Assembly: GCA_963753765.1 (NCBI GenBank) | Contig: CAVWDQ010000023.1 | Coordinates: 136,586-200,585, forward strand | DNA length: 64,000 bases | Reading direction: 5' to 3' | Source of the DNA: an uncultured Bacteroidales bacterium | Lineage (GTDB): Bacteria; Bacteroidota; Bacteroidia; Bacteroidales; GCA-2748055 | Shown here: in pieces, positions 1 to 64,000 of the stretch | How positions within the stretch are numbered: position 1 is the stretch's first letter | Layout of the letters: every line of letters starts with the position of its first letter | Translations under genes and position numbers: made by a program | Notes under the pieces: model-generated | Seen by the model: only the letters and a program-made list of their open reading frames with translations | The model's database searches: none | What the model was told of the DNA's origin: nothing

Positions 1-441
1 GGGGTTTTATTTGAAGTTGGACATGGCGGAGGAAGCTTTGTGTATGAGCAAGCCCTGCCTGCCCTGGATCAGGGATTTCTGCCCGATATGATCAGTACGG
101 ATCTGCATACAGGAAGCATGAATGCAGGCATGAAGGACATGCTCAATGTGATGTCCAAGTTCCTGAACATGGGCATGCCTTTACAGGATGTTATTGCGCG
201 CTCCAGCTGGTTGCCTGCGGTCCATATCAACAGAGAGGAACTGGGGCATCTGAGTGTGGGGGCGCATGCCGATATTGCCGTGCTTAACCTGAAAAAGGGG
301 GATTTCGGATTCACCGACGTCAGAGGATGGAAGTTACAGGGAGATAAAAAACTGGAATGTGAACTGACCCTCCTGGAAGGGAAAGTTGTATGGGATTTGA
401 ATGGAATTTCCATGCAGGAATGGGAAGCAAATAATAAATAA
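1..441 (+). CDS. amidohydrolase-family metallohydrolase, C-terminal part (5' end lies outside the window)
   Basis: Frame 1 is open from base 1 to the TAA at 439-441. The translation GVLFEVGHGGGSF...STDLHTGSMN...GHLSVGAHADIAVLNL...LLEGKVVWDLNG looks like the C-terminal part of dihydroorotase/deacetylase-like amidohydrolases. Confidence 0.7.
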   Translation, partial: GVLFEVGHGGGSFVYEQALPALDQGFLPDMISTDLHTGSMNAGMKDMLNVMSKFLNMGMPLQDVIARSSWLPAVHINREELGHLSVGAHADIAVLNLKKGDFGFTDVRGWKLQGDKKLECELTLLEGKVVWDLNGISMQEWEANNK

Positions 442-476
442 CAATAAATGCACACCAATTTTTAAAATATAGACTT

Positions 477-953
477 ATGAAAAAAAATGAACCGAATTCC
501 AGAAGAAAAGCTTTAAAAGGAGTAGTGGCAGCCGCAGCTGTCGGATTGGGAGCCGCAACTGTAAAAGCTGCAACTCCGAAATCGGACAAGCCGGAGAAAA
601 TCGCTGGCAACATCACCATGCAGGACGATGTGCCCCTCTTTTCAGGACACACGATCCTTGGGAATCTGGTCTTCATTGCGGGCAAAGGGGCCCACTTTGA
701 GGGAGACATCAGTGACCATACGGATCACGTACTCAAGGAACTGGAGAAAGAGCTTGTGAAGGCCGGCACCTCCATGGACAAGGTGTTGAAAGTAAATGTG
801 TACCTGCATGATCTCAACGATTATCATGGTATGAATAAGGTGTACAAAGGGCGCTTCGGCAAAAACCCACCTGTAAGAACTACAGTAGCTACTTATGGCG
901 GAGTACCGGGTGACTCACTGGTGGAGATTGATTGTATCGCAGCACTGGACTAA
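477..953 (+). CDS. RidA (YjgF/L-PSP) family protein with Tat-type signal peptide
   Basis: 158-aa ORF. The N-terminus has the twin-arginine motif SRRKALKG followed by the hydrophobic VVAAAAVGLGAATVKA. The body is RidA-like (GNLVFIAGKG, VNVYLHD, PGDSLVEIDCIA). Confidence 0.85.
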   Translation: MKKNEPNSRRKALKGVVAAAAVGLGAATVKAATPKSDKPEKIAGNITMQDDVPLFSGHTILGNLVFIAGKGAHFEGDISDHTDHVLKELEKELVKAGTSMDKVLKVNVYLHDLNDYHGMNKVYKGRFGKNPPVRTTVATYGGVPGDSLVEIDCIAALD

Positions 954-954
954 T

Positions 955-2169
955 ATGGAAACAAGACGATCAGTACTTAAAAAGCTGGGCACCCTTCCAC
1001 TTGTGGGAGGTTTGTTCGGTACAGGTTTGCTGGCCGGTAGTCCGGTTGCCAGTCCTGTTCAGGGTCCGGGCATCCGGAGAGACTATTTCAAGGAGCTGGG
1101 TGTAAGGACCTTTATCAACGCAGCCGGAACCTATACCTTCATGACCGGATGTCTTATGCACCCGGAAGTGATTGATGCCTATAACTACGCCACAAACGAA
1201 TATGTGTTCCTTGACGACCTTCAGGATAAGGTGGGAGAACGAATCGCTGAGCTTCTCAAATGCGAAGCAGCCACCGTAACTTCGGGGGCCGCTTCAGCCA
1301 TTACCCTGGGCACTGCTGCTGTACTGGCAGGGATGGATCCGGACAAGGTGGCCCAGATTCCCGATCTGACAGGGATGAAAAGCGAAGTGATCATGCAGAA
1401 GTCCCATCGCATAGGCTATGCCCATGCCATCAGGAACTGCGGGGTCAACATCGTGTATGTGGAAACCCGTAAGGAACTGGAAAAGGCCATCAATGAGAAG
1501 ACGGCCATGATGTGGTTTTTCAACGGGAACAATTTTGTTGGAGAAATCCAGGATGAAGAATTCATTGAGATAGCCCGGAAACACGGAATTCCCACCTTTA
1601 ATGACTGTGCAGCTGATGTGCCACCAGTGGAAAACCTGTGGAAATACACCAATATGGGATTTGATATGGTGGCCTTCTCAGGAGGTAAAGGTCTCAGAGG
1701 ACCTCAAAGCACCGGTCTTCTGCTGGGCAAAAAGAAGTATATCGATGCTGCCCGGCTTCATGCACCTCCAAGGGGGAATACCGTTGGAAGAGGGATGAAA
1801 GTAAACAAGGAAGAGGTACTGGGTATGCTGGTCACCATTGAATCCTATCTGAATCGGGATCATGAAGCAGACTGGGCCCTGTGGGAGATGCAAATTCAGA
1901 TGATCCATGATGCAGTGGCTGATATAGAGGGCGTCATTCCTGAGATTCACGTTCCAAAGGTTGCCAATCATGTGCCTTCCCTGAATATCTCCATGGATCC
2001 TGATAAAACTGCCTGGACTCCGGACAAGGTAAGGCAACAGCTTAAAGAAGGACATCCTTCCATTGAAACGGTGGGTGGATCAAAATCAATAGGCATTACT
2101 ACCTGGATGATGGATCCAGGACAGGAAAGGATCGTTGCAAGCCGGCTCAGGGAGATTCTATTGTCATAA
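955..2169 (+). CDS. SelA-like / DgaE-like PLP-dependent enzyme (aminotransferase class V fold) with Tat-like N-terminus
   Basis: Start placed at ATG 955 (METRRSVLKKLGTLPLVGG...), not at 895, which would overlap RidA. Motifs DYFKELGVRTFINAAGTYT and FSGGKGLRGPQSTGLLLGKK match the SelA-like family. The stop TAA at 2167-2169 overlaps the next ATG. Confidence 0.7.
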   Translation: METRRSVLKKLGTLPLVGGLFGTGLLAGSPVASPVQGPGIRRDYFKELGVRTFINAAGTYTFMTGCLMHPEVIDAYNYATNEYVFLDDLQDKVGERIAELLKCEAATVTSGAASAITLGTAAVLAGMDPDKVAQIPDLTGMKSEVIMQKSHRIGYAHAIRNCGVNIVYVETRKELEKAINEKTAMMWFFNGNNFVGEIQDEEFIEIARKHGIPTFNDCAADVPPVENLWKYTNMGFDMVAFSGGKGLRGPQSTGLLLGKKKYIDAARLHAPPRGNTVGRGMKVNKEEVLGMLVTIESYLNRDHEADWALWEMQIQMIHDAVADIEGVIPEIHVPKVANHVPSLNISMDPDKTAWTPDKVRQQLKEGHPSIETVGGSKSIGITTWMMDPGQERIVASRLREILLS

Positions 2170-3892
2170 TGGGCCGAAGAAGGTTCATCAAACAATGCGG
2201 TATACTGGGAGCTGGAACGGTCAGCTCCCTTGCCTGGAATTCCAGCATGGCTTCCGTTCTGGCCAAACCCCTGGGAGATGAACTGAGGAGTGACATTATC
2301 ATAATCGGGGGAGGATTGGGTGCTTGTGCAGCTGCTCTTGCCGCATGCAGGAATGGGTCCTCGGTGATCATGACTGAACCCACAGACTGGATCGGTGGGC
2401 AGGTCAGTCAGCAGGCCGTACCTCCCGACGAACATCAATGGATTGAGTCACATGGACGAACAGCAAGTTATGCCAGGTACCGTTCATTGGTCCGGGATTT
2501 TTACCATAAGAATTATCCGCTTTCCGGAATGGCCCGGAAGGCGGATTTTCTAAACCCGGGAAACGGAGCGGTATCCAGGCTTTGTCATGAACCAGCAGTT
2601 TCGGTAGCCGTACTTGAATCCATGCTGGCCCCGGCAATCAGCAATGGTCAGCTGAAGATCCTGTTGAATACTGAACCGCTTGAAGTCCATACGGATGGGG
2701 ATTCCATCCGGGCTGTGAGCTGTCATACAGGAGAGGAAAAACGAAGCATTGTACTAAATGCTGCATTCTTCATTGATGCCAGCGAAGAGGGGGATCTGTT
2801 AAAGCTATCCGGATGTGAGTATTTCATTGGAGCAGAATCCCAGAAACAAACTGGTGAAAGGCATGCCCCTGAAAAGGAGGATCCCACCAATATCCAGGCC
2901 ATGACCCATTGTTTTGCAATGGATCACCTGGAGGGAGAGGACCATACCATTGCCCCCCCGGCCATGTATCAGTTCTGGAAGGACTATGTACCCCCCCTCC
3001 ATCCTGCCTGGCCAGGGAAACTGCTTTCCCTGACCTACACACATCCCAGAACATTGCTGCCAAAAACATTGTCCTTTGTACCCCCGGACAGAAAAGGAAT
3101 GATGCCAAAAACAGAGGCCTTGAATCTCTGGTTGTACCGAAGGCTCATTGACCGGAACAATTTCGAAGCCGGGAGATTCCCAGGAGTGATATCACCCTGG
3201 TGAACTGGCCGCAAAATGACTACCTGCCGGGGAATATTACAGATGTCAGCCCGGAGGAACGCAGAGAAAATTTAGAAGAAGCCAGGCAGTTGAGTCTGTC
3301 GCTATTTTACTGGCTTCAGACAGAGGCTCCTCGTCCGGATGGCGGACAGGGTTGGAAAGGCTTGCGTTTACGCGGGGATATCACAGGAACAGAAGACGGG
3401 CTGGCCAAGTATCCTTATATTAGAGAATCCCGAAGGATACTTGCCGAAACTACCATTCTGGAACAGGATATTTCGCTTGAGGACAGAATGCAAATCACGG
3501 GTTTAACACAGGAAGAAGTACGGGCCAAAGCCTACCACGACTCTGTGGGAATTGGATATTACGCCCTGGATCTTCACCCCAGCACCGGAGGGGACAATTA
3601 TATTGACATGGCCAGCGTACCTTTTCAGATCCCACTGGGAGCTCTGATCCCCGTACGCATGGAGAACCTGATCCCGGGTTGCAAGAATATCGGAAGCACC
3701 CACATCACCAATGGCTGTTACCGGCTCCATCCGGTTGAATGGAATATTGGGGAAGCTGCAGGTTCCCTGTGTGCCTTTTCCCTGAAAAGGAGAACTATAC
3801 CCAGACAGGTCAGGAACTCCCAAAACTTACTTTCCGAATTTCAAGATCTTCTAAAGGAAAGTGGTTTTGAACTGGCATGGTCCGAATCATAA
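2169..3892 (+). pseudogene. FAD-dependent oxidoreductase (Tat signal), one frameshift
   Basis: ORFs 2169-3203 (frame 0) and 3200-3892 (frame 2) are the N and C halves of one protein. Motifs are GRRRFIKQ (Tat), IIIIGGGLGACAAALAA (FAD fold), then [12 protein letters not shown]...[29 protein letters not shown]. Frame 2 is open from 3152. Joining at the G3 run 3171-3173 gives [21 protein letters not shown]. Confidence 0.75.
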
Positions 3893-3918
3893 GAGAATTT
3901 TAACGACAAAACAAAAAT

Positions 3919-4659
3919 ATGAGAACTCTATCCATTCTGTTCATCTTACTAATAAGCATTCTTGCCAGCTGCAAAACAGAAGCAGAAGTAGAAGAAGGTT
4001 CCAGATACAAGGTAACCAGGCTGGAAGAGAGGCCGGAAATAAATGCTGTCTGGGATAAGGCTCCATGGACCGGAATTGAGTCGCTTCAGCTGACACATTA
4101 CATGGGGGATAAGCCGGAGCATTTTCCCCTTGTGGAAGCAAAGATCGCCTATGATAATCTGGCCATTTACGTCATATTCAGGGTGAAGGATAAATATGTG
4201 AAAGCAGTACACAGCGAGCACCAGGATCCTGTCTATACCGATAGTTGCGTGGAGTTCTTTTTTAGTCCGGATGATAATAGCAGTGAGGGCTACTTTAACC
4301 TGGAAATGAATTGCGGGGGGATTATGTTGTTCCATCATCAGACCGAGCCACGGACGAATCAGGTTCATATTGCTGCAGAGGATATTCAGCAGGTGGAAGT
4401 TGCCCACAGCCTGCCACAGATTGTGGATCCCGAAATTGAGGAGGATACCACCTGGTTTGTAGAATACAGGATCCCCTTTTCTGTACTTGCATCCTACCGG
4501 GATTTCCCTGTCCCGGAGAGCGGTACCATCTGGCGGGCCAACCTCTATAAATGCGCGGATGCAACTTCACACCCGCACTGGCTCACCTGGGCTCCCATTG
4601 ACCTGCCCAGTCCCAATTTCCATCAACCGGATTTCTTTGGAATTCTTGAGTATCAATAG
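3919..4659 (+). CDS. carbohydrate-binding family 9-like (DOMON-like) lipoprotein
   Basis: 246-aa ORF with lipobox ISILASC. WDKAPW...AKIAYDNLAIYVIFRVKD...YTDSCVEFFFSP...YFNLEMNCGG matches the CBM9-like pattern. Confidence 0.6.
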   Translation: MRTLSILFILLISILASCKTEAEVEEGSRYKVTRLEERPEINAVWDKAPWTGIESLQLTHYMGDKPEHFPLVEAKIAYDNLAIYVIFRVKDKYVKAVHSEHQDPVYTDSCVEFFFSPDDNSSEGYFNLEMNCGGIMLFHHQTEPRTNQVHIAAEDIQQVEVAHSLPQIVDPEIEEDTTWFVEYRIPFSVLASYRDFPVPESGTIWRANLYKCADATSHPHWLTWAPIDLPSPNFHQPDFFGILEYQ

Positions 4660-4682
4660 CAGGTATCTCTGCTAAAGCCTGT

Positions 4683-5847
4683 CTAATTAAGGGTATACTC
4701 CTTCCGGATGGCTTTTTCCAGCACATCCCAGTGTGCATCTGTCATCCTTCCCGGGGTAAAGAGACATATTCCCCTTGCTCCATTTTCCATGGATTCACGA
4801 ATGGCCTCTTCCAGTTCTTCAGGGAGCAGTCCGTGGTTCTCGGGATCGCTTTCCTGACCTTTGGTCTCCGGTCTTGGACATATAAATAGTCCACTGTATA
4901 AGGGTTTCTTGTTATCCAGGGCTGTGACCCCCTCCCTGGTGACCTCGCCGATCCAGTCGGTGCCTTCCAGGTAAAAATCGTTGTAGTTCATTGGGTAGAA
5001 GGCGTCAAGGCTCCACTTGTCCCACTCCTGCCGGACAATCTTCCGCGCCACTGAATTGGGGCCTGGGAAGACAGCAGCATTGATCTCTTTGCCTTTGGCA
5101 TGGACCATCTCTGAGAGCCGGTATACGATCCCGGTAATCAAATCGTAGCGAAACTGTTTCCACTCCTCCACCTGTGCAGGATCCTCAACCGAACGGATAT
5201 CAATCCCGCTTTGCTCCATGAAAACCTTCCACACAATGGTCGCAGTAACAATAGTCGTACTGGGGATATTCACGATCCATCACCAGTCCATATTTATCCC
5301 ACAGTCCCCTGGCCAGGATCACATCCGGGAAACGGATATAATCCAGATGGATGCCATCCACCTCTTCCAGGTCTGCAATCTGTCCGTAAAGGTCCTCCAG
5401 GAAGCTGTATACTTCGTCTCGACTGGGACAGAGAAACTTATAATAATCGGCGTAAGCCGGCTTGTCCCAGGCCGATTCACCCAGTCCGTTATATGCATAC
5501 AGTTCCGGGGCAAGTTTCGGATTTTCTCCCTGGATCATGGTAGGGATCCAGGTATGAAATTCCAGTCCCACTTCATGGGCGATCCCCCCTACCCGCTTGT
5601 AGGTTTCCGGATCGTGGCCCCCGTTGTACAAAAGACCGATAATTCCTTTATTCTTCAGATCGGTAAAATTGGTCCGGATCTCCTGATCGGTGGCGGAACC
5701 TGGTCCACCAAGCCAGGCGTATACCGGGACTTTTATGTCAGAGAGTGTTTCAGGTTTGGCTGCATCGCTTTGCTGGTTCTTCTTTCCTGCAGGAGAGGAA
5801 CAGGCAGTCAGCACGATAATGGCAATAAGGCTAAGGTACTTGATCAT
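4683..5847 (-). pseudogene. glycosyl-hydrolase-like family 10 (GHL10/YngK-type) lipoprotein, one frameshift
   Basis: Minus-strand ORFs 5200-5847 and 4683-5273 form one gene. It has lipobox LTACSS and the GIHLDYIRFP motif. The frames join at CDHCVEGF / MEQSGIDIR, next to the A4 run at 5221-5224 (T4 on the coding strand). Confidence 0.6.
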
Positions 5848-5998
5848 AGATGCAAGGTTTAGTTGTATAAAAATAGCTTATTTCATAATACTCATGGAAG
5901 GGGGAGGCACTCCGACGCCCCAATCTGTATTGGGTTCCGATCCCAGGGTAAAGGTGAGGGTACCCCCCTTCATCAGCTCTTTACGAGGGATCCAGCAC

Positions 5999-8249
5999 TC
6001 AGCTGATTGACTTTCCGTTCAGATCCAGGTCCTGTATGTAATAGTTCCCGGGCTCCAGGTTTTCAGACTTGATAACCAGCATGTTGCCGGGATCGCCCGA
6101 GAGCTGCAGGCTTACTTTTTCAAAGACGGGGCTGCCAAACTGAAAGCTGGGATCAGCGGCAGCGTGCCCCTGAACATCAAAAAGTCCCAGGGCAGCCATT
6201 ACGTACCAGGCTCCCAGCTGCCCCTGGTCCTCATCCTGGCCATAACCGTATCCGTGCAAGGGTTCAGTCCCGTAAAATTCATCGCATATGGTCCGGGTCC
6301 ACTTCTGTGTCAGCCAGGGCTTGCCCGAATAGTTGAACAGCCAGGCATTGTGCAGACAGGGCTGGTTCCCGTGATTATAGAGCATATCCACTCCGGAAAA
6401 ACTGTGGATCTCCTTTCCCCCGCCAAAGATGCTCTTCTGTGCATCGGTAAACATCTGCTCAAGCCGCTCATTAAAAAGATCCTGCCCCACTGCTTCCATG
6501 AGTCCGGCAATGTCGTGGGGGACATACCAGGTATACTGATAGGCATTTCCTTCCTGGAATCCTCTCCATCCCTCCAGCGGATCGAAATCCTCCACAAAGG
6601 TCCCGTCGGGATACCTGGGACGAATAAAGCGGGTTTCCGGGTCAAACAGGGCTTTCCAGTATCCGGCCTGCTCCATTAATTTCCTGTAATCTTCCTCCTG
6701 CCCCAGGCCTTTGGCCATCTGCGCCACTGCATAGGAGCTAAAAGAGTATTCCAGGGTATGGGAACCTCCGAAATTAAACACCCAGCCATTGGACAGGACG
6801 GTATCCGCTGAATGGAACATAGCCCAGTCTGTTGAACCAGTGCATATCGTACTTGCCATTCCCCAGGTTGCGCCCATTGGCTTCCGTTTCGTTTTTCAGG
6901 GCTGCTTCATATCCTTTTTCCAGGTCGAATCCCCGGATCCCACAGTTGTAGGCTGAGGCAAGAAGCAATCCCTGGAAATTGGTCTGCACACCATTGGTAA
7001 ACACACCCGCTGCAACTCCATCATGCAGCCAGCCGGTCTCCCCGTAGAAATCGATATTCGATTGTACATACTGAACCAGGTAATCGGGATAAACCAGTGC
7101 CCAGAGCTGACCCAGGTTCCAGAATCCTCCCCAGATGCCATCTGTGTTGTAGTGCTTGTACTGCGGATGCCCGTTCTGGTCCAGGGGAATCTGTCCGCTT
7201 CCTCCATCATTCCTGACATATTGTCCATTTACATCACTTGCCAGTCCCCGTCCCAGCAGGGCATGGTAGAGTCCGGTATAGAACTTGGTCATGTCCTCCC
7301 TGCTACTGCCCTCCACCCGGATACGTCCCAGCATCTGGTTCCATTGGTGAGTGGCCTCTTTGTGTACCTGGTCAAAGCTCTGTCCTTCCGATTCGGTGTC
7401 CAGGTTAATCCGGGCATTCTCCAGGCTGGTATAGGAGAGGCCCACCTGCATCTCCACCACCTCATCAGCAGAGGTGGAGAAAAGCAGATATAGGCCGTTC
7501 CCCACTCCACGGGTAGAGGTGGAATCTGCCTTCAGAAGGGAATCATAGAATATGCCCACCTGTTCCGGCTCTTTATTCAGCCGGGCCACAAAATACATTT
7601 TTACCCGGTTTCCGGGATCGCAGAACTTGGCATACTCGGGGTAGGTTTCGACATACCCTTCCACTTCCTTTTCATTTACCACCTGTGCAAAGGCCTCTGT
7701 TACATCGCTGCTCTCCCCCTGTTTGTGACCAATATCGAAGATGATACCCGAGCTGGCCGACTGGGGAAAGGTGTAACGGTGAAATCCAACACGTTCCGAG
7801 GAGGTAAGTTCCGCTTTCACCTGGTAATCCTTTAATAATACTGAATAATAACCCGGTTCTGAGTGCTCATCTGCTTTTTCAAAGCGGGATCGATATCCTT
7901 CATCAGGATTCTCCAGGGATCCGGGAGTAGTAAGGATATCACCGGTAAAGGGCATCACCACCACTCCCCCGATCTGGAATTCATGGAAATGTCCGAATCC
8001 CTCTATGGAGCCGTGACGGTCATCGTAGCCCCCGGGCAACCAGCTTCCCTCGCTTCCATATGCGTTGGTGTGGGGAGCCAGTTTGGCCATCCCAAAGGGC
8101 AGGGAAGCAGGTGTATAGAAAAACCAGCGTCCGTGAACCGACCCAATCTGAGGATCCACATATTGAACTGCATCGAATGCCTCATTTCCTGCCTCTGGCT
8201 GACAGGAAATGATCAGGGGCAAGAAAGCCAGAAGTAAGAATTTTCTCAT
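5999..8249 (-). pseudogene. GH92 alpha-mannosidase, one frameshift
   Basis: Minus-strand ORFs 6774-8249 and 5999-6877 are the N and C parts of a roughly 750-aa GH92 (QYVDPQIGS, GHFHEFQIGG, GNAYQYTWYVPHD, DEDQGQLGAWYV). The join RLGYVPFS / ADTVLSNGWVFNFGG falls around 6815-6820. Confidence 0.85.
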
Positions 8250-8251
8250 AA

Positions 8252-9343
8252 TTATTCGATTTTATATTTCCTGACCCTTTCCATGATCCTGTTCACCTGA
8301 TCTACGCTTTTAGTGGATTTAACCACATAAAAGACCCCGCCGGGAAGGGTGTTCCTTTTTAAATGGTATTCGAAAGTATCTTCGTCCACGTTCACCACCA
8401 GGGGAACGTCGCCAACCTGTTTCCTTATCTCGGGCAACACATCAAAGGCCGGAGGATTATCTTTCTCATCCAGCATAAGGATGGCTTTTAAACCTTCCAG
8501 GCTGGAAACTGCATTTAAGAGATGTCTGCCGTTGCTGTGAATGTGCAGGACGCCTCCATCGAAATGATTGAACATCCGCTGTACATTTGCTTCTCCCCAT
8601 TCCTGGTAATCCTCCACCGAGGTCATGTGAAAGGGATCCACACTCTCTGAAATCACCCTTCCCGGGACCCACTGCACCATGTTGCTGAAGGTTCCCCCGA
8701 GAAATGAAGGGGTATTTTCAAAGAAGGTTTCCTGGACCCTGACATTTAAATCAAAAGCAAAATCAATGATCTGCCGGACGATGTCAGGAACCTCGAACAG
8801 ACTGAGATAGGTTTTGGTGGCACCTACCAGTTCAAACACAAAGTTCAGGGAATCTATCAGGATGAAATGGCTGATGCCAAAGCGGTTCTCCGACATCCTG
8901 GAAAATATCTCCAGCTGCTGCAGGTAAAGGCGAAACCAGGGATGGCTTTCCTCAAAGGGCCGGAGCTGGAATTGGGTCAGATCGTCCATCAATGGTTTGA
9001 CCATGGAAGAGATCCACCCTGTTCCTGGATCTTTCAGAAACTGCATCTCCCCTCCCATAAGAGCACCATAGAGTCCCTGGTCAAATTCACTGAGGTAGGC
9101 CGAAGGAATCTGGTCATCCTCGCATAAGCTCTTCTCCTTCAAAAGGCTGTCCCAGAAGCGGGCACGTTCTTGTGGATCCGGGTAGCTGGTGTAGCCTTCG
9201 GCATGATTAGCCCGAAATTGTTCCATGGTACGTGTTGGAATCTGAAAATCTGCAAAAATCTGATCCCCTGCCTTCCTTTCATATAGTGTATTGAGCCTTT
9301 TAATAACATCACCTGCACCATGTTTATATGCAATACTTTCCAT
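8252..9343 (-). CDS. hypothetical protein, possibly uroporphyrinogen-decarboxylase (URO-D) superfamily fold
   Basis: Intact 363-aa ORF that abuts the GH92 start. The C-terminal half (GGVLHIHSNGRHLLNAVSSLEGLKAILMLD) resembles URO-D-like TIM barrels. Assignment is by weak recall only. Confidence 0.35.
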   Translation of the reverse strand: MESIAYKHGAGDVIKRLNTLYERKAGDQIFADFQIPTRTMEQFRANHAEGYTSYPDPQERARFWDSLLKEKSLCEDDQIPSAYLSEFDQGLYGALMGGEMQFLKDPGTGWISSMVKPLMDDLTQFQLRPFEESHPWFRLYLQQLEIFSRMSENRFGISHFILIDSLNFVFELVGATKTYLSLFEVPDIVRQIIDFAFDLNVRVQETFFENTPSFLGGTFSNMVQWVPGRVISESVDPFHMTSVEDYQEWGEANVQRMFNHFDGGVLHIHSNGRHLLNAVSSLEGLKAILMLDEKDNPPAFDVLPEIRKQVGDVPLVVNVDEDTFEYHLKRNTLPGGVFYVVKSTKSVDQVNRIMERVRKYKIE

Positions 9344-9348
9344 GAGAA

Positions 9349-10399
9349 TCAGGCTTTTGTTGCATCAGGCTCCGGAGTGGTGGCAAAGCCATGGGTCGTC
9401 TCAACCATGGCCCGGATATTCTCTGAAGGAGTATCGGGTGGAATGGCGCAGCCTGCATTGATCATCAGCCTGGGAGAGTCACGGTAAATCTCCAGCAGCT
9501 CTAAAGTCTTCTGCTTCACCAGCTCCGGACTTCCATAGTTTAAAACACCCGAGGGATCCAGGTTCCCGATAAAAAGTGTGGAAGCATGGCATTGGTCGTA
9601 GATCTTCTGAATATCAGTAAGGTAATCCAGTTCCAGGGCATCGGCCCCGGTCTGTACCATATCCTCCAGGATCACTTCCGTATCCCCGCAAATATGCAGT
9701 GTATAAGTCAATCCCAGGCGATGTGCTTCATTCCACCAGTTTTTTCTCGTAGGGAAGGGCAAATTCCCGGTAGAACTCCGGCGGGATCATCTCGGGACCG
9801 GCCACACTATCGCCATTGGAAACCATATGGGCACCGGTCTCCGCCATCAGCCTGATAAACTGAAGCCCCGCTTCGGTGGTATAATCCAGCAAGCGGTGTA
9901 CTGCCTCAGGATCCATGAGCAGATCAGTCATCAGTTCCTGTGATCCGCGTACCATGCTGGCCAGCGAGAAAGGTGCCTGATCGCAGTTCCCCCGGATATA
10001 CTTTTCCTCTCCAAAATAGTCCTTTACAATCCGTGTAATCTCCAGCCAGTGCTGGATTCCCGCATCCTTGGCCACATTCACAGGGGCCATGTCCTGAACT
10101 TCCTCCAGGGAAGAGATCAGGCCGCCGTGGGTGCGTGCAGGTTCATCCTCCGGGTAGTCCACCGGCACCCCAAGAGAACCGGCCAGGGTGGCCGTACTCA
10201 AATCGATCAGCAATCCATCAATATTATATTTTTCAGCAGCATGGATAAAGGCCCTTGCTGCTGACTGCGGGTCTTCCCCGAACTCTTTCATGCTAATACC
10301 CTCTTCACGGGCTGCCATCAAAAAATTGTGGAGCATCACGGGACGCCTGTCGGTCCATTTTCCCTCCAAAGCTGCCTGAATACGTTCTTTTCCGGTCAT
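9349..10399 (-). pseudogene. uroporphyrinogen decarboxylase family (MtaA/CmuA-like) protein, one frameshift
   Basis: Minus-strand ORFs 9728-10399 and 9349-9762. The N-terminus KERIQAALEGKWTDRRPVM and the C-half YTLHICGDTEVILEDMVQTGADALELD are typical of the URO-D family. The frames join at FALPYEK / NWWNEAHRLG inside the T6 run at 9740-9745 (A6 on the coding strand). Confidence 0.75.
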
Positions 10400-10430
10400 A
10401 TATTTAGTTCTTATTAGTTCAGCCTTAATC

Positions 10431-11762
10431 TTATTTATTTTTTCTTTCGATCTCCTCCAGGGTCATATTGCTGGTTTCGAACAGGAATTTACGGAATATG
10501 AAGAAACCTGCAAAGGTCATCACCGAAAAGAAGGCAAAGCTGAGACCAATCCCCACACCATCTCCGAAAGCCCCGGCTACAACCGGAAAGAGAAAGGTGA
10601 TGCTGCCATTGACGATCCAGACAGCGAAAGAACCCATGGCCACTCCCCTGGAGCGAATGCGATTGGGGAATACCTCCGCCAGAAGAACAAATACCACTGC
10701 GCCCATAGATCCTGCAAATGAAGCCACAAAGCCAATCAGAAAGAAGAGCATCACGCCCCCTCCGAAAGGATCAAAGAGAAATTCAAGCGCGAATAGTCCG
10801 AGGAAAAGGGCCATACTCAACATACCGGTAAGTAACATTTTCCTGCGGCCAAGGCGGTCGATAAAGCGCATGGCCAGAATGGTGAACACCAGGTTCACCA
10901 GTCCCAGGATCACGGTCTGCCCGATGGCCGAATCGGTGGAAAAACCTGCGGCACGAAAGACATCTGTAGCGTAGTACATGACAACTGCAATACCTGTAAA
11001 CTGGGCAAACATTCCAATGGTGATCCCAATGAAGGTGAATTTCCGGTTGGGTTTTTTAAAGAGACGCTCCTTTTTCTCCAGCTTTTCAGTATCCAGTGAC
11101 TTCCGGATCTCATCCAGGATTCCCTCCGTATCTTCGTCCGGATTAAGCTCCCTGATGATCTTTTCTGCTTCCTCCAGCTTTCCAATCTTAATAAGCCACC
11201 TGGGGCTCCTTGCTACCCGGTATAGGAGCACCAGGAAGAAGAGAGCCGGCAGAATTTCCGATAAAAACATAAATCTCCAGTTATTGGGACCCGTATGAAT
11301 CAGGAGATAATCCACAAAGAAAGCCACCAGGATCCCCAGCACAATCGCCAGCTGAAAGGAAACAATCAACCTGCCCCTGTGTGAGGCCGGTGCAATCTCC
11401 GATATATAGGTAGGAGAAAGTACCGAGGCAATTCCCACTGCAAGTCCACCGATAAAGCGGGCCAGAATAAAAACCTGAATATGGGGTGCCAGGCCGGTGC
11501 CGAAAGCAGACAAAAGAAAGAGGATGGCAGATAGCTTGAGCATATCCCGCCTGCCATATCGATCCCCGGGCCTGCCAGCCCCGATGGCCCCCACAATACA
11601 TCCAAGCAGGGCAGAGCTTACTGCCCAGCCCGTCATCACGTCACTCAGGCCAAAGTGGCCGGTAAAGAAGGGAAGTGCACCGTTAATTACGGCCGTGTCA
11701 AATCCATAAAGCAGTCCACCTATGGCAGCCACAAGGGTATAAAGCAGGAGTTTTCTTTTCAT
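10431..11762 (-). CDS. MFS sugar porter family transporter
   Basis: Start at ATG 11762 (MKRKLLLYTLVAA). Sugar-porter signatures are GFDTAVINGALPF, GRPGDRYGRRDML, ARSPRWLIK and PNRIRSRG, with multiple hydrophobic helices. Confidence 0.85.
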   Translation of the reverse strand: MKRKLLLYTLVAAIGGLLYGFDTAVINGALPFFTGHFGLSDVMTGWAVSSALLGCIVGAIGAGRPGDRYGRRDMLKLSAILFLLSAFGTGLAPHIQVFILARFIGGLAVGIASVLSPTYISEIAPASHRGRLIVSFQLAIVLGILVAFFVDYLLIHTGPNNWRFMFLSEILPALFFLVLLYRVARSPRWLIKIGKLEEAEKIIRELNPDEDTEGILDEIRKSLDTEKLEKKERLFKKPNRKFTFIGITIGMFAQFTGIAVVMYYATDVFRAAGFSTDSAIGQTVILGLVNLVFTILAMRFIDRLGRRKMLLTGMLSMALFLGLFALEFLFDPFGGGVMLFFLIGFVASFAGSMGAVVFVLLAEVFPNRIRSRGVAMGSFAVWIVNGSITFLFPVVAGAFGDGVGIGLSFAFFSVMTFAGFFIFRKFLFETSNMTLEEIERKNK

Positions 11763-11825
11763 ATGAATCGGTGAGAGCACATAAAAATAACCTTCTTTTC
11801 AGAAAAAACTACTATTTTCAAGCCT

Positions 11826-12793
11826 ATGAATGCGAAAGTCAAAATACCCTGGGAAGAACGACCTCAAGGATCCTCTGATGTGATCTGGCGCTATTCCGGG
11901 AACCCGATCATCGGGCGGTATGAGATCCCCTCCTCAAACAGCATCTTCAATAGTGCAGTGGTCCCTTTCGGGGAGGGATATGCAGGTGTATTCCGCTGCG
12001 ACAACAAAGCGGTGCAAATGAACATCCATGCCGGATTCAGCCGGGATGGCATCCACTGGGAGATCGAGCATCATCCCATCGAGATGCAGCCTGGCAACAC
12101 AGCGATGATCGAATCTGATTACAAATATGATCCCCGGGTAACCTGGTTGGAGGACAGGTACTGGGTGAGCTGGTGCAACGGCTATCACGGTCCCACCATC
12201 GGAATTGCCTATACTTTCGATTTCAAGGAATTCTTCCAGTGCGAAAATGCCTTTCTTCCCTTCAACCGGAACGGAGTCCTTTTTCCCGAGCGAATTGATG
12301 GCAAATATGCCATGCTTAGCCGTCCCAGCGACAACGGACATACACCCTTCGGGGACATATACATCAGCTTCAGTCCCGACATGAAATACTGGGGGGAACA
12401 CCGCTGTGTTATGAAGGTGAGTCCCTTTGAACAAAGTGCCTGGCAATGCACCAAGATTGGCGCAGGTTCTGTCCCCATACCCACAGATGATGGATGGCTG
12501 ATCTTCTATCACGGTGTCATTAATACCTGCAATGGTTTCCGATATTCCATGGGGGCTGCGATCCTGGACCTGAAGATCCATCCAGGGTCCTTTACCGTAC
12601 CCAGCCCTATATGCTTGCTCCTGCCCTCCCGTACGAACTTGCCGGGGATGTCCCCAATGTGCTGTTCCCAACAGCCGCTCTATGCGATGAGGAAAAAGTA
12701 GCTATCTACTATGGGGCTGCGGATACCGTAGTTGGACTGGCTTTTGGATATCTTTCCGAGATCCTCGATTTCACCAGATCCAACTCAATCTGA
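11826..12793 (+). pseudogene. GH130 beta-mannoside phosphorylase family, one frameshift
   Basis: ORFs 11826-12701 (frame 0) and 12611-12793 (frame 2). [18 protein letters not shown]...[16 protein letters not shown]...[19 protein letters not shown] is GH130-like. Frame 2 reads [37 protein letters not shown]. Joining at about 12572 gives [15 protein letters not shown]. Confidence 0.85.
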
Positions 12794-12839
12794 CAGAAGA
12801 AAAAGTTACATTTGTTTTATTATTTCCCAAAAACCTATC

Positions 12840-14093
12840 ATGGAAAGAAGAGACTTCTTAAAGAAAAGCGTGCTCGGAGCAGCAGCTTTTACCATTGTAC
12901 CCCGACATGTACTCGGGGGACCCGGTTTTACGGCTCCCAGTGACCAGATTACCAAAGCCATCATTGGTGTAGGAGGAATCGGATACAACCACCATTTCAC
13001 GCGCGAAGGACGCCTGGTGGCCGTATGCGATGTGGACCGCCTTCACCTGGAAAGAGCCCTTAAGAGAGCCGGCGAAGGAATAAAAGGCTATTCAGATTTC
13101 CGTGAGCTGCTGCTTCAGAAAGATATTGATATCGTTCATATTGCTACTCCCCCCCACTGGCATGGAACCATGTCGGTGATGGCTGCAGAAGCCGGGAAGG
13201 ATATCTGGTGCGAAAAACCCATGACGCGTACCATTGGAGAAGGCAAACGGGTTATAGAGGCCGTACAGAACAATGGAAGCATGTTCAGGCTGAACACCTG
13301 GTTCCGTTTCAGAGGTGGATTCTACGGGCTGGGTACTGAGGTGAAGCCTTTAAAGAAAATCGTTGACAGCGGCGTACTGGGATGGCCCCTGAAGGTCACC
13401 GTCTCCGGAATCACCGGCTACGACTGGAAGTTTTACTGGAGTGGTGATACAAACCTGAAGCCAGAGCCGGTACCTGAGAACCTGGATTATAATATGTGGC
13501 TGGGCCCTGCTCCGGTCAAACCCTACAATCCTCTAAGGGTACACTCCAAGTTCCGTGGCTTCTGGGATTATGACGGGGGCGGACTGGGTGATATGGGTCA
13601 GCATTACCTGGATCCCGTACAATATATGCTCAATAAGGACCATACCAGCCCCATTAAGGTGGAAGTGGATGCGCCACAGCAACATCCCGATGCCGTAGGA
13701 TCATGGCGCAGGATCACCTATACTTATGAAGATGGCTGCCAGATCATCCTGGATGGAGAGAACAGGGACAAGGATGCCGCTTACATTGAAGGACCCAATG
13801 GGAAGATCTTCCGCGGTTTCCGTTCCACCATACCCAACATACAGCAACTGGCTGCTACCCTGCCCGATCCGGAACCACAGATTACATCCTTTCATGAATC
13901 GGTTCGGACCCGTCAGAAATTTGCACTCAATGAGATGAACGGACACCGCTCATGTACCGTTGTCAACATGGGTGTGGCCGCACTAAGACTTGGACGTACC
14001 CTTCATTTCGATCCTGTAAAACAGGAGTTTATCAATGATGAAGGAGCCAACCGGCTGATCTATCCCGAGATGCGTTCACCCTGGAATATTTAA
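12840..14093 (+). CDS. Gfo/Idh/MocA family oxidoreductase with Tat signal
   Basis: ATG 12840 gives MERRDFLKKSVLGAAAFTIVP (RRDFLKK Tat motif). It has the Rossmann motif IIGVGGIGYNHH and the WCEKPMT motif typical of the family. Confidence 0.85.
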   Translation: MERRDFLKKSVLGAAAFTIVPRHVLGGPGFTAPSDQITKAIIGVGGIGYNHHFTREGRLVAVCDVDRLHLERALKRAGEGIKGYSDFRELLLQKDIDIVHIATPPHWHGTMSVMAAEAGKDIWCEKPMTRTIGEGKRVIEAVQNNGSMFRLNTWFRFRGGFYGLGTEVKPLKKIVDSGVLGWPLKVTVSGITGYDWKFYWSGDTNLKPEPVPENLDYNMWLGPAPVKPYNPLRVHSKFRGFWDYDGGGLGDMGQHYLDPVQYMLNKDHTSPIKVEVDAPQQHPDAVGSWRRITYTYEDGCQIILDGENRDKDAAYIEGPNGKIFRGFRSTIPNIQQLAATLPDPEPQITSFHESVRTRQKFALNEMNGHRSCTVVNMGVAALRLGRTLHFDPVKQEFINDEGANRLIYPEMRSPWNI

Positions 14094-14124
14094 AAAGTTG
14101 CAATAGATTATAAAGCTTACAAGA

Positions 14125-17100
14125 ATGAAACATATCAGAATATCCCTCATTGCACTGTTTACCCTGCTGCTGCTTAGCAATCCGCTTACAGCACAGGATA
14201 AGCGAACAACTGAAACCAAAGTGGCCGACCTGCTGGTACAGGTGCCTGCTGCCGATCAGCAAAAGCTGAATGAACAAATGCAATCCATGCTCAGCCTGGA
14301 GGAAGCAGGCTTGCAAATGATCATGGACCTGGTCATTCCCCCCGGAACAGGTGACGACACCAAAGCACGCACGGCCATTGAGAGCCTGTCGCGCTATCTC
14401 AGTCAGCCCGGCATGGAAATGCAACAAGTCCGCTGGGAAGAAATGATTCTGAAAGAGATTGAACTCAGGGATAATCCCCTGGTAAAAAGCTTTTTCATCC
14501 GTCAACTTAACTATTTCGGAAGTGAAGTAGCCATTGAGAGTCTCAAAGTCTACCTGATTGATCCTGAACTACAGGATCCTGTGATAAGGGCCATACGGGA
14601 TATTGATCCGGAAGAAGCTGCAGATCTATTTGCAGATCAACTGGACAAGTGTGATGGAAGATTGCAGATCGCCCTGGTCAATGCCATCGCAGAATGCGGG
14701 AACAGCAATCACGCCGAGGCCATAGCAAGTCTTGCAGGGAGCAGTTCTCCGGAACTCCAGAGAAGCGTACTGGCCTGCCTGGCAGAATTGGGAAATCCCG
14801 AATCACATGCACTCTTAAGTAATACAGCCAAAAAAACAGGCTATTTACCTGAGCCTACCCGGGCCACCAGCAGCCTGATTGTCTACGCACAGACTTTATC
14901 CAGGCAAAACAATTCGGACCTGAGTCTGAAAATTTGTAAAAGTCTGATGAAAAAGTGTACAGCTCCTGAGCAGGTTCACTTCAGGAACGCCGCCCTGATC
15001 ACCGCTGCAGACAGCGAATCCATGGAGAAAAGCATCCACCTGCTGTTGAATGCCATGAAGGAAGATAATAAGGTCTATCGAATGACGGCCATCCGCTATG
15101 CAGCAAAAAACAACACCCCGGTCAATCCCTGGATCTCTGAGCTTAAAAGCATTAAAAACAGTGAGGTGAAAGCTGAGATTCTCAGCCTGTTCGGAATGCT
15201 TAAAAGCGACGAAACTGTGGTTATTCTTAACAGCTATCTGGACGATCAGGATTCTACTGTGCGCCAACAGGCTGTTCTTAGCCTGGCACTGATCAAGCAT
15301 AGTGAAGCAGTTCCCGACATTCTTAAGTACAACATTTCCTATCCCCATGAGCCGGATAGTAAGACCGCCAAAGCAGCGCTATTGCAGACCGTGAGCCTGG
15401 ATCAGCTTCCTTTGCTTACAAAAGAGCTGGACAATGCACCTGAAGGGGCAAAAGTTGTATTGATAGAAGTGATTGCAGCCAGGGGCGACCCAGAATCCTT
15501 TGATATCCTGTACGATCAGATTTCACAAACAGGAGCTGTAAGGTCAGCTGCCATGAAGAATCTCTATCTGGTTTCCGACCAGGGAGACCTGGGGGATCTG
15601 ATGAAGCTTTTTGATCAGCTGGAAGACGAAGATGAAATTGCAGCCATTGAGGCAGCACTGGTAGCCTCCATAAACCGTGGATCCCATAAGGAGGTGACCA
15701 CCCAGGCCCTGTTATTGCATGCCGCCAGAAACTTTTCCGTAGAGAAATATATTGGAGTGCTGGCCACTGTGGGTGGTAAAGAGGCCCTGGAGGCCGTTTA
15801 TGAATCCTATGGCAGCGGGGACGAAGAAACACGGAAGAGGGCCTTTACCGGGCTGACAAAGTCGGACGATATTCATGCTGCCTCTCCCCTCTTCGAAATC
15901 TGCTCACAATCCAGCGTTGACCAGGAGATAGAAGAAGCCTTTCAAAGCTATGTGAGGATAGTGTACTCATCCTCGCTTCCAGATGACCAGAAACTGCTCT
16001 TATTAAGGAAAATTGCACCCTATTCAGGCAGCGTCCGCAACACGGGTCGCTTGCTAAGAGCCATGGGTGGAATAAAGACCTTCCTGAGTTTTGTGACCCT
16101 CAGTACTTTCATGGACCAGGAAGAACTGAAAAGCCAGGCGGCCAATGCACTGGTTAATGTGGTGCTGCCCAGTAATGGACTGGACAATGGAATGACGGGA
16201 GAACTGGTGAAGGAAAAACTAATCAAAGCCAGTGATATCATCACCGGTCCGGATACCGAGTACCTGAAGATCGACATCCAGAACTACCTGGACAAGATGC
16301 CGGATGAACCGGGATTTGTCTCCATGTTTAACGGAAGCGATCTGGCAGGTTGGCAGGGACTGGCCACCGACCCGGTGAGCAAAGCGAAGCTTTCCGAAAA
16401 ACAACTTCAAAAGCTCCAGGATGAGGCCAATGAGAAAGTGAAGGAGAACTGGAGCGTCAAAGACAATTGCATCGTGTTTAACGGCGATGGTTCAAACCTC
16501 TGCAGCATCAAGGAGTATGGTTCTTTTGAAATGATCGTTGACTGGAGAATCACCAAAAAAGGGGATTCAGGCATTTACCTGCGCGGGACACCCCAGGTAC
16601 AGATCTGGGATACTTCCAGGGTGGAAGCTGGTGCCCAGGTTGGTTCTGGTGGATTATACAACAACCAGGAACATGAAAGCATCCCGCTGCTGGTGGCAGA
16701 TAATCCCATTGGTGACTGGAATACTTTCCGTATTACCATGATAGATGATAAGGTTACCGTCTACCTCAACGGTCAGCTTGTGGTTGACAATGTGGTCATG
16801 GAGAACTACTGGGACAGAAGCATTCCCATCTTCCCCACCGGCTCCATTGAACTTCAGGCCCATGGCACTGACCTGGCTTTCAGGGATATTTATGTGAGAG
16901 AACTTAATGTGGATGCAAACAAACTCACCAAAGAGGAAAAAGAAGAAGGATTTGTCAGCCTTTTCAATGGCAAGGACCTTTCTAACTGGGCCGGCAACGA
17001 GCACAGCTACAGTGTGGAGGATGGGACCATTGTGATCCGTCCGGCTAAAAGCGGTGGAAACCTGTATACGGAGAAGGAGTATGCTGATTTTATTTTCCGT

Positions 17101-17517
17101 TTCGAGTTCAAACTGACTCCCGGTGCCAATAACGGCCTGGGTGTCCGCACTCCCATGGAAGGAGATGCAGCCTATGTAGGATATGAGCTGCAGATTCTGG
17201 ATAATACAGCCGAGGTATATGCCAAGCTGGAACCCTACCAATACCATGGATCAGTTTATGGCATTATCCCGGCCCTTAGGGGATACCTGAATCCGGTAGG
17301 TGAATGGAATTCCCAGGAAGTCTACATGAAAGGAGACAAGATCAGGATCACACTAAACGGTACTGTCATCGTGGATGGGGACCTGAAGGAGGCCAGTAAA
17401 AATGGCACGGCCGATCACCTGGAACACCCCGGATTGGAACGGACCAGCGGCCATATCGGTTTTCTGGGACATGGTTCACTGCTCTGGTTCCGGAATATCC
17501 GGATCAAAGAGTTATAA
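14125..17517 (+). CDS. large secreted protein: N-terminal HEAT/ARM-like repeats plus two C-terminal DUF1080 (3-keto-disaccharide hydrolase family) domains
   Basis: Intact 1130-aa ORF with a signal peptide. About 720 aa of HEAT-like repeats (e.g. NAIAECGNSNHAEAIASLAGSSSPELQRSVLACLAELGNPES) come first. Two DUF1080-like modules follow, each starting GFVS(M/L)FNG.DL..W and ending (LAFRDIYVREL / LWFRNIRIKEL). Confidence 0.75.
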   Translation: MKHIRISLIALFTLLLLSNPLTAQDKRTTETKVADLLVQVPAADQQKLNEQMQSMLSLEEAGLQMIMDLVIPPGTGDDTKARTAIESLSRYLSQPGMEMQQVRWEEMILKEIELRDNPLVKSFFIRQLNYFGSEVAIESLKVYLIDPELQDPVIRAIRDIDPEEAADLFADQLDKCDGRLQIALVNAIAECGNSNHAEAIASLAGSSSPELQRSVLACLAELGNPESHALLSNTAKKTGYLPEPTRATSSLIVYAQTLSRQNNSDLSLKICKSLMKKCTAPEQVHFRNAALITAADSESMEKSIHLLLNAMKEDNKVYRMTAIRYAAKNNTPVNPWISELKSIKNSEVKAEILSLFGMLKSDETVVILNSYLDDQDSTVRQQAVLSLALIKHSEAVPDILKYNISYPHEPDSKTAKAALLQTVSLDQLPLLTKELDNAPEGAKVVLIEVIAARGDPESFDILYDQISQTGAVRSAAMKNLYLVSDQGDLGDLMKLFDQLEDEDEIAAIEAALVASINRGSHKEVTTQALLLHAARNFSVEKYIGVLATVGGKEALEAVYESYGSGDEETRKRAFTGLTKSDDIHAASPLFEICSQSSVDQEIEEAFQSYVRIVYSSSLPDDQKLLLLRKIAPYSGSVRNTGRLLRAMGGIKTFLSFVTLSTFMDQEELKSQAANALVNVVLPSNGLDNGMTGELVKEKLIKASDIITGPDTEYLKIDIQNYLDKMPDEPGFVSMFNGSDLAGWQGLATDPVSKAKLSEKQLQKLQDEANEKVKENWSVKDNCIVFNGDGSNLCSIKEYGSFEMIVDWRITKKGDSGIYLRGTPQVQIWDTSRVEAGAQVGSGGLYNNQEHESIPLLVADNPIGDWNTFRITMIDDKVTVYLNGQLVVDNVVMENYWDRSIPIFPTGSIELQAHGTDLAFRDIYVRELNVDANKLTKEEKEEGFVSLFNGKDLSNWAGNEHSYSVEDGTIVIRPAKSGGNLYTEKEYADFIFRFEFKLTPGANNGLGVRTPMEGDAAYVGYELQILDNTAEVYAKLEPYQYHGSVYGIIPALRGYLNPVGEWNSQEVYMKGDKIRITLNGTVIVDGDLKEASKNGTADHLEHPGLERTSGHIGFLGHGSLLWFRNIRIKEL

Positions 17518-17521
17518 TAGT

Positions 17522-17546
17522 TGCTGATCCTATCTAAGGGTCAGCA
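17522..17546. terminator. candidate bidirectional hairpin terminator between convergent genes
   Basis: TGCTGATCC (17522-17530) and GGGTCAGCA (17538-17546) form an imperfect 9-bp stem (one mismatch) with a 7-nt loop. It lies between the stop of the + gene (17517) and the stop of the - gene (17530). Confidence 0.35.
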
Positions 17547-18872
17547 CTATAATTGTATCGATGGGTTTTACCTTCTCTTTGGGGATGGTAAGGACCATGC
17601 CTGACTTTCCCTTCTTGACCTTCACCTCCACTTTGGATCCATCATCAAAGAATTGAGCTGATTTGATCTTGGGTAAATAGCCCTCAATCTCGATGGAACC
17701 TTCACCGGGATCCAGCACATGGACATAGACCATATTCCCCTTGCTGGTGGTGGCACCCCACTCCTGCGGCTTTACTGGTCCGCCCCGGGTTCCATAGATA
17801 GCATCACCGTTTGCTTCCAGCCAGTTCCCGATGGCCATGAGGGTATCCACATTTTCGGGCTGGATCCTTCCATTTGGCATGGGGCCTGTATTAAGCAGGA
17901 AATTGGCTCCATAGCCAGCTGCACGGACCATGGTATGAATCAGCTTCTCCACCGACTTGTAGTTCTGATCGACAATATTGAATCCCCAGGATCCGTTCAT
18001 GGTCTCGCACATCTCCAGCGGCACCTGATCGGATATTCCTGTATTGTTGAAACCCATGGAATTCTCTCCTGGCAGATCACGTTCGAACATCATGAAATCC
18101 TCGCCCGGGAAGGGCATTTTATGATGGTTACTTCCAATAAGCGCTCCGGGCTGATGTTTGTGAATAAGGGCATAGGTCTCATCCAGCCGCCAATCAGCAT
18201 CGGGCTTATCCCACATGCCATCGAACCATATCCCGCCGATCTCCCCGTACTGGGTAAGCAATTCGCTTAAGCTGGGTATTCATATAATCGATATAGGCGT
18301 TAAAGTCACCCGACTGCGACCTGTCTGCAATCCCGTTCCCGGTGCGTCCATGGGGGAAATAATCAGGATGGTGCCAGTCCAGCTGACGAATGGTAGAAAA
18401 AGAGCTTCACACCCTGTTTGTCACACTCCTCCTTTAGCATGCCAATCACATCCTTGCCATAGGGGGTGGCATCCACAATGTTATAATCGCTGACCTTCGA
18501 ATCGTACATGGCAAATCCGTCGTGGTGCTTGCTGGTAATGGTAATGTACTTCATCCCTGCCTTTTTTACCATGGATACCCACTCGGCCGCATCAAACTGG
18601 GTTGGATTAAAGAAGCCTGGCAGCTTCTCATACTGTACGATGGGAATATCCTTTCTTTCCATGATCCACTCGGCAATCCCCTGATCGCCTCCGCCACCCA
18701 TGATGGAATATACACCCCAGTGAACAAAGAGGCCGTATTTTGCATCCTGGAACCACTCACGGTTATCCAGGTTCTCCTGGGTGGGTACATATCCCTCCTG
18801 GGCAGTTAAATACGTGCTCAGGAATCCTGCAAAAAGTGCAAGTACAAAAAATCTTGATAACTTAGGTCTCAT
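17530..18872 (-). pseudogene. GH29 alpha-L-fucosidase, two frameshifts
   Basis: Minus-strand ORFs 18363-18872 (N-terminal, FQDAKYGLFVHWGVYS, KHHDGFAMYDS) and 17530-18261 (C-terminal, GEIGGIWFDG). The roughly 100-nt gap reads in the third frame as LDWHHPDYFPHGRTGNGIADRSQSGDFNAYIDYMNTQL. The shifts are near 18386 and 18267-18268. Confidence 0.85.
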
Positions 18873-18950
18873 GCTGTTGTGGTTTTAGTTTAGTACAGAA
18901 ATAATCAGGTAGTCCCCAAATTTAACGATTTTAATAAACTTAAGCTTGAA

Positions 18951-20451
18951 ATGAGACAAATCACTTTTATCAGTCTGGTTTTCCTCAGCGCTCTCCTTAG
19001 CTGCTCAGAAACCCAATGTTCTGTTTATAATATCTGACGACCTGAATACGCGGATCGGACCCTACATGGAAATTGATCAGCACACACCCCACCTGGACCA
19101 GCTGGCAGCTGAGGGGGTTCGTTTTACAAGGACCTATTGCCAGTTCCCCCTGTGTGGTCCTTCACGCGCTTCGCTTATGAGCGGACTGTACCCGGAGACC
19201 AATGGGATTCTTAAGAATATCGACCGGCCCGGAAGCTATCGCGTGGAGAATCCCTCCCTGAGCAATCACCCCTCCCTGGCAGGATATTTTCGAGAGCAGG
19301 GATATTTTACTGCCCGTGTTTCCAAGATATATCACATGGGTGTTCCCGGTGGCATTGAACGGGGCGATCCCGGGGGAGATGATCCCGATTCCTGGGATTA
19401 TTCCTACAATGTTATGGGACCAGAGACACATAGTCCGGGCACCCTGGAACTGCTCTCCCCGGGGAATCTGCACTATGGTTCAAATTTCTCCCGCATGATC
19501 CTGGAAGATGGTTCCGAAGAAACTCAGGCCGACTACCTGGCTACCAGTCAGGCCATTGCCATTCTGGAGAACCGTGCCGGCGAACTGGACACCTTAAGCA
19601 GGTCCAAACAAAAGATAAAGCCCCGGGCCCCCTTTTTCCTGGCCGTTGGGCTGGTGCGGCCCCACGTGCCTCTTATTGCCCCGGAAAACTGTTTTGTGCC
19701 CTACCCTGTGGAGGATGTACAACTTCCACCGGTGATGGTTGCGGACAATGTCCCTGAAGATGCCCTGCGCAGACAGAATATGAAAATATGGAAGATGGAT
19801 GATATCCAGAAGAAAAAGACCATCAGTGCATACATGGCCAGTGTCCGCTTTATGGACCAGCAGGTGGGAAGGCTGCTGGATGCCTTGGACCGATTGGGAT
19901 TAAGGGAGGAGACCATTGTGGTTTTTGTTTCGGATCATGGCTACAACCTGGGGGAACATGACTGCTGGTCCAAGGTGAGTCTCTGGGAAGGAAGTGTGCG
20001 TGTCCCTATGATCATCTCCAGTCCGGGTGAAGGCATGGAACATGGCATCAGCTGTGAATCCATTACCGAACTTATTGATCTCTATCCCACCTTAACAGAA
20101 TTATGCGGTCTTCAAACAGAGCAGCCCGGGATTCTTCAGGGGAAAAGTCTGACAGGCTACCTTAAAGGGGAGGATACCCCATCGGAAAAATCTCTTGCTT
20201 ACACAATCAGCCACCAGGGAAATGATGCCAGTATCCGGACCAACAGGTGGAGATACACCCGCTGGGGTGAGGAGATTGAAACAGGTAATGAAGAGCTCTA
20301 TGATCACCTGGAAGACCCGGAAGAGCACAACAACCTGGCCGGCAGGCCTGATATGCAGGAGACGCTTGCCGGGCTCAGGATACAATTTGAGCAGGCCAGA
20401 AACAGAGCCCGCAGCAATCAATCCGCTTTAGCTCAGCAAGAAGTCCATTAG
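18951..20451 (+). pseudogene. sulfatase (formylglycine-dependent), frameshift inside the signal peptide
   Basis: ORF 19066-20451 carries CGPSRASLMSG (the CxPSR FGly motif). Its frame is open back to 18955 (AAQKPNVLFIISDD) but contains no start codon. ATG 18951 in frame 0 encodes MRQITFISLVFLSALL. Removing one base near 18994-18997 joins the two. Confidence 0.85.
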
Positions 20452-20454
20452 CAA

Positions 20455-21240
20455 CTACTTTACTTTCTGGAAATACCTTACATAGTCAATCTTATATTCC
20501 ACAGGTAGAAGACTGGTATCAACTCCCTGCTGGCCTCCCCAGCTTCCCCCGTAGGCCAGGTTAAGAAGCAAATAGTGCGGCTTATCGAAGGGCCAGGTAT
20601 CGTTATTCCCGGTCCTGTCATTTTCAAAGGAAAAGTAGAGCGAATCGTCCATGTAGAAATCCATATGGTCCTCGAACCACTCCACTGCATAAATATGGAA
20701 ATCTGACCAGGGGTCCTTAACCTCGATCTGATTCCCCTTGTTGGTCCCAATGCTATGATTATAGGCTTTGGTATGGATATTTGCGTGGATCCGGTCGGGA
20801 TCATAACCTACATGCTCCATGATATCTATCTCCCCGCAGGCAGGCCAGCCCAGCTCACTTCTGTTGGTCCCCAGCATCCAGATGGCAGGCCAGGTTCCCA
20901 GGGCCGAAGGTATCTGTGCCCTCACTTCAATCCTTCCATAGAGGAAATCCTTCCTGCCAAGGGTATTGATAGATGCAGAGGTGATTGAATCTTCCCCTTC
21001 CACACGGGCTGTAATGATGCAGTGCCCATCTTCTACCCTGACATTATCAAGCTCATAGGTATAGTACTGTAGCTCATTGTTCCTTATATATCCGGTTTCG
21101 TAGCCCCAGTTTTCCGCATTTGGAGAACCGGAATATTCAAACTCCTCGGACCAGACCAGGTCCCAACTCTCTTTCTCAGCGCATCCCTGGAACAGGGCCA
21201 TGGCCAGCAACAATAAAAGAAAATGGCTGAAGTGTTTCAT
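20455..21240 (-). CDS. GH16 beta-glucanase/laminarinase-like lipoprotein
   Basis: ATG at 21240 (MKHFSHFLLLLLAMALFQGC lipobox). It has WPAIWMLG and the catalytic GEIDIMEH (ExDxxE) motif. Confidence 0.85.
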   Translation of the reverse strand: MKHFSHFLLLLLAMALFQGCAEKESWDLVWSEEFEYSGSPNAENWGYETGYIRNNELQYYTYELDNVRVEDGHCIITARVEGEDSITSASINTLGRKDFLYGRIEVRAQIPSALGTWPAIWMLGTNRSELGWPACGEIDIMEHVGYDPDRIHANIHTKAYNHSIGTNKGNQIEVKDPWSDFHIYAVEWFEDHMDFYMDDSLYFSFENDRTGNNDTWPFDKPHYLLLNLAYGGSWGGQQGVDTSLLPVEYKIDYVRYFQKVK

Positions 21241-21350
21241 GATTTGGGTTTTAGTAGTTGAATCAATGCTTGACAGACTGCAATTTAACAAACTCTTTCC
21301 TATATTTATGTAGCATCCTGTTTTTTCCAAACAGCAAAAGAATAAAGAGC

Positions 21351-24300
21351 ATGAAAGCTAAGCATACCTTACTTCTGATCCTGGTAATCATCCTGGTATT
21401 GATTCCTGAACACGGCTTAAGTCAGGTTAAGATCTGGGAAGAAAGCCTTAGTCTGCCTACCTATGAGCCCATGGCTGCGGATAAAAATCCCATGTTCTAT
21501 GTTCCCGATGCCTATCAGGGCGCCAAAAGAGTGATCTATCCCTATGCCCTGATGGATAATCTTTCCACCGAAAAAACGGACCAGGAGCACAAGGCGGTTT
21601 ACCTGGAAAACGAGTATATAAAACTTTGTCTCCTGCCTGATATAGGTGGCCGTCTCTTTTATGCCACTGATAAGACCAATAATTATGAAATTTTCTACCG
21701 CCAACATGTAATTAAACCTGCCAATATTGGGATGCTGGGTGCCTGGATTTCAGGAGGGATCGAATGGTGCGTTTTCCATCATCACCGTGCCTCAACCCAC
21801 CTGCCCGTAGACTACAGACTTGTTGAAAACAGTGATGGCAGTAAGACCATCTGGTTTGGAGAGTATGAACCCAGGCATCGTATGAAATGGAGCATTGGGC
21901 TGACCCTTCGTCCCGGCAGAAATTATATTGAAACGGATGTGAGAATGTTCAACCCTACCGAACACACGCACTCCATCCTATACTGGGCCAATGTGGCCAC
22001 CCATGTGAATGAAGACTACCAGGCCATCTTCCCGCCTTCTGTTCACCAGGGAGTATATCATGCAAAAAACAGCTTTATCCACTGGCCCATCTCCGATGAA
22101 ATATACAATGGGAAAGACTATACCGGGGAAATTGACGTGAGCTGGTGGAAGAACCACCCGGATCCCATCTCGATTTTTGCCTATGACCTGCAGGACGATT
22201 TCATGGGCGGCTACGATCACGCCAGGGATGCCGGAACAGTACATGTGGGAAATCACCACATTGTGAAAGGAGCAAAACTCTGGGAATGGGGCCCGGGTGA
22301 ATACGGAAGTATGTGGGATAGTGAGATTCTTACCGATGAAGACGGACCCTATGCTGAGCTTATGGTAGGAGCTTTTTCTGATAACCAGCCCGACTACAGC
22401 TGGATCAAACCCGGCGAGGTAAAGAGTCTGAAGCAATACTGGTACCCGGTCCGGGATATTGGAGGGTTTAAAAAAGCGAACCTTAATGCTGCGGTAAACC
22501 TGGAGCTTAGCAGTTCGAATGAATTACGCATTGGAATTAACGCCACGCAGGAACTCCTGGCTTGCAGAGTGGTACTTATGGAGAATGAGGATATTATCTT
22601 AGAAGAACAGATCGATATCGGACCAGGCAATCCATACAGCTCACAAATTAAAGTGGAAGAAAATGCGGATCTCACCAGCTACAGGCTTCGTTTGCTGGAC
22701 CGATACGATAATGAGCTTATCTCATACCAGGAGCAGCTTACCGTATATGAAGCAGAACTTCCGGCTTTAGTAAATCCACCCGGAAAACCCTCAGAAATAG
22801 AGAATCTGGAAGAGCTGGTACTGACCGGTCAGCGGATCATGCAGTTTCATAATCCGACACTGGATCCCGAGGACTATTTCCTGGAGGCATTACGCAGGGA
22901 TCCCTATAATTCACTGGCCAACCTGCATCTGGGAAACCTTGCTGCAAAGGCTGGGAAATACGATGAAGCAGCGGATTACTACCGCAATACAATCCACCGG
23001 ATTACCAAAGACTATACCAGGCCCCGCGATTGTGAAGCCTTTTACAGACTGGGGGTTGTGCTGAAAAAACAGAAGAAATATGATGCTGCCATAGATACCC
23101 TTTACCGGGCCACCTGGGACCAGGCCTGGTATGCTGCTGCTTATAAGGAACTGGCAGGGATCTCCATGCTGGAAGGCCATTTTGAAGAGGCCCTGGACCA
23201 TCTGAATCATTCACTCTCAATGAATGCGATCAATCCTTTGACCTATGCACTGAAATCAGCGGTTCTGCGGCATCTTAAGAACAGGGCCGAAGCCGGAATC
23301 AGTGCCAGGAGAGCCCTGGTACTGGACCCGCTGGATCATATGGCTTCTTACGAACTCTTGCAAAACAAGGCCATTCCCCCTTCAGAATTCACTACCCTAC
23401 TGAACGATAATAAAGAGAACTACCTGGAACTGGCCTGCGTGTATATAAATTCAGGCTTATACCCGGAAGCTGCAGGAGTGATCGACATGGCATTAAAATC
23501 CGGGGATAAGGTCCTTAACTCCTACCCGATCCTCCATTACTATGGTGCATGGTTGGCTGAGCAGCAGGAAGACAAAGAGCTTGCCAGTGAATATTATGCC
23601 TCTGCTTCAGCTGCATCCACCGATTATGTTTTTCCTTTCCGTTTCGAAACCATCGGAATTCTGGAAGCAGCCATTGAATTCAATCCCAATGATGCCAGGG
23701 CATGGTACTACATGGGTAACATTTTGTATGATCATCAGCCCGGCAAGGCGATTGATTGCTGGAAAAAGGCCGTAGAACTTGATCAAAGCTTAGCTATTGC
23801 CCACCGTAACCTGGGCTGGGGCTACTACCGCTACCTGGATGATATTGAAGGTGCCATCGGCCATTATGAAAAGGCAGTAAGTTTGAAAGGGGATGATCCC
23901 AGATACTATTATGAACTGGATGTATTGTATGAGATGAATAATGAATCCCTGGATATCAGGCTGGGGCTATTCTCTTCCAATCCAGAGGTGGTCAGAAAGA
24001 GGAACGATTCCTACCTCAGAGAAATAGAGGTACTATTACTGAACGGCAAGTACGATAATGCCATCTTCCGCTTAACGACACATACCTTTCTTCGCCAGGA
24101 AGGAGTAGTGAACCTGCACAATCTGTTTGTGGATGCACAGCTGTTGAAAGGAAGGGAGCTCCTTCAGTCAGGAGCTTATGCTCTGGCCCTTGAGCAATTT
24201 CTGCTTGCCGATACCTATCCTTCCAACCAGCGGATCGGACGCATCACCGATTACCAGAAAGAGGCCCAGATATACTATTTCACCGGTCTGGCCTACCTGG

Positions 24301-24668
24301 CCATGGATGAGAAAGGACAGGCAAAAAAATACTTCAAAAAGGCCGTGGATACTCCGGTGGGGAATTCAGAATACCTCTATTACCGGTCCCTGTCCCAAAA
24401 AGAACTGGGCCAGGAGGATGAAGCCACTGCATCGGCTCTGAAGCTGATTAATTCCGGAGAGGAGGCCCTGGCTCTTACAGGTGATGCAGATTTCTTTGCC
24501 AAATTCGGGGAGAAGGTGAGTGTAAACACCCGCAAAGCATACGCCTATTACCACATGGCACTGGGATATCAGGCATCCGGAGATACTGTAAAGGCACAGG
24601 AGGCTTTCTTACAGGCCCTGGAACTGAGAAACAGCATCCTCTGGGCCAATGTATTTGCAGAACTATGA
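21351..24668 (+). CDS. DUF5107 domain protein with C-terminal TPR repeats
   Basis: ATG 21351 (MKAKHTLLLILVIILVL signal). The N-terminal half (LPTYEP...NPMF...YPY...ENEYIKLCLLPDIGGRLF...GGIEWCVFHHHR) matches my recollection of DUF5107. The C-terminal half is TPR-like (LGNLAAKAGKYDEAADYY, AWYYMGNILYD). Confidence 0.7.
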   Translation: MKAKHTLLLILVIILVLIPEHGLSQVKIWEESLSLPTYEPMAADKNPMFYVPDAYQGAKRVIYPYALMDNLSTEKTDQEHKAVYLENEYIKLCLLPDIGGRLFYATDKTNNYEIFYRQHVIKPANIGMLGAWISGGIEWCVFHHHRASTHLPVDYRLVENSDGSKTIWFGEYEPRHRMKWSIGLTLRPGRNYIETDVRMFNPTEHTHSILYWANVATHVNEDYQAIFPPSVHQGVYHAKNSFIHWPISDEIYNGKDYTGEIDVSWWKNHPDPISIFAYDLQDDFMGGYDHARDAGTVHVGNHHIVKGAKLWEWGPGEYGSMWDSEILTDEDGPYAELMVGAFSDNQPDYSWIKPGEVKSLKQYWYPVRDIGGFKKANLNAAVNLELSSSNELRIGINATQELLACRVVLMENEDIILEEQIDIGPGNPYSSQIKVEENADLTSYRLRLLDRYDNELISYQEQLTVYEAELPALVNPPGKPSEIENLEELVLTGQRIMQFHNPTLDPEDYFLEALRRDPYNSLANLHLGNLAAKAGKYDEAADYYRNTIHRITKDYTRPRDCEAFYRLGVVLKKQKKYDAAIDTLYRATWDQAWYAAAYKELAGISMLEGHFEEALDHLNHSLSMNAINPLTYALKSAVLRHLKNRAEAGISARRALVLDPLDHMASYELLQNKAIPPSEFTTLLNDNKENYLELACVYINSGLYPEAAGVIDMALKSGDKVLNSYPILHYYGAWLAEQQEDKELASEYYASASAASTDYVFPFRFETIGILEAAIEFNPNDARAWYYMGNILYDHQPGKAIDCWKKAVELDQSLAIAHRNLGWGYYRYLDDIEGAIGHYEKAVSLKGDDPRYYYELDVLYEMNNESLDIRLGLFSSNPEVVRKRNDSYLREIEVLLLNGKYDNAIFRLTTHTFLRQEGVVNLHNLFVDAQLLKGRELLQSGAYALALEQFLLADTYPSNQRIGRITDYQKEAQIYYFTGLAYLAMDEKGQAKKYFKKAVDTPVGNSEYLYYRSLSQKELGQEDEATASALKLINSGEEALALTGDADFFAKFGEKVSVNTRKAYAYYHMALGYQASGDTVKAQEAFLQALELRNSILWANVFAEL

Positions 24669-24725
24669 TATGGATTTTTAAGTTTTAGATGTATATTTAG
24701 GATCAATCAATAATTCCAATCCAAA

Positions 24726-26124
24726 ATGATGAATTTTAAACGATGGTATTTTATGCTCTTTGGGATAATTGTATTTTTTACACTTAATGCCCAGGAGGCA
24801 CTGCATAAGGGCCCAGCCACCGATCTAAGCAAAGGTAGGCTCCAGGTAAGCGAGAATGGCAGGTTTCTGAAATATGCCAATGGCGATCCTTTCTTCTATC
24901 TGGGAGAGACCGCCTGGGAGCTCTTCCACCGCCTATCCTATAAGGAAGTGGAAATGTTCCTGGAAAATCGCAGGGAAAAAGGTTTTACTGTGATACAGGC
25001 GGTTATCCTGGCCGAGGAGAATGGTTTGATCAGCCCCTTCGGTTAACGGAGAAGTTCCGCTGGTCGACCTGGACCTGAACAGGCCTAACGAACAGTACTT
25101 TTTATTTGTGGATTCCATCGTAAAACTGGCAGCCTCGAAAGGATTGTTTATGGGACTCCTGCCCACCTGGGGCGATAAAGTGGATAAGCAATGGGGACAG
25201 GGACCGGTAATCTTCAACCCGGAGAATGCCTATGACTATGGTCAATTCCTGGGTGAGAGGTATAAGGACCATCCCAATATCATCTGGATCAATGGCGGAG
25301 ACCGGCAATGCAAGGGAAACGAGGAAGTCTGGAATGCCCTTGCAAGGGGAATCCGATCGGCCGACAATAATCACCTGATGACCTTTCATCCCATGGGTCC
25401 GGGATCCTCATCGGAGTGCTTCCAGCAGGAAGAATGGCTCGATTTTAACATGCATCAGTCGGGTCATGGCGATCGTTATATTCCTAATTACCGGAAGATC
25501 ATGGCCGATTACGCCCTCTCCCCTCCCAAACCCTGCATGGATGCCGAACCCATCTATGAGTCGCATCCCTTTAGCTGGAATCCGAAAAACGGCATTGCAG
25601 GGGATGATGAAGTGCGCCGGGCTGCCTACTGGGCCCTCTTTTCCGGGGCACACGGACATACCTATGGCAATCATTGCATCTGGCAATGCTACTCGGAGAA
25701 AGTGAAACCGGTAAATTATCCTCCCATGTACTGGTACGAAGCCCTTGACCTGCCGGGTGCCTGGGATATGCTTCATGTGCGCAATCTGATGGAGTCGAGA
25801 CCCATGCTCCATCGCTACCCCGACCAGTCGATGATTTTTGGAAACGCCGGCGCTACCATCGATCACATCGCAGCCACCCAGGGGGATGGCTATGTGTTCA
25901 TTTACCTGCCTTCGAACCACGAGGTGATCGTGGAATTCAGACATATCAAAGGTGAAGCTTTCAAAACCTGGTGGTACAATCCACGCAATGGAGAGGCTGT
26001 ATTTATCAAAGAGATCACAGGACATCCCCGGGAATCCTTCCGCGTACCGGTCACCGGAGTGGATTGGGTGCTGGTCATTGACGATGCCTCCCGTGACTTT
26101 CCTGAACCAGGAAAAACCATGTAA
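24726..26124 (+). pseudogene. DUF4038 / GH140-like glycoside hydrolase, one frameshift
   Basis: ORFs 24726-25046 (frame 0) and 25108-26124 (frame 1, open from 25030). [15 protein letters not shown]...[15 protein letters not shown] continues as [24 protein letters not shown]. The join is at the C4 run 25034-25037. Confidence 0.7.
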
Positions 26125-26125
26125 A

Positions 26126-27538
26126 ATGAATCGAGTCCGAAACCCATTGCTGAGCTTTGCCCTCGTGATCACGATGTTCGTGGTGTTGGGCATTACGGCC
26201 TGTCAGAACAGGCCAAAAGAAAACCCTGGCTCCCTTGAGAACAGGGATCTTACGGCCCTGGCCAACAGCCTGGAGTTGAGTCTCTTTGAATACATTCTGG
26301 ACCCCTGGTACCCGCTGGTAATCGACACAGAAAATGGGGGATATCATTCGAACTTCACCCGAAACTGGTCGCGTGAAGAAAATTCCGGAAACAGGGCCGT
26401 GGTTCAGCAGGCGCGTCATGTCTGGGCCACATCTCTTATCTATGAAAGATACCCGGAGAAAAAAGAATACCTGGAATATGCAGCAAATGGATTCCGCTTC
26501 CTGAAGGATGCCATGTGGGACAGGGACTTTGGTGGTTTTCATGCTTACTGTACCCAGGATGGCACTCCCCTGGAATCCAGCATGGCTGAAAAAAAGGTAT
26601 ATGGTCAGGCTTTTGCTGTATACGGACTATCTCAGTACCATCGTGTCAGCAAGGATCCTGAAGCACTGGAGCTGGCCAAAAGGGCTTTTTTGTGGATGGA
26701 AGCACATGTCCATGACAAGGAATATGGCGGATATTTTGAACTGTTAAATCGCGATGGATCCCCTGTTATTGAAGAAGAAGCGGGTGAAGGTCAGGATGGC
26801 TTTTTAAGGATGGGTATTAAGGACTATAACTCCTCCATCCATGTGATGGAAGCCCTCACCGAATTGTACCGGATCTGGCCCGACAGCCTGGTCAGGGTAA
26901 GGCTGGAAGAGATGTTCTACCTGATCAGGGATACCTTTGTCCACCCCGACGGATACCTGCAACTCTTTTTTGAACCTGATTGGACACTGGTAAAGCGGCA
27001 ATCGGCTGAAAAAGGCGATGAAGAAGGCCAGTGGTTCCGAAACCATTTTACCTATGGTCACGATGTTGAAACGGCCTTTCTTCTGTTGGAAACAGCCCAT
27101 ATACTGGGTTGGGGTGAAGATCATAAGACCCATCAGATAGCCAAACAGCTGGTGGATCACTCCCTGGCTTCCGGCTGGGATTCCCAGTATGGAGGATTCT
27201 TTGATGCCGGGGTGCCCGGTGAGGACGGAATCCGAATTATAAACAATCACAAGTCCTGGTGGGGACTGGTAGAGGGGATGAATGCCCTTTTGCTGATGCA
27301 CACCCTCTACCCCGACGATCCCCATGATTACTATGCCCTGTTCCTTAAATCCTGGGAGCACATCGATACCTACCTTATCGATAAGGAATACGGAGGATGG
27401 TACAATGCTTCCACCGATACCTATCCGGAAACAGTGGATCAGCTAAAGAGCCACATCTGGAAGACCACCTACCACAACGCTCGTGGAATGGTCAACTGCA
27501 TCCAAATGCTCCGAAACACTAACTCACTAACTCAATAA
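26126..27538 (+). CDS. AGE-family (N-acylglucosamine 2-epimerase / cellobiose 2-epimerase-like) isomerase, lipoprotein
   Basis: ATG 26126 (MNRVRNPLLSFALVITMFVVLGITAC). The body has the repeated (alpha/alpha)6-barrel pattern (QARHVWATS, KKVYGQAFAVYGLSQY, YNSSIHVMEALTELY, SWWGLVEGMNALL). Confidence 0.75.
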   Translation: MNRVRNPLLSFALVITMFVVLGITACQNRPKENPGSLENRDLTALANSLELSLFEYILDPWYPLVIDTENGGYHSNFTRNWSREENSGNRAVVQQARHVWATSLIYERYPEKKEYLEYAANGFRFLKDAMWDRDFGGFHAYCTQDGTPLESSMAEKKVYGQAFAVYGLSQYHRVSKDPEALELAKRAFLWMEAHVHDKEYGGYFELLNRDGSPVIEEEAGEGQDGFLRMGIKDYNSSIHVMEALTELYRIWPDSLVRVRLEEMFYLIRDTFVHPDGYLQLFFEPDWTLVKRQSAEKGDEEGQWFRNHFTYGHDVETAFLLLETAHILGWGEDHKTHQIAKQLVDHSLASGWDSQYGGFFDAGVPGEDGIRIINNHKSWWGLVEGMNALLLMHTLYPDDPHDYYALFLKSWEHIDTYLIDKEYGGWYNASTDTYPETVDQLKSHIWKTTYHNARGMVNCIQMLRNTNSLTQ

Positions 27539-27552
27539 CTTCTAACTTTCTT

Positions 27553-28569
27553 ATGATCATTATTCACAACTACTTCGCGGCCATATCCCTTACCATCGTG
27601 GCCATGATTGCCTGGGGATCCTGGGCCAACACCCAAAAAATCGCAGAAAAAAACTGGCGCTTTGAACTCTATTACTGGGACAAGGTGATCGGGATTGTCC
27701 TGATGGCCCTGATCGGGGCCTTTACCATCGGAACCCTGGGTAATGAGGGTCGAAGCTTCCTGAGTGATATTTCCCAGGCCAACACCCGGAGCATTTTCCA
27801 GGCCATGCTGGGAGGCGTACTCTGGAATGCAGGGAATTTGCTCCTGGTCGCAGCCATAGCCACAGCCGGTATATCGGTAGCCTTCCCCATCGGGGGAGGT
27901 ATTGCCTGGATCGTGGGGATCATGTTTAATTACATTGTGATCCTCATGGACGACAAAGTTCCTTCGGAAAAACCATTGCTCCTGTGGATTGGGGTGCTGG
28001 TGATTATCATCGCCATCTTTCTGAACGGAAAAGCCTACCGCGGACTTTCCAAGGTGAAGCAGAAACCCTCCCTGCGGGGAATCATGCTTTCTGTGGTTGG
28101 CGGATTATTCATTGCCTTCTTTTACGGATTTGTGGCCAAATCGCTGGATGGCCAGTTTGTCTCCGGAGGAACGGGCAACCTGACCCCCTCCACTGCCATT
28201 GTATTCTTTACCATGGGAGTGATTATCTGTACAGTCCTTTTCTTCCTCTTCATTATGAAACCCTTTAAGGTTGGGGTTCCGGGCACCTTCAAGGAATATT
28301 TCGGAGGTGGTTTCCGCAACCATACTGCCGGAATCCTGGGGGGAATGATCTGGTGTACCGGAATGGTCACCAGTTTCATGGCCGTAGGTGCAGCCAACCC
28401 GGCCATTGCCTATGCCCTGAGTAATGCGGCACCGGTGGTGGCAGTGCTCTGGGGCTTATTTGTCTGGAAGGAGTTTAAAGGAGCCCCCAAAGGCACCAAC
28501 GGACTCCTTACAGGTATGTTCCTGCTTTACCTGGTGGGACTTGTACTGATCACCGCTTCCAATGCCTAG
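27553..28569 (+). CDS. DMT-superfamily (GRP/TMEM144-like) putative sugar transporter
   Basis: 338-aa ORF of roughly ten hydrophobic helices (WGSWANTQK, GGVLWNAGNLLLVAA, WGLFVWKEF). The family call comes from overall pattern and sugar-gene context only. Confidence 0.5.
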   Translation: MIIIHNYFAAISLTIVAMIAWGSWANTQKIAEKNWRFELYYWDKVIGIVLMALIGAFTIGTLGNEGRSFLSDISQANTRSIFQAMLGGVLWNAGNLLLVAAIATAGISVAFPIGGGIAWIVGIMFNYIVILMDDKVPSEKPLLLWIGVLVIIIAIFLNGKAYRGLSKVKQKPSLRGIMLSVVGGLFIAFFYGFVAKSLDGQFVSGGTGNLTPSTAIVFFTMGVIICTVLFFLFIMKPFKVGVPGTFKEYFGGGFRNHTAGILGGMIWCTGMVTSFMAVGAANPAIAYALSNAAPVVAVLWGLFVWKEFKGAPKGTNGLLTGMFLLYLVGLVLITASNA

Positions 28570-28574
28570 CTGAA

Positions 28575-29383
28575 ATGAAACTGGGAATCAGTACGTATAC
28601 CTATACCTGGTCGGTGGGAGTGCCGGGATCGGAACCCGAAAAACCCTGGGATGAAATGGTACTTGTAAATAAAGCAGCAGAACTGGAAGTGGATTGCCTC
28701 CAGATCGCCGACAACCTGCCCCTCCACCTTATGGATGAACAGAGACTCCTGGCCCTGAAACAACTGGCCGGTGAATCAGACATAGAGTTGGAGGTAGGAG
28801 CCAGAAGCATGACACCTGATATGCTTCAGCGCTACATAGAAATTGCAGACCTGCTGGCTTCACCCATCCTTCGTTTTGTGATCGATGGTCCGGATTTCAA
28901 ACCCTCCGTGGAAGAGGTAATCAGCATTGTAAGATCTGCTGTTCCGGAACTGGAAAAACGGGGAATCCGCCTGGCCATTGAGAACCACGACCGTTTGCAG
29001 GCCAGGGAGTTTCTGGATATTGTCCGGGGATCTCAGAGTGAGCATGTGGGCATCTGTCTCGATTCGGTCAATTCCATGGGTGCCGGGGAAGGCATAGAGA
29101 CCATCACCACCCTCCTGGCCCCCTACACTTTCAATTTGCACATCAAGGAATTTATTGTGGAGCGGCATCCGCACATGATGGGATTTAGCATAGAAGGACG
29201 GCCTGTGGGTCAGGGTCAGCTGCCCCTGTGCCTGGATGCTGGAGCAACTGGGCCCTCAGTGCCAGTCGGCCATCCTGGAGTCCTGGACCCCTCCGGAAGA
29301 GACGCATTGAAAAGACCATGGACAAGGAGACTGAATGGGCCATAGAGAGCATTAAATACCTAAAAACCAACTTTTTTAAATAA
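28575..29383 (+). pseudogene. sugar phosphate isomerase/epimerase (xylose-isomerase-like TIM barrel), two frameshifts near the 3' end
   Basis: Frame 0 reads MKLGISTYTY...IRLAIENHD...GICLDSVNS...GQGQLPL. Frame 1 then reads WMLEQLGPQCQSAILESWTPPEE. Frame 2 then reads RIEKTMDKETEWAIESIKYLKTNFFK, ending at the TAA 29381-29383. The shifts are near 29229 and 29300. Confidence 0.7.
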
Positions 29384-29393
29384 ACCTCAACTT

Positions 29394-30227
29394 ATGACAA
29401 AAGTATGCCTGGTGGGCGCCGGCGGAAAAATGGGCATGCGCCTCACCCACAACCTGAAAGACAACGCAGATTACCAGATGTCCTACCTGGAAAACGGAGC
29501 AGCGGGCATTGAAAACCTGAAGAAGTTTAATATCACCCCGGCAGAGGAGGATGTGGTGATTCCTGAAGCCGATATGGTGATCCTGGGAGTTCCGGATGTG
29601 ATCCTGGGAAAGGTATCGGAGCAGATTGTTCCTAAAATGAAAGCCGGTGCCGTAGTGATAACCCTGGACCCGGCCTGTGCCCTGGCAGGCATGCTGATGC
29701 ACCGCGACGACCTGACCTACTTTATTTCTCACCCCTCCCACCCCAGCGTATTTAACTGGGAAGCCACCCCTGAGGCCAGAGCCGATTACTTCGGTGGCAC
29801 CCTGGCCAAGCAGACCATAGTCTGCGCACATTACAAGGGCAATGAAGGGCTCTACGACGAGTGCGAAAAACTGGCCATGGCCATGTATGCGCCAGTGAGT
29901 AAATCTTTTAAGATCACAGCCGAGCAGATGGGACTGCTGGAGCCGGCCCTGGTAGAAACACTCTGTTCCACCCTTCAGGTGATTGTGAAAGAGGGACTCG
30001 ACGAGGTGGTCAAACGGGGAGTGCCCTACGAGGCAGCACGTGAATTCCTGCTGGGACACCTGAATATCCAGCTGGCAGTCATTTATCAGGAGATTCCCGG
30101 AGCTGTCTTTTCCGATGCCGCCAACAAAGCCATTGTCAGGGGCAAGCCCTTGCTTATCAATCCTGACTGGAAAAAGGTCTTCGAGCCCGACAATGTGATG
30201 GAACAGATTGAGGACATTACTTCGTGA
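29394..30227 (+). CDS. NAD(P)-binding oxidoreductase (6-phosphogluconate-dehydrogenase C-terminal-domain-like family)
   Basis: Intact 277-aa ORF with the N-terminal dinucleotide fold KVCLVGAGGKMG. The remainder is helical. The family call is by recall of similar neighbours of TIM-barrel/DMT genes. Confidence 0.55.
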   Translation: MTKVCLVGAGGKMGMRLTHNLKDNADYQMSYLENGAAGIENLKKFNITPAEEDVVIPEADMVILGVPDVILGKVSEQIVPKMKAGAVVITLDPACALAGMLMHRDDLTYFISHPSHPSVFNWEATPEARADYFGGTLAKQTIVCAHYKGNEGLYDECEKLAMAMYAPVSKSFKITAEQMGLLEPALVETLCSTLQVIVKEGLDEVVKRGVPYEAAREFLLGHLNIQLAVIYQEIPGAVFSDAANKAIVRGKPLLINPDWKKVFEPDNVMEQIEDITS

Positions 30228-30292
30228 TGTCGGTTAGGGGAAATTGGTTAATAGTTAGTGAGACAAAAATATAAATGCATAAACAATAGGAT

Positions 30293-31326
30293 ATGAAACC
30301 TTTGAAATTTGCAATTTTTGGGACAGGATTCTGGTCCCAGTTCCAGCTGGGTGGCTGGCAGGAGTTGGAGGGGATTGAGTGCGTGGCTCTCTACAATCGC
30401 ACCAAATCAAAGGCCGAGGACCTGGCTAAACGCTTTGGTGTTCCCACCGCCTACGATGATGCTGAAGTCCTGATGAAAAACGAAGAACTGGATTTCATCG
30501 ACATTATTACCGATGTGGACACCCATGCTGCGTTTACTGCCCTTGGAGCGAAGTATGGAAAGGATGTGATTTGTCAGAAACCCATGGCTCCCGATTTTGA
30601 AACCGCCAAAGAAATGATGGATGTATGCAGAAAAGCAGGAGTCCGTTTCTATCGTGCACGAGAATTACCGCTGGCAGCCACAGTTCAGAAGGGTCAGGCA
30701 AATTCTGGATGAAGGAATAATTGGCAAGCCTTTCCGCTGCAAAACACGGATTCAACACTGCCTTCCCGGTATTCGAAACCCAACCTTTCCTGGCCACCCT
30801 GGAAAACTTCGCCCTTACCGACCAGGGATCCCACCAGTTTGATGTGCTGCGCTACCTCTTTGGAGAGGCCCAATCCATCTACACGCAGATCCAGACTGTT
30901 AATCCCACCATCAAAGGGGAGGATGTGGCCACCAGTCTGCTTCGCATGAAAAACGGAGTGGTTTGCATCCAGGAGATCTCCTTCAGTTCACCGCTGGAAA
31001 AAGAAGTATTTCCACAGACCCTCCTGCTGATCGAAGGAGACAAGGGAAGTATTCGCCTGGATGCCGATTTTGAGATCAGCATCACCGTGGGAACAGAAAC
31101 CCGGAGCGAAGTGGTGGAAATGAAATCCTATCCATGGCAGACAGATCGCCTGGTACCGGAGCCCCCAAGCATTGTGGATTGCAACAACGATATCCTGCAG
31201 GATATGCTTGGCAAAGGAAAGGCCGAAACCACGGGTGATGACAATTTTGAAACCGTGCGCCTTGTCTGGGCCGCTTACGAATCGGCCAGAACCAGTGAAG
31301 TGGTGCAGATGGATCAATTCTCTTAG
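30293..31326 (+). pseudogene. Gfo/Idh/MocA family oxidoreductase, two frameshifts
   Basis: Frame 2 reads MKPLKFAIFGTGFW...ICQKPMAPD...CRKAGVRF. Frame 0 then reads IVHENYRWQPQFRRVRQILDEGIIGKPFR. Frame 1 then reads AKHGFNTAFPVFETQPF...QMDQFS. The shifts are near 30648 and 30738. Confidence 0.8.
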
Positions 31327-31340
31327 AATGTCAGGGGTGC

Positions 31341-34167
31341 TTACATCATTCTGACCGGCCCAAGTATTCCCACAGGATAATAGCCCTGGTGACTGGTCCA
31401 GCGCTGGGCCACTTTGTGATCCTTCAAGCCCTTGAGATAATTGCCCGTGATGGTGGTCAGCTTCACGGTCAACTGGTTCTCACCACTCTTTATGGCCGAT
31501 CCTACGTTAAAAATATGGTCACCATACCATCTGACCCCCATGGATAAACCATTGATGAAGAGCTCTGTTATTCCCTGCACATCACCCAGGTCAATGAATT
31601 GAGGAAGCTCATCCTCCAGGTGAATCGTTTTCTCATAGAGTACAGTTCCAGCAAAGTTAAGGCCCCACTCCGTATCAGCCAGGTTGGCAAGTTCCTCCAG
31701 AATCACCTCTTGCTGCTCACCATTTAAATGCGTCAATCGCAAATGCCAGGGTCCTGAAAGTCCTATACCCGCGCTAGATGAAATCTCAGGTCCGATGGCA
31801 AACTCTCCCTCCTCCTCTTCAAACACGATAAGCATGGAAGTGGCCCTGGGTAGTCTTATTTCCAATCGCTTGTTGCTACCTTCCGCAGCAAAGGGAAACT
31901 TTTCACCGCTCTCCGGATCCCATCGCCAGGGTTTCAAATGAGGCTCTACCTGGAAATCGGCCATGACCGAAATCTCTTCGGACAGGCTGGAATTGGCCAT
32001 AAAATAGAGAGCATGGCCTCCCAGCTGGTAAGTGCACTGATTCAGGTAGAGGTGGGGATTATTAAATTCCACATAGGGTAAGATTCCCAGGTCCTTTTGC
32101 AGCTTGCCATACCAGGCGAGCAGGTCGGTGCCCGGAGCCGGGTACACTAGTACCTGGCCTTCTGACTGTTCCAACATTCCCTCAACAAGATTTTTGACCA
32201 TCGCATCATCTTCATCCATCTCTAAATAGGAAGCAGATTTATAAGGTTGTTTTCCTATGAAAACAACAGTGCCTCCCGATGCAGCAAAATCAGCAAGCGA
32301 TTGTGCTGTAGCCGGATCAAGGGTCTCAATCTCAGGAAGCAATACAACATGGTATGATCGATTTCCATAGATCATGCTTCCTTTCTGCATTTCGCTTGCC
32401 CTTATTATGCTTTCGCTGATATAATCGCAGCCTCCCCCGTTCTGGTGAATTACCTCCCACAGGTTATGCTGATATTCAGGATACCATTTTTGGGGGAAAG
32501 GATCCCGCTGGGGGCCTTCCTTCAGCCAGAGATCGGTAAGGGGTTGGAGAATGGCCACATTGGCCTGTGGAATTGCGTTTTGCAGCAAATAAGAAATACG
32601 GGCCTTATAGTCGGACCACAATCGAAAATAGGGCCACCAGGTATTCCTCTCATTGAAGTAGGTTCCGTATCGGATCCATCCCGGGAAGGGCACATCCGGC
32701 GGAGAATAATTATAGCCATGGAGAATGGAGTGGTTGACACCGGAGAGATTGCTCTGATCACCGGCTACTTTGATATTTTCGAGGGTGGCCATAAAGGCCA
32801 TGGAAGTGTTGGTGATCTCTTCACAGCTCACCAGGCTTTTTCCTGCCAGGAGGGCCCCTGAAGCCACATATTTATTGCACATAAGGGGAGCCCTGCCCAC
32901 TGGTCCGGTAGCGGGATACTCCCTTCCTACCTCCTTGAATAACCAGGTTTCACATTCGGGGATATCGATTGCCATGCTTGCCTCCAGGGGATGCATCCCC
33001 CGTCCGTAGGCCTGCATCCTGGAAAGCACATTGTTCCGATGGCACCAGGCATTAAAGGTATCAATAAAGCGTTCCTTAAAGAGCTCTATCCGGGTACGGT
33101 AGAAATCCAGTTCCACCCGTTTGAGCATCTGGCTGACTTCCTCCGAAAAGTGGGTCCCGTACTCCTCATCCAGCGGATTTCCCATGTGTCCCACCTTTTT
33201 CAGCACAAAGGGGAAATAGGGCCGAAGGGAATAGCCCCTTCTGACTTCAAATTCCGCAAGCAGGTCATCGTTCCAGTTAGCACCCTCAAGCTCCATACTA
33301 TCGCAGAACATGGCCCTGATATAAGCGCCCATATCCCCGATTTTTCCGGTGATAAAGTCGGAAATCCGTTTCAGATAGGCCTCTGTAGCTTCGGCACTGT
33401 AATGATTCAGGACGGGACCTGCCGCACCCGGAGACCCATTGATGACAGCCATATAACCGGTGAGTTTGACCACATAGTAGAGTACCCACTGTCCTTCCGG
33501 GGCTGTGAAATCAGATTCATCTCCGGAAATATGCTTCATAAGATCTTCTCCTTCCACAAAAGCCTCCGTTCTGGCAGGAATCAGCCGCACCATCAGCAAA
33601 TCCCTGTAAACCTTATCATTTTTTGAATGGATTTCAGGATCAATGCGATTCAACAGCTCCTCCATACTATACGTGTATGTTCTCTCCTCCATTCAGATCA
33701 ATGGTTTCAATGGTGACCATCTGACTCTGCTCCTCCTTCTTCAGAAACTCGCCTCCAAAGGGCCAGCCTGAACCCACAATCATATCACAGATGATCCCTC
33801 TTTCTTTGGCACCCTGAAGGGCCACTTCAAGCATATCCATCCAGCTTTCTTCAAATATGGTAAGGGACTCATATCCCATGGGATCCTCATTTCCCGGAAA
33901 TGCAATGGGATTGATCTCCACACCTCCTATACCTGCTTCCTTCATCACATCCAGCTCCCGCAATATTTCCTCTGCATCCAGGCGGTTTCCGTTCCACCAC
34001 CACCTGACAAATACCCTGGAACTGGCAGGTGGATCCTGAAATCCTTTGAAATACTGATCCAGCCCACCCTCCTGAATGGCCGGATGGACACATCCAAGAA
34101 AGGAATCAATAAATAGTACTCCCGATGAGGCGAGCAGACTGGTTCTGAAGAAATCTCTTCTTTTCAT
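31341..34167 (-). pseudogene. large glycoside hydrolase (GH106-like alpha-L-rhamnosidase family with C-terminal GH2-type sugar-binding domain), one frameshift
   Basis: Minus-strand ORFs 33667-34308 (start ATG 34167, MKRRDFFRTSLLASSGVLFIDSFLGC, then FQDPPASSRVFVRWWWNG) and 31341-33692. The join IDLNGGE / TYTYSMEELL is near 33683. The family assignment is by motif recall. Confidence 0.55.
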
Positions 34168-34256
34168 ATGCAGGGTGTTTTTTTTAAAGATATAAATATT
34201 AGTCCAATCATTTTCGCCTTCCAAAACTTCGGAATTTGCTATATTCAGGGTGACAA

Positions 34257-36005
34257 ATGAGCACTTTATTTCATGGCTATAAAAAGCTGAGTTCCGGCGA
34301 TCTGACACTTTTATACAAAGATGGCGAGATCAGGCAGTTGTGCCTGGGCAGGGTCCAGATACTGAATGCTATTTATGCAGCAGTCAGGGACCAGAACTGG
34401 ACCACTATACCTTTCACCTTGGTTCGGGAGACCCTGGAAGAGAGTCAGGATGGATTTTCTATTAAAATCGACCTGAAATATTCTATGGAAGAGGTCCATT
34501 ACCTGGCTAAGATCTCAATAGAAGCAACAGGTAAGCGGCTGGCAGTTAAATATGATGGAATCTCGGAAAGCTCCTTCCTCAGAAACCGGATCGGTCTCTG
34601 CATCCTGCACCCCATCAAAGAGTGCAAGGGGAAATCAGTCCTCATTACCATCCCGATGGCAGTCAGTCGGAGGGCAGGTTTCCCGGAACTCATCAGCCCC
34701 CATCAGCCCTTTTTTAATATCTCAGGGATGAAATGGAATGCCGGTGAAGGCATCACTGCAGTCTCTGAACTTTGAAGGAGAAGTCTTTCGAATCGGAAGA
34801 CCAGCGCAACTGGACCGATGCCTCCTACAAAACCTACTGCACTCCCCTGGAACTCCCTTTCCCGGTAAAAGTTGAAAAGGGAGATCAGGTACATCAATCA
34901 GTCACACTTTTGGTGGAACCTGAGGCAGAGTCTGAACACCCCTCAGCCACCAACAGCACCAGATCCTCCATTCCTGAAAAACGAATTTTAAAAATCTACA
35001 TCCTCAAAAGACTTTCTCCCTGCCCCGACTTGGCATTGGGCGCACTGCCGAAATAAAGCCTTTGACCCGGGAAGAATCAGAAATTCTATGTACCCTGCCC
35101 TTCAAGCATTACCGGGTGGACCTTCATTTAAACAGGGATGGATGGAAAGAGGTGTTTGATGCTGCAGCTATTAGAGCAGAAACAGCTTGGCTGGCCCCTG
35201 GAACTGGCACTACATTTTGGAAAGTATCCGGGTGAAAAGCTGGAGGCTTTCCTGGAGCATTGCATTGCATATCCCCTGAAAATATCCAGTCATATTCTTG
35301 TGTTTGACCCGGATTTCCTTTCCAATAGTGAATTATTGAATCAAGTGGTTCCCAGGCTGAAAGCGTCCTTTCCTGATATTGCTGTGGGCGGAGGCACGGA
35401 TGCCAATTTTGCGGAGCTGAACCGTAATCCTCCTGACCCAGATCTGCTCGACTTTATCAGCTACTCCATCTGTCCACAGATCCACGCCTTTGACAAGCTG
35501 ACCCTGCTGGAGAACCTGGAGGCCCAGCCGGAGAGTGCAAAAAGTGCACTTAGCCTTCTGGGCAAACCGGTTTCCATAGCGGCTATAACCCTGAAACAGC
35601 GTTTCAATGCAGTAGCCACAGATGATGAAAATGAAAGTCAGGCTTTGCCTGAATCGGACCCCCGCCAGCACACCGCATTTACAGCCGGGTGGACCCTGAG
35701 CAGTATCAGGAACCTGGCCCTGGCCGGTGCCGCTTCACTCACCTATTTTGAAACAGTGGGCCCGAGAGGCATCTTATCCCGACAGGATTCACCAGAGAGA
35801 AATTCTCCCCTCAACTTGTTCAAGGAAATCCTTAGCGACAGAGCAAAGGCAGGTGATTCATGCAGAAAGCAGCCATCCCCTGGAATTTGACTGCCTTGCC
35901 CTGAAGGGACAGAAAAAAGTCAAGTTGTTGCTTGCCAACTATACTGAAACCGAGCTGAACATTGAAATGAGGGGTATGCCTGGAATACCGCACAGCTTCC
36001 CTTAA
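34257..36005 (+). pseudogene. conserved hypothetical protein (about 580 aa), at least four frameshifts
   Basis: Same-strand ORFs at 34257-34775, 34772-35056, a frame-1 stretch at about 34990-35235, 35138-35890 and 35727-36005 tile one continuous region. Plausible protein sequence continues across the frame changes (e.g. RAETA / LGWPLELALHFGKYPGEKLEAF). I do not recognise a family. Confidence 0.4.
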
Positions 36006-36038
36006 ACCATCCGAAATCTATAAAATCACCTACTCCCT

Positions 36039-37683
36039 ATGAGAACAATCCTCCTTTTTACGTCCCTGGCAGCTTTATACCTGTCTTCCTGTAAAAATAA
36101 TACCCCTGCCACAGAAGGAAGTACTTTTAAGTATAGCATCGAAATCCTGGAAGGCGAAACCTGGTGGCCCGGGGTGATTGCCCATGCTCACCTTTTCCCT
36201 CTTACAAGGAGTTCTACCTATTCCTTTGATTTTTTTGGGGACAATGCCGGCAACCAGGGACAGCCCCTTCTGATCTCAAACATGGGCCGCTATATCTGGA
36301 ATGAGGAACCCTTCGCCTTCTCGGTTGACCAGGGAACAATTAGCTGCAGCAGCGATCTGGGAGATTTTCAGGCCGGAGAAGCAGGAAGCACCCTTAAAGA
36401 AGCCTACCTCCATTGCAGCGATACCTTCTTTCCCCCATCCGGGAAAATTCCGGGTGAGGAATTGTTCACCCTGGCCCAGTTCAATACCTGGATCGAGTTT
36501 ACCTACATGCAGAATCAGGAAGGAATCATAGACTATGCCCGCAACATCGTGGCAAATGGCTTTGAACCAGGAGTACTGATGATCGACGAAGGTTGGTTCA
36601 AGACCTATGGAGACTGGGAATTCCACGAAGGACGCTTTCCCGATCCCCACGGGATGATGAAAGAGCTGAAAGAAATGGGCTTTAAGCTGATTCTATGGAT
36701 GTGTCCCTATTATACCCCGGATGGGGCCTTTTGGAAGGAACAGTGGCTCGATTACAGCCGGAAGGGAGATACCATCTGGATCGTCAATGCCGAGAATCCG
36801 GCTTTCCCTGCAGTGATGCAATGGTGGGATGGATTCAGCAATGTAATCGACCTCTCCAATCCCAAAGGAGAAGCCTGGTTTAAAGAGCAACTTGACTATC
36901 TGGTGGAAGAGTATGGGGTGGATGGCTTTAAACTGGACGGGGGCGATTTCCCCCATTACTCAGCCGATCGCTTCCTCACCGGTTTCAGATCTTTCAAACA
37001 GGACATCACCCCCAATGAGCATTCTGAACTGTTTACCAGGATCGGGCTCGATTACCCCTATAACGAATACAGGGCAGCCTGGAAGATGGGGGGACAGCCC
37101 ATTGCCATGCGGTTGCGGGACAAGGCCCATAACTGGGAGGACCTAAGAAAGCTGGTTCCAGGCAGCATAAACCAGGGTCTTATGGGCTATCCCTTTACCT
37201 GTCCGGATCTGATTGGCGGTGGCGAGTACCTCTCATTCCTCAACCTGGAAAGAAGACCAGGAACTGGTGTCCGCGCCGCCCAGTGCCATGCCTATGCCCA
37301 TGATGCAGTTTTTTGTGGCTCCCTGGCGGATTCTGTCGGAGGAGAACCTGGCTATTTGTCTGGAAATGGAAAAGCTGCATGTGGCTCTGGGGGAGGAAAT
37401 CCTGGCACTGGCGCGAGAGTCGGGAATCAGTGGTGAACCCATGGTACGTTCCATGGAATATGCCTATCCAGGTAAGGGCTATGAACTTATTACGGATCAA
37501 TACTTGCTGGGAGAAGAAATCCTGGTGGCCCCGGTCATGGAAAAGGGGGCCAGAAGCAGGGAAATTATTTTCCCGAAAGGTAGCTGGAAAGGCGATGATG
37601 GAAGCGTGGTGGAAGGACCTTTGACCATGGAGGTGAAAGCTCCGCTGGAACGCCTCCCATGGTATAGAAAGCAAAGTAATTAA
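36039..37683 (+). pseudogene. GH31-like glycoside hydrolase lipoprotein, one or more frameshifts
   Basis: ORFs 36039-37436 (frame 0) and 37213-37683 (frame 1). It has lipobox YLSSC, MIDEGWF and GVDGFKLDGGD (YicI-type KxDxGE context). The C-terminal part reads MPMPMMQFFVAPWRIL...GEEILVAPV in frame 1. The change of frame falls around 37250-37300. Confidence 0.65.
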
Positions 37684-37699
37684 TGAACAAAAAAACAGA

Positions 37700-38827
37700 A
37701 TGAATATGTCAGATTTTCAGGCTTTTGAAATGGAGCGCTATATGTCAGTCTATGAAATGGCAGTGAAGTATAATATGTCGGAGAGCGGGGTGCACCCCAT
37801 GCTTCTGCGTGAATTGCTGGCCCTGGAAGAGGGTTCTCTGGAGAAGATGCTGGAGGTTGAGCTGAATTACAGCCATGCAAACGGCAACCCGGAACTCAGG
37901 GAAAACATCGCTGCCATGTATGATGGAGCTACAAAGGAAAATGTGCTGGTTACCGTGGGGGGGATTGAAGCCAACTTTAATGCTCTCACCACCATCTTAT
38001 CGGCAGGAGAAGAGATGGTGTTGATGCTGCCCAACTATATGCAGATATGGGGAGTAGCCAAAAATCATGGAATCAGGATCAAGACTTTTTCCCTCCTCCA
38101 GGAGAAGAACTGGGCCCCCGACCTGGATAAACTGGAAAGTATTGTCAGCAAGGACACAAAGCTGATTGCCATCTGTAATCCCAGCAATCCTACCGGTTAT
38201 ATCCTGACTGAAGATGAAATGGATGCCATTGTGAAAATAGCGGATCGTGTGGGGGCCTGGATCCTGGCCGATGAGGTTTATGCCGGTGCGGAGCAATTGA
38301 CCGATGTTCAAACACCCTCATTTTATGGACGCTACGAGAAGGTTATTGCCGTTGGCAGCATGAGCAAGGCCTACGGATTGCCGGGACTAAGAACCGGATG
38401 GGCTGTGGGGCCGGTGGACATGATTGACCAGATATGGGCCCGCCATGAGTATACCACCCTGAGCACAGCCATGCTTTCCAATACCCTGGCGGCCCTGGCA
38501 CTCTCCGAAAAAGTGCGACCCTCCATCATTGGCAGGACCAGGGACTATATCCGAAAGGGTTATCCCATTCTGAAAGAGTGGATGGAAAGTCACGGGGACC
38601 TTTTAAGTGCGGTTCAACCCCAGGCAGCTGCCATTGCTTTCGTCCGGTATAAGATGGACATAAACTCCACTGAATTTGTGATGCGTCTGCTGAAGGAGAA
38701 AAGCGTGCTGATTATTCCGGGGGACCATTTTGGCATGGACGGATACCTCAGGATCTCCTATGGTCTACCCAAAGACTATCTGATAGGTGGATTGAAGGGA
38801 ATTTCAGAATTGATCGCTGAGCTTTAG
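37700..38827 (+). CDS. class I/II pyridoxal-phosphate-dependent aminotransferase
   Basis: Intact 375-aa ORF with NPSNPTGYIL, ADEVYAG and the SMSKAYGLPGLRTGW (PLP-lysine) motifs. Confidence 0.85.
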   Translation: MNMSDFQAFEMERYMSVYEMAVKYNMSESGVHPMLLRELLALEEGSLEKMLEVELNYSHANGNPELRENIAAMYDGATKENVLVTVGGIEANFNALTTILSAGEEMVLMLPNYMQIWGVAKNHGIRIKTFSLLQEKNWAPDLDKLESIVSKDTKLIAICNPSNPTGYILTEDEMDAIVKIADRVGAWILADEVYAGAEQLTDVQTPSFYGRYEKVIAVGSMSKAYGLPGLRTGWAVGPVDMIDQIWARHEYTTLSTAMLSNTLAALALSEKVRPSIIGRTRDYIRKGYPILKEWMESHGDLLSAVQPQAAAIAFVRYKMDINSTEFVMRLLKEKSVLIIPGDHFGMDGYLRISYGLPKDYLIGGLKGISELIAEL

Positions 38828-38830
38828 ATT

Positions 38831-39793
38831 ATGGAGCTTCTTTCACTTGATCAAATAAAGGACCTTATCCAGGGCTTGGATTTGCTCCCCCAAATCGAAG
38901 CGGGCTTCAGAGCTTACTCTGAGGGAAGGGCTATCGTGCCCCCCGTTGGTGAGATGCTGCTGGACAAGGGGGAGGTTCATATCAAATACGGATTTATCAA
39001 AGGAGATCCCTATTATGTGATCAAAGTGGCTTCGGGCTTTTACGGGAATCCGGCCATGGGATTACCCTCGGGCAACGGGATGATGCTTTTGTTCAATCAG
39101 CATACAGGATCCACCGAGTGTATCCTCCTGGATGAGGGTTACCTGACCAATGTTCGCACCGCAGTGGCCGGGGCCATTGCCGCCCGCTATCTGGCTCCTA
39201 AGAGGGTGGAGCGAATTGGAATACTTGGAGGTGGTGTCCAGGCTCGAATGCAACTGAGCTGGTTGAAGGGGATTCTTCCCTGTCGAAAGGCATTGGTCTG
39301 GAGCATTGATAAAGAAGAACTCGGCCCTTACCAGGCAGATATGGAAGCAGAAGGATTTTCTGTGGAGACCACAGGAGATGTTGCGTGGATTGCGGAACAA
39401 TGCCAGATCATTGTTACCACCACACCTTCAAAAACTCCCCTCCTGCATGCAGGTCAGCTAAAAAAGGGCACACATATAACGGCCATGGGTTCCGATACCC
39501 CAGAAAAACAGGAACTGGATTCTGCCATTCTCCGGGATGCAGATGTGGTGGTGGCCGACAGCATTTCCCAGTGCATGGAAAGGGGAGAGATATTCCGTGC
39601 CATGCAGTCCGGGATGCTTGAAAAGGAAAAGGTCAGGGAGCTTGGCAGGGTGATATCGGGGAAGGAAGCAGCAAGAACTTCAGAGGATCAGATCACAGTG
39701 GCCGACCTCACCGGAGTGGCCGTCCAGGATATTAATATTGCCGCAGCAGTTTTTGAAGCCCACAAGGCGCGAAAGGCTAAAATGAAGCCCTGA
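38831..39793 (+). CDS. ornithine cyclodeaminase / mu-crystallin family protein
   Basis: Intact 320-aa ORF with LTNVRTAVAGAIAARYLAP, the Rossmann motif IGILGGGVQARMQ and GTHITAMGSDTPEKQELD, typical of the OCD/mu-crystallin family. Confidence 0.85.
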   Translation: MELLSLDQIKDLIQGLDLLPQIEAGFRAYSEGRAIVPPVGEMLLDKGEVHIKYGFIKGDPYYVIKVASGFYGNPAMGLPSGNGMMLLFNQHTGSTECILLDEGYLTNVRTAVAGAIAARYLAPKRVERIGILGGGVQARMQLSWLKGILPCRKALVWSIDKEELGPYQADMEAEGFSVETTGDVAWIAEQCQIIVTTTPSKTPLLHAGQLKKGTHITAMGSDTPEKQELDSAILRDADVVVADSISQCMERGEIFRAMQSGMLEKEKVRELGRVISGKEAARTSEDQITVADLTGVAVQDINIAAAVFEAHKARKAKMKP

Positions 39794-39809
39794 TAATAAA
39801 ACCCTGTAT

Positions 39810-40679
39810 ATGAGAATATTGTGCATTATATTTCTGCTGTTTGCAGTTTTAAATTTCCACTCAGCTCAATCCCACTCAGGGCCCGAAATAATCATTTCTG
39901 AGGTGATGCACAACAATACCCCCCACTTTAAGGTGGAGACCAGCACAGCTACCTATTTTATTGAGAAACAGTCGGGGGGCTGCTCCTCGCTTATGGATAG
40001 AGAGGGGCGCGACTGGATCGGTTTTAAACTTACAGGGACAGATGGTCCCACGCTTTCTTCTGATTCGGATTACAGGGGTGTCCCAAACCTGGTATTTCAG
40101 GATCCGGGCAATGGCACAGGGCACCCTGGATTTTCCACTTGTGAAACCTATCAGGTCTCCGTGAACGAACTGGAGGTCCGCTCCCTGGATAAGCTGTGGC
40201 AGTTTCGCTGGATTTTTCATGATAACTTCGCCGAGATCCGTATTGATAAGACCGATGATTCCAGGGCCTACTGGTTTCTCTATGAAGGACCGGTGGCCGG
40301 CAAATTTGCACCGGAGCAGCAATACTGGGGCAACAATGTGGATGGCCTGAGGACCGATACACCAAACATATTTAAAGACCCGGCAAGAGGAAACTGGCAA
40401 TGGGCCTTTTTTGGAGATACTTCGGTAGCTCTTACCCTGTTTGTCGTGAAGGAAAAAGCCGACGATCTGGATGATTTCTTTTGCTACATGGGAAACAATT
40501 CCGAAAAAGGTAATGCTTCAGCCGATGGGATGAATGTCTTTGGCTTTGGACGATCACTCAAGACCGAGCCCCTGTTGAAGGGTCCCAATCGTTTTTACAT
40601 CGGTTTCTTTCACCAGCAGGTATCAGACAGTAAGAATGTCAAGCAACTGAACCAATATATCAATCAACTGATTCAATAA
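39810..40679 (+). CDS. hypothetical secreted protein
   Basis: Intact 289-aa ORF with an N-terminal signal peptide (MRILCIIFLLFAVLNFHSAQS). It is tightly spaced within a same-strand gene run. No family recognised. Confidence 0.5.
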   Translation: MRILCIIFLLFAVLNFHSAQSHSGPEIIISEVMHNNTPHFKVETSTATYFIEKQSGGCSSLMDREGRDWIGFKLTGTDGPTLSSDSDYRGVPNLVFQDPGNGTGHPGFSTCETYQVSVNELEVRSLDKLWQFRWIFHDNFAEIRIDKTDDSRAYWFLYEGPVAGKFAPEQQYWGNNVDGLRTDTPNIFKDPARGNWQWAFFGDTSVALTLFVVKEKADDLDDFFCYMGNNSEKGNASADGMNVFGFGRSLKTEPLLKGPNRFYIGFFHQQVSDSKNVKQLNQYINQLIQ

Positions 40680-40691
40680 ACCCAATCTTTC

Positions 40692-43306
40692 ATGAAAAAT
40701 TTTAAGCTTCTTTCCATTTTTGGTCTGCTGTTCTTTCTCACAGCATGTAAGAGCCCTGAGCAAGCTGACTCGAATTATGAATATCCCTTCCAGAATCCTT
40801 CCCTGGATATTGATAAACGGGTGGATGACCTGGTGGGCCGCCTGAGCATCGATGAAAAAGCGAAACAGCTCTTTAACGAGGCACCGGCCATTGAACGACT
40901 TGGGATACCGAAATACAACTGGTGGAACGAGTGTCTTCATGGGGTGGCACGGGCCGGCAAGGCCACCGTCTTCCCCCAGGCCATTGGACTGGCAGCCACC
41001 TTTGATGAGGATCTGATGTTTCGGGTTGGCACGGCCATCTCGGATGAGGGAAGGGCCAAACATCACTACTTTGCCCGGAACGGAGCCAGAGGAATATACA
41101 TGGGACTTACCTACTGGTCGCCCAACATTAACATCTTCAGGGATCCCCGCTGGGGACGCGGACAGGAAACCTACGGGGAAGATCCCTATCTCACGGGCAG
41201 ACTGGCTGTTAATTTTGTGAATGGATTGCAGGGGGACCATCCCCAATACCTGAAATCCATTGCCACAGTAAAGCACTACGCGGTACACAGCGGGCCCGAG
41301 TTTACCCGTCATGTGGATAATATTTTTGTCAATGACCGTGACCTTTACGAGACCTACCTCCCAGCCTTTAAAATGGCCATCGAGGAGGCCAATGTACAGT
41401 CTGTCATGTGTGCCTATAACCGCTTCAGGGACCAGCCCTGTTGCGGATCAAACCTGCTTCTCGGTAAGATTCTGAGAGAAGAATTCGGATTTTCCGGATA
41501 CGTGGTCACCGATTGCGGTGCCATATCGGATTTTTATACGGAAGGGCATCACCTGGTGGTGGAAACTCCCGAGCAGGGCTGGGGATGGTCGCTGGCCACC
41601 GGTGCCGATCTGAATTGCGAAGAAAGCAGGGCCTTCCTGGAAAACATTGATTCTGCACTGCATGTGGGCATCATCAATGTAAAAGACATCAATACCTCCA
41701 TATCCCGTTTGTTCAAGGCAAGATTTCAACTGGGCTTCTTCGATCCGGAAGAAGACAATCCATATACCAGCATTCCCATGTCGGTGGTGGGATCGGAAGA
41801 GCATTTGAAGCTGAGCCTGGAAGCTGCTGAGAAATCGATGGTTCTTTTGAAGAACGATGGAATTCTGCCTCTGGATAAAAGCAAGAAGGTGGCCCTGATC
41901 GGTCCCAATGCCAACAACTTTGCCATCCTGATCGGCAATTATAATGGTGATCCCGTGGAGCCTGTTACTCCGCTGGATGGTTTCAGGGAAGTGCTCGGGG
42001 ACCAGGTGATATATACCCCTGGATCTCCACTGGCTCCCGGGATCTATTCCGATTACCGGCTCATCGGACCCGAAATGTTCTACCATTATTCGGAGGGCAA
42101 ACTGGAGCCCGGACTGCTGGGAACTTACTTCTCGAGTACTGATTTCAGCGGGGAAGCGGCTAAGGAGCAGATCGATCCTTCCATAGATTTCCGCTGGGAA
42201 TTCTCACCGGCTACAGAGGTAATGGATGAACCATTCTCGGTAAAATGGGAAGGAGTCCTGAGTACCTGAGCTGACAGGGGATTATCTTTTTGAAGGGAAT
42301 GTAAGTCTGACACTGGACAACAGGCCTGTGAGTGATCAAAGTTCATCTGGTGGCAGGTAAAGAATATAAACTGGAAGTAAAGCATGTTGCCAGGGCTTTC
42401 TGGTGGAGCAGCAATTACCAGCAGCAGTTTGCGAAACTAAGCTGGTTTGATACTTCCAGGGACCTGGAAGCAGAAGCCCTGAAAGCAGCCAGTGAGGCAG
42501 ATGTAATAATCTTTTGCGGAGGCATATCCTCCAACCTGGAAGGCGAGGAAATGCCCATCGAGACCGATGGTTTTGCTCATGGTGACAGGACCCATATTAA
42601 ACTTCCGGCGGTTCAGGAGGACCTATTGATGAAGCTTCATAAAACAGGTAAACCCGTTGTTTATGTCAACTTTAGCGGCAGCGCCATTGCACTGAACTGG
42701 CAGGAGGAAAATTTGCCGGCCATTATCCAGGCCTTCTATCCCGGCGAGGCCACCGGTCATGCGCTTACCCGGATCATCTATGGAGAGACCAATCCCTCCG
42801 GCAGATTGCCTGTCACCTTCTACAAATCCGTCGATGATTTGCCCGATTTCCTGGACTACCAGATGGAGGGCCGGACCTACCGTTACTTCCGGGGCGATCC
42901 ACTCTATGAATTTGGCTACGGACTCAGCTATACCCAATTCGAATACAGCAACCTGGTACTGCCTGATGAGGTAGAGATCGGAGAGTCAATTTCAGTTTCA
43001 GTGGAGGTGCGTAACTCGGGCAACAGGGATGGTCGCGAGGTGGTGCAACTATACATCAGCGACGAAGTGGCCAGTGTTCCTGTACCTCTAAGGGCCCTGG
43101 CTGGAATTCAGCCCATATTCCTGAAAGCCGGGGAGACCAGGACCGTATCCTTTGATATCGATCCGGATCAATTCTCCCTGATAGACGAGAACTACATACG
43201 GAAGGTGGAACCCGGAGAGTTTCTGATCTCAGTGGGAGGTTCCCAGCCAGATGAAGGGGCCATTGCCGAAGCTAAGGTGGTTACTGGAAGGGTAAAGGTC
43301 CGTTAG
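40692..43306 (+). pseudogene. GH3 beta-glucosidase/xylosidase with PA14 insertion, two frameshifts
   Basis: ORFs 40692-42269 (frame 0) and 42332-43306 (frame 2). GH3 motifs are NWWNECLHGV, FSGYVVTDCGAI and GETNPSGRLPVTFY...EFGYGLSYTQFEY. The intermediate frame reads VPELTGDYLFEGNVSLTLDNRPV (PA14). The shifts are near 42259 and 42331. Confidence 0.85.
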
Positions 43307-43600
43307 ATAGCCAATAAAGCACTTTCTATAAACTCCTTATCGGGATACCACCTGTAGATTATTGCCTTGTACGATCCAGCCTATGCATTTGCTTTTCATC
43401 TGTTCTCCTGGATACGCTATTTAGATTCATTGTAGAAACCATAGAAATCTTACTACAATGGCATTATATTTCCTAGAAAAGATTAATATGCGCCCTCAAA
43501 TTTTCAATCCATATATAGATTGTTCTAAGGGCAAAACTGCCTGGCGCAAAAGCTCCCCACTTAAATAAATAACTCCGAAATCATTTGAAAATCGTCTGAT

Positions 43601-44095
43601 ATGAAAATTGTTATTGTTATTGATAGCTGGAACAAAGGAAATGGTGGAGTTGTTGTAACCCACACCCTTGTGAAAGAATTGCAAGCGAGGGGGCATGAAA
43701 TTTCTCTAGTGACAACAGCGGGCATATCAGCCTCGGAATTCAAAGGTACGGTGCATGAAATTAAGGGTTTCTATCTTCCCGGGATCAAAGAATCGTTAGA
43801 GTATGGGATTTAAATTTGGCATAGGCCAGAAGAAGGTATTCCGAAATGCTTTTAAAGGGGCAGATCTTGTCCATGTGGTTTTCCCCTTTTTTATGTCAAG
43901 GAATGCGGCCTGGGTTGCCCGCAAATGAAGCTTCCCCTTATGGGAGCTGCCCATATTCAGTCCCAGAATCTGACTGGCGCCATGGGGAAAGATAATAAGA
44001 CCCTGGATTGGCTTTTCAATAATTGGTTCAACTTTCAACTTTTCAACAGGGCAAGTGCCATACATTATCCGTCCGATCTGGCAGCTGATATTCTG
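43601..44095 (+). pseudogene. remnant of a GT4-type glycosyltransferase (N-terminal roughly 165 codons only, two frameshifts)
   Basis: MKIVIVIDSWNKGNGGVVVTHTLVKELQARGHEISLV continues in other frames as FKFGIGQKKVFRNAFKGADLVHVVFPFFMSRNAAWVARK and then KLPLMGAAHIQSQNLTGAMGKD...AIHYPSDLAADIL. There is no C-terminal Rossmann domain, and the sequence runs directly into GH3-like sequence. Confidence 0.55.
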
Positions 44096-45163
44096 GATTC
44101 ATGCCCACCGGGTAGCAGCCGATGGAAAACATGCGGCCGAACTGGCTTTAAAGGCCGGAGTGAATATCGAATTGCCCAATCCCGACTGCTATCTGCATAT
44201 TGTAGCGCTGGTCAATGAAGGCCGAATTGCCGAAGGGTGCCGGATTACCATCGGGGGAAGCTGGATGGAAGATGAAGTGGTTTTCCCGGATCCGGAAGAG
44301 GAAAGGCAAAAAATTACCGAAGCGGTCAGAGTGGTAAGGGGGGCTGATGTGGTTATCCTTGTTGTGGGTGGAAACGAACAAACATCCAGAGAAGCCTGGA
44401 ACATTTATCATTTGGGCGATAGAAGCAGACTGGAACTTGTGGGTATGCAGAATGAACTGATTAATGCATTGCATGAAACAAGTAAGCCCATTGTCAGCTT
44501 AGTAATCAATGGACGACCCCTGGATCTTCGCAATCTCATAGACAAATCTTTGGCGGTCTTTTGAATGTTCGTACCCGAGTAGCAGAAAGACAGGAGAAGG
44601 GATGGACAACGCTTCTGTTTTCGTGTACAGACCCTATTTGGCAGGAAACTGCCCATATCCTTCCCACGTTCAGCCGGACACCTCGCGGTGTATTATAACC
44701 ACAAGCCTTCGGCCAGACGGGGTTTTTTCAATGTGGATATGAGCCCCCTCTGTACCCTTGCAGTTAAGGATTAAGCTACACCACCTTTGAAATGACCAAT
44801 TTGCAACTCGAAAAAAGGGAGAAGATCAGCCATCGGTCGGAGTCCGTCCGGGTGTACATCAATGTGCGCAATACAGGGACAAGGAAGGCGATGAGGTGGT
44901 GCAAATGTATATCCGTGATGAGCTGAGCACCGTCACCAGGCCTGTAAAGGAGTTAAAAGATTTTGCAATGATAACTCTTGAATCACAGCGGAGAAAACAG
45001 AGCCGTAGAGCTGGAGATCACCCCGGGACAAACTGAAATACTACGACATCCATATGGATTATGTCGTAGAAGCTTGGTCAATATCACCATCCTAGTCATG
45101 GGAACTGATGCTCCTGATAAGGATCTACAGGAAATCCGGCTTCTTGTAGAAGCAGATCATTGA
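44096..45163 (+). pseudogene. remnant of a second GH3 (BglX-like): N-terminus missing, internal deletion, many frameshifts and an in-frame stop
   Basis: HRVAADGKHAAELALKAGVNIELP...LVNEGRIAE jumps to AVRVVRGADVVILVVGGNEQTSREAW...GDRSRLELVGMQNELINAL...PIVSLVINGRPLD. Shattered pieces follow (GKLPISFPRS, PLYPCS*GLSYTTFE with TAA at 44765-44767, EVVQMYIRDELSTVTRPVKELKDF), ending at the stop 45161-45163. Confidence 0.7.
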
Positions 45164-45284
45164 ACCAGGGCTATACCCATTGCCTGTCTTGTATACCTTG
45201 TCACTATAAGTCAGAATTATTACTTTATGTTTCCATTTATAACCTTTTCAAGCTGATAAAAAAAGTCATTCAACGGTTGTTTAT

Positions 45285-45296
45285 TTAATCGATTAA
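45285..45296. promoter_or_regulatory. perfect 12-bp palindrome TTAATCGATTAA, candidate LacI-family operator
   Basis: Read directly from the sequence. It is centred on CG, as many LacI/GalR operators are, and lies 60-78 nt upstream of the possible starts of the LacI-type regulator gene. Confidence 0.35.
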
Positions 45297-45299
45297 GCA

Positions 45300-45307
45300 T
45301 ATATTTG
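45300..45307 (+). promoter_or_regulatory. candidate Bacteroidota -7 promoter element (TATATTTG, consensus TAnnTTTG)
   Basis: Exact match to TAnnTTTG, 49 nt upstream of ATG 45356 and 67 nt upstream of ATG 45374. It sits immediately 3' of the palindrome. Confidence 0.3.
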
Positions 45308-45373
45308 ATTTTATCAGGTTCGTAGCTTGACAAGAATACCTAAAAATGGTTCGAGATGCAGAGAAGGGCTTCA

Positions 45374-46354
45374 ATGAAGGATATAGCGAACAAGGTAGTA
45401 GTCTCCATTGCTCTGGTATCCTATGTATTGAATGGCCAGAAAGGAAAAAAGAGTCGGTGCAGAAGTAGTTAGAAAGATTAGAGAAGCAGCGGAAGAATTA
45501 AACTATCAGCCCAATCAGATTGCCCGAAGCTTGAGGATGAAATCGACCAAAACCATAGGATTGGTTGTAGCTGATATTGCCAACCCCTTTTTTGGACATC
45601 TTGCGCGAATCATTGAGAATGAAGCTAATAACTTTGGATATACAGTAATATTCGGCAGCTCAGATGAAGATGACTTTAAATCCGAGTCTGTGATCAACAC
45701 CCTGTTAAACAGACAGGTGGACGGATTTATTATTGTTCCAACAGAGGGCTCTCGCGAACAGATAAGAAGCCTAGTAAAGAAAAAGGTTCCACTTGTGCTA
45801 ATCGATAGATACTTCTCGGAACTTAATACCAACCATGTAGTCCTTGACAATTTTCAGGCAACCTATGAAGCAACATCGCACCTGATAAAAGAGGGATATA
45901 TTGACATTGCCATGGTTGCCTACAAAAACAGCCTGATTCATATGAAAGAACGGATCAGGGTTATAAAGAGGCCATGGCCGCTAACAAACTGAGCGAACAT
46001 ATCAAGGTCATTGAGATTAACTATGCCCTGTACAATGAAGAGTTTTCAGAGTTATTCAATGAACTGGATATTGAGACTCAAAATAGAAGCGCCTTCATTT
46101 TTGCCACCAACGCCCTGTCTCTTAGTGGGTTATACTGTATTAACAAGAAATGCCTTAAAATTCCTGAAGATTTTGCTTTCATAGGGTTTGATGGCGGCGA
46201 AAGCTTTGATTTGTTCAATCCTCCCCTGAGCTATGTAAAACAACCCCTCGAAGAAATGGGAAAAGAATCATTCAGCATTCTTATGAATGCCATCTCAGGG
46301 TCAAATAAAATCACTCAAATCATGCTTAGTCCTTCCTTGATTATCAGAGGGTAA
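45374..46354 (+). pseudogene. LacI family transcriptional regulator, two frameshifts
   Basis: The HTH reads MKDIANKVVVSIALVSYVLNGQKGK in frame 2. Frame 0 then reads RVGAEVVRKIREAAEELNYQPNQIARSL...IGLVVADIANPFF (shift at the A6 run 45445-45450). Frame 2 then reads GYKEAMAANKL...FIGFDGGESFDL (shift near 45955-45965). Confidence 0.8.
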
Positions 46355-46382
46355 AGTGGTGGTTAAATTTTTTTTCGTTTGC

Positions 46383-46394
46383 TTAAACGATTAT
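46383..46394. promoter_or_regulatory. degenerate copy (TTAAACGATTAT, 10 of 12) of the upstream palindrome, 25 nt before the fucI start
   Basis: Read directly from the sequence. It shares the central CGATTA with the 45285-45296 palindrome, and its position fits an operator for the fuc genes. Confidence 0.2.
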
Positions 46395-46418
46395 GCAAAA
46401 CATAAAAATAAATATATA

Positions 46419-48168
46419 ATGACGAACAGACTTATTGGCCGATTGCCAAAAGTGGGCATCAGCCCTGTAATTGATGGCCGTGAACATGGGATCAGGGAAT
46501 CCCTTGAGGAGCAGACAATGAAAATGGCTCAGGCTGCAGCCCAGCTCATTGAAAAAAATCTTAGTTTTCCCTCCGGTGAAAAGGTGACATGCGTAATTGC
46601 CGACAATAATATCGGTGGAGTTGCGGACGCAGCATTATGTTCCGTCCTGTTTGCCAGGGAAGGAGTAGGTGTTTCACTAACTGTAACTCCATGCTGGTGC
46701 TACGGTACTGAGGTAATGGATACTGACCCACTGATCCCAAAAGCCATTTGGGGATTTAACGGAACCGAGCGACCCGGGGCTGTTTACCTGGCTGCTGCAC
46801 TGGCAGGATATACTCAAAAAGGACTCCCTGCATTTGGAATTTACGGGAGGGATGTGCAGGATGCCGGGGACCATTCAATTCCTGAAGATGTGCAGGAAAA
46901 GATTCTACGATTTGTGAAGGCAGGTCTGGCCGTTGCCCAGATGAAAGGTAAATCATACCTCTCTCTGGGTTATACATCCATGGGTATTGTCGGTTCAATG
47001 GTGGATACCGATTTCTTCCAGGATTATCTGGGTATCCGAACCGAGTTTGTTGATATGCAGAGATTCTGAGAAGGATCGAATTAAGATCTATGACAAGGAG
47101 GAATATAGAAAGCCTGGGCTGGACAAAAGAGAATGCAAGGAAGGACCGATTGAACAAAAAACCGTCAGATCGAAAACGAAAGAATGGAATGGGAAATAGT
47201 CGTAAGATGACCCTGATTGCCGAGATCTGATGGTCGGGAATCCGAAGCTTTCAGCATAAGGGTTTGGTGAAGAGGCAGGGACGGAATGCGATTGCAGGAG
47301 GTTTCCAGGGACAGCGCCAGTGGACAGATTTCTATCCTAATGGAGATTTTACTGAAGCCATGCTGAATTCGTCATTTGATTGGAACGGGATCCGGGAAGC
47401 ATTCGTCTTTGCCACTGAGAATGACAGTCTGAATGCAGTGTCAATGCTATTTGGTCATTTGTTGACAAATACCGCCCAGATTTTTTCGGATGTACGAACA
47501 TACTGGAGTCCGGAATCCGTGAAAAGAGTATCGGGCCATGAGTTAGATGGAATGGCTCGAAGGATTTATCCATTATAAATTCCGGTTCAACCACTCTGGA
47601 TGCAACAGCACAACAAAGGGATGAAAGGTAATCCTGTGATGAAACCCTGCTGGGATATTCAACAGAAGGAAGTCGAAAAATGCCTTGAAAAAACCCGTGG
47701 TGCCCGGCAAACAAAGAGTATTTCAGGGGGGGGTTTTTCCTCTCAGTTTAAAACTGCTGGTCAAATGCCAGTACCATGTCCAGAGTTAACCTGGTTAAAG
47801 GTCTGGGGCCTGTCTTGCAGTTGGCTGAAGGATGGACCATTGAATTACCTGAGAAATTCATGCTATTCTGATGAACGTACAGATCCCACCTGGCCTACCA
47901 CCTGGTTTGTTCCCAGAACCGACAGGAAGGGCCATTCAGGGACGTCTATTCGGTGATGGCCAACTGGGGTGCCAACCACGGGGCCATCTCCTATGGGCAT
48001 ATTGGGGCAGATCTTATTACTCTTGCTTCGGCATTACGTATTCCTGTTTGCATGCATAACGTTGAAGCAGAATCAATTTTCAGGCCCAGCGCATGGAGTG
48101 CCTTTGGAAGCCATGAAAGCGCTGATTTCAGAGCCTGTAATAATTATGGACCGATTTATTCAATATGA
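46419..48168 (+). pseudogene. fucI: L-fucose isomerase, heavily disrupted (at least ten frame changes plus an in-frame TAA)
   Basis: The N-terminal 214 codons are intact ([26 protein letters not shown]...TVTPCWCYG...[17 protein letters not shown]). The rest is recoverable only by hopping frames ([103 protein letters not shown]). There is a TAA at 47257-47259. Confidence 0.9.
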
Positions 48169-48183
48169 TTGAAAACGATAGAA

Positions 48184-49413
48184 ATGATGAATGCAATCTC
48201 ATTCTTGAACCCGGCATGGGCAGTAACATATGCTCTATTCTTTATTCTGATGGGCTGTTCATCCTCAGGAAGTAAAAAGATAAGGCGAAATTCCTTTAAC
48301 AAAGGAAGTTACGGCTATGATGTGACTTCCTTTCCAGATACAAAATTGATTGTATTGAACTCAAGGATAAGGAAGCAGCGCACGCGTTTTAATTGTCCTG
48401 AATTCCAGGGAAGGGTCATGACAAGCAGTGCCAATGGAGAGGAGGAAAGAGTTTTGGCTGGATCAATTACTCCTATATCGAATCCGGAAAGAGGAATGAT
48501 CAATTTAATCCTTTTGGCGGGAAGAGCGACTATGGCTGGGCCCGGAAGGAGGGGTATTTTCCTTTATTTTGAACAGGGTGACGAACAGGTTTTTACCAAT
48601 GGCGGGTACCTAAAGAACTGATACAGAATCTTCGACTAATTCCCAGAACACCCATTCCATAAGCTTAAGAAAAGATTTTTCACTGGTCAATGCATCCGAA
48701 GCAAGCATGGAATCGGTCTTGAAGGAAGGTAAGTTTGATGAGTCCTGAAGATGTAAGAAATGCCCTGAATCTGATCATGGATGATTCGCTGAAGTGGTAG
48801 CCTATGAGTCGTATAATACTTTGATTAACCAGGGGAATCTAACTGGATGCACAAAGCGGTTTCCTGTCCCTGTGGTTACTCTCCATGTTTAATCCGTCCT
48901 CAGAAGGAGTCGTGTCATCCCGATCAGGATAGAAAATGAGAGTGAATTAGGCAACATAGTAAATGATGAATATTTTGGTAGAGTTCCTTCGGATCGCCTG
49001 AATACAAGACAATGCATTCTATTAAACCGATGGAGCACACGTAGCAAGATTCGGGTGTCTTCCAGAAGAGCTCTTCGATGGAGCCTGGCTTAGATCCCGA
49101 AAACAAGTTTGAGGTGCTATGGTATCCCAATCCGAGAAAGATGTACCCTACGTTAATTCTAAATGGGGATAAGGATGATCCTTTGGTCGGAGATGTGATC
49201 AACTCCACAACGATGGCCCAACTGAAGATGGATCTGTAATGGGACCCTTCTTTGAAATTGAGAGTTCATCTCCGGCAGCCATGCTTTCACCTGGTAACAG
49301 GCTTACCCACATCCAGCGTATTTTCCATTTTACCGGCAATGAAGATAAATCGAATGATATACCTGCACCTGGCCAATATATCCATTGATGATTTGAAAGG
49401 AGCATTTAAATAG
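48184..49413 (+). pseudogene. conserved hypothetical lipoprotein between fucI and fucP, many frameshifts
   Basis: ATG 48184 (MMNAISFLNPAWAVTYALFFILMGCSSS lipobox). Plus-strand pieces in all three frames carry protein-like segments (PEFQGRVMTSSANGEE, VPYVNSKWG, DKDDPLVGDVINS, NDGPTEDGSVMGPFFEIESSSPAAMLSPGNRLTHIQRIFHFTG, ISIDDLKGAFK, stop 49411-49413). The minus-strand ORFs here look like shadows. Confidence 0.45.
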
Positions 49414-49456
49414 GGCTCAAAACTGGAAATCCTGAAATGACTTTGTAGACCCCATC

Positions 49457-50886
49457 ATGGAGAAACAAGCAATTATCCCTAAGGGCATTGTGCTGCCTTT
49501 CATCCTTCTGTCCATCCTGTTTTTTGCATGGGCTGTGCCCAATAATCTGACAGACACCATGCTTGCAGCCTTTAAGCGAATCATGAGTTTATCTGATTCT
49601 AAAACGGCATGGATACAGGTAGCCTGCTACCTGCTTGGCTATGGGTGTTTTGCCATACCCGGGGCTATGTTTATTAAAAAGCATACCTATAAATCAGGGG
49701 TTTTGCTGGGCTGGGACTTTATAGTCTGGGTGCTTTTATGTTCTATCCTGCCATGCTTTTGTCTGAAGTAAACAACGCACATCAGTTTTTTAATGTTTCT
49801 TCTTGCTATCCTCGTACTTTTTGCCGGACTTTCTATTCTTGAAACCTCTACAAATTCCTACGTATGTGCCATCGGACCTGAACAAACAGCCACACAGCGC
49901 CTGAATTTTGCACAATCTTTCAATCCATTCGGGGCCATCACCGGAGTCGTAGTTAGCCAGGTATTTATCCTTTCCAGGCTTAACACTTTAACTGCCGTTG
50001 AGCGGGCGGCACTTCCAGCAGCTGAACTCACAAAAATTCAGGGTGTGGAATTACATGCAGTAAGCATGGCTTATATGACTCTAGTGCTGGTGATGTGCTT
50101 TCTTTTCCTGGCCATATTGTTCACCAAAATGCCCCCACTTAAGGAAGATGGAAGCAAAATTGATTTCAAGGGTACTTTCAAGCGACTGGCAAAAAACAGG
50201 AATTATGTCTGGGCTGTAATAGCTCAATTTTTATGGGTGGGAGCCCAGATAGCTGTATGGTCATTTATTATCAGGTATGCTATGCAACAGTTGCATCTGG
50301 ATGCAGTGTGATCTCCAGCCTGGGAGAACATCCATCTTCGGACCAAATTATTGCCAGTCTGCGTAATCTGTAAAATCTGCTGGCTGCAGGATTCTAGAAT
50401 TTTTGCGAATGGATTGGACTTGATGTGCTTCTACCGAGAACACCCGAACAGGCCGGAGCTACTTACTACATCATGTCTTTGCTATTGTTTGTACTTGGAC
50501 GATTCATTTGTACCGGACTTATGAATTTCTTCAAGCCTAAAAACCTTTTAACTGCCCTTGCCCTCCTGGCAGTGCTGTTATGTTTGATAACCATATATGG
50601 TCAGGGTCAGATTGGAATTTATGCCCTGATCGGAGTCTCAGGCTGCATGTCGCTGATGTTTCCCACCATCTACGGTCTGGGCATTGAAGGACTGGGAGAG
50701 GATACAAAAATGGGAGGAGCGGGAATGGTCATGGCCATTGCAGGTGCTGCATTTCTGACCCAGATTCAGGGGATCGTATCAGATCAGTCGGGGAATATTG
50801 AACTGGCCTATTGGGTACCAGCGATTGCATTTCTGATCATCACATACTACGCTGCTATTGTTAGCTGGAAAAAGAAAATTATATGA
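49457..50886 (+). pseudogene. fucP: L-fucose:H+ symporter (MFS), at least four frame disruptions
   Basis: Pieces are 49457-49771, an alternate-frame LGLYSLGAFMFYPAMLL, 49793-50311 (LETSTNSYVCAIGPEQTATQRLNFAQSFNPFGAITG, the FucP signature region) and 50425-50886 (GVSGCMSLMFPTIYGLGIEGLGEDTK). The last 460 nt are undisturbed. Confidence 0.8.
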
Positions 50887-52952
50887 AAGCCCTGAAATCC
50901 AATGTTCTGATTTTTGTTCTGTTTCTTTCCTTAACAGGGACAAGGTGCCAGTCGTCAAATACCGAAACACTATGGGACACATTTGGAGTGCCACACATTT
51001 TTGCTAAAACCACGGAAGAGATGTATGTGGCTTTTGCTGAGGCACAGATGCAGAATCATGCCAACCTCATTTTAAAACTTTACGGGCAGGCCCGTGGCCG
51101 GGCAGCTGAGTACTGGGGAGGCGAATACCTTGAATCTGACAAAAAAATCCAGCTATTCCAAATCCCGGATAAAGCTGCAAAGGTATATCAAGAACAGGGA
51201 AAAGAGTTCAAGGTTTACCTGGATGCCTTTGTGGCCGGTATCAATCGGTATGCTAGCAGGCACAGGGACCAGATCGAAGAACAATACCTTAAGGTACTTC
51301 CGGTGACCCCTGAGGATGTGATCGGACATACCTTACGCGTAACTTCTTTGGAATTTCTGGCTGCAGAAGACATTTACCTTGCCGGGAATGTCCTGCCCAA
51401 AGGATCCAATGCCTATGCCATTGCACCCTCTAAATCAGAAAGCGGAAACGCAATGCTGGTAATAAATCCCCACCTTCCGTGGTCTGATTTCTTCCTCTGG
51501 TTCGAATCTCATCTTAATTCACCTGGATTCAGCTCCTATGGCATCTCCCTTGTGGGCATGCCTTCCATGACCCTGGCATTCAATAATTTTCTTGGATGGG
51601 CTCACACGGTCAATCCCATTGATGCATCTGACAGGTACGAACTCACTTTACAGGATGAGGGATATATTCTGGATGGAAAGGTTTTTCCATTTGAGAAAAA
51701 GGAAGTAAGTCTGAAAGTGCTTCAGAGCGATGGGTCATATATCAATCAGAAGATAGAATTCAATTATTCAAAGCACGGACCCATTGTCGGACAAAACGAG
51801 AAAAATGCCTATGCAGTGCGCGTTGCAGGACTGGAAAACTCAGAAATTTTTCAACAGTATCATCTGATGGCCAGTGCAAGTAGCTTTCAGGAATTTGAAT
51901 CAGCCCTGAGGATGCTTCAGAATCCCATGTTTAATGTGATTTATGCTGACAGGGAAGGTAATATTTTCTATCTGTTCAACGGGAACATACCTGTTAGAAC
52001 GGAAGGGGATTTTGCTTTCTGGAAAGGCACTATTGATGGAACAGCTTCGAAATTCATATGGGATAATATCCATCCCTATGAAGATTTACCAAGGGTGCTG
52101 AACCCGCCTTCCGGATTTGTACAGAATTGTAACGATGCACCATGGACCTGTACCGATCCACCTGTATTACGTTCAGAGGATTTCCCTCCTTATTTTTCAA
52201 GTAAAGGAACTTTCCTGAGACCACAACGCGCTGTAAATATGGTTAGCAATAAACCTTCCATTAGCTTTCAGGACCTGATCACCACTAAACACAATACTGG
52301 AATGGAAGCAGCCGATCGTTTTTTAGATGATCTGCTAATGGCGGTAAATAATTTCCCGGATTCTTTAAGCCTTGAGGCAGCCAATGTTCTCAGGACCTGG
52401 GACCGGCAAACTGAAACAGACAGCAAAGGCGCCGTCCTGTTTGCCTTATGGTGGGACAGGGTACATGCATCCATGTTTGCAGAACCGTGGAACCCCGTTG
52501 AGCCCTTTAAGACTCCCAAAGGCCTCAGGGAAGAAGAGAAGGCCGTTGAATTGCTTGGGAAAGCTGCCAGCGAGATATTGAATCGCTATGGTTCCCTGGA
52601 TGTGTCCTGGGGGGAGGTATATCGCTTAAGGATAAATGACATCGATCTCCCGGCCAACGGCGGTCCCGGTGATTACGGCATATTCAGGACCCTCTACTTC
52701 GCCGAAGACAAGGACCATAAGAAAAGGGCCATAGCCGGAGAGACATTCGTGGCAGTGGTAGAATTCGGCGAGAAAGTGCATGCAGAGGTGCTTCTGGGCT
52801 ATGGGAATGCCACCCAGCCAGGGAATCCACATAGCGGTGATCAGCTGGACATGCTGTCCGAGAAAAAGTTGCGACCTGCTCTACTGACAAAAAAAGAGAT
52901 ACTCCCCTTCCTTGAAAAAAGTGAAATGCTTTATACACATGGAGAAGAATAA
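50883..52952 (+). CDS. penicillin acylase (Ntn-hydrolase, S45) family protein, AHL/aculeacin-acylase-like
   Basis: Intact 689-aa ORF with a signal peptide. It has WDTFGVPHIFA at the alpha-chain start, the GSNAYAI nucleophile context followed by INPHLPW, and a typical C-terminal beta chain. ATG 50883 overlaps the fucP stop (ATGA). Confidence 0.85.
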   Translation: MKALKSNVLIFVLFLSLTGTRCQSSNTETLWDTFGVPHIFAKTTEEMYVAFAEAQMQNHANLILKLYGQARGRAAEYWGGEYLESDKKIQLFQIPDKAAKVYQEQGKEFKVYLDAFVAGINRYASRHRDQIEEQYLKVLPVTPEDVIGHTLRVTSLEFLAAEDIYLAGNVLPKGSNAYAIAPSKSESGNAMLVINPHLPWSDFFLWFESHLNSPGFSSYGISLVGMPSMTLAFNNFLGWAHTVNPIDASDRYELTLQDEGYILDGKVFPFEKKEVSLKVLQSDGSYINQKIEFNYSKHGPIVGQNEKNAYAVRVAGLENSEIFQQYHLMASASSFQEFESALRMLQNPMFNVIYADREGNIFYLFNGNIPVRTEGDFAFWKGTIDGTASKFIWDNIHPYEDLPRVLNPPSGFVQNCNDAPWTCTDPPVLRSEDFPPYFSSKGTFLRPQRAVNMVSNKPSISFQDLITTKHNTGMEAADRFLDDLLMAVNNFPDSLSLEAANVLRTWDRQTETDSKGAVLFALWWDRVHASMFAEPWNPVEPFKTPKGLREEEKAVELLGKAASEILNRYGSLDVSWGEVYRLRINDIDLPANGGPGDYGIFRTLYFAEDKDHKKRAIAGETFVAVVEFGEKVHAEVLLGYGNATQPGNPHSGDQLDMLSEKKLRPALLTKKEILPFLEKSEMLYTHGEE

Positions 52953-52975
52953 TCCCACAATCAATACCTAAAACA

Positions 52976-55900
52976 ATGAGAAAAAAGAACAGACCCTTGT
53001 TAAGTTGCATGATTACCAATCACCTTCCCACCCTCTTTTTCATTTTGTTTTTCAACGGATTTATCGCACTTCCCGCCCTGGCAGATAAGGGTATATCTGC
53101 TGCTGCACAGGTACATACTGTAAGCGGAACGGTGCTCGATGCCGCAGACGGGTCCCCCCTGCTCGGTGTGAATATCAGTGTGAAAGGGACCACCATCGGA
53201 ACCATCTCTGATCCAAATGGCCACTATTCCATAGATGCACCCGGTGAGGATGCCATCATATCCTTTTCCTATGTGGGCTACCTGAGCCAGGAGATCGCTG
53301 TAAATGGAAGGACAGTCATTGATGTACAATTGGAGGTAGATGCTCAAACCTTTGAAGAGTTGGTGGTTATCGGTTATGGCACCCAGAAAAAAATCAACCT
53401 TTCCGGAGCAGTGGACGTAGTCAACGCCAAAGCCATCGAAAACCGCCCGGTATCCAATGTGAGTCAGGCACTTCAGGGGCTCTCTCCCAACCTGAATATC
53501 ACGGTGGGTGCTGATGGCGGAGAAGTTGGAGCCAGAATGAATATGAATATACGGGGCCTGGGATCCATCAACGGAGGAGAACCCTATGTTCTGGTTGATG
53601 GGATTGAACAGGACCTCTATAAAGTGAATCCGGCCGATATCGAAAGCATTTCTGTATTAAAAGATGCAGCTGCCTCGGCTATTTACGGCGCCAGAGCTGC
53701 CTTTGGGGTGGTACTGGTGACCACCAAAAAGGGTAGAAAGGATGGCATATCGGTAAATTATTCAAACAACTTTCCTTTCCCGCGCCAACCATCGTCCCTC
53801 ACTCGGTCAATTCATTCCGTTTTGCAGAGTACTTCAATGCAGCATGCAGGGACTCAGAAGTCCCGCTGATGTTTCGCCCGGTGATTATCGAGAATATGGA
53901 AAAGTATCAGGGGTGAAATTGATTACTGGACAATTCCTGCTCCTTTTAACCCACAGGTTGGCTAAGCTAAATGGTGCCTGGGCAAATACGGACTGGTATA
54001 AGGAATCCTATAAACAATGGGTTCCGAATAACATACACAATGTCAGTGTCAGCGGGGGAAATCAAAAAACACAGTTTTATATTTCCGGTTCCACTTACAA
54101 CCAGGAAGGATTGCTCGTGTATGGTCACGATAGTCATACAGAAATACCATAAATACCAAAGTAAATTCCATGGTATATGACTGGCTGCGATTTAATTTAT
54201 CAAGCAAATTCAGCCGGACCAAATTTCGCGTCCGAGCTATGAAAAGGAATATTCTATTATAGCCTAGCCAGCCAATGGCCCACCAATGCTCCCTATTATC
54301 CAGATGGAAACCTGTCAGGAGAAGCGACTCAGATCTGGCTGGAGCAGGGCGGGATGTACGATCAAGACCAAAATGAATATATCATGGTTCCTGGGGTAGA
54401 GATCGAACCCTTTAAAGGATGGACCATATACGCGAACTACAGATGGAAAATGAATCCCTCAGGGTACACCAACCATGAAGCAAAAGTTTACGGAACAAAT
54501 GCTTATGGCCCACCACTTCTTGAGTCGGGAACAATTGCTATAACATGTCATTCTATGCAAGCACGTACAGTTCTCCCAACATATATTCGACCTACCAGAG
54601 ACAAATTCGGAACTCACAATTTACTGTCATGGCAGGATATGAACAGGAATTGTATAAAGACAACTGGAATCTGCCAGGTATGACCTGGTCAGCGATGAGG
54701 TTCCTTCGATCCCGACAGCCACCGGCAAAGAAGAAACTGACGAGGGATGGGTCATTATTCCACAAGGAGCTTCTTTGGCCGGATGAATTATAGCTTCAAC
54801 GACAAATACCTGTTGGAGGTATCAGGGAGCTATGATGGTTCTTCACGATTCCCAGACATATCGCTAGGGCATATTCCCTCAGGATCGGCAGCTTATATTA
54901 TTTCAAAGGAGGATTACTGGAGTCCCATTTAAAAGGTAGTAAATATGTTGAAGGTAAGGGCATCTTTTGGCTCGTTAGGGAACCAGGATGTGGAAAATTA
55001 CCTCTATGTAGAACGATTGCCCTTCTTACCAATTCTTCCCTATGATCATGGAAGACGGATTGCCAAATTATGTACAGATGGCCGGGTTCATAAGTCCGGG
55101 AATTACCTGGGAAAAGGTAAGGACTTCCAACATCGGATTGATGTAGGATTCTTAAAGAACCGACTCAATGTTTCTTTTGACTATTTCATTCGCAATACAC
55201 TGGACATGCTCGGTCCTGCAGAATCTTATCCTGTGGTATTGGGAACTGAAGTCCCAAAATCGAACAATGCCAATTTAAGAACGACCGGATTTGAAGTGGT
55301 GATGGAATGGCGGGACCGGATACAGGACTTTTCCTATTCAGCCAAATTCTTGCTGGCCGATGCCACTCAACCATTACCAGTTACTACAATCCACAGAAAC
55401 TACTTAGCGGCGCTTTCTATGAAGGAGCCAAACTGGGAGAGATCTGGGGATATACAACCGTGGGTTTGTTTGAATCTGATGAACAGGCCCAGGATCCGTC
55501 ACACAATCAATCCTATTTGTCACCTGAAGTCTGGAGGGCGGGTGATGTACATTATGAGGATATCAATCAAGATGGTAAAATCGACATAGGTACCAATACG
55601 GTAGACAATCCGGGGGACCTCTCAATAATCGGGAACTCAAGCCCCAGATATACCTTCAGTGCAATTCTAGGTGCATCCTGGAAGGGATTTGATTTTAATA
55701 TGCTCTGGCAGGGGGTGGGAAAAGACAGCTTGCCCTGGACGGGTCGCTCTTCTGGGGCATCGTGGGGAACAAGTGGTGGAATATTGGTCTGGAGGAACAC
55801 ATGGATTATTGGACAGAAGAGAATACAGACGCCTACTGGGCACGTCCTTATTTTGCAAACGGGGAAGATAAAAATCATCAGACCCAAACCCGGTATCTGC

Positions 55901-56136
55901 AAAATGGTGCTTACCTCAGACTGAAATCACTGCAGCTCGGATACACATTGCCCATCAGCCTGACACAAAAAGTAAAAATCCAAAATCTGAGGATCTACCT
56001 GTCGGGAGAGAACCTGCTCACATTTACAAAACTTATTTCTGTTTTTGATCCCGAACTTACCGGTGGCTTATACGGCAGCGGAACGATGTATCCACTACAG
56101 AAAGTTCTTTCGGTGGGCCTGAATGTGACATTTTAA
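52976..56136 (+). pseudogene. susC: SusC/RagA-type TonB-dependent receptor, shattered into about ten ORF pieces
   Basis: The first roughly 800 nt are intact: carboxypeptidase-regulatory-like domain (VSGTVLDAADGSPLLGVNISVKGTTIGTISDPNGHYSI) and plug (VVIGYGTQKK, IESISVLKDAAASAIYGARAAFGVVLVTTKKG). From about 53780 the sequence hops frames, up to the C-terminus YLQNGAYLRLKSLQLGYTLP...VGLNVTF at 56136. The total length is normal (about 1053 codons). Confidence 0.85.
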
Positions 56137-56155
56137 ATCTGTAAACTGAACGATC

Positions 56156-57903
56156 ATGAGAAGATATATATACATTCCGTTTATTTGTTTATTATTCTGT
56201 GCGTTTCCTGCTCCGAAGACTTTCTTGAACGTTACCCCCTGGATGAATTGTCTCCCAATGAATTTTTCACAACTCCAAACGATTTGAAGTTATATGCCAA
56301 CAGCTTCTATACTCTCTTACCCTCCCATTCCGGTTATGGGGGTGGGACATTTTGGTCAGAAGGAACAGTGACAACCTGGTTCCTACTGTGCCGGATATGC
56401 GACTTTCAGGTATTAGGACCATTCCTTCCAGTGGAGGGGGATGGGAATGGGGCAATATACGACAGGCAAATTATTTCCTGGATCACTGTTACGATCAGCT
56501 GACCGATACCCTGGATGCAGTAATTTACATTGCCGAAGTGAAATTCTTTAAAGCATTCATCTATTTTGATTTGCTGAAAAACTTTGGGGATCTACCGTGG
56601 TTCACCCAGCCCTGGATACAGAATCGCCCGAACTATTCTCTCCCCGGCAGAGCAGATCTGTAATGGTGGATTCCATCGTCGCGTGTCTTGATGGTGCCAT
56701 TAACCCGGCCTTAAGTAGGGAGGAATCTGAACCCTTCCGGATCAATAAAGAATGTGCCATCCTTCTAAAGGCCAGGGTATGCCTCTATGAAGGTACCTGG
56801 GAAAAATACCATCAGGGAACCGGTTTTGGCGTTTCCGGAAAAGATGGTACTGATTTTCTTGCCCTGGCCGCACTGCGGCGGAAACTGATGCAGTTGGGAA
56901 CGGCAGGTCTGGATAATTCCAGCCCTGCGAATACGGCATATTGGTCCTTATTTAACCAATTGGATTATCCTGGGAATCCGGAGGTATTGTTGTGGAAAAA
57001 ATACGATGTAGGACTCGAGGTCACGTATAATCTGGGCCAGTACCTGCCAAATGCCGGTGGGGATATAGGGATCACCAAAAGTATAGCTGATAGTTACTTG
57101 TGTACAGACGGTCAACCTATCTCCACCAGTTCCCTCTTCGGAGGATACGATTCTCTTCGCTGGAGGTTCAGAACCGTGATCCGCGAATGGCTCAAACCAT
57201 TTTTCTTCCGGGTGATCTTCGAACCATCAACCGTCCCTGTGGCGGCGAAGACCTGAATTTGACAAGCCGCCCATTGACGGTGTAGGCCAATGGCGAGCTA
57301 CTACAGGCTATTGTATGTACAAGGGGGTCAACATCGAATATGCCCAGCAGGAGAGTGTGGGTTGGATGGGATCCATCGTATTCCGTTATGCTGAGGTTTT
57401 ATTGATTTATGCGGAGGCGGCGGAACTGGGCAGCATCACCCAGGGAGATCTGGACAATTCTGTAAATATTTTGCGTGACCGGGTTGGAATGGTTCACCTG
57501 GACCTGGGCAATATAACCGTTGATCCCGATTGGGAATAACCAGCTCACTCCCCGGTGATCAATGAGATCAGACGTGAAAGACGTGTTGAACTGGCATTCG
57601 AAAATGCACGTTGGGATGACCTGGCACGCTGGAGGGCCCATCACCTCATCGAAAACCAGCGACCATTGGAATTAAGTACATCGGGTCAAACCTGGAAGGG
57701 AAATACTTTGATATCGATGGAGCGGAGACCAAGCATTATTATCGGAGAAAACCTGTATGTGGAGCGGATGGATATCTAGATCCTTACCAAATATCCTACC
57801 CGATGGATTCGCATTAATCCGGAAAGAGATTACCTGTCCCCTATCCCAAGCGATGAACTGACTGTTTAATTCTGCTCTTCGCAGGGAAAATCCCGGATGG
57901 TGA
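56156..57903 (+). pseudogene. susD: SusD/RagB family nutrient-binding lipoprotein, at least six frame disruptions
   Basis: MRRYIYIPFI, then in another frame LFIILCVSCSEDFLERYPLDELSPNEFF (lipobox plus the SusD start). Later pieces are IRQANYFLDHC, YIAEVKFFKAFIYFDLLKNFGDLPW, FRYAEVLLIYAEAAAEL, INEIRRERRVELAFENARWDDLARW and RDYLSPIPSDELTV. The final frame reads NSALRRENPGW with the stop at 57901-57903. Confidence 0.8.
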
Positions 57904-57935
57904 GAGTTGGAAGAATGGATAGGGGTAACAAGTGC

Positions 57936-59592
57936 ATGAATGAAAGCAGGGCATTGCTTTTAAACTGTGCATTGGGTTTGTGTTGTCTGTTTTTAGGAAG
58001 TAGTTGTGAGAAAAGGGTAAGCCTTGATCACTTTGATTTCAGATATGCACGACCGGGATATACTGAGTTACTTCCCAGAACAGGAATACAGACATCAACA
58101 GTTCAGCAGTTATAACCGTGCCTCCGTTGCGCCGGATGGGGAAGGGTGGTTTGAGAATTTCGACATGTCCCACTTAATGGGGTCGAAACCCATCAGGGAA
58201 GAAGAGAATCTTTTTGCTTGATGCAGAAGGTCCCGGTGCCATAGTGAGATGGTGGATGACTTTTTACAAGGCCCAGCATGGAAAATTGAGGGTCTATATG
58301 GATCATGATACCATTCCTGTAAAGAAGGTGCTCCCGATGAACTTCTTAGCGGCCCCCGACTTGCCTTGCCCCCCCTGGCCGTCTCAGTTCAGGAAGGGGC
58401 CCCTCTGGGTGAAGAAGGCAGGGATTATGACCATAATTTTTATGTCCCCTGCCTTTTGCCATTCACTGCAAAGTGACCTATGAAAACGATTCCATTGTGC
58501 TGCTTCATCAGCTGGAAGGCACTTACATCGAGGAAGGATATTATTGGCCCGATGTTTTTTACAACATCGGTTGCAGACTCTACAAAAAACCTGTTGAGGT
58601 GGTTTCAGTTAGCCGAAAAGCCCTTCCAAAGCCAGGTCAAAATTGGAAGAAGCAGGAAGAATGCTGGAAGATCACCGGGTAGAAACAATGGTCGAAAAAG
58701 AGTTTAACCAGGTCCTTTACCCGGGTGATTCGGATTGTTTCCGTTCATAGAAAAACGGCCGTCAGTCAATTAAAGATGGAACTGGAGGCCATAGATATGG
58801 CTCAGGCCCTGCGTTCCGTGGTGCTAAAGGCTTCTTTTGACGGATACCAGACATCTGGGCCCCCGTGGGAGATTTTTTCGGAACAGGTTATAGCCTAAAT
58901 CCCCATCAAAGCTGGATGAACCATAGAGACGAAAAGGGAAGTATGGAGTCATTATGGCTCATGCCATTTAGGGATTCCTGTCGGCTGGTAATCAAAAATC
59001 ACAGTGAATTTCCTGTAAGTTTGAAAGGTAGCGTCGGACTTAAATCCTACAGATGGTCCTCGGGAAGCATGTATTTCGGTACGTCCTGGCACGAATATCA
59101 CCAGATCCAAGCAGAGATAAGAAGGGACTCCCTTCGATTTGAATTTCGTTAATATCAAAGGGAAAGGAGTATATGTTGGGATCGGATCACCCTGTATAAT
59201 AGTACCTATCAATGGTGGGGAGAAGGAGATGAGAAAATATTTGTGGACGGGGAAGCATTTCCTTCCAGTTTTGGGACGGGTTCAGAGGATTACTATGGAT
59301 ATTCTTTTGCAAGACCCCAAGCCTTTTCGCATCCTTTTATTTGCCAGCCGGAAGGAACAGGAAATACCAGACGGGGCCTGACAGTTAATATGCGCCATCG
59401 CTCCCTGGATGCCATTCCATTCCATTCTTCGATCAGCTCAAACATTGAAATGTGGCACTGGGCAAATGTGCCCGTCAATATAGCGCTTACCGCATACTGG
59501 TATGTAAAGGTTCCCTTCGAAGTTAATCTCAATCCCGACATAGAGTCGGTTCAACTACCTGTGCCAGAGCTAACCAAAGATTTGGAGAATGA
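57936..59592 (+). pseudogene. DUF2961 (GH172 family) protein copy, at least seven frame disruptions
   Basis: ATG 57936 (MNESRALLLNCALGLCCLFLGSSC). The pieces are EYRHQQFSSYNR, DAEGPGAIVRWWMTF, GDFFGTGYSL, MPFRDSCRLVIKN, GEGDEKIFVDGEAFPSSFGTGSEDYYGYSF and IEMWHW...TAYWY. They parallel the intact paralog at 60625-62733. One frame stops at the TGA 59590-59592 overlapping the next ATG, and another reads through to 59683. Confidence 0.7.
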
Positions 59593-60653
59593 AGCAGATG
59601 ATTGCAATATTTTCATTTTTAGTCTTCGTTGCAATGCTGTCATCTTTCGGCTGCAAAAGGGAAGAATTATTCTACAATGCTGAAGATTTTGAAACAATTG
59701 AAAAAATTGATGCTCATTTTCACTATCTCACCCTGGATGATCGCTACATGAAATTTGCTCTTTCACAGAATTTCAAAATACTAACTCCCAATTGGGATGG
59801 AGAGTATTCCATCGACGAACAATTGCACATTGCACATACCATCTGGTCAGCCTACCAGGGGGAGTTTGCCTTCTTCGGTACATTCTCAGTGGATGGATTT
59901 GGGAAGCATGATTTCGCGACTAAAACCATTTCCCGAATCGACAGCTGCCTGCAGGCAGGTGCCAGGGGAATCAAGATCTGGAAGAATATCGGCATGGTGC
60001 TTCAGGATTCATCCGGCAGGTTCGTGATGGTGGATGACCCGGCCTTTGAACCGGTGTTTAATTACCTGGAATCAAATCAGATCCCGGTCATGGCACATCT
60101 TGGCGAACCAAAGGATTGCTGGATGCCGGAAGAGGAAATGACCAACCCGTCGAATGCATATTATTACCGTAACCATCCTCAATACCATATGTACATGCAC
60201 CCCGAGGTACCCTCGTACGAAGAGCAAATTCAGGCAAGAGACAATCTGTTGGAAAAACACCCGGAGCTTGATTTTATCGGGGCTCACCTGGGCAGCCTTG
60301 AATGGAGTACAGACGAATTGGCCAAACGATTTGAAAAATATCCAAATCTCAAAGTCGATTTGTCAGCCCGAATGTACCATCTGCAAAACCAGTCAGAAAT
60401 TAATCGGGAAAAAGTCCGTGATTTCCTGATCAAATACCAGGACAGGATAATGTATGGCACAGACAATGAGGTGCATGATGTGCCAGAATCGGATCTACCC
60501 ATAAAGCTGGAACAAATACGAAATGGCTGGAACTCACACTGGATTTATTTATGTACCGACTCTACGCTGAAGGTAAAAGGTTTGCAGCTTCCTCGTGAAG
60601 TCATTGATAAAATATATTATAAGAATGCGGAAAAATACTTTAGACTGCCTTAG
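59589..60653 (+). CDS. amidohydrolase-2-like metal-dependent hydrolase (TIM barrel), lipoprotein
   Basis: Intact 354-aa ORF with a signal/lipobox (LSSFGC). It has IDAHFHY, GARGIKIWKNIGM, VMAHLGEP, IGAHLGS and MYGTDN, a pattern typical of PF04909-type amidohydrolases. Confidence 0.7.
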   Translation: MKQMIAIFSFLVFVAMLSSFGCKREELFYNAEDFETIEKIDAHFHYLTLDDRYMKFALSQNFKILTPNWDGEYSIDEQLHIAHTIWSAYQGEFAFFGTFSVDGFGKHDFATKTISRIDSCLQAGARGIKIWKNIGMVLQDSSGRFVMVDDPAFEPVFNYLESNQIPVMAHLGEPKDCWMPEEEMTNPSNAYYYRNHPQYHMYMHPEVPSYEEQIQARDNLLEKHPELDFIGAHLGSLEWSTDELAKRFEKYPNLKVDLSARMYHLQNQSEINREKVRDFLIKYQDRIMYGTDNEVHDVPESDLPIKLEQIRNGWNSHWIYLCTDSTLKVKGLQLPREVIDKIYYKNAEKYFRLP

Positions 60654-62733
60654 GCTTATCACCTTACTGATCCTTCCCATGCTGTTGAGCGCATGCCGCC
60701 AGGATCCGGACATCGTGAACACTTCAAGTCTGCTGAAGGAAATGAACGATTTATCCAGGCTGGCTGAGTGGCCGGATCATGCTTACAGGACTGTTCAGTA
60801 CTCATCCTACGACAGGCGGAGCACGCATCCGGATTCAGCCTTCTGGTTTGCCAATGAGGACGGGTTTGGGAATGAAGCCGTACCCGGATTTGAGGAAATC
60901 CTAAAAGACCCGAATACGGAGGGAATCGGTGAATACCTGATATGTGATCTGACAGGTCCCGGAGCCATAGTGAGGCTCTGGACGGCTGGCATCAGCGGAA
61001 GCATACGGTTTTACCTCGATGATATGGAATCGCCGGTGTATGAAGGGAGTGCTGAGGATTTCTTTTGGCTTACCCTGGATGTCCTGAGCGGGCAGGCAGG
61101 CCTCATGGACTCCCTGAATTCTTTCAGGCAATTCGATGCAGTATATTTCCCCATCCCTTTTGAAAAACGATGCCGCATAGAATGGATTGGCGATACAAAA
61201 GAGATTCATTTTTACCATGTGGGTGTCCGGCTTTATGATCCGGGCATCAAAGTGGAGACTTTCCAGAGAGAAAATATCTCCTCCTGCCTTCCCGTGCTGA
61301 AGGATATCAACCAAAAACTGCAGGAATCCATGCTTGATCAAAGTCCGGAGATCCATCAGGAACAATTGCCTGACCTTAAAATACCCGCTTCTACTACTGT
61401 AGACCTGATGAGTCAGGAAGGGCCGGCAGCCATTCAAGGCATCTCTTTGAAACTGAATACCGAGCTCAGCGAAAGCACCCTGAGACAAACAGTTCTCCGA
61501 ATATATTTCGATGATTCATCCAGACCCCAGGTTGAATCACCCCTGGGGGATTTTTTTGGTACGGCACCAGGGATTTATTCATTTCATTCCTTCCCCGTAT
61601 CCATCTCCAACGACAGCACCTTTGTATGCAGGTTCACTATGCCGTTTAAGGCTTCTGTCCGAATGGAGATAGAAAACTTTTCAGAAGAGGAAATCGGGAT
61701 AAGCGGATCGGTGATATCCACTCCCTATACCTGGAAGGACGTTTCTTCCATGCATTTCCATGCGCATTGGAAAGCAGATTATAAGCTGACTGCCCAGAGT
61801 ATGGGCAATCCAATGTCCCCGATAGAAGATATCTTATATGCGGAAGTTGAAGGGAAAGGTCGAATCGTCGGTGCTGCAGCTTACATCTACAATCCCAGCA
61901 ATGTACCTACTTCATGGGGCAATTGGTGGGGAGAAGGCGATGAAAAGATCTTCATAGACCGGGATACCTTTCCCTCTTTTTTTGGTACAGGGTCGGAGGA
62001 CTATTACAATTATTCATGGTCATCGTCACGCCTGTTCTCTTTCCCATACTGTGGACAACCACGAAATGACGGACCAGGCAACCGCGGCTATGCATCAAAT
62101 TTCAGATGGCATATTCTTGACGACATTCCTTTCAAAGAAGGCTTTGACTTTTACATGGAGCTGGGCCATCATGGAAGGGTTCCGGGCTTTACCTATGCCA
62201 GGATGGTCTATTATTACGCCTTGCCTGGCAGCCTGGAACATTCCCAGCAGTTAACAGCAGAGGATCTGTGCAAGATTAGTTACCAGTCCTGGAAACCAGA
62301 GGCTGCAGCCGGTTCGGCAGGCTATGACTTTATACAGGCAGAGGATCTTATTGCGCCTGGACTGAACCTCGAATTTGAAAGGGACGATTTATATGCCGGG
62401 AAAGGTGGCGTGCTATGGAAACCCAAAGGCCCCGGGGAGAAGATCTCCTTTGAGATAGAGTCTGAAAAAGAGCTGCCAGGTAAAATCGGGCTGACCTGCT
62501 CACATAGCCCGGAGGGTGCTAAGGTCTCTTTCAAAATCAATGGATCTATGATCAAATTTTCCGGCAAAGAAGTCATTGATCTGTATTCAAAATATAAAAT
62601 TCTTGATAACCATTTTTCAGAGAAACTGCTTCTTAAACCAGGGGGAAATACGATTGAAATAATATATATCGATGAGATACCTTTCAAGCACGTGGGGATT
62701 GATTTTATATGGGTGCCACATAATGATAAATAA
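60625..62733 (+). CDS. DUF2961 (GH172 family) lipoprotein, intact
   Basis: ATG 60625 (MRKNTLDCLRLITLLILPMLLSAC lipobox), which overlaps the upstream stop by 29 nt. Motifs are YRTVQYSSYDRRS, LTGPGAIVRLWTA, GDFFGT and WGEGDEKIFIDRDTFPSFFGTGSEDYYNYSW. Confidence 0.8.
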   Translation: MRKNTLDCLRLITLLILPMLLSACRQDPDIVNTSSLLKEMNDLSRLAEWPDHAYRTVQYSSYDRRSTHPDSAFWFANEDGFGNEAVPGFEEILKDPNTEGIGEYLICDLTGPGAIVRLWTAGISGSIRFYLDDMESPVYEGSAEDFFWLTLDVLSGQAGLMDSLNSFRQFDAVYFPIPFEKRCRIEWIGDTKEIHFYHVGVRLYDPGIKVETFQRENISSCLPVLKDINQKLQESMLDQSPEIHQEQLPDLKIPASTTVDLMSQEGPAAIQGISLKLNTELSESTLRQTVLRIYFDDSSRPQVESPLGDFFGTAPGIYSFHSFPVSISNDSTFVCRFTMPFKASVRMEIENFSEEEIGISGSVISTPYTWKDVSSMHFHAHWKADYKLTAQSMGNPMSPIEDILYAEVEGKGRIVGAAAYIYNPSNVPTSWGNWWGEGDEKIFIDRDTFPSFFGTGSEDYYNYSWSSSRLFSFPYCGQPRNDGPGNRGYASNFRWHILDDIPFKEGFDFYMELGHHGRVPGFTYARMVYYYALPGSLEHSQQLTAEDLCKISYQSWKPEAAAGSAGYDFIQAEDLIAPGLNLEFERDDLYAGKGGVLWKPKGPGEKISFEIESEKELPGKIGLTCSHSPEGAKVSFKINGSMIKFSGKEVIDLYSKYKILDNHFSEKLLLKPGGNTIEIIYIDEIPFKHVGIDFIWVPHNDK

Positions 62734-63889
62734 GCTAGCCCTCAAAAATCTGCGTGATGAATTGAGTGTTTTCCAGGTGAGGAACAAAACAATCCTTACC
62801 GGGAAAAGGGTAGTTTCAGTAGATGCCCTCAGGGGGTTTGACATGTTTTGGATCATGGGTGGAGATCTTGTTTTCAAGGGTTTGGATAATATATTCCATG
62901 GCAGGATCTCCGGTTTTCTTAAAGTACAGATGGACCATGTAGATTGGTTCGGATTTCACTTTTACGACATCATCATGCCTCTATTCCTATTTCTGGTAGG
63001 GGTTTCCATGGTATACTCCTACAGAAAAAGATTGGCAACAGCCACATCGGATCGCCCCATTTGGAAACATACCATCCAACGGGTACTCATATTGTGGATC
63101 CTGGGCATGGTAGTTCAGGGAAACCTGCTGACCTATGATATTGATAAAATACATTTCTATACCAACACACTGCAGGCCATTGCTGCAGGCTACCTGATTG
63201 CCACCGTATTTGTCCTGTACCTGCCTGTAACATTCCAAATACTTGCCACCGTGGGGCTTCTGGCTGTCTACTGGGCCATCATTGCACTCATACCTGTGGG
63301 GGAAAGTACACTGGGGGCCTACGATCCTGAGGGAAATGTGGCCATGTTTGTGGAAAAAACTGTGATGGGCCGTTTCATTGGCTGGGGTTCATACACCTGG
63401 ATCGTCTCCACACTGAATTTCGGTGCTACTGTTATGCTGGGAGTATTTTCAGGATACATGATGCAGGCCAGGGTCCATCGCTACAGAAAATTCTGGAATT
63501 TCCTTATTTACGGGGGTATCCTGGTAGCACTGGGCTTAATCATAGACCAGTGGCATCCGATAATAAAAAAAATCTGGACAAGTTCCTTTGTGCTTTTTTC
63601 CGGGGGCATCTGCGTGCTGATGCTGGGCATATTCTACCTGATAATCGATGTCTGGGGTTTACGAAAAGGCATCCGATGGTTAATCATCCTCGGGTCAAAT
63701 GCTATTTTTGGATATGTTGCCTGGCATTTGTTTGGAAACAATTTTGTCGGTATGGCAGAAGTACTTCTGAAAGGTTTCAACCAGTGGATTGCAACTTGGT
63801 TCGACACCATAAGGTATTTTGGTGGATTTATGATCATCTACCTGATCATGTGGTACATGTATCGAAACAAGACCTTCATTAAGATCTAA
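62723..63889 (+). CDS. DUF5009 / heparan-alpha-glucosaminide N-acetyltransferase-like integral membrane acyltransferase
   Basis: ATG 62723 overlaps the upstream stop by 11 nt. RVVSVDALRGFDMFWIMGGD is followed by about ten hydrophobic helices, which is the HGSNAT-like/DUF5009 pattern. Confidence 0.7.
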   Translation: MINKLALKNLRDELSVFQVRNKTILTGKRVVSVDALRGFDMFWIMGGDLVFKGLDNIFHGRISGFLKVQMDHVDWFGFHFYDIIMPLFLFLVGVSMVYSYRKRLATATSDRPIWKHTIQRVLILWILGMVVQGNLLTYDIDKIHFYTNTLQAIAAGYLIATVFVLYLPVTFQILATVGLLAVYWAIIALIPVGESTLGAYDPEGNVAMFVEKTVMGRFIGWGSYTWIVSTLNFGATVMLGVFSGYMMQARVHRYRKFWNFLIYGGILVALGLIIDQWHPIIKKIWTSSFVLFSGGICVLMLGIFYLIIDVWGLRKGIRWLIILGSNAIFGYVAWHLFGNNFVGMAEVLLKGFNQWIATWFDTIRYFGGFMIIYLIMWYMYRNKTFIKI

Positions 63890-64000
63890 TTTGCCTGTTT
63901 TTTTATTGTATTTTGTTTCAAATATTAATTCAATGCTTTCTCCACCCCTGAAACCAGCACTTTTTCCACCTCAATTATTCCGCTTGCTATCCTGACAAAT

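What the first reader, a model, noticed from the sequence alone, without database searches (positions are those of the whole stretch)
1..4659. Operon of Tat-exported RidA + SelA/DgaE-like PLP enzyme + FAD oxidoreductase
Three consecutive same-strand genes each begin with a twin-arginine motif followed by a hydrophobic stretch: SRRKALKG at 477, TRRSVLKK at 955 and GRRRFIKQ at 2169. They are packed tightly (stop 953 / ATG 955, and a TAATG overlap at 2167-2171). An amidohydrolase lies upstream and a CBM9-like lipoprotein downstream. The SelA-like family includes D-glucosaminate-6-phosphate ammonia-lyase (DgaE), whose chemistry releases an enamine/imine. RidA proteins hydrolyse such intermediates. 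Exporting a PLP enzyme, a RidA and a flavoenzyme together through Tat implies a periplasmic deamination/oxidation step on an amino sugar or amino-sugar acid. I do not know this as a characterised module.
Basis: partly seen in the sequence, partly recalled or inferred. Interest (0 to 1): 0.6.

Follow-up and report, generated by a model that had tools for sequence, protein, structure and literature searches.

The report
Exported deacetylase, RidA, PLP-lyase operon
A Bacteroidota operon sends a deacetylase-type hydrolase, a RidA imine hydrolase and a vitamin-B6 ammonia-lyase out of the cytoplasm, probably to strip acetate and ammonia from oxidised amino sugars in the periplasm. The neighbouring flavoenzyme is only a lineage-specific add-on and is frameshifted in this assembly.

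Summary
Genes 477-953 (RidA), 955-2169 (DgaE-like PLP enzyme) and 2169-3892 (PF12831 flavoprotein) are tightly packed, and each N-terminus passes the curated Tat-signal model.

- The flavoprotein gene is split by a +2 frameshift at about 3183.
- The operon starts upstream of the window, with a Tat DUF362 gene and a Sec-signal COG3964 amidohydrolase.
- The genome bin holds a second, collinear copy on contig C32 in which all of these genes are intact.

Across 80 loci from other species, the conserved unit is amidohydrolase + Tat-RidA + Tat-PLP enzyme. In Bacteroidota, RidA is adjacent in 52/62 loci and the amidohydrolase lies nearby in 45/46. The flavoprotein ortholog is adjacent only in the window's own lineage. 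Elsewhere it sits with esterases.

The PLP enzyme is neither SelA nor DgaE proper. It belongs to an exported sister clade that lacks DgaE's His-His pair and phosphate-binding arginines.

The best reading is periplasmic deacylation and beta-elimination/deamination of an unphosphorylated N-acyl-amino-aldonate. This is a non-orthologous, exported analogue of the cytoplasmic OngB/OngC/OngD and DgaE routes.

The module is uncharacterised: the 10 capped searches of the held paper library (open-access PMC and bioRxiv only) found no description of it. The substrate is inferred, not shown.

The parts
1..441 (+). 3' end (146 codons) of a 419-aa COG3964/PRK09237 deacetylase-type amidohydrolase with a Sec signal peptide. 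The gene starts 818 nt upstream of the window (L001 11182-12441). It follows a 517-aa Tat-signal DUF362 gene (L001 9627-11180) with a 1-nt gap.
   Evidence: ORFs; N-terminus MTRSIFKILCIVAFMGASLSVGAQ; HxH motif DNHVHVF. NF006689 scores 436.9 bits against a cut-off of 371; closest solved structures are 8JE0 'amidase', 2OGJ and 2ICS. DUF362.
477..953 (+). RidA-family protein of 158 aa, with a Tat signal (SRRKALKG, then AAAAVGLGAATVKA) and a roughly 25-aa linker before the Rid domain (residues 57-156).
   Evidence: PF01042, 69 bits. TIGR01409 scores 18.6 bits on the full-length protein and 22.2 bits on the N-terminal 37 residues (cut-off 16.7); aligns to RidA structures, with the catalytic arginine retained (PPVRTTV against kPARvaV); 61/61 orthologs carry RR.
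955..2169 (+). DgaE-like fold-type I PLP enzyme of 404 aa with a Tat signal (TRRSVLKK). The PLP lysine is K245 in SGGK.
   Evidence: TIGR01437 195 bits (cut-off 385), NF047797 166 (cut-off 600), TIGR00474 45.7 (cut-off 268). PDB 7LC0 (DgaE) E = 1e-37 over residues 44-401; placed in the exported clade of the tree; active-site columns. Tat model 16.8 bits.
2169..3203 (+). N-terminal 344 codons of a PF12831 FAD-dependent oxidoreductase with a Tat signal (GRRRFIKQ). It runs into a stop because of the frameshift.
   Evidence: PF12831 148 bits, profile positions 1-190. Tat model 19.1 bits; the intact 572-aa ortholog in L004.
3183..3185 (+). Frameshift site. The window reads ttcccaGGagtgat where the intact alleles (C32 of the same bin, L004, L005) lack two bases.
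3152..3892 (+). C-terminal part of the same flavoprotein, in the +2 frame ([13 protein letters not shown]...).
   Evidence: PF12831 167 bits, profile positions 240-414..
3919..4659 (+). CBM9_2-family lipoprotein of 246 aa (lipobox ILASC). It is the conserved partner of the flavoprotein in this lineage, and of a PQQ dehydrogenase-cytochrome c gene in flavobacterial versions of the cluster.
   Evidence: PF16011, 150 bits; only an uncharacterised structure (4JPQ) matches..

Best explanation
The region is the larger part of a six-gene, same-strand operon of a Bacteroidota genome bin. The order is Tat-DUF362, Sec-amidohydrolase (COG3964 deacetylase type), Tat-RidA, Tat-DgaE-like PLP enzyme, Tat-PF12831 flavoprotein and CBM9_2 lipoprotein.

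Shown:
- The gene order, the protein families and the export signals and their conservation.
- Amidohydrolase + RidA + PLP enzyme is the conserved core, found in hundreds of species.
- The PLP enzyme belongs to an exported sister clade of DgaE.

Inferred mechanism, all in the periplasm:
1. The amidohydrolase removes the N-acyl (probably acetyl) group from a 2-acylamino-2-deoxy-aldonic acid, or a similar N-acyl-D-beta-hydroxy-amino acid.
2. The PLP enzyme is exported already folded with its cofactor by Tat. It eliminates the beta-hydroxyl group and releases an enamine/imine.
3. RidA hydrolyses this intermediate to a 2-keto-3-deoxy acid plus ammonia.
4. The substrate is unphosphorylated, because DgaE's phosphate-binding arginines are absent and the periplasm has no kinase or PTS.

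Fate of the product (inferred): in flavobacterial versions the same core is flanked by a PQQ aldose dehydrogenase-cytochrome c, an exported RraA-like aldolase and an SBF transporter. That gives a complete oxidise-deacetylate-deaminate-cleave-import route.

In this lineage the flavoprotein + CBM9_2 pair is an add-on. It may supply the oxidised sugar in place of the PQQ enzyme, but it is not part of the conserved core.

Its frameshift in the window is more likely a consensus error of the assembly than a real loss.
For: Anatomy and families.

Export:
- TIGR01409 is over its cut-off for all three proteins, and TatC is present.
- RR is found in 61/61 RidA orthologs, while the amidohydrolases carry Sec-type signals.

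PLP enzyme phylogeny:
- The near relatives among the representatives (the best-scoring hits, down to about 42% identity) carry Tat leaders unless they are fragments or fusions, whereas many of the more distant relatives start directly at the core.
- In the tree, the exported clade is split from a 56-row cytoplasmic clade that contains DgaE 7LC0, with SH-aLRT 95.

Core conservation in Bacteroidota:
- RidA directly upstream in 52/62 loci.
- Amidohydrolase within 5 kb in 45/46 loci.
- At least 593 species hold a relative.
- An amidohydrolase-PLP enzyme fusion protein exists (P0227).

Chemistry:
- PLP Lys is invariant, while DgaE His162/163 become N-N and Arg301/332/346 become S/V/W (residue roles from PMC9529869).
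- The RidA catalytic Arg is kept.
- 2OGJ, a COG3964 relative of the amidohydrolase, is an experimentally shown deacetylase (PMC4987910 citing Ornelas 2013).
- The characterised analogue has the same three activities, with the RidA essential: OngB deacetylase, OngC PLP deaminase and OngD RidA convert GlcNAc1A to KDG (PMC9537276).

Flanking genes in 31-34 of the 80 loci are PQQ GSDH-cytochrome c, SBF, Sec-signal RraA-like and a second Rid protein.

Frameshift as artefact:
- C32 of the same bin, and L004, are intact.
- tatC itself is split by a frameshift in this assembly, although about 126 ORFs carry Tat-like leaders.
Against: - No enzyme of the exported clade has been assayed, so the substrate is inferred from distant homology (about 30% identity to DgaE) and from gene context.
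- This genome has no PQQ GSDH-cytochrome c. Its RraA-like/SBF pair lies on another contig, so the full route is not encoded at this locus.
- In Acidobacteriota the PLP enzyme is mostly not linked to RidA (2/14) or to the amidohydrolase (0/7).
- The C-terminal-domain alignment behind the Arg301/332/346 call is of modest reliability.
- The surrounding genes here (GH92, GH130, esterases) do not point to chitin.
- Export was predicted, not measured. TatP/SignalP were not available, and the PLP enzyme's Tat score is only just over the cut-off (16.8 against 16.7).
Confidence: 0.55

Rival explanations
1. One reading: RidA, the PLP enzyme and the flavoprotein form one functional periplasmic unit. The flavoenzyme would either oxidise the sugar to the aldonate that the lyase uses, or itself generate an imine that RidA hydrolyses.
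For: - The stop of the PLP gene and the start of the flavoprotein gene overlap (TAATG).
- Adjacency is kept in the window's lineage: L004, L005 and C32, and L086 with one gene inserted between.
L086 confirms this for one pair.
- The flavoprotein carries a conserved Tat signal.
- A CBM9_2 gene sits next to the flavoprotein here and next to the PQQ aldose dehydrogenase in flavobacteria. That fits a swap of the oxidising enzyme.
Against: - Outside the immediate lineage, only 1/46 Bacteroidota loci have the ortholog near the PLP gene.
- Orthologs at 66-74% identity sit with GxDLY/GDSL, AXE1-like, Abhydrolase_7 and beta-lactamase-family genes, with no RidA or PLP gene nearby.
- L006 has the cluster without the flavoprotein.
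- The fold search gave only generic FAD-domain matches, so no reaction can be assigned.
Confidence: 0.2
2. The exported trio acts on N-acyl-D-amino acids, such as N-acetyl-D-serine or -threonine or peptidoglycan-derived material, and not on sugar acids. The PLP enzyme would then be a D-hydroxy-amino-acid dehydratase.
For: - DgaE's substrate has a D-amino-acid configuration at C2, and the Ong enzymes 'resemble the degradation of D-amino acids' (PMC9537276).
- From my own recollection of Ornelas 2013 (not readable here), the COG3964 relative Atu3266/2OGJ prefers acetyl-(R)-substituted carboxylates.
- A beta-lactamase-family gene lies divergently upstream.
- In Acidobacteriota there is no sugar-related context.
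Against: In 31-34 of the 80 loci the trio is collinear with a PQQ aldose dehydrogenase, a CBM9-like protein and an RraA-like aldolase suited to 4-hydroxy-2-oxo acids. That fits six-carbon sugar acids better than serine or threonine.
Confidence: 0.17
3. The PLP enzyme catalyses another PLP reaction in the periplasm (transamination, racemisation, desulfhydration). RidA would then have a role unrelated to its product.
For: Weak Pfam matches to Aminotran_5 and Cys_Met_Meta_PP. The DgaE catalytic His pair is missing.
Against: - The best full-length match by far is the DgaE family (195 bits; 7LC0 E = 1e-37).
- The tight, conserved pairing with a RidA that keeps its catalytic Arg argues for an enamine/imine-releasing lyase.
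Confidence: 0.06
4. The RR N-termini are not functional export signals and the proteins are cytoplasmic.
For: The PLP enzyme's Tat score is at the threshold. No dedicated signal predictor was run.
Against: - The RR plus hydrophobic leader is conserved across orders and phyla, while cytoplasmic relatives lack any extension.
- The partner amidohydrolase and RraA-like proteins carry Sec signals.
Confidence: 0.02

Closest known systems
Ong cluster for oxidised chitin in Pseudoalteromonas prydzensis ACAM 620 (OngB deacetylase, OngC PLP deaminase, OngD RidA, KdgK; PMC9537276)
   Same: The same three activities are encoded together: a metal amidohydrolase, a PLP-dependent deaminating lyase and a RidA protein that is genetically essential. 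They turn an N-acetyl-amino-aldonate (GlcNAc1A) into acetate, NH3 and 2-keto-3-deoxygluconate.
   Different: - The paper describes the Ong enzymes as cytoplasmic, and they act after uptake by an SSS transporter.
- OngB is a D-aminoacylase-type enzyme and OngC a 'D-amino acid deaminase'. These are different subfamilies from the COG3964 hydrolase and the DgaE-like enzyme here.
- The relation is therefore analogy, not orthology.
- The product is phosphorylated by KdgK there, and no kinase is linked here.
[quoted passage not shown]
   Same: It is the closest solved and characterised homolog of the PLP enzyme (E = 1e-37, full length). Both share fold type I and the PLP lysine. In both cases the reaction logic is beta-elimination followed by an aldolase step.
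   Different: - DgaE is cytoplasmic, is fed by a PTS, and acts on a 6-phosphate.
- The window's enzyme has a Tat signal and scores far below the DgaE cut-offs.
- It lacks the His162/His163 pair and the Arg301/332/346 phosphate cluster.
- It falls in a separate, exported clade.
EF_0837/COG3964 amidohydrolases (PDB 2ICS, 2OGJ) paired with SelA-related TIGR01437 genes in Firmicutes and Proteobacteria
   Same: The two families are the same as here. The full-length amidohydrolase scores 216 bits to TIGR03583 and passes NF006689. A natural fusion of the two families exists (P0227).
   Different: Those pairs are cytoplasmic and, from my own recollection of the TIGRFAM notes, are linked to PTS genes. 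They lack RidA and export signals, and their function is also unknown.
SelA, selenocysteine synthase (TIGR00474; PDB 3W1H)
   Same: A distant relative within the same fold-type I PLP superfamily. This is the source of the common misannotation 'L-seryl-tRNA selenium transferase'.
   Different: The score is 45.7 bits against a cut-off of 267.9, there is no N-terminal tRNA-binding domain, and the genome has no SelA or SelB over cut-off.

Membership tests
[quoted passage not shown] | Score over the curated family cut-off | tested here: not met
   NF047797 scores 166.4 against 600. TIGR01437 scores 195 against 385.3.
[quoted passage not shown] | Full-length fold-type I homology with the PLP lysine (K213) | tested here: met
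   7LC0 matches at E = 1e-37 over residues 44-401. K245 aligns to K213, which is invariant in all 95 rows tallied (31 Tat-clade, 64 cytoplasmic) and in 101/102 rows of the earlier alignment.
[quoted passage not shown] | His162-His163 pair, 'strictly conserved in DGL' (PMC9529869) | tested here: not met
   The query has N192-N193. The exported clade has A/Q/H/D/N at this position and no His-His.
[quoted passage not shown] | Arg301/Arg332/Arg346 cluster, where the substrate phosphate was placed by manual docking in PMC9529869 | tested here: not met
   The query has S342, V373 and W384. In the exported clade Arg is found in 5/31, 2/31 and 0/31 rows. The alignment of this domain is of modest reliability.
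SelA (selenocysteine synthase, TIGR00474) | Family cut-off, N-terminal tRNA-binding domain, and Sec machinery in the genome | tested here: not met
   The score is 45.7 against 267.9, covering only profile positions 201-341. The mature protein is about 360 aa. No SelA or SelB over cut-off is found in the genome.
RidA / Rid family (PF01042; TIGR00004) | Domain match and catalytic arginine (Arg105 of enterobacterial RidA) | tested here: met
   PF01042 scores 69 bits against 27.3. Arg in PPVRTTV aligns to the PAR arginine of the solved RidA homologs (PH0854 2DYY, 2CSL). The narrower TIGR00004 cut-off is not reached (62.5 against 106.25), so it is a Rid-family member but not a canonical RidA by that model.
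Tat substrates (TIGR01409 signal) | Twin-arginine motif plus hydrophobic region over the cut-off, a Tat machinery present, and conservation in orthologs | tested here: met
   Scores are 22.2, 16.8 and 19.1 against 16.7. TatC is present, though frameshifted in the assembly. RR is conserved. Actual export is not testable here.
COG3964 / PRK09237 amidohydrolase-deacetylase (NF006689) | Score over the curated cut-off and the HxH metal motif | tested here: met
   The score is 436.9 against 371. The motif DNHVHVF is present. The closest structures are 8JE0, 2OGJ and 2ICS.
Ong pathway enzymes (OngB, OngC, OngD) | Orthology to OngB (D-aminoacylase type) and OngC | not tested
   No Ong sequences were at hand. 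The paper's family names differ from the families found here, so the relation is treated as functional analogy only.
PF12831 FAD-dependent oxidoreductase | Pfam gathering score over both halves | tested here: met
   The halves score 148 and 167 bits against 27, covering profile positions 1-190 and 240-414. No narrower family or solved relative was found.

The most novel reading that the evidence does not exclude
A catabolic branch for oxidised amino sugars runs wholly outside the cytoplasm. A PLP-dependent ammonia-lyase and a RidA are exported folded through Tat and work with a Sec-exported deacetylase. In other lineages they also work with a PQQ dehydrogenase-cytochrome c and an exported RraA-like aldolase. 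Acetate, ammonia and pyruvate-level products would then be made in the periplasm, with electrons passed straight to the respiratory chain. As far as I know and could search, this would be the first described Tat-exported PLP enzyme and the first periplasmic RidA. In that setting RidA would act as a pathway enzyme rather than as a guard against cytoplasmic damage.
Probability: 0.4. Interest if true: 0.72.

Novelty: new variant of a known kind. Interest (0 to 1): 0.5.

Why it matters
PLP enzymes and RidA proteins are textbook cytoplasmic proteins. The accepted role of RidA is to protect cytoplasmic PLP enzymes from 2-aminoacrylate.

A conserved, exported deacetylase/PLP-lyase/RidA module found in hundreds of Bacteroidota and Acidobacteriota species would imply the following:
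- Deamination of amino-sugar acids can occur in the periplasm.
- Tat can carry PLP holo-enzymes.
- RidA can serve as a committed pathway step.

It would also correct a widespread misannotation ('selenocysteine synthase') and point to a route for oxidised chitin or other amino-glycan carbon and nitrogen in soil and sea.

For this particular window the added value is modest. It is one more instance of the module, with a lineage-specific flavoprotein + CBM9_2 appendix and an assembly that is full of frameshifts.

Tried and rejected
- **Literature.** Searches for DgaE+RidA, 'SelA-like'+twin-arginine, Rid family+periplasm, glucosaminate+PQQ+Bacteroidetes, twin-arginine+pyridoxal, PF12831 and 8JE0 found no description of the exported module. 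A nicotine-pathway paper mentions a Rid protein, but not a periplasmic one. The COG3964 paper (PMC3542638) is not held.
- **Locus search.** The search for related loci with the diverse 22-sequence alignment failed for lack of a conserved stretch. A closer 8-sequence alignment worked.
- **C-terminal extensions.** I asked whether the 120-140-aa C-terminal extensions of some PLP homologs are fused RidA domains. Pfam finds nothing there, so the idea was rejected.
- **Flavoprotein structure.** The AlphaFold2 model of the intact L004 ortholog has pLDDT 66. The PDB fold search gave only generic two-domain FAD folds at TM 0.2-0.3, so no function could be assigned.
- **DUF362 structure.** The DUF362 model has pLDDT 73. 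Only the C-terminal Ig-like/FlgD-like sandwich matches anything, and the DUF362 core has no solved relative.
- **Tat labelling.** My first automatic Tat/no-Tat labelling of homologs was faulty because the core regular expression misfired. It was redone from the alignment.
- **His-His column.** The first MAFFT run misaligned this column. It was redone with L-INS-i.
- **Promoters and terminators.** The scan of 1-5000 found no more sites than in shuffled sequence.

Full report
**What is in the sequence**

The plus strand of window 1-4659 carries the following genes:
- 1-441: the last 146 codons of an amidohydrolase gene.
- 477-953: a 158-aa RidA-family gene.
- 955-2169: a 404-aa PLP-enzyme gene.
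- 2169-3203 and 3152/3200-3892: a PF12831 flavoprotein gene in two frames.
- 3919-4659: a 246-aa CBM9_2 lipoprotein gene.

There is one base between the RidA stop and the next ATG, and a TAATG overlap at 2167-2171.

Pfam and NCBIfam confirm the families.

The window is C23:136586-200585 of a 33-contig genome bin. Reading upstream (L001) shows that the amidohydrolase is a 419-aa protein with a Sec signal. It passes the curated model NF006689, 'amidohydrolase/deacetylase family metallohydrolase' (436.9 bits against a cut-off of 371). One base upstream of it ends a 517-aa DUF362 gene with an MKRRKF N-terminus.

The gene upstream of that is divergent, so the unit is a six-gene operon. The finding covers its last four and a half genes.

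**Export signals**

- The curated Tat-signal model TIGR01409 (cut-off 16.7) scores 22.2 for RidA, 16.8 for the PLP enzyme and 19.1 for the flavoprotein.
- The genome encodes TatC.
- A crude motif count of my own finds Tat-like leaders on about 3.8% of long ORFs (126 of 3355).
- Conservation is the stronger argument. All 61 RidA orthologs found next to the PLP gene in other genomes carry RR followed by a hydrophobic stretch, whereas the amidohydrolase orthologs carry Sec-type signals.
- RR-x-F is kept in at least 90% of 35 flavoprotein orthologs, including planctomycete ones.

**Placing the PLP enzyme**

- It scores 195 bits to the DgaE-family model TIGR01437 (cut-off 385) and 166 to the DgaE equivalog (cut-off 600). 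It scores only 45.7 to SelA (cut-off 268).
- The best solved relative is DgaE itself (7LC0, E = 1e-37, full length).
- The genome has no SelA or SelB over cut-off.
- Against 1.84 billion representative proteins, the near relatives (the best-scoring hits, down to about 42% identity) carry Tat leaders unless they are fragments or fusions, and many of the more distant ones begin directly at the catalytic core.
- A tree of 102 full-length representatives was built with the leaders removed. It separates a clade of 44-46 rows from a 56-row clade (SH-aLRT 95). The first clade holds the query and 30-31 Tat-bearing rows, the rest being mostly fragments or miscalled starts. The second clade has no leaders at all and contains DgaE.
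- The PLP lysine is invariant in both clades.
- DgaE's His162/His163 pair is described as strictly conserved in DgaE enzymes (PMC9529869). In the query it is N-N, and it is absent from the exported clade.
- The Arg301/332/346 cluster was proposed to hold the 6-phosphate. In the query it is S/V/W.

The enzyme is therefore a DgaE relative, but not DgaE. Its substrate is very likely unphosphorylated, which fits a periplasmic location.

**What is co-conserved**

One scan of 185,579 species' genomes found at least 593 species with a relative and returned the 80 best loci: 64 Bacteroidota, 15 Acidobacteriota and 1 Balneolota. tblastn with the window's proteins and clustering of all flanking ORFs gave these numbers for Bacteroidota:

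| Neighbour of the PLP gene | Loci |
|---|---|
| RidA directly upstream, same strand | 52/62 |
| Amidohydrolase within 5 kb | 45/46 |
| CBM9_2 within 9 kb | 24/46 |
| DUF362 within 9 kb | 4/46 |
| Any PF12831-like gene within 9 kb | 5/46 |
| True ortholog of the window's flavoprotein | 1/46 (plus short contig L004) |

In Acidobacteriota the linkage is weak: RidA is adjacent in 2/14 loci and the amidohydrolase nearby in 0/7.

A natural amidohydrolase-PLP enzyme fusion exists (P0227).

In an even sample of 300 other Bacteroidota genomes, only 4 carry a close relative. The module is therefore patchy rather than universal.

**The flavoprotein**

Orthologs at 66-74% identity in other genomes lie beside GxDLY/GDSL lipases, AXE1-like and Abhydrolase_7 esterases, beta-lactamase-family proteins, pectate lyase and GH97. 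No RidA or PLP gene is nearby (L084, L085, L087). The same esterase families lie just upstream of the operon in this genome.

In L086 the order is amidohydrolase, RidA, PLP enzyme, GH141-like beta-helix protein, flavoprotein, CBM9_2. In L006 the flavoprotein is absent.

The flavoprotein + CBM9_2 pair is thus a separate unit that abuts the trio only in the window's lineage.

No solved relative exists. An AlphaFold2 model of the intact L004 ortholog (pLDDT 66) matched only generic FAD folds. Its reaction is unknown.

**The frameshift and the second copy**

Relative to L004, L005 and contig C32 of the same bin, the window has two extra bases (GG) at about 3183-3184. They split the flavoprotein.

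C32 (38.1 kb) is collinear with C23:109006-144819 along its whole length, at 83-95% nucleotide identity. It carries intact copies of all six genes. It is best read as a co-binned strain variant, since contamination of the bin is 5.7%.

In the 6 kb downstream block the two contigs differ by only four indels. All four are extra G or C bases in C23. Three of them are the frameshifts of the flavoprotein, of the gene at 4683-5847 and of GH92.

tatC itself is split by a frameshift in this assembly. A real loss of tatC is hard to reconcile with roughly 126 Tat-type leaders in the genome. I therefore regard the frameshifts as probable consensus errors.

**How it most likely works**

The flavobacterial versions of the cluster have this order: CBM9_2, PQQ glucose/sorbosone dehydrogenase fused to cytochrome c, amidohydrolase, SBF transporter, Sec-signal RraA-like protein, Tat-RidA, Tat-PLP enzyme, and a second Rid-like lipoprotein. 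This is seen in L032, and each of these flanking families occurs in 31-34 of the 80 loci.

This suggests a complete extracytoplasmic route:
1. An aldose is oxidised to the aldonate.
2. The N-acyl group is removed.
3. PLP-dependent beta-elimination releases an enamine/imine.
4. RidA hydrolyses it to a 2-keto-3-deoxy acid plus NH3.
5. A class II pyruvate-aldolase-type protein cleaves this 4-hydroxy-2-oxo acid.
6. The product is imported.

The characterised Ong pathway has the same deacetylase, PLP deaminase and essential RidA logic on GlcNAc1A, but in the cytoplasm and with different enzyme subfamilies (PMC9537276).

A COG3964 relative of the amidohydrolase (2OGJ) is an experimentally shown deacetylase (PMC4987910).

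What is shown here is the anatomy, the signals, the clade structure and the co-conservation. The substrate and every catalytic step are inferred.

In the window's genome the PQQ enzyme is absent, and RraA-like/SBF lie on contig C5 next to a Tat-signal enolase-superfamily dehydratase. The local operon therefore encodes only the deacylation and deamination steps, plus the unassigned DUF362 and flavoprotein/CBM9_2 genes.

**Earlier notes of this scan**

After I had reached this reading, look-ups showed that other agents had described the same exported trio in several other genomes, with the same Ong/DgaE comparison. These are AI notes and do not count as independent evidence. They show only that the module recurs.

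**Verdict**

The conserved feature is an uncharacterised, exported variant of a known kind of pathway. The flavoprotein is an accessory. This instance adds little beyond other instances, apart from the lineage-specific flavoprotein/CBM9_2 and DUF362 association and the active-site comparison with DgaE.

Noticed in passing
Genome contig C32 (L089 = C32:26001-38111), compared with window -27579..8234: The whole of 38.1-kb contig C32 is collinear with C23 at 83-95% nucleotide identity. It carries an intact second copy of the six-gene operon, of the 387-aa gene and of GH92. It is probably a co-binned strain variant rather than a duplication. Identity is mosaic: DUF362 is 83% identical, while CBM9_2 and the C-terminal half of the flavoprotein are 96-97%.
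   Followed up: partly
window 5220, 6003 and 6807: Single extra G/C bases relative to C32 split the minus-strand gene 4683-5847 (intact at 387 aa in C32) and the GH92 gene 5999-8249 (intact at 780 aa in C32). Every indel in this 6-kb block is an insertion in C23.
   Followed up: partly
G000 contig C17:13936-14638 (L002 1165-2305, minus strand): tatC is split into two overlapping ORFs in different frames, although the genome has about 126 ORFs with Tat-like leaders. This argues that many frameshifts in this assembly are consensus errors.
   Followed up: partly
G000 contig C5 (L088 2832-9341): A Sec-signal RraA-like gene and an SBF transporter gene are divergent from a Tat-signal (NRRSFLKK) enolase-superfamily MR_MLE dehydratase gene, which is followed by a GH78 rhamnosidase gene. 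This looks like another exported sugar-acid step that may feed the same aldolase/transporter pair found inside the flavobacterial trio clusters.
   Followed up: partly
L001 208-9502 (window -11792..-2498): Upstream of the operon lies a set of esterase-type genes: AXE1-like (724 aa), Lipase_GDSL_3, a beta-helix protein in three ORF pieces, a Tat-signal Abhydrolase_7 and an 810-aa beta-lactamase-family protein. The same families accompany the flavoprotein's orthologs in unrelated genomes (L084, L085, L087).
   Followed up: partly
L001 9627-11180 (DUF362 protein, residues about 420-517): The C-terminal 100 residues of the Tat-signal DUF362 protein model as an Ig-like/FlgD-like beta-sandwich that resembles domains of PorU and PorZ. 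The DUF362 core has no solved relative. The family variant is small (251 proteins at E <= 1e-5). Many of its members show the same longest-contig length as SelA-like homologs, which suggests that they share contigs.
   Followed up: partly
Proteins P0128 and P0243: Some relatives of the PLP enzyme are fused to SAM-dependent methyltransferase domains, at the N-terminus in one and the C-terminus in the other. Their meaning is unknown.
   Followed up: no

Follow-up and report, generated by a model that had tools for sequence, protein, structure and literature searches.

A Tat-type Gfo/Idh/MocA dehydrogenase paired with a HEAT-repeat DUF1080 protein in Bacteroidota: a candidate unit for non-hydrolytic glycoside cleavage in the periplasm

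The window, a 64,000-nucleotide stretch of DNA from an uncultured Bacteroidales bacterium, contains two adjacent genes on its forward strand. The first (12840..14093, + strand) encodes a Gfo/Idh/MocA oxidoreductase of 417 amino acids with predicted Tat export; according to the ORF list and translation its ATG lies at 12840 (MERRDFLKKSVLGAAAFTIVPRHVLGG...) and its stop codon closes 14093. The twin-arginine signal peptide region (MERRDFLKKSVLGAAAFTIVPRHVLGG) occupies 12840..12920 (+ strand), where ERRDFLKK is followed by the hydrophobic sequence SVLGAAAFTIV, in agreement with the Tat pattern of (S/T)RRxFLK plus a hydrophobic stretch. The Tat signal originally predicted from RRDFLKK is thus present, and it is also conserved, with RRxFL(K/R) kept in essentially all of the 120 closest homologues; the score against the Tat model TIGR01409 is 13.6, under the cut-off of 16.7. 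Pfam analysis identifies PF01408 (2.3e-20) and a complete PF19051 domain (GFO_IDH_MocA_C2; 1.3e-143, 477.5 bits, model positions 1-254 of 254). The Rossmann motif GxGxxG, here GVGGIG, is invariant in the homologue alignment, as is the EKP motif C124-E125-K126-P127 among 62 homologues.

The best solved-structure match of the oxidoreductase is the glucoside 3-dehydrogenase AL3 (TM 0.71), and further matches include DgpA, levoglucosan dehydrogenase and WlbA, all of them C3 dehydrogenases. The active site of AL3/BT3 is defined by Asp248 and His252, which bind OH-3, together with Gln161, Arg192, Trp195 and Tyr349. An invariant D251-x3-H255 in the oxidoreductase homologues includes the equivalent of AL3 His252; the contacts Q161, R192 and W195 correspond to R, W and Y in a phmmer alignment of low confidence, and Tyr349 lies beyond the region which that alignment covers. 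Assignment to the BT_2158_fam equivalog (NF058561) was rejected, since the protein reaches only 158 bits where the cut-off is 750 and covers only positions 1-285 of the 487 in the model. A GH109-like origin was likewise discarded as the closest relation, there being no GH109 enzyme among the PDB sequence matches or the 50 best structure matches listed. Judged by its sequence, the oxidoreductase represents a distinct and very highly conserved subfamily of PF19051 dehydrogenases.

An intergenic spacer of 31 nt (14094..14124, + strand; ORF list) separates the stop codon at 14093 from the second gene (14125..17517, + strand), as originally reported. It encodes a secreted protein of 1130 amino acids, arranged as a HEAT solenoid followed by DUF1080 domains of types A and B. 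The Sec signal peptide (14125..14193, + strand) is of the signal peptidase I type and has no lipobox cysteine; cleavage is predicted between LTA and QD, where pLDDT is low (residues 19-24) and where Q24 and D25 are nearly invariant in homologues. Helix content, the HEAT HMM and fold matches all define a HEAT-like alpha-solenoid at residues 24-725 (14194..16299, + strand). The AlphaFold2 model (mean pLDDT 89, above 90 in the solenoid helices) places about 42 helices at residues 29-724 and two beta-jelly rolls thereafter, which bears out the claim of about 720 residues of HEAT-like repeats; the inter-domain geometry is uncertain (pTM 0.59). HEAT_2 scores 93 bits in one search and 98 bits, over five stretches, in another, and Foldseek matches the solenoid to karyopherin-beta2, CAND1 and the PP2A A subunit. 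The two predicted C-terminal DUF1080 modules were recovered by PF06439, which scores 290 bits over two stretches and so exceeds its gathering threshold, and the modeled jelly rolls match 3u1x, 3hbk, 8v31 and 8tda.

Both genes are intact and align over their full length to homologues at 87-93% identity. Several other genes around the pair in the window are split. Every locus with room for a neighboring gene has the pair: 75/75 among genome loci located through the HEAT protein and 78/78 among metagenome loci located through the oxidoreductase, the median gap in the latter being 28 nt, so that its predicted conservation as neighbors holds. At least 599 species-level genomes of Bacteroidota, which come from soil, freshwater, marine and sediment habitats, carry it. 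Cultured carriers include Mariniphaga sediminis, Draconibacterium, Gaoshiqia hydrogeniformans and Dyadobacter. Between the orders Bacteroidales, Cytophagales, Chitinophagales and Flavobacteriales, identity amounts to 65-95% for the oxidoreductase, compared with 40-87% for its HEAT partner; at one locus (L085) the values are 76% for the oxidoreductase and 29% for the HEAT part. Co-transcription of the two genes is likely. The sequence TAcaTTTG (12807..12814, + strand), located 25 nt before the oxidoreductase ATG, agrees with TAnnTTTG, the consensus of the -7 box in Bacteroidetes, and is a candidate promoter element. Predicted sigma-70 promoters and terminators between 11.7 and 18 kb occur in numbers at or below shuffle expectation.

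Comparison of the relatives reveals that the constant core consists of the oxidoreductase and the HEAT scaffold, whereas DUF1080 is a variable payload present as zero to three fused copies or as a separate gene. This feature was overlooked in the original prediction. All relatives keep the N-terminal (approximately residues 34-203) and C-terminal (approximately residues 613-723) parts of the scaffold, while its middle is dispensable and is missing in the short-scaffold variants. Pairing is maintained in the variants with one and three DUF1080 copies and in the HEAT-only class of about 725 residues. The possibility that this class represents truncations at contig ends was rejected, since the genes of L088 and L090 are complete and have genes downstream; one other sequence (P0255) is truly truncated by a contig end. 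In L088 the gene order is TIM barrel, oxidoreductase, HEAT-only protein and separate DUF1080. No DUF1080 is present near the pair in L090, from which it follows that the oxidoreductase-HEAT core may function without one. Where the scaffold carries type A alone, a separate canonical DUF1080 gene (N-E-Q-Y-K-Q-H) stands immediately upstream of the oxidoreductase, and in one scaffold variant an F5/8 type C binding domain occupies the DUF1080 position.

The two DUF1080 domains of the window protein are of different kinds. Type A (residues 726-928; 16300..16908, + strand) presents D814, Q824, Q826, Y845, Q911 and H913 and has a conserved helical insert at approximately residues 750-775; type B (residues 936-1130; 16930..17514, + strand) presents N1002, E1021, Q1023, Y1045, L1114 and H1116. 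Their signatures are D-Q-Q-Y-Q-H and N-E-Q-Y-L-H, respectively. The active-site set of BT2157/AL2 (Nasseri et al.) comprises E103, N134, E164, Q166, Y190, K245, Q273 and H275. At these positions type A has gap, D, Q, Q, Y, gap, Q and H (4/8 kept) and type B has gap, N, E, Q, Y, E, L and H (5/8 kept), and residue comparison therefore finds the full BT2157 lyase/hydratase signature in neither domain. Both lack E103 and K245 and both retain Q166, Y190 and H275; type A departs at two positions (N134D and E164Q) from the metal/active-site set that has been proposed, and in type B the O4 ligand is gone (Q273L). These substitutions are invariant in the HEAT-DUF1080 family, and the equivalents of Gln166, Tyr190 and His275 are invariant even among relatives with 24-39% scaffold identity. 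The position of H275 is Asn in the ligand-complex entry 9fbe. Structurally both types resemble the BT2/AL2 lyase-hydratases. From these alignments we conclude that types A and B are two distinct, stably conserved and new active-site subtypes of DUF1080.

The family had originally been taken for a hydrolase. This description has been superseded, BT2157/AL2 now being assigned as a 3-keto-alpha-glucoside 1,2-lyase and 2-hydroxy-3-keto-glucal hydratase (10.1101/2024.03.25.586180). Hydrolysis would return if the DUF1080 domains were conventional endo-glycanases, like the xanthanase/lichenase THTE_1561, with the oxidoreductase working independently on the sugars released. A DUF1080 protein with endo-xanthanase/lichenase activity is on record, according to a remark in PMC9007349, and NCBI names one homologue a "family 16 glycoside hydrolase"; however, BT2, the protein to which the statement refers, is without the GH16 catalytic motif E-x-D-x-x-E (10.1101/2024.03.25.586180), and independent action is hard to square with so strict a one-to-one association with a dehydrogenase of the Tat-exported kind. 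We consider this highly improbable.

A different division of labor would make the oxidoreductase the sole catalyst, either as an NAD-dependent glycosidase of the GH109/GH4 kind or as a redox-neutral epimerase or isomerase, and leave the HEAT-DUF1080 protein as a non-catalytic partner that binds and presents the carbohydrate substrate by its lectin-fold domains. The survival of the pair without any DUF1080 (the HEAT-only class, L090) would fit this arrangement, as would the substitution of a binding domain for DUF1080 in one variant, the concanavalin-like jelly-roll fold of DUF1080 and the departure of both subtypes from the canonical N-E-Q-Y-Q-H core common to all six solved DUF1080 types compared. 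Yet the invariant His, Tyr and Gln are unexpected in mere binding modules, operons that lack the fused type B often include a separate DUF1080 gene of the canonical BT2157-like kind, and GH109 does not appear among the structural and sequence matches described above. On balance this arrangement is rather unlikely.

Downstream and convergent with the pair is a GH29 alpha-L-fucosidase gene split into two ORFs (17530..18872, - strand). Among the genome loci, 24/81 have GH29 beside the pair, as do 5/80 metagenome loci and L087; it is recurrent without being universal. Genes for an MFS transporter and a ROK kinase lie upstream in 14-18 loci, and in 7/80 loci the pair is followed by a BT2158-like gene and a Gfo gene of 360 residues. 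In L103 this BT2158-like neighbor reaches 474 bits against BT_2158_fam. Clustering of all flanking ORFs yielded no third universal partner: GH29, MFS, ROK, KDPG aldolase, GntP and other neighbors are each restricted to one or two clades, and the PF19051 dehydrogenase is the only constant partner of this bacterial periplasmic HEAT scaffold. The TIM barrel (28575-29345) and the second, split Gfo/Idh/MocA gene (30293-31326) that had been proposed as further parts do exist in the window, but they are not members of the unit, because no signal peptide was found on either and tblastn over 81 related genome loci located no TIM-barrel homologue closer than 10 kb to the pair. Their surroundings are genes of cytoplasmic sugar catabolism, and a TIM barrel accompanies the pair only in variants L088 and L084.

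The pair lies outside polysaccharide-utilization (SusC/D) loci, and its neighborhoods, in many genomes unrelated to carbohydrates, include chemotaxis genes, TGT (tRNA-guanine transglycosylase), LptF/LptG (LPS-export permease) and rhodopsin genes, with an occasional lytic transglycosylase, GH20 or PIG-L deacetylase gene. Such settings, and the 65-95% identity of the oxidoreductase over four Bacteroidota orders, could signal a housekeeping role in the envelope or periplasm in place of nutrient glycan breakdown. The pair might, for example, turn over or modify a conserved glycan of the periplasm or outer membrane, with the HEAT protein as scaffold or adaptor. Against this, the recurrent neighbors are catabolic or concerned with uptake (GH29, MFS, ROK kinase, BT2158-like and cytoplasmic Gfo proteins), and the characterized relatives of both proteins all belong to sugar catabolism. 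We therefore hold a housekeeping role to be distinctly unlikely.

Our analysis suggests that the likeliest activity of the pair is the cleavage of sugar linkages through oxidation and elimination and not through ordinary hydrolysis. With a probability of roughly 0.5, it would form a redox-neutral periplasmic unit, a variant of the 3-keto-glycoside pathway, in which oxidation, elimination and hydration of a glycoside take place on the HEAT scaffold. The observations behind this proposal are the domain content, export signals, strict pairing and modular architecture, the subtype signatures and the structural likeness to AL3 and BT2. Links to the known pathway at the level of the operon also speak for it: the gene order of L088, the canonical DUF1080 gene upstream of the oxidoreductase where only type A is fused, the BT2158-like and Gfo genes after the pair, and the MFS and ROK genes before it. 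The two genes would constitute one operon for periplasmic non-hydrolytic glycoside cleavage. Following the published pathway chemistry and its tightly bound cofactor (bioRxiv 10.1101/2024.03.25.586180; PMC8121099), the oxidoreductase would be exported by Tat in folded form with tightly bound NAD(H) and would oxidize the glycosidic substrate, we infer, at C3. The partner DUF1080 domains, as putative lyases and hydratases, would eliminate the aglycone across C1-C2 and then hydrate the resulting 2-hydroxy-3-keto-glycal, after which the 3-keto sugar would be re-reduced by the same oxidoreductase; the cycle would thus be redox-neutral and a periplasmic NAD pool unnecessary. The HEAT solenoid would be the dedicated partner of the oxidoreductase, with its conserved N-terminal module docking the enzyme, and the position of the DUF1080 payload at the C-terminal end of the solenoid would then allow a local hand-over of labile 3-keto intermediates. 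Types A and B may serve different steps, or different anomers or substrates.

The original interpretation is partly supported. Of the 3-keto-glycoside parts that it had listed, the DUF1080 family stands, whereas the BT2157 active-site set is incomplete and the oxidoreductase is no BT2158 equivalog. The points that speak against the reading given here are this shortfall of the oxidoreductase (158 versus 750 bits), the lack of counterparts to the AL3 contacts Q161, R192 and W195 in the low-confidence phmmer alignment, the incomplete signatures of both DUF1080 domains, the existence of HEAT-only variants, the uncertain inter-domain geometry, and the setting outside polysaccharide-utilization loci together with the very high conservation of the oxidoreductase, which could point to housekeeping. 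A more elaborate version, possible but in our opinion doubtful, is that an obligate HEAT subunit docks the dehydrogenase and carries two specialized DUF1080 catalysts, as a periplasmic assembly line which channels labile 3-keto-glycosides, types A and B having together taken over from the TIM-barrel beta-lyase and the canonical DUF1080 of the Bacteroides pathway. If true, this version would be the first scaffolded non-Koshland (non-hydrolytic) glycoside cleavage, and one widespread in environmental Bacteroidota.

The oxidation-elimination-hydration route has only recently been worked out, in two gut Bacteroidales clusters, and the module described here would bring it, in a more integrated and otherwise different form, to the 599 or more species-level genomes of Bacteroidota that carry the pair. 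Should the complex and its chemistry be confirmed, counts of glycoside hydrolases alone would underestimate the glycan-degradation capacity of the carriers, and a definite function in the periplasm of bacteria could be assigned to long HEAT solenoids. Searches of the literature on HEAT with DUF1080, PF19051 or GFO_IDH_MocA_C2 found no description of the oxidoreductase-HEAT-DUF1080 family, and yielded no biochemical or genetic data on any member.

Several known systems share parts of this design. The absence of a characterized DUF1080-HEAT fusion, suspected from the outset, is in keeping with these searches, but tandem DUF1080 is itself known from BT3469 (PDB 4jqt, structural genomics), which is the best Foldseek and phmmer match of the C-terminal half of the window protein. 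It likewise combines two DUF1080 jelly rolls on a single chain, the second of which keeps the canonical N-E-Q-Y-K-Q-H residues; unlike the window protein, it comprises 431 residues, has no HEAT scaffold and has no described function. The LacABC lactose 3-dehydrogenase and DUF1080 clusters of Caulobacter and Pedobacter (Price et al. 2022, PMC9007349) resemble the proposed unit in coupling periplasmic 3-oxidation of glycosides to DUF1080 proteins encoded nearby. They differ in that the dehydrogenase is membrane bound, dependent on FAD and cytochrome c and not of the Gfo/Idh/MocA type, and a HEAT scaffold is lacking. Zymomonas mobilis GFOR, as cited in PMC8121099, is exported by Tat with a non-dissociable nicotinamide cofactor and catalyzes a periplasmic ping-pong reaction that is redox-neutral. 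It is also a Gfo/Idh/MocA enzyme with a Tat signal and is among the structural matches of the oxidoreductase, but it is only about 18% identical, oxidizes free glucose at C1 and has no partner protein.

The closest parallels are BT2156-BT2160 of Bacteroides thetaiotaomicron and AL1-AL5 of Alistipes, which encode a stepwise 3-keto-glycoside pathway (PMC8121099; 10.1101/2024.03.25.586180). There too a Tat-type Gfo/Idh/MocA dehydrogenase and one or more secreted DUF1080 proteins are encoded side by side, and these clusters supply the closest solved structures, AL3 for the oxidoreductase and BT2/AL2 for DUF1080; the use of a tightly bound cofactor in the periplasm would be a shared logic. By comparison, the window oxidoreductase (417 versus about 487 residues, with full-length PF19051) belongs to another subfamily, and the pair, in contrast to BT2156-BT2160, has neither the TIM-barrel beta-lyase nor a SusR-type regulator among its recurrent neighbors. 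The fusion of two non-canonical DUF1080 subtypes to a HEAT solenoid of about 700 residues has no counterpart in either the BT or the AL cluster.

The oxidoreductase gene (12840-14093, + strand; ATG at 12840, 417 codons) and the HEAT-DUF1080 gene (14125-17517, + strand; 1130 codons), as defined by the ORF list and translation, lie on the same strand with a spacer of 31 nt. Both are intact and align end-to-end with homologues at 87-93% identity. The original prediction had described a Tat-exported Gfo/Idh/MocA oxidoreductase followed by a secreted HEAT-repeat protein bearing two DUF1080 domains, and this is borne out as written; since the ORFs, the Pfam domains, the AlphaFold2 model and the end-to-end alignments agree, the pair is real. 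A putative promoter, TAcaTTTG at 12807-12814, fits the Bacteroidetes -7 consensus.

Pfam matches to PF01408 (2.3e-20) and, over the full length, to PF19051 (GFO_IDH_MocA_C2; 1.3e-143) mark the predicted oxidoreductase as a member of the Gfo/Idh/MocA family. Its N-terminus, MERRDFLKKSVLGAAAFTIVPRHVLGG, includes a twin-arginine motif, which virtually every one of the 120 closest homologues retains; with the generic TIGR01409 model the score falls slightly below the cut-off. The nearest solved structures by sequence are those of AL3, from the Alistipes 3-keto-glycoside pathway (8tdf, 8tdh; 5e-26), then DgpA. Among the matches listed for the AlphaFold2 model (pLDDT 78.6), the best is likewise the glucoside 3-dehydrogenase AL3 (TM 0.71 and 0.66), followed by DgpA, levoglucosan dehydrogenase, WlbA and GFOR; the site of oxidation is sugar C3 for all of these except GFOR (glucose C1). 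GxGxxG, CEKP and D251-x3-H255 are invariant in the family, the last comprising the equivalents of AL3 Asp248 and His252, of which His252 contacts OH-3 (bioRxiv 10.1101/2024.03.25.586180). Despite this structural closeness the subfamily differs from the type represented by AL3 and its Bacteroides thetaiotaomicron counterpart BT2158: the protein scores 158 bits against BT_2158_fam (cut-off 750 bits), and in a low-confidence alignment the AL3 contacts Q161, R192 and W195 are unmatched.

The 1130-residue partner possesses a leader of the signal-peptidase-I type, MKHIRISLIALFTLLLLSNPLTA|QD, which predicts export; the leader lacks a lipobox cysteine, and Q24 and D25 are nearly invariant. PF06439 (DUF1080) matches twice (290 bits in total), and HEAT_2 also matches, reaching 98 bits in five stretches when residues 24-725 are scanned alone. 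The AlphaFold2 model (114 homologues as input, mean pLDDT 89) reveals approximately 42 helices across residues 29-724, then two beta-jelly rolls. Structure comparison relates the solenoid to karyopherin-beta2, CAND1 and the PP2A A subunit, which are generic protein-binding solenoids, and gave no more specific likeness.

Relatives of the long protein were sought in a one-genome-per-species scan, which returned at least 599 genomes. The best 80 of these, the sample used for loci, belong to the Bacteroidales, Cytophagales, Chitinophagales, Sphingobacteriales and Flavobacteriales. At 75/75 genome loci with room upstream, the gene for the long protein is immediately preceded, on the same strand, by an oxidoreductase gene (65-95% identical); five apparent exceptions stem from the way the downstream gene was delimited. 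Clustering of all flanking ORFs revealed no further universally conserved neighbour. In a second, independent sample, metagenome contigs anchored on the oxidoreductase, a HEAT-scaffold gene is directly downstream in 78/78 cases where the contig leaves room for it (median gap 28 nt). The two genes are a fixed unit. The oxidoreductase is much more conserved than its partner; at one locus (L085) identity to the window's proteins is 76% for the enzyme and 29% for the scaffold.

When 1.84 billion cluster representatives were searched with only the 702-residue HEAT part, 253 clusters matched at E<=1e-30 and 3513 clusters at the looser threshold of E<=1e-3; the matches are in register and grouped into length classes. 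Pfam scans and locus look-ups reveal the scaffold alone (~725 residues), fused to between one and three DUF1080 domains, or joined to a single DUF1080 plus an F5/8 type C domain. Across these architectures the oxidoreductase gene is directly upstream wherever the upstream gene is readable; at L089 the contig ends within the upstream ORF. Relatives with a short scaffold (654-753 residues) keep only the N-terminal (~window residues 34-203) and C-terminal (~613-723) parts of the solenoid, the middle being deleted, which agrees with the pattern of conservation across the family. The HEAT scaffold is the constant element and DUF1080 the payload. In some flavobacterial short-scaffold loci (L133:7966-9672) proteorhodopsin-type and beta-carotene dioxygenase genes lie just downstream of the pair; the module therefore occurs in free-living aquatic Bacteroidota. 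A scaffold that may stand alone would suit a self-sufficient oxidoreductase with the HEAT-DUF1080 protein as its non-catalytic binding partner, a reading which we regard as unlikely given the DUF1080 residues described below.

Nasseri et al. (bioRxiv 10.1101/2024.03.25.586180) list E103, N134, E164, Q166, Y190, K245, Q273 and H275 (BT2157 numbering) as residues conserved for metal binding and in the active site. The sequence of BT2157, the B. thetaiotaomicron DUF1080 protein, was taken from PDB alignments and aligned with domain A (residues 726-928), domain B (936-1130) and other solved DUF1080 proteins. In domain A, which has a conserved helical insert, E103 and K245 fall in gaps and the remaining positions are D814, Q824, Q826, Y845, Q911 and H913; in domain B, E103 is a gap, K245 is variable (E in the window) and the others are N1002, E1021, Q1023, Y1045, L1114 and H1116. 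The core N-E-Q-Y-Q-H is kept by 6/6 solved types aligned; domains A and B are therefore both non-canonical. Their deviations are invariant in the family and the same in scaffold relatives at only 24-39% identity, which argues for function under selection, not decay. A+B is the commonest pattern among two-domain scaffold relatives (25 representatives; 55/64 metagenome loci). Where the scaffold carries type A only (L097-L100, L106), the gene just ahead of the oxidoreductase encodes a separate secreted DUF1080 with canonical N-E-Q-Y-K-Q-H, and at L088 TIM-barrel and canonical DUF1080 genes lie on either side of a scaffold-only gene. That the DUF1080 domains act as ordinary endo-glycanases seems very improbable.

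The pair is preceded by genes for an MFS sugar porter (10431-11780, -) and a GH130 protein (11826-12701, +). The latter ORF (291 residues) may be truncated: of the 320 positions of the Pfam model it spans only 7-268, and its matches to NCBIfam mannoside phosphorylase models are partial. Downstream lie a GH29 fucosidase (17530-18872, -), a sulfatase (19066-20451, +), a GH16 protein (20455-21330, -) and a second giant repeat protein of this carbohydrate-gene neighbourhood (21258-24668, +; 1136 residues), with an N-terminal DUF5107 and many TPR repeats. GH29 adjoins the pair recurrently in three lineages (24/81 genome loci, 5/80 metagenome loci and L087) and is not universal. L087:3956-16450, a distant relative whose scaffold has three DUF1080 domains, also encodes a GH109-like Gfo protein, a further DUF1080, GH29 with F5/8 type C, GH20 and a lytic transglycosylase, a content reminiscent of host or complex-glycan degradation. 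At seven metagenome loci the pair is followed by a genuine BT2158 relative (474 bits) and by a gene for a 360-residue Gfo protein that lacks a Tat signal. Excluded from the unit are two genes originally proposed as pathway parts, the TIM barrel at 28575 and the Gfo gene at 30293: both lack a signal peptide, other genomes have no equivalent of either close to the pair, and they sit among epimerase, RhaT-like transporter and dehydrogenase genes. The genes for uroporphyrinogen decarboxylase (9349-10399, -), the GH29 fucosidase, an apiosidase-like protein (24726-26124, +) and this Gfo/Idh/MocA protein (30293-31326, +) are each split into two adjacent ORFs, and the TIM-barrel ORF (28575-29345, +) terminates in an apparently out-of-frame stretch, which points to either assembly indel errors or pseudogenes. 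G+C falls from ~0.49-0.52 to 0.43-0.48 past ~44 kb, and ~44000-64000 may be a compositionally distinct segment.

The observed anatomy, pairing and homologies of the pair are best accommodated, with a probability of about 0.5, by a four-step cycle of oxidation, elimination, hydration and reduction. The oxidoreductase would be exported folded with its nicotinamide cofactor bound and would oxidise a glycoside at C3; elimination and hydration by the DUF1080 domains would follow, and the 3-keto sugar would be re-reduced by the same enzyme. The HEAT protein would be its dedicated partner, placing the DUF1080 catalysts; we infer the regiochemistry, the substrate, the formation of a complex and the activities of the two DUF1080 domains. 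An envelope or housekeeping role of the pair we consider quite improbable. In the proposed cycle no periplasmic NAD pool would be needed for closure, a feature suggested for BT2158/AL3 and established for GFOR (bioRxiv 10.1101/2024.03.25.586180; PMC8121099). Literature searches found no paper on this oxidoreductase-HEAT-DUF1080 family, whose members are named "HEAT repeat protein," "DUF1080 domain-containing protein" and "predicted dehydrogenase" in databases. The description that suits the pair best is that of a variant of the 3-keto-glycoside pathway. It differs from the known clusters of that pathway in the subfamily of its dehydrogenase, in having two DUF1080 active-site subtypes that are new, in the lack of a TIM-barrel lyase and in an obligatory HEAT scaffold.

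Follow-up and report, generated by a model that had tools for sequence, protein, structure and literature searches.

Clustered reading-frame damage in a Bacteroidales fucose/glycan utilisation locus: a very probable artefact of long-read metagenome consensus

Gene content and frame state of the locus

The window, that is the whole stretch of DNA analysed, comprises 64,000 nucleotides from an uncultured Bacteroidales bacterium, and within it the interval 43307-59592 had been singled out for its broken reading frames. Two other assemblies served for comparison. L011 is an independent metagenome contig (ENA ERZ25039514 contig_27334) that is collinear with the window from 40931 to 62903, and L006 is a second relative, the Nanopore MAG MFD03804.bin.2.1, which was used in a three-way alignment. 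The genes and remnants of the region are as follows.

40692..43306, + strand: GH3 beta-glucosidase, outside the interval of the initial annotation; split into ORFs of 525 and 324 aa; intact in L011 (871 aa)
43601..43813, + strand: GT4 N-terminal fragment, 70 aa, with a weak Pfam match to PF13439
44055..45163, + strand: second GH3 paralog, of which a C-terminal remnant is left (GH3_C and Fn3-like)
45356..46366, + strand: LacI-family regulator; broken by the loss of two bases near 45440 and of one base near 45957, the rest about 99% identical to L011; intact in L011 (337 aa)
46419..48168, + strand: fucI, L-fucose isomerase; diverged yet clean up to 47055, beyond which 29 bases are missing and a nonsense codon stands at 47257; intact in both L011 and L006 (592 aa)
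48184..49413, + strand: DUF6786 lipoprotein; 39 deleted bases, the damage being densest here, at about 3% of positions; intact in L011 (422 aa)
49457..50886, + strand: fucP, MFS fucose permease; 12.5% diverged from L011, about four indel events (-1, +1, +2, +3) and a nonsense codon at 50395; intact in L011 (474 aa)
50883..52952, + strand: penicillin-amidase-family acylase; intact, 689 aa, DNA 100% identical to L011
52976..56136, + strand: SusC-like TonB-dependent transporter; zero differences from L011 to 53584 and diverged after, showing 2 nonsense codons besides 25 deleted and 3 inserted bases; intact in L011 (1060 aa)
56156..57903, + strand: SusD-like lipoprotein; 21 deleted bases, 8 inserted bases, 1 nonsense codon; intact in L011 (586 aa)
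57897..59592, + strand: GH172 (DUF2961) copy a; 15 deleted bases, 1 inserted base; intact in L011 (569 aa)
59589..62733, + strand: Amidohydrolase_2 plus GH172 copy b; intact, with 5 substitutions and then zero differences from L011 after 59939

The fragmentation of reading frames in 43307-59592 is a real observation, confirmed here. According to the ORF lists the acylase (50883-52952, 689 aa) is the sole full-length + strand ORF of the interval and the remaining + strand genes are reduced to pieces of 50-297 aa, just as the initial annotation had described in calling every locus but the acylase broken. Pfam agrees with the gene identifications made at that time (GT4 N-terminal fragment, GH3_C fragment, LacI in two pieces, the N1 and N2 pieces of fucI, DUF6786 and penicillin amidase), and the gene lengths, which had been called near normal, are indeed only 1-3% below those of L011. 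Chance fragmentation is disfavoured, since the same genes form uninterrupted ORFs of 337-1060 aa in L011. Substitution has also given rise to 5-6 in-frame nonsense codons in the window, which real decay would likewise produce and which count against an artefact.

Relative to the intact genes of L011, indel-free runs extend over 45957-47057, 50378-53772 and from 59586 to at least 62903, in almost exact agreement with the clean runs reported earlier. Deletion-dense patches, in coordinates taken from the comparison with L006, lie at 47058-47277, 47557-47923, 48279-49422 and 53773-59177. The patches previously placed at 47.06-47.29, 47.54-47.93, 48.3-49.4 and 53.8-59.6 kb therefore stand, but that at 49.7-50.4 kb does not, as only about four events are found there, although it is these that break fucP. 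Nor is the damage limited to 43307-59592 as first thought: isolated frameshifts also split genes for GH3 (40692-43306), GH92, GH106 and GH31, the last three in the window's left part. The GH3 split spans 42263-42337: alignment shows one base inserted near 42263 and two bases lost near 42337, and Pfam assigns positions 1-59 and 59-200 of the GH3_C profile to separate ORFs.

The elements at 43.6-45.2 kb, which had been grouped with the other broken genes, belong to a separate phenomenon, being common to the sister assembly. L011 yields the same 70-aa GT4 ORF without a single difference. For the GH3 C-terminal remnant tblastn gives 35% identity to the neighbouring GH3, and the match lies in one frame of 273 aa in L011 but is spread over two in the window. 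L011 also reproduces the GC step at 43.3 kb. Because L011 has all three, they are genuine, and within the interval the GT4 fragment and the GH3 remnant alone resemble real pseudogenes. Overlying the GH3 remnant, positions 44559-45160 of the window are noisy: compared with L011, 31 bases are inserted, 5 are deleted and 24 are substituted.

Private lesions and the mosaic of divergence

L011 shares the GT4 fragment and the GH3_C remnant alone, and has none of the lesions of LacI, fucI, DUF6786, fucP, susC, susD and GH172 copy a. A check of sister genomes, as had been recommended, thus proved informative, in that an assembly with an identical acylase carries the neighbouring genes intact. In the three-way alignment of the window, L011 and L006, 132 deleted bases are found in the window only and 0 in L011 only, while private substitutions number 686 in the window and 422 in L011. 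L006 has private lesions of its own, different from those of the window: single inserted bases in its acylase and susC/susD genes.

Comparison with L011 resolves the window into a mosaic, with zero-difference blocks of 2.9 and 3.0 kb and other segments in which 7-14% of sites differ. Nearly all deletions fall within the 7-14% diverged segments: 69 deleted bases lie in 47056-49430 and 60 in 53561-59560. By comparison, 50651-53560 has 0 substitutions and 0 indels, and 59561-62903 has 5 substitutions with 1 base deleted. Selection on the acylase had been judged unable to explain the clean run on either side of it, which disregards gene boundaries. This was right and can now be accounted for: the clean run 50640-53584 is exactly a zero-difference block against L011. 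Divergence from L006 is flat, at about 13% in clean and damaged bins alike. Two stretches, 46351-47055 (8.8%) and 49431-50650 (12.5%), are diverged but clean, so divergence alone is no predictor of damage, and low coverage by itself would not explain the pattern unless something further is assumed.

Protein collections yielded no intact copy of the divergent haplotype that the window itself carries; there, the best matches to the window alleles are 89% for fucI and 90.7% for SusC, the latter being L011's own copy. It follows that the lesions are absent from relatives, which is not the same as absence from the same allele. The SusC of the window is itself an outlier, about 88-91% identical to members of its cluster, which are 95-99.7% identical to each other.

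Lesion spectrum and selection on substitutions

In the two dense stretches there are 112 deletion events and 9 insertions relative to L011, a ratio of about 12:1, and the lesions are thus indel-dominated, as proposed from the window alone. The deletions are small (98 remove 1 base, 11 remove 2 and 3 remove 3), 97% of lesions are not a multiple of three, and the largest coding indel is 3 bases, larger deletions and IS insertions being absent. No homopolymer preference was detected for the deletions, whose run-length context equals the per-base background: 57% of single-base deletions fall in runs of length 1 (background 48%) and only 11% in runs of 4 or more. The deletions are for this reason not attributable to repeat slippage. 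That they avoid homopolymers, the classical signature of Nanopore consensus error, counts against an artefact; rather than to miscalled homopolymers, the missing signature points to a consensus built from low depth or mixed haplotypes. Third codon positions hold 52% of the deleted bases, compared with 40 +/- 4% (maximum 49% in 60 runs) for simulated random deletions placed with the same aligner, an excess that fits the dropping of bases at strain-variable sites.

The substitutions have a different character. Private substitutions at codon positions 1/2/3 number 124/70/309 in the window and 71/37/212 in L011 (chi-square p = 0.36), the third-position fraction being 0.614 in the window and 0.637 in the reference lineages. 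The ratio of synonymous to nonsynonymous codon differences between the window and L011 matches that between L011 and L006 (for susC, 215:92 and 233:98, respectively). With third-position bias and these ratios normal, neutral decay is not supported, and the damaged sequence retains the signature of purifying selection. The unconstrained component is estimated at about 38 (95% CI 0-120) of 503 substitutions, against 121 indel events, so that indels are at least about as numerous as neutral substitutions. Spontaneous mutation in bacteria yields roughly 1 indel per 10 substitutions. The count of indels against substitutions relative to intact relatives, also recommended earlier, hence favours an artefact.

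Origin of the damage and likeness to known systems

The lesions are private, have the spectrum described, overlap with divergent segments and lie on DNA that still bears the signature of purifying selection. The frame damage is very probably an artefact of long-read metagenome consensus rather than biology, and the assembly is most likely Nanopore-only and lightly polished. Related MAGs are Nanopore-only and were produced with metaFlye and one round of Medaka (PMC12313526). For R10.4 data, about 40-fold coverage is needed for consensus of near-finished quality (PMC9262707). It is suggested that the window contig follows a strain haplotype in which zero-difference blocks alternate with blocks 7-14% diverged from the sister assembly. 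Blocks shared across the population would have deep, homogeneous read support and a perfect consensus, while the divergent blocks at 47.06-49.43 and 53.6-59.6 kb would have thin support or a mixed-haplotype pile-up, in which the caller may drop single bases at 1-3% of positions and introduce a few substitution errors. At 44.56-45.16 kb, insertion noise resembling that of raw reads would have been left in the consensus. We infer low depth or a mixed-haplotype pile-up as the exact cause. The preference expressed at the outset for locally poor consensus over a decayed locus is supported by the intact L011, the private lesions, the deletion spectrum and the purifying selection. For the same organism, an independent assembly has the genes intact, and the lesions are private one-base deletions on selected-looking DNA; it is therefore almost certain that the damage is not a real biological feature and that its cause is ordinary.

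The nearest alternative is a chimeric or collapsed-haplotype contig, in which the assembler path switched between two co-occurring strains so that the divergent blocks, the damage and part of the divergence represent a blended consensus. Abrupt switches between zero-difference and 7-14% diverged blocks, the enrichment of deletions at third, strain-variable positions, the excess of the window's private substitutions over those of L011 and the outlying SusC are all compatible with this. However, the same mosaic is expected from homologous recombination between strains, the window-private substitutions are clearly real alleles under selection and not blend noise, and L011 spans every junction collinearly, hence the gene order is not chimeric. 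It is possible, though somewhat doubtful, that the contig arose in this way, and such an origin would be a sub-case of the consensus artefact and no true rival to it.

Genuine recent pseudogenisation, in which fucose and PUL genes were inactivated by many small deletions and now decay neutrally, seems very unlikely. It would account for the breakage of all genes but one with nonsense codons accompanying the frameshifts, the genuine GT4/GH3_C remnants alongside, which L011 shares, give the neighbourhood a history of decay, and no intact copy of the window's allele was found in protein collections. Bacterial mutation is, moreover, biased towards deletion. Against this, the private substitutions keep the third-position bias and synonymous to nonsynonymous ratios of intact lineages, and the unconstrained substitutions are few beside the indels. 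The deletions, 97% of which are of 1-2 bases, lack any association with homopolymers or repeats, whereas real small indels mainly come from slippage, and they favour third codon positions, beyond the ability of any mutational process to sense. Clean runs follow blocks of zero difference from another assembly and not genes, and the noise at 44.56-45.16 kb is insertion-rich, of opposite sign. A real, recent burst of single-base deletions, localised to segments recombined in from a 7-14% diverged lineage, is less credible still; if true, some unknown process of mutagenesis or silencing would have to target imported DNA. Frame changes of a programmed or regulatory kind, in which expression is rescued by phase variation, programmed ribosomal frameshifting or transcriptional slippage, have nothing specific in their favour beyond preserved gene lengths and order and are effectively refuted, their probability being negligible, by more than 100 shifts across six genes, at sites that are not homopolymers, simple repeats or slippery motifs, and by a sister assembly that needs no such mechanism.

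Under the consensus-artefact reading, the underlying locus is predicted to be a functional fucose/glycan utilisation cluster (LacI, fucI, DUF6786, fucP, acylase, SusC/SusD, GH172, amidohydrolase, GH172), ordinary in the population, and the biological importance of the damage is small. Its importance lies in quality control, as the record would gain about nine false pseudogenes, which could be misread as reductive evolution or loss of a PUL. In long-read MAGs, frame damage can evidently cluster in strain-variable blocks without a homopolymer signature. Even without reads, an artefact can be told from decay by setting the record against a sister assembly; three measures were decisive here: the indels private to one record, the bias of substitutions among codon positions and the ratio of indels to neutral substitutions.

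In its gene content the locus resembles a Bacteroidota PUL with an adjacent fucose catabolism module, having a SusC/SusD pair together with GH172, GH3, GH116, LacI, fucI and fucP, all intact in L011, whose gene calls include the domains Plug, TonB_dep_Rec_b-barrel and SusD_RagB beside GH172, GH3 and LacI; nothing unusual in this respect has been established. The damage resembles the pseudogene decay of reductive evolution in affecting many adjacent genes with frameshifts and stops and in its deletion bias, but it differs in the absence of relaxed selection, in indels at least as numerous as neutral substitutions, in the restriction to events of 1-3 bases and in lesions not shared with relatives. 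The likeness is closer to the indel errors of Nanopore-only MAGs, known from fragmented gene calls and the IDEEL test, with which the window shares private, mostly one-base indels in otherwise normal genes and background frameshifts elsewhere in the contig. Related MAGs come from a Nanopore-only Flye and Medaka pipeline (PMC12313526), and consensus quality of this kind depends on coverage (PMC9262707). Classical errors, in contrast, lie in homopolymers, whereas the window deletions have background run lengths, a locally extreme density (1-3% of positions) and confinement to strain-divergent blocks. Degradation of consensus by strain microdiversity, through collapsed haplotype bubbles, is a further parallel. 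Two divergent stretches of the window are clean, unlike what this would predict, and mixed read support is here presumed; the likeness lies in errors that occur where the contig departs from an otherwise identical sister assembly, in deletions enriched at variable third codon positions, and in the damage that L006 carries in the same susC/susD region at other sites.

Frame damage and an intact sister locus

In the initial annotation every locus between 43307 and 59592 except the acylase was described as broken, and the ORF lists covering 40-64 kb bear this out. On the plus strand of this interval the acylase is the sole full-length ORF (689 aa), and the remaining genes are found as pieces of 50-297 aa in shifting frames. 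The gene identities proposed from sequence alone agree with Pfam.

43601-43813, plus strand: GT4 N-terminal fragment, 70 aa
44055-44564, plus strand: GH3_C fragment
two pieces, plus strand: LacI regulator
N1/N2 domain pieces, plus strand: fucI
plus strand: DUF6786
50883-52952, plus strand: penicillin amidase (acylase)

A composition check of the window found no Ns and ordinary homopolymer counts, and Rfam and tRNA scans returned no matches to RNA elements.

Two relatives proved informative. The first, L006 (contig CAWCAK010000010.1 of MAG MFD03804.bin.2.1), was found by scanning species-representative genomes with the acylase as query; over window 45260-62898 it aligns collinearly, with a nucleotide identity of 84.9%. 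Gaps in the window relative to L006 number 102 of one base and 19 of two bases, the counts in the opposite direction being 14 and 2. Substitution divergence stays level at about 13%, whether bins are damaged or clean. L006 has intact fucI, DUF6786 and fucP; its acylase is broken and its susC/susD fragmented by private one-base insertions (position 10704 and about 13000-17100 in L006 coordinates), at sites that differ from those of the window's lesions. The second relative, L011 (a 43.5-kb locus on the independent metagenome contig ENA ERZ25039514 contig_27334), emerged from an exact-protein look-up with the acylase. Over window 40931-62903 the two are collinear, and the comparison with sister genomes that had been proposed finds the same genes whole in L011, each neighbour gene being uninterrupted. 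Exact-protein look-ups for the products of 59589-60650, 38831-39790, 39810-40676 and 37700-38824 gave no record, and one for a 405-aa window protein led back to the L011 contig.

Intact proteins encoded by L011
GH3: 871 aa
LacI: 337 aa
fucI: 592 aa
DUF6786: 422 aa
fucP: 474 aa
acylase: 689 aa
SusC: 1060 aa
SusD: 586 aa
GH172 copy a: 569 aa
Amidohydro_2: 354 aa
GH172 copy b: 702 aa

No undamaged version of the haplotype seen in the window turned up in the protein collections searched with the frame-corrected SusC and fucI, the closest matches being L011 at 90.7% (SusC) and the L006 cluster at 89% (fucI), and for this reason the lesions are not demonstrable as absent from the same allele.

Mosaic identity, a genuine scar and damage elsewhere

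Substitutions and indel bases in the window relative to L011
Segment; substitutions; indel bases in window
40931-43350; 4.0%; 2 deleted, 1 inserted
43351-44540; 0; 1 deleted
44541-45160; 3.9%; 31 inserted, 5 deleted
45161-46350; 0.8%; 8 deleted
46351-47055; 8.8%; 0
47056-49430; 6.7%; 69 deleted
49431-50650; 12.5%; 1 deleted, 6 inserted
50651-53560; 0; 0
53561-59560; 14.2%; 60 deleted, 12 inserted
59561-62903; 5 in all; 1 deleted

Difference-free blocks of 2.9 and 3.0 kb (50640-53584, 2944 bp, and 59939-62903, 2964 bp) switch abruptly to blocks that are 7-14% diverged. This mosaic reflects either strain recombination of the fucI-fucP and susC-GH172 alleles or haplotype switching by the assembler. 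The clean run around the acylase was correctly noted to disregard gene boundaries, and it does so because it is a block common to both assemblies without differences. Two stretches, 46351-47055 (8.8%) and 49431-50650 (12.5%), are strongly diverged from L011 yet essentially deletion-free, and divergence alone is therefore no predictor of damage.

At 43.3 kb GC falls from about 0.50 to about 0.45; a chimeric join at this step was considered and rejected, as L011 crosses it collinearly. The 70-aa GT4 fragment is identical in L011, and the N-terminally truncated GH3 paralog, which shares 35% identity with the neighbouring GH3, keeps a single frame for 273 aa in L011, against two frames for the window copy. 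Since L011 has both, these are real remnants, and the earlier list of broken loci divides accordingly into two genuine remnants and other loci whose breakage is very probably artefactual. The region 43307-45163, with its GC step, GT4 fragment and truncated GH3 paralog all present in L011, is a real scar that may mark an old rearrangement or an insertion boundary of the glycan locus. Within it, 44559-45160 carries 31 extra bases, 5 missing bases and 24 substitutions in 620 bp, opposite in sign to the damage elsewhere; this noise, which looks like nearly raw read, is embedded in a segment that otherwise does not differ from L011.

Outside the interval, the GH3 at 40692-43306, intact in L011, is split into ORFs of 525 and 324 aa. 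The break (42263-42337) comes from one inserted base and one two-base deletion, amid locally clustered substitutions (22 per 200 bp relative to L011). The left 43 kb, clean for the rest, has a few scattered genes that are divided or shortened, at 5999-8249 and 31341-34308 on the minus strand and 36039-37683 and 25108-26124 on the plus strand. GH92, GH106 and GH31 are each divided between two ORFs, with Pfam matches running on in one profile or into the adjoining one, and an apiosidase-like ORF begins only at profile position 87. A background of about one frameshift per 10 kb is suggested.

Lesion spectrum and retained selection

In a three-way alignment of the window, L011 and L006, the window has 132 private deleted bases and L011 none. 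The two dense stretches (about 47.06-49.43 and 53.6-59.6 kb) hold 112 deletion events (98 one-base, 11 two-base and 3 three-base) against 9 insertions, and 97% of the deletions there break the frame. Counted at the 100-bp scale, the deletions are over-dispersed (index of dispersion 1.5-1.8). The deleted bases fall in runs of length 1 in 57% of cases, 48% being expected, and their run-length distribution is that of the background, on which ground both homopolymer miscalling and replication slippage were rejected. An association with SNPs was also tried and not supported: 17 deletions lie within 1 base of a SNP where 25 were expected, a slight depletion that is partly due to the aligner taking mismatches into gaps, an effect quantified by deletion simulation. 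Deleted bases are pyrimidine-biased on the plus strand (60 C/T to 38 A/G in 47056-49430 and 53700-59560), which might reflect strand-biased read support. Transition/transversion spectra did not discriminate between the readings.

Third codon positions account for 52 of 100 single-base coding deletions, more than a uniform spread would give (p = 0.0003). When random deletions were placed on the gap-filled window sequence and passed through the same aligner in 60 runs, the third-position share averaged 39.8 +/- 4.0% and never exceeded 49%; the observed excess is thus partly aligner gap placement, leaving a residue of about 3 SD, and it fits base dropping at strain-variable sites.

For the substitutions, frames were taken from the intact genes of L011, columns near gaps were left out and only dense segments were used. 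Window-private substitutions number 124/70/309 at codon positions 1/2/3, those of the L011 lineage 71/37/212 (p = 0.36 against the window) and those of the L006 lineage 110/78/308. In synonymous to nonsynonymous codon differences the window-L011 pair matches the L011-L006 pair, with respectively 215:92 and 233:98 in susC, 139:74 and 156:79 in susD, and 92:42 and 131:41 in fucI. About 38 of the 503 window-private substitutions (95% CI 0-120) belong to a component spread evenly across codon positions, and this small component accounts also for the 5-6 in-frame nonsense codons from substitutions (47257, 50395, 54865, 54930, 57537 and 46352). Several belong to small groups of 2-3 neighbouring mismatches to both relatives and look like substitution-type consensus noise.

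Cause of the damage

Neutral decay in bacteria should yield about 10 substitutions per small indel, and the small indels should lie mostly in repeats, according to mutation-accumulation results. The count of indels against substitutions that the initial annotation called for gives at least about 1:1 for indels per unconstrained substitution, without repeat context, which speaks against decay. Real decay of the locus is very improbable, given so small a uniform component beside 121 indel events, and an exotic real process behind the deletions is more improbable still. Programmed frameshifting or phase variation was rejected, both the lesion count and the lesion context being against it.

Locally poor consensus, the explanation favoured from the outset, is upheld by the private deletions, the retained selection signal and the intact L011. 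Judged by these comparisons, the damage is very probably such a consensus fault and not a biological feature, the underlying locus being a working cluster for fucose and glycan utilisation. The caller may drop bases where piled-up reads disagree; base dropping at such sites would give the third-position pattern, which mutation or random read error would not. The exact cause could be thin coverage, a mixed-haplotype pile-up or the polisher's windowing, and is still inferred because the two diverged stretches at 46351-47055 and 49431-50650 are clean, a feature that a simple low-coverage model leaves unexplained. For quality control the damage serves to flag the record, and the case offers a worked example of how artefact and decay can be told apart without reads. 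We infer that the sequencing platform was of the Nanopore long-read type. An indexed contig of 0.2-1 Mb with both the acylase and the 405-aa protein, which may be the source of the window, would agree with long reads. Related MFD MAGs are Nanopore-only, assembled with metaFlye and one Medaka round from soils with high microdiversity (PMC12313526), and near-finished R10.4 consensus requires about 40-fold coverage (PMC9262707).
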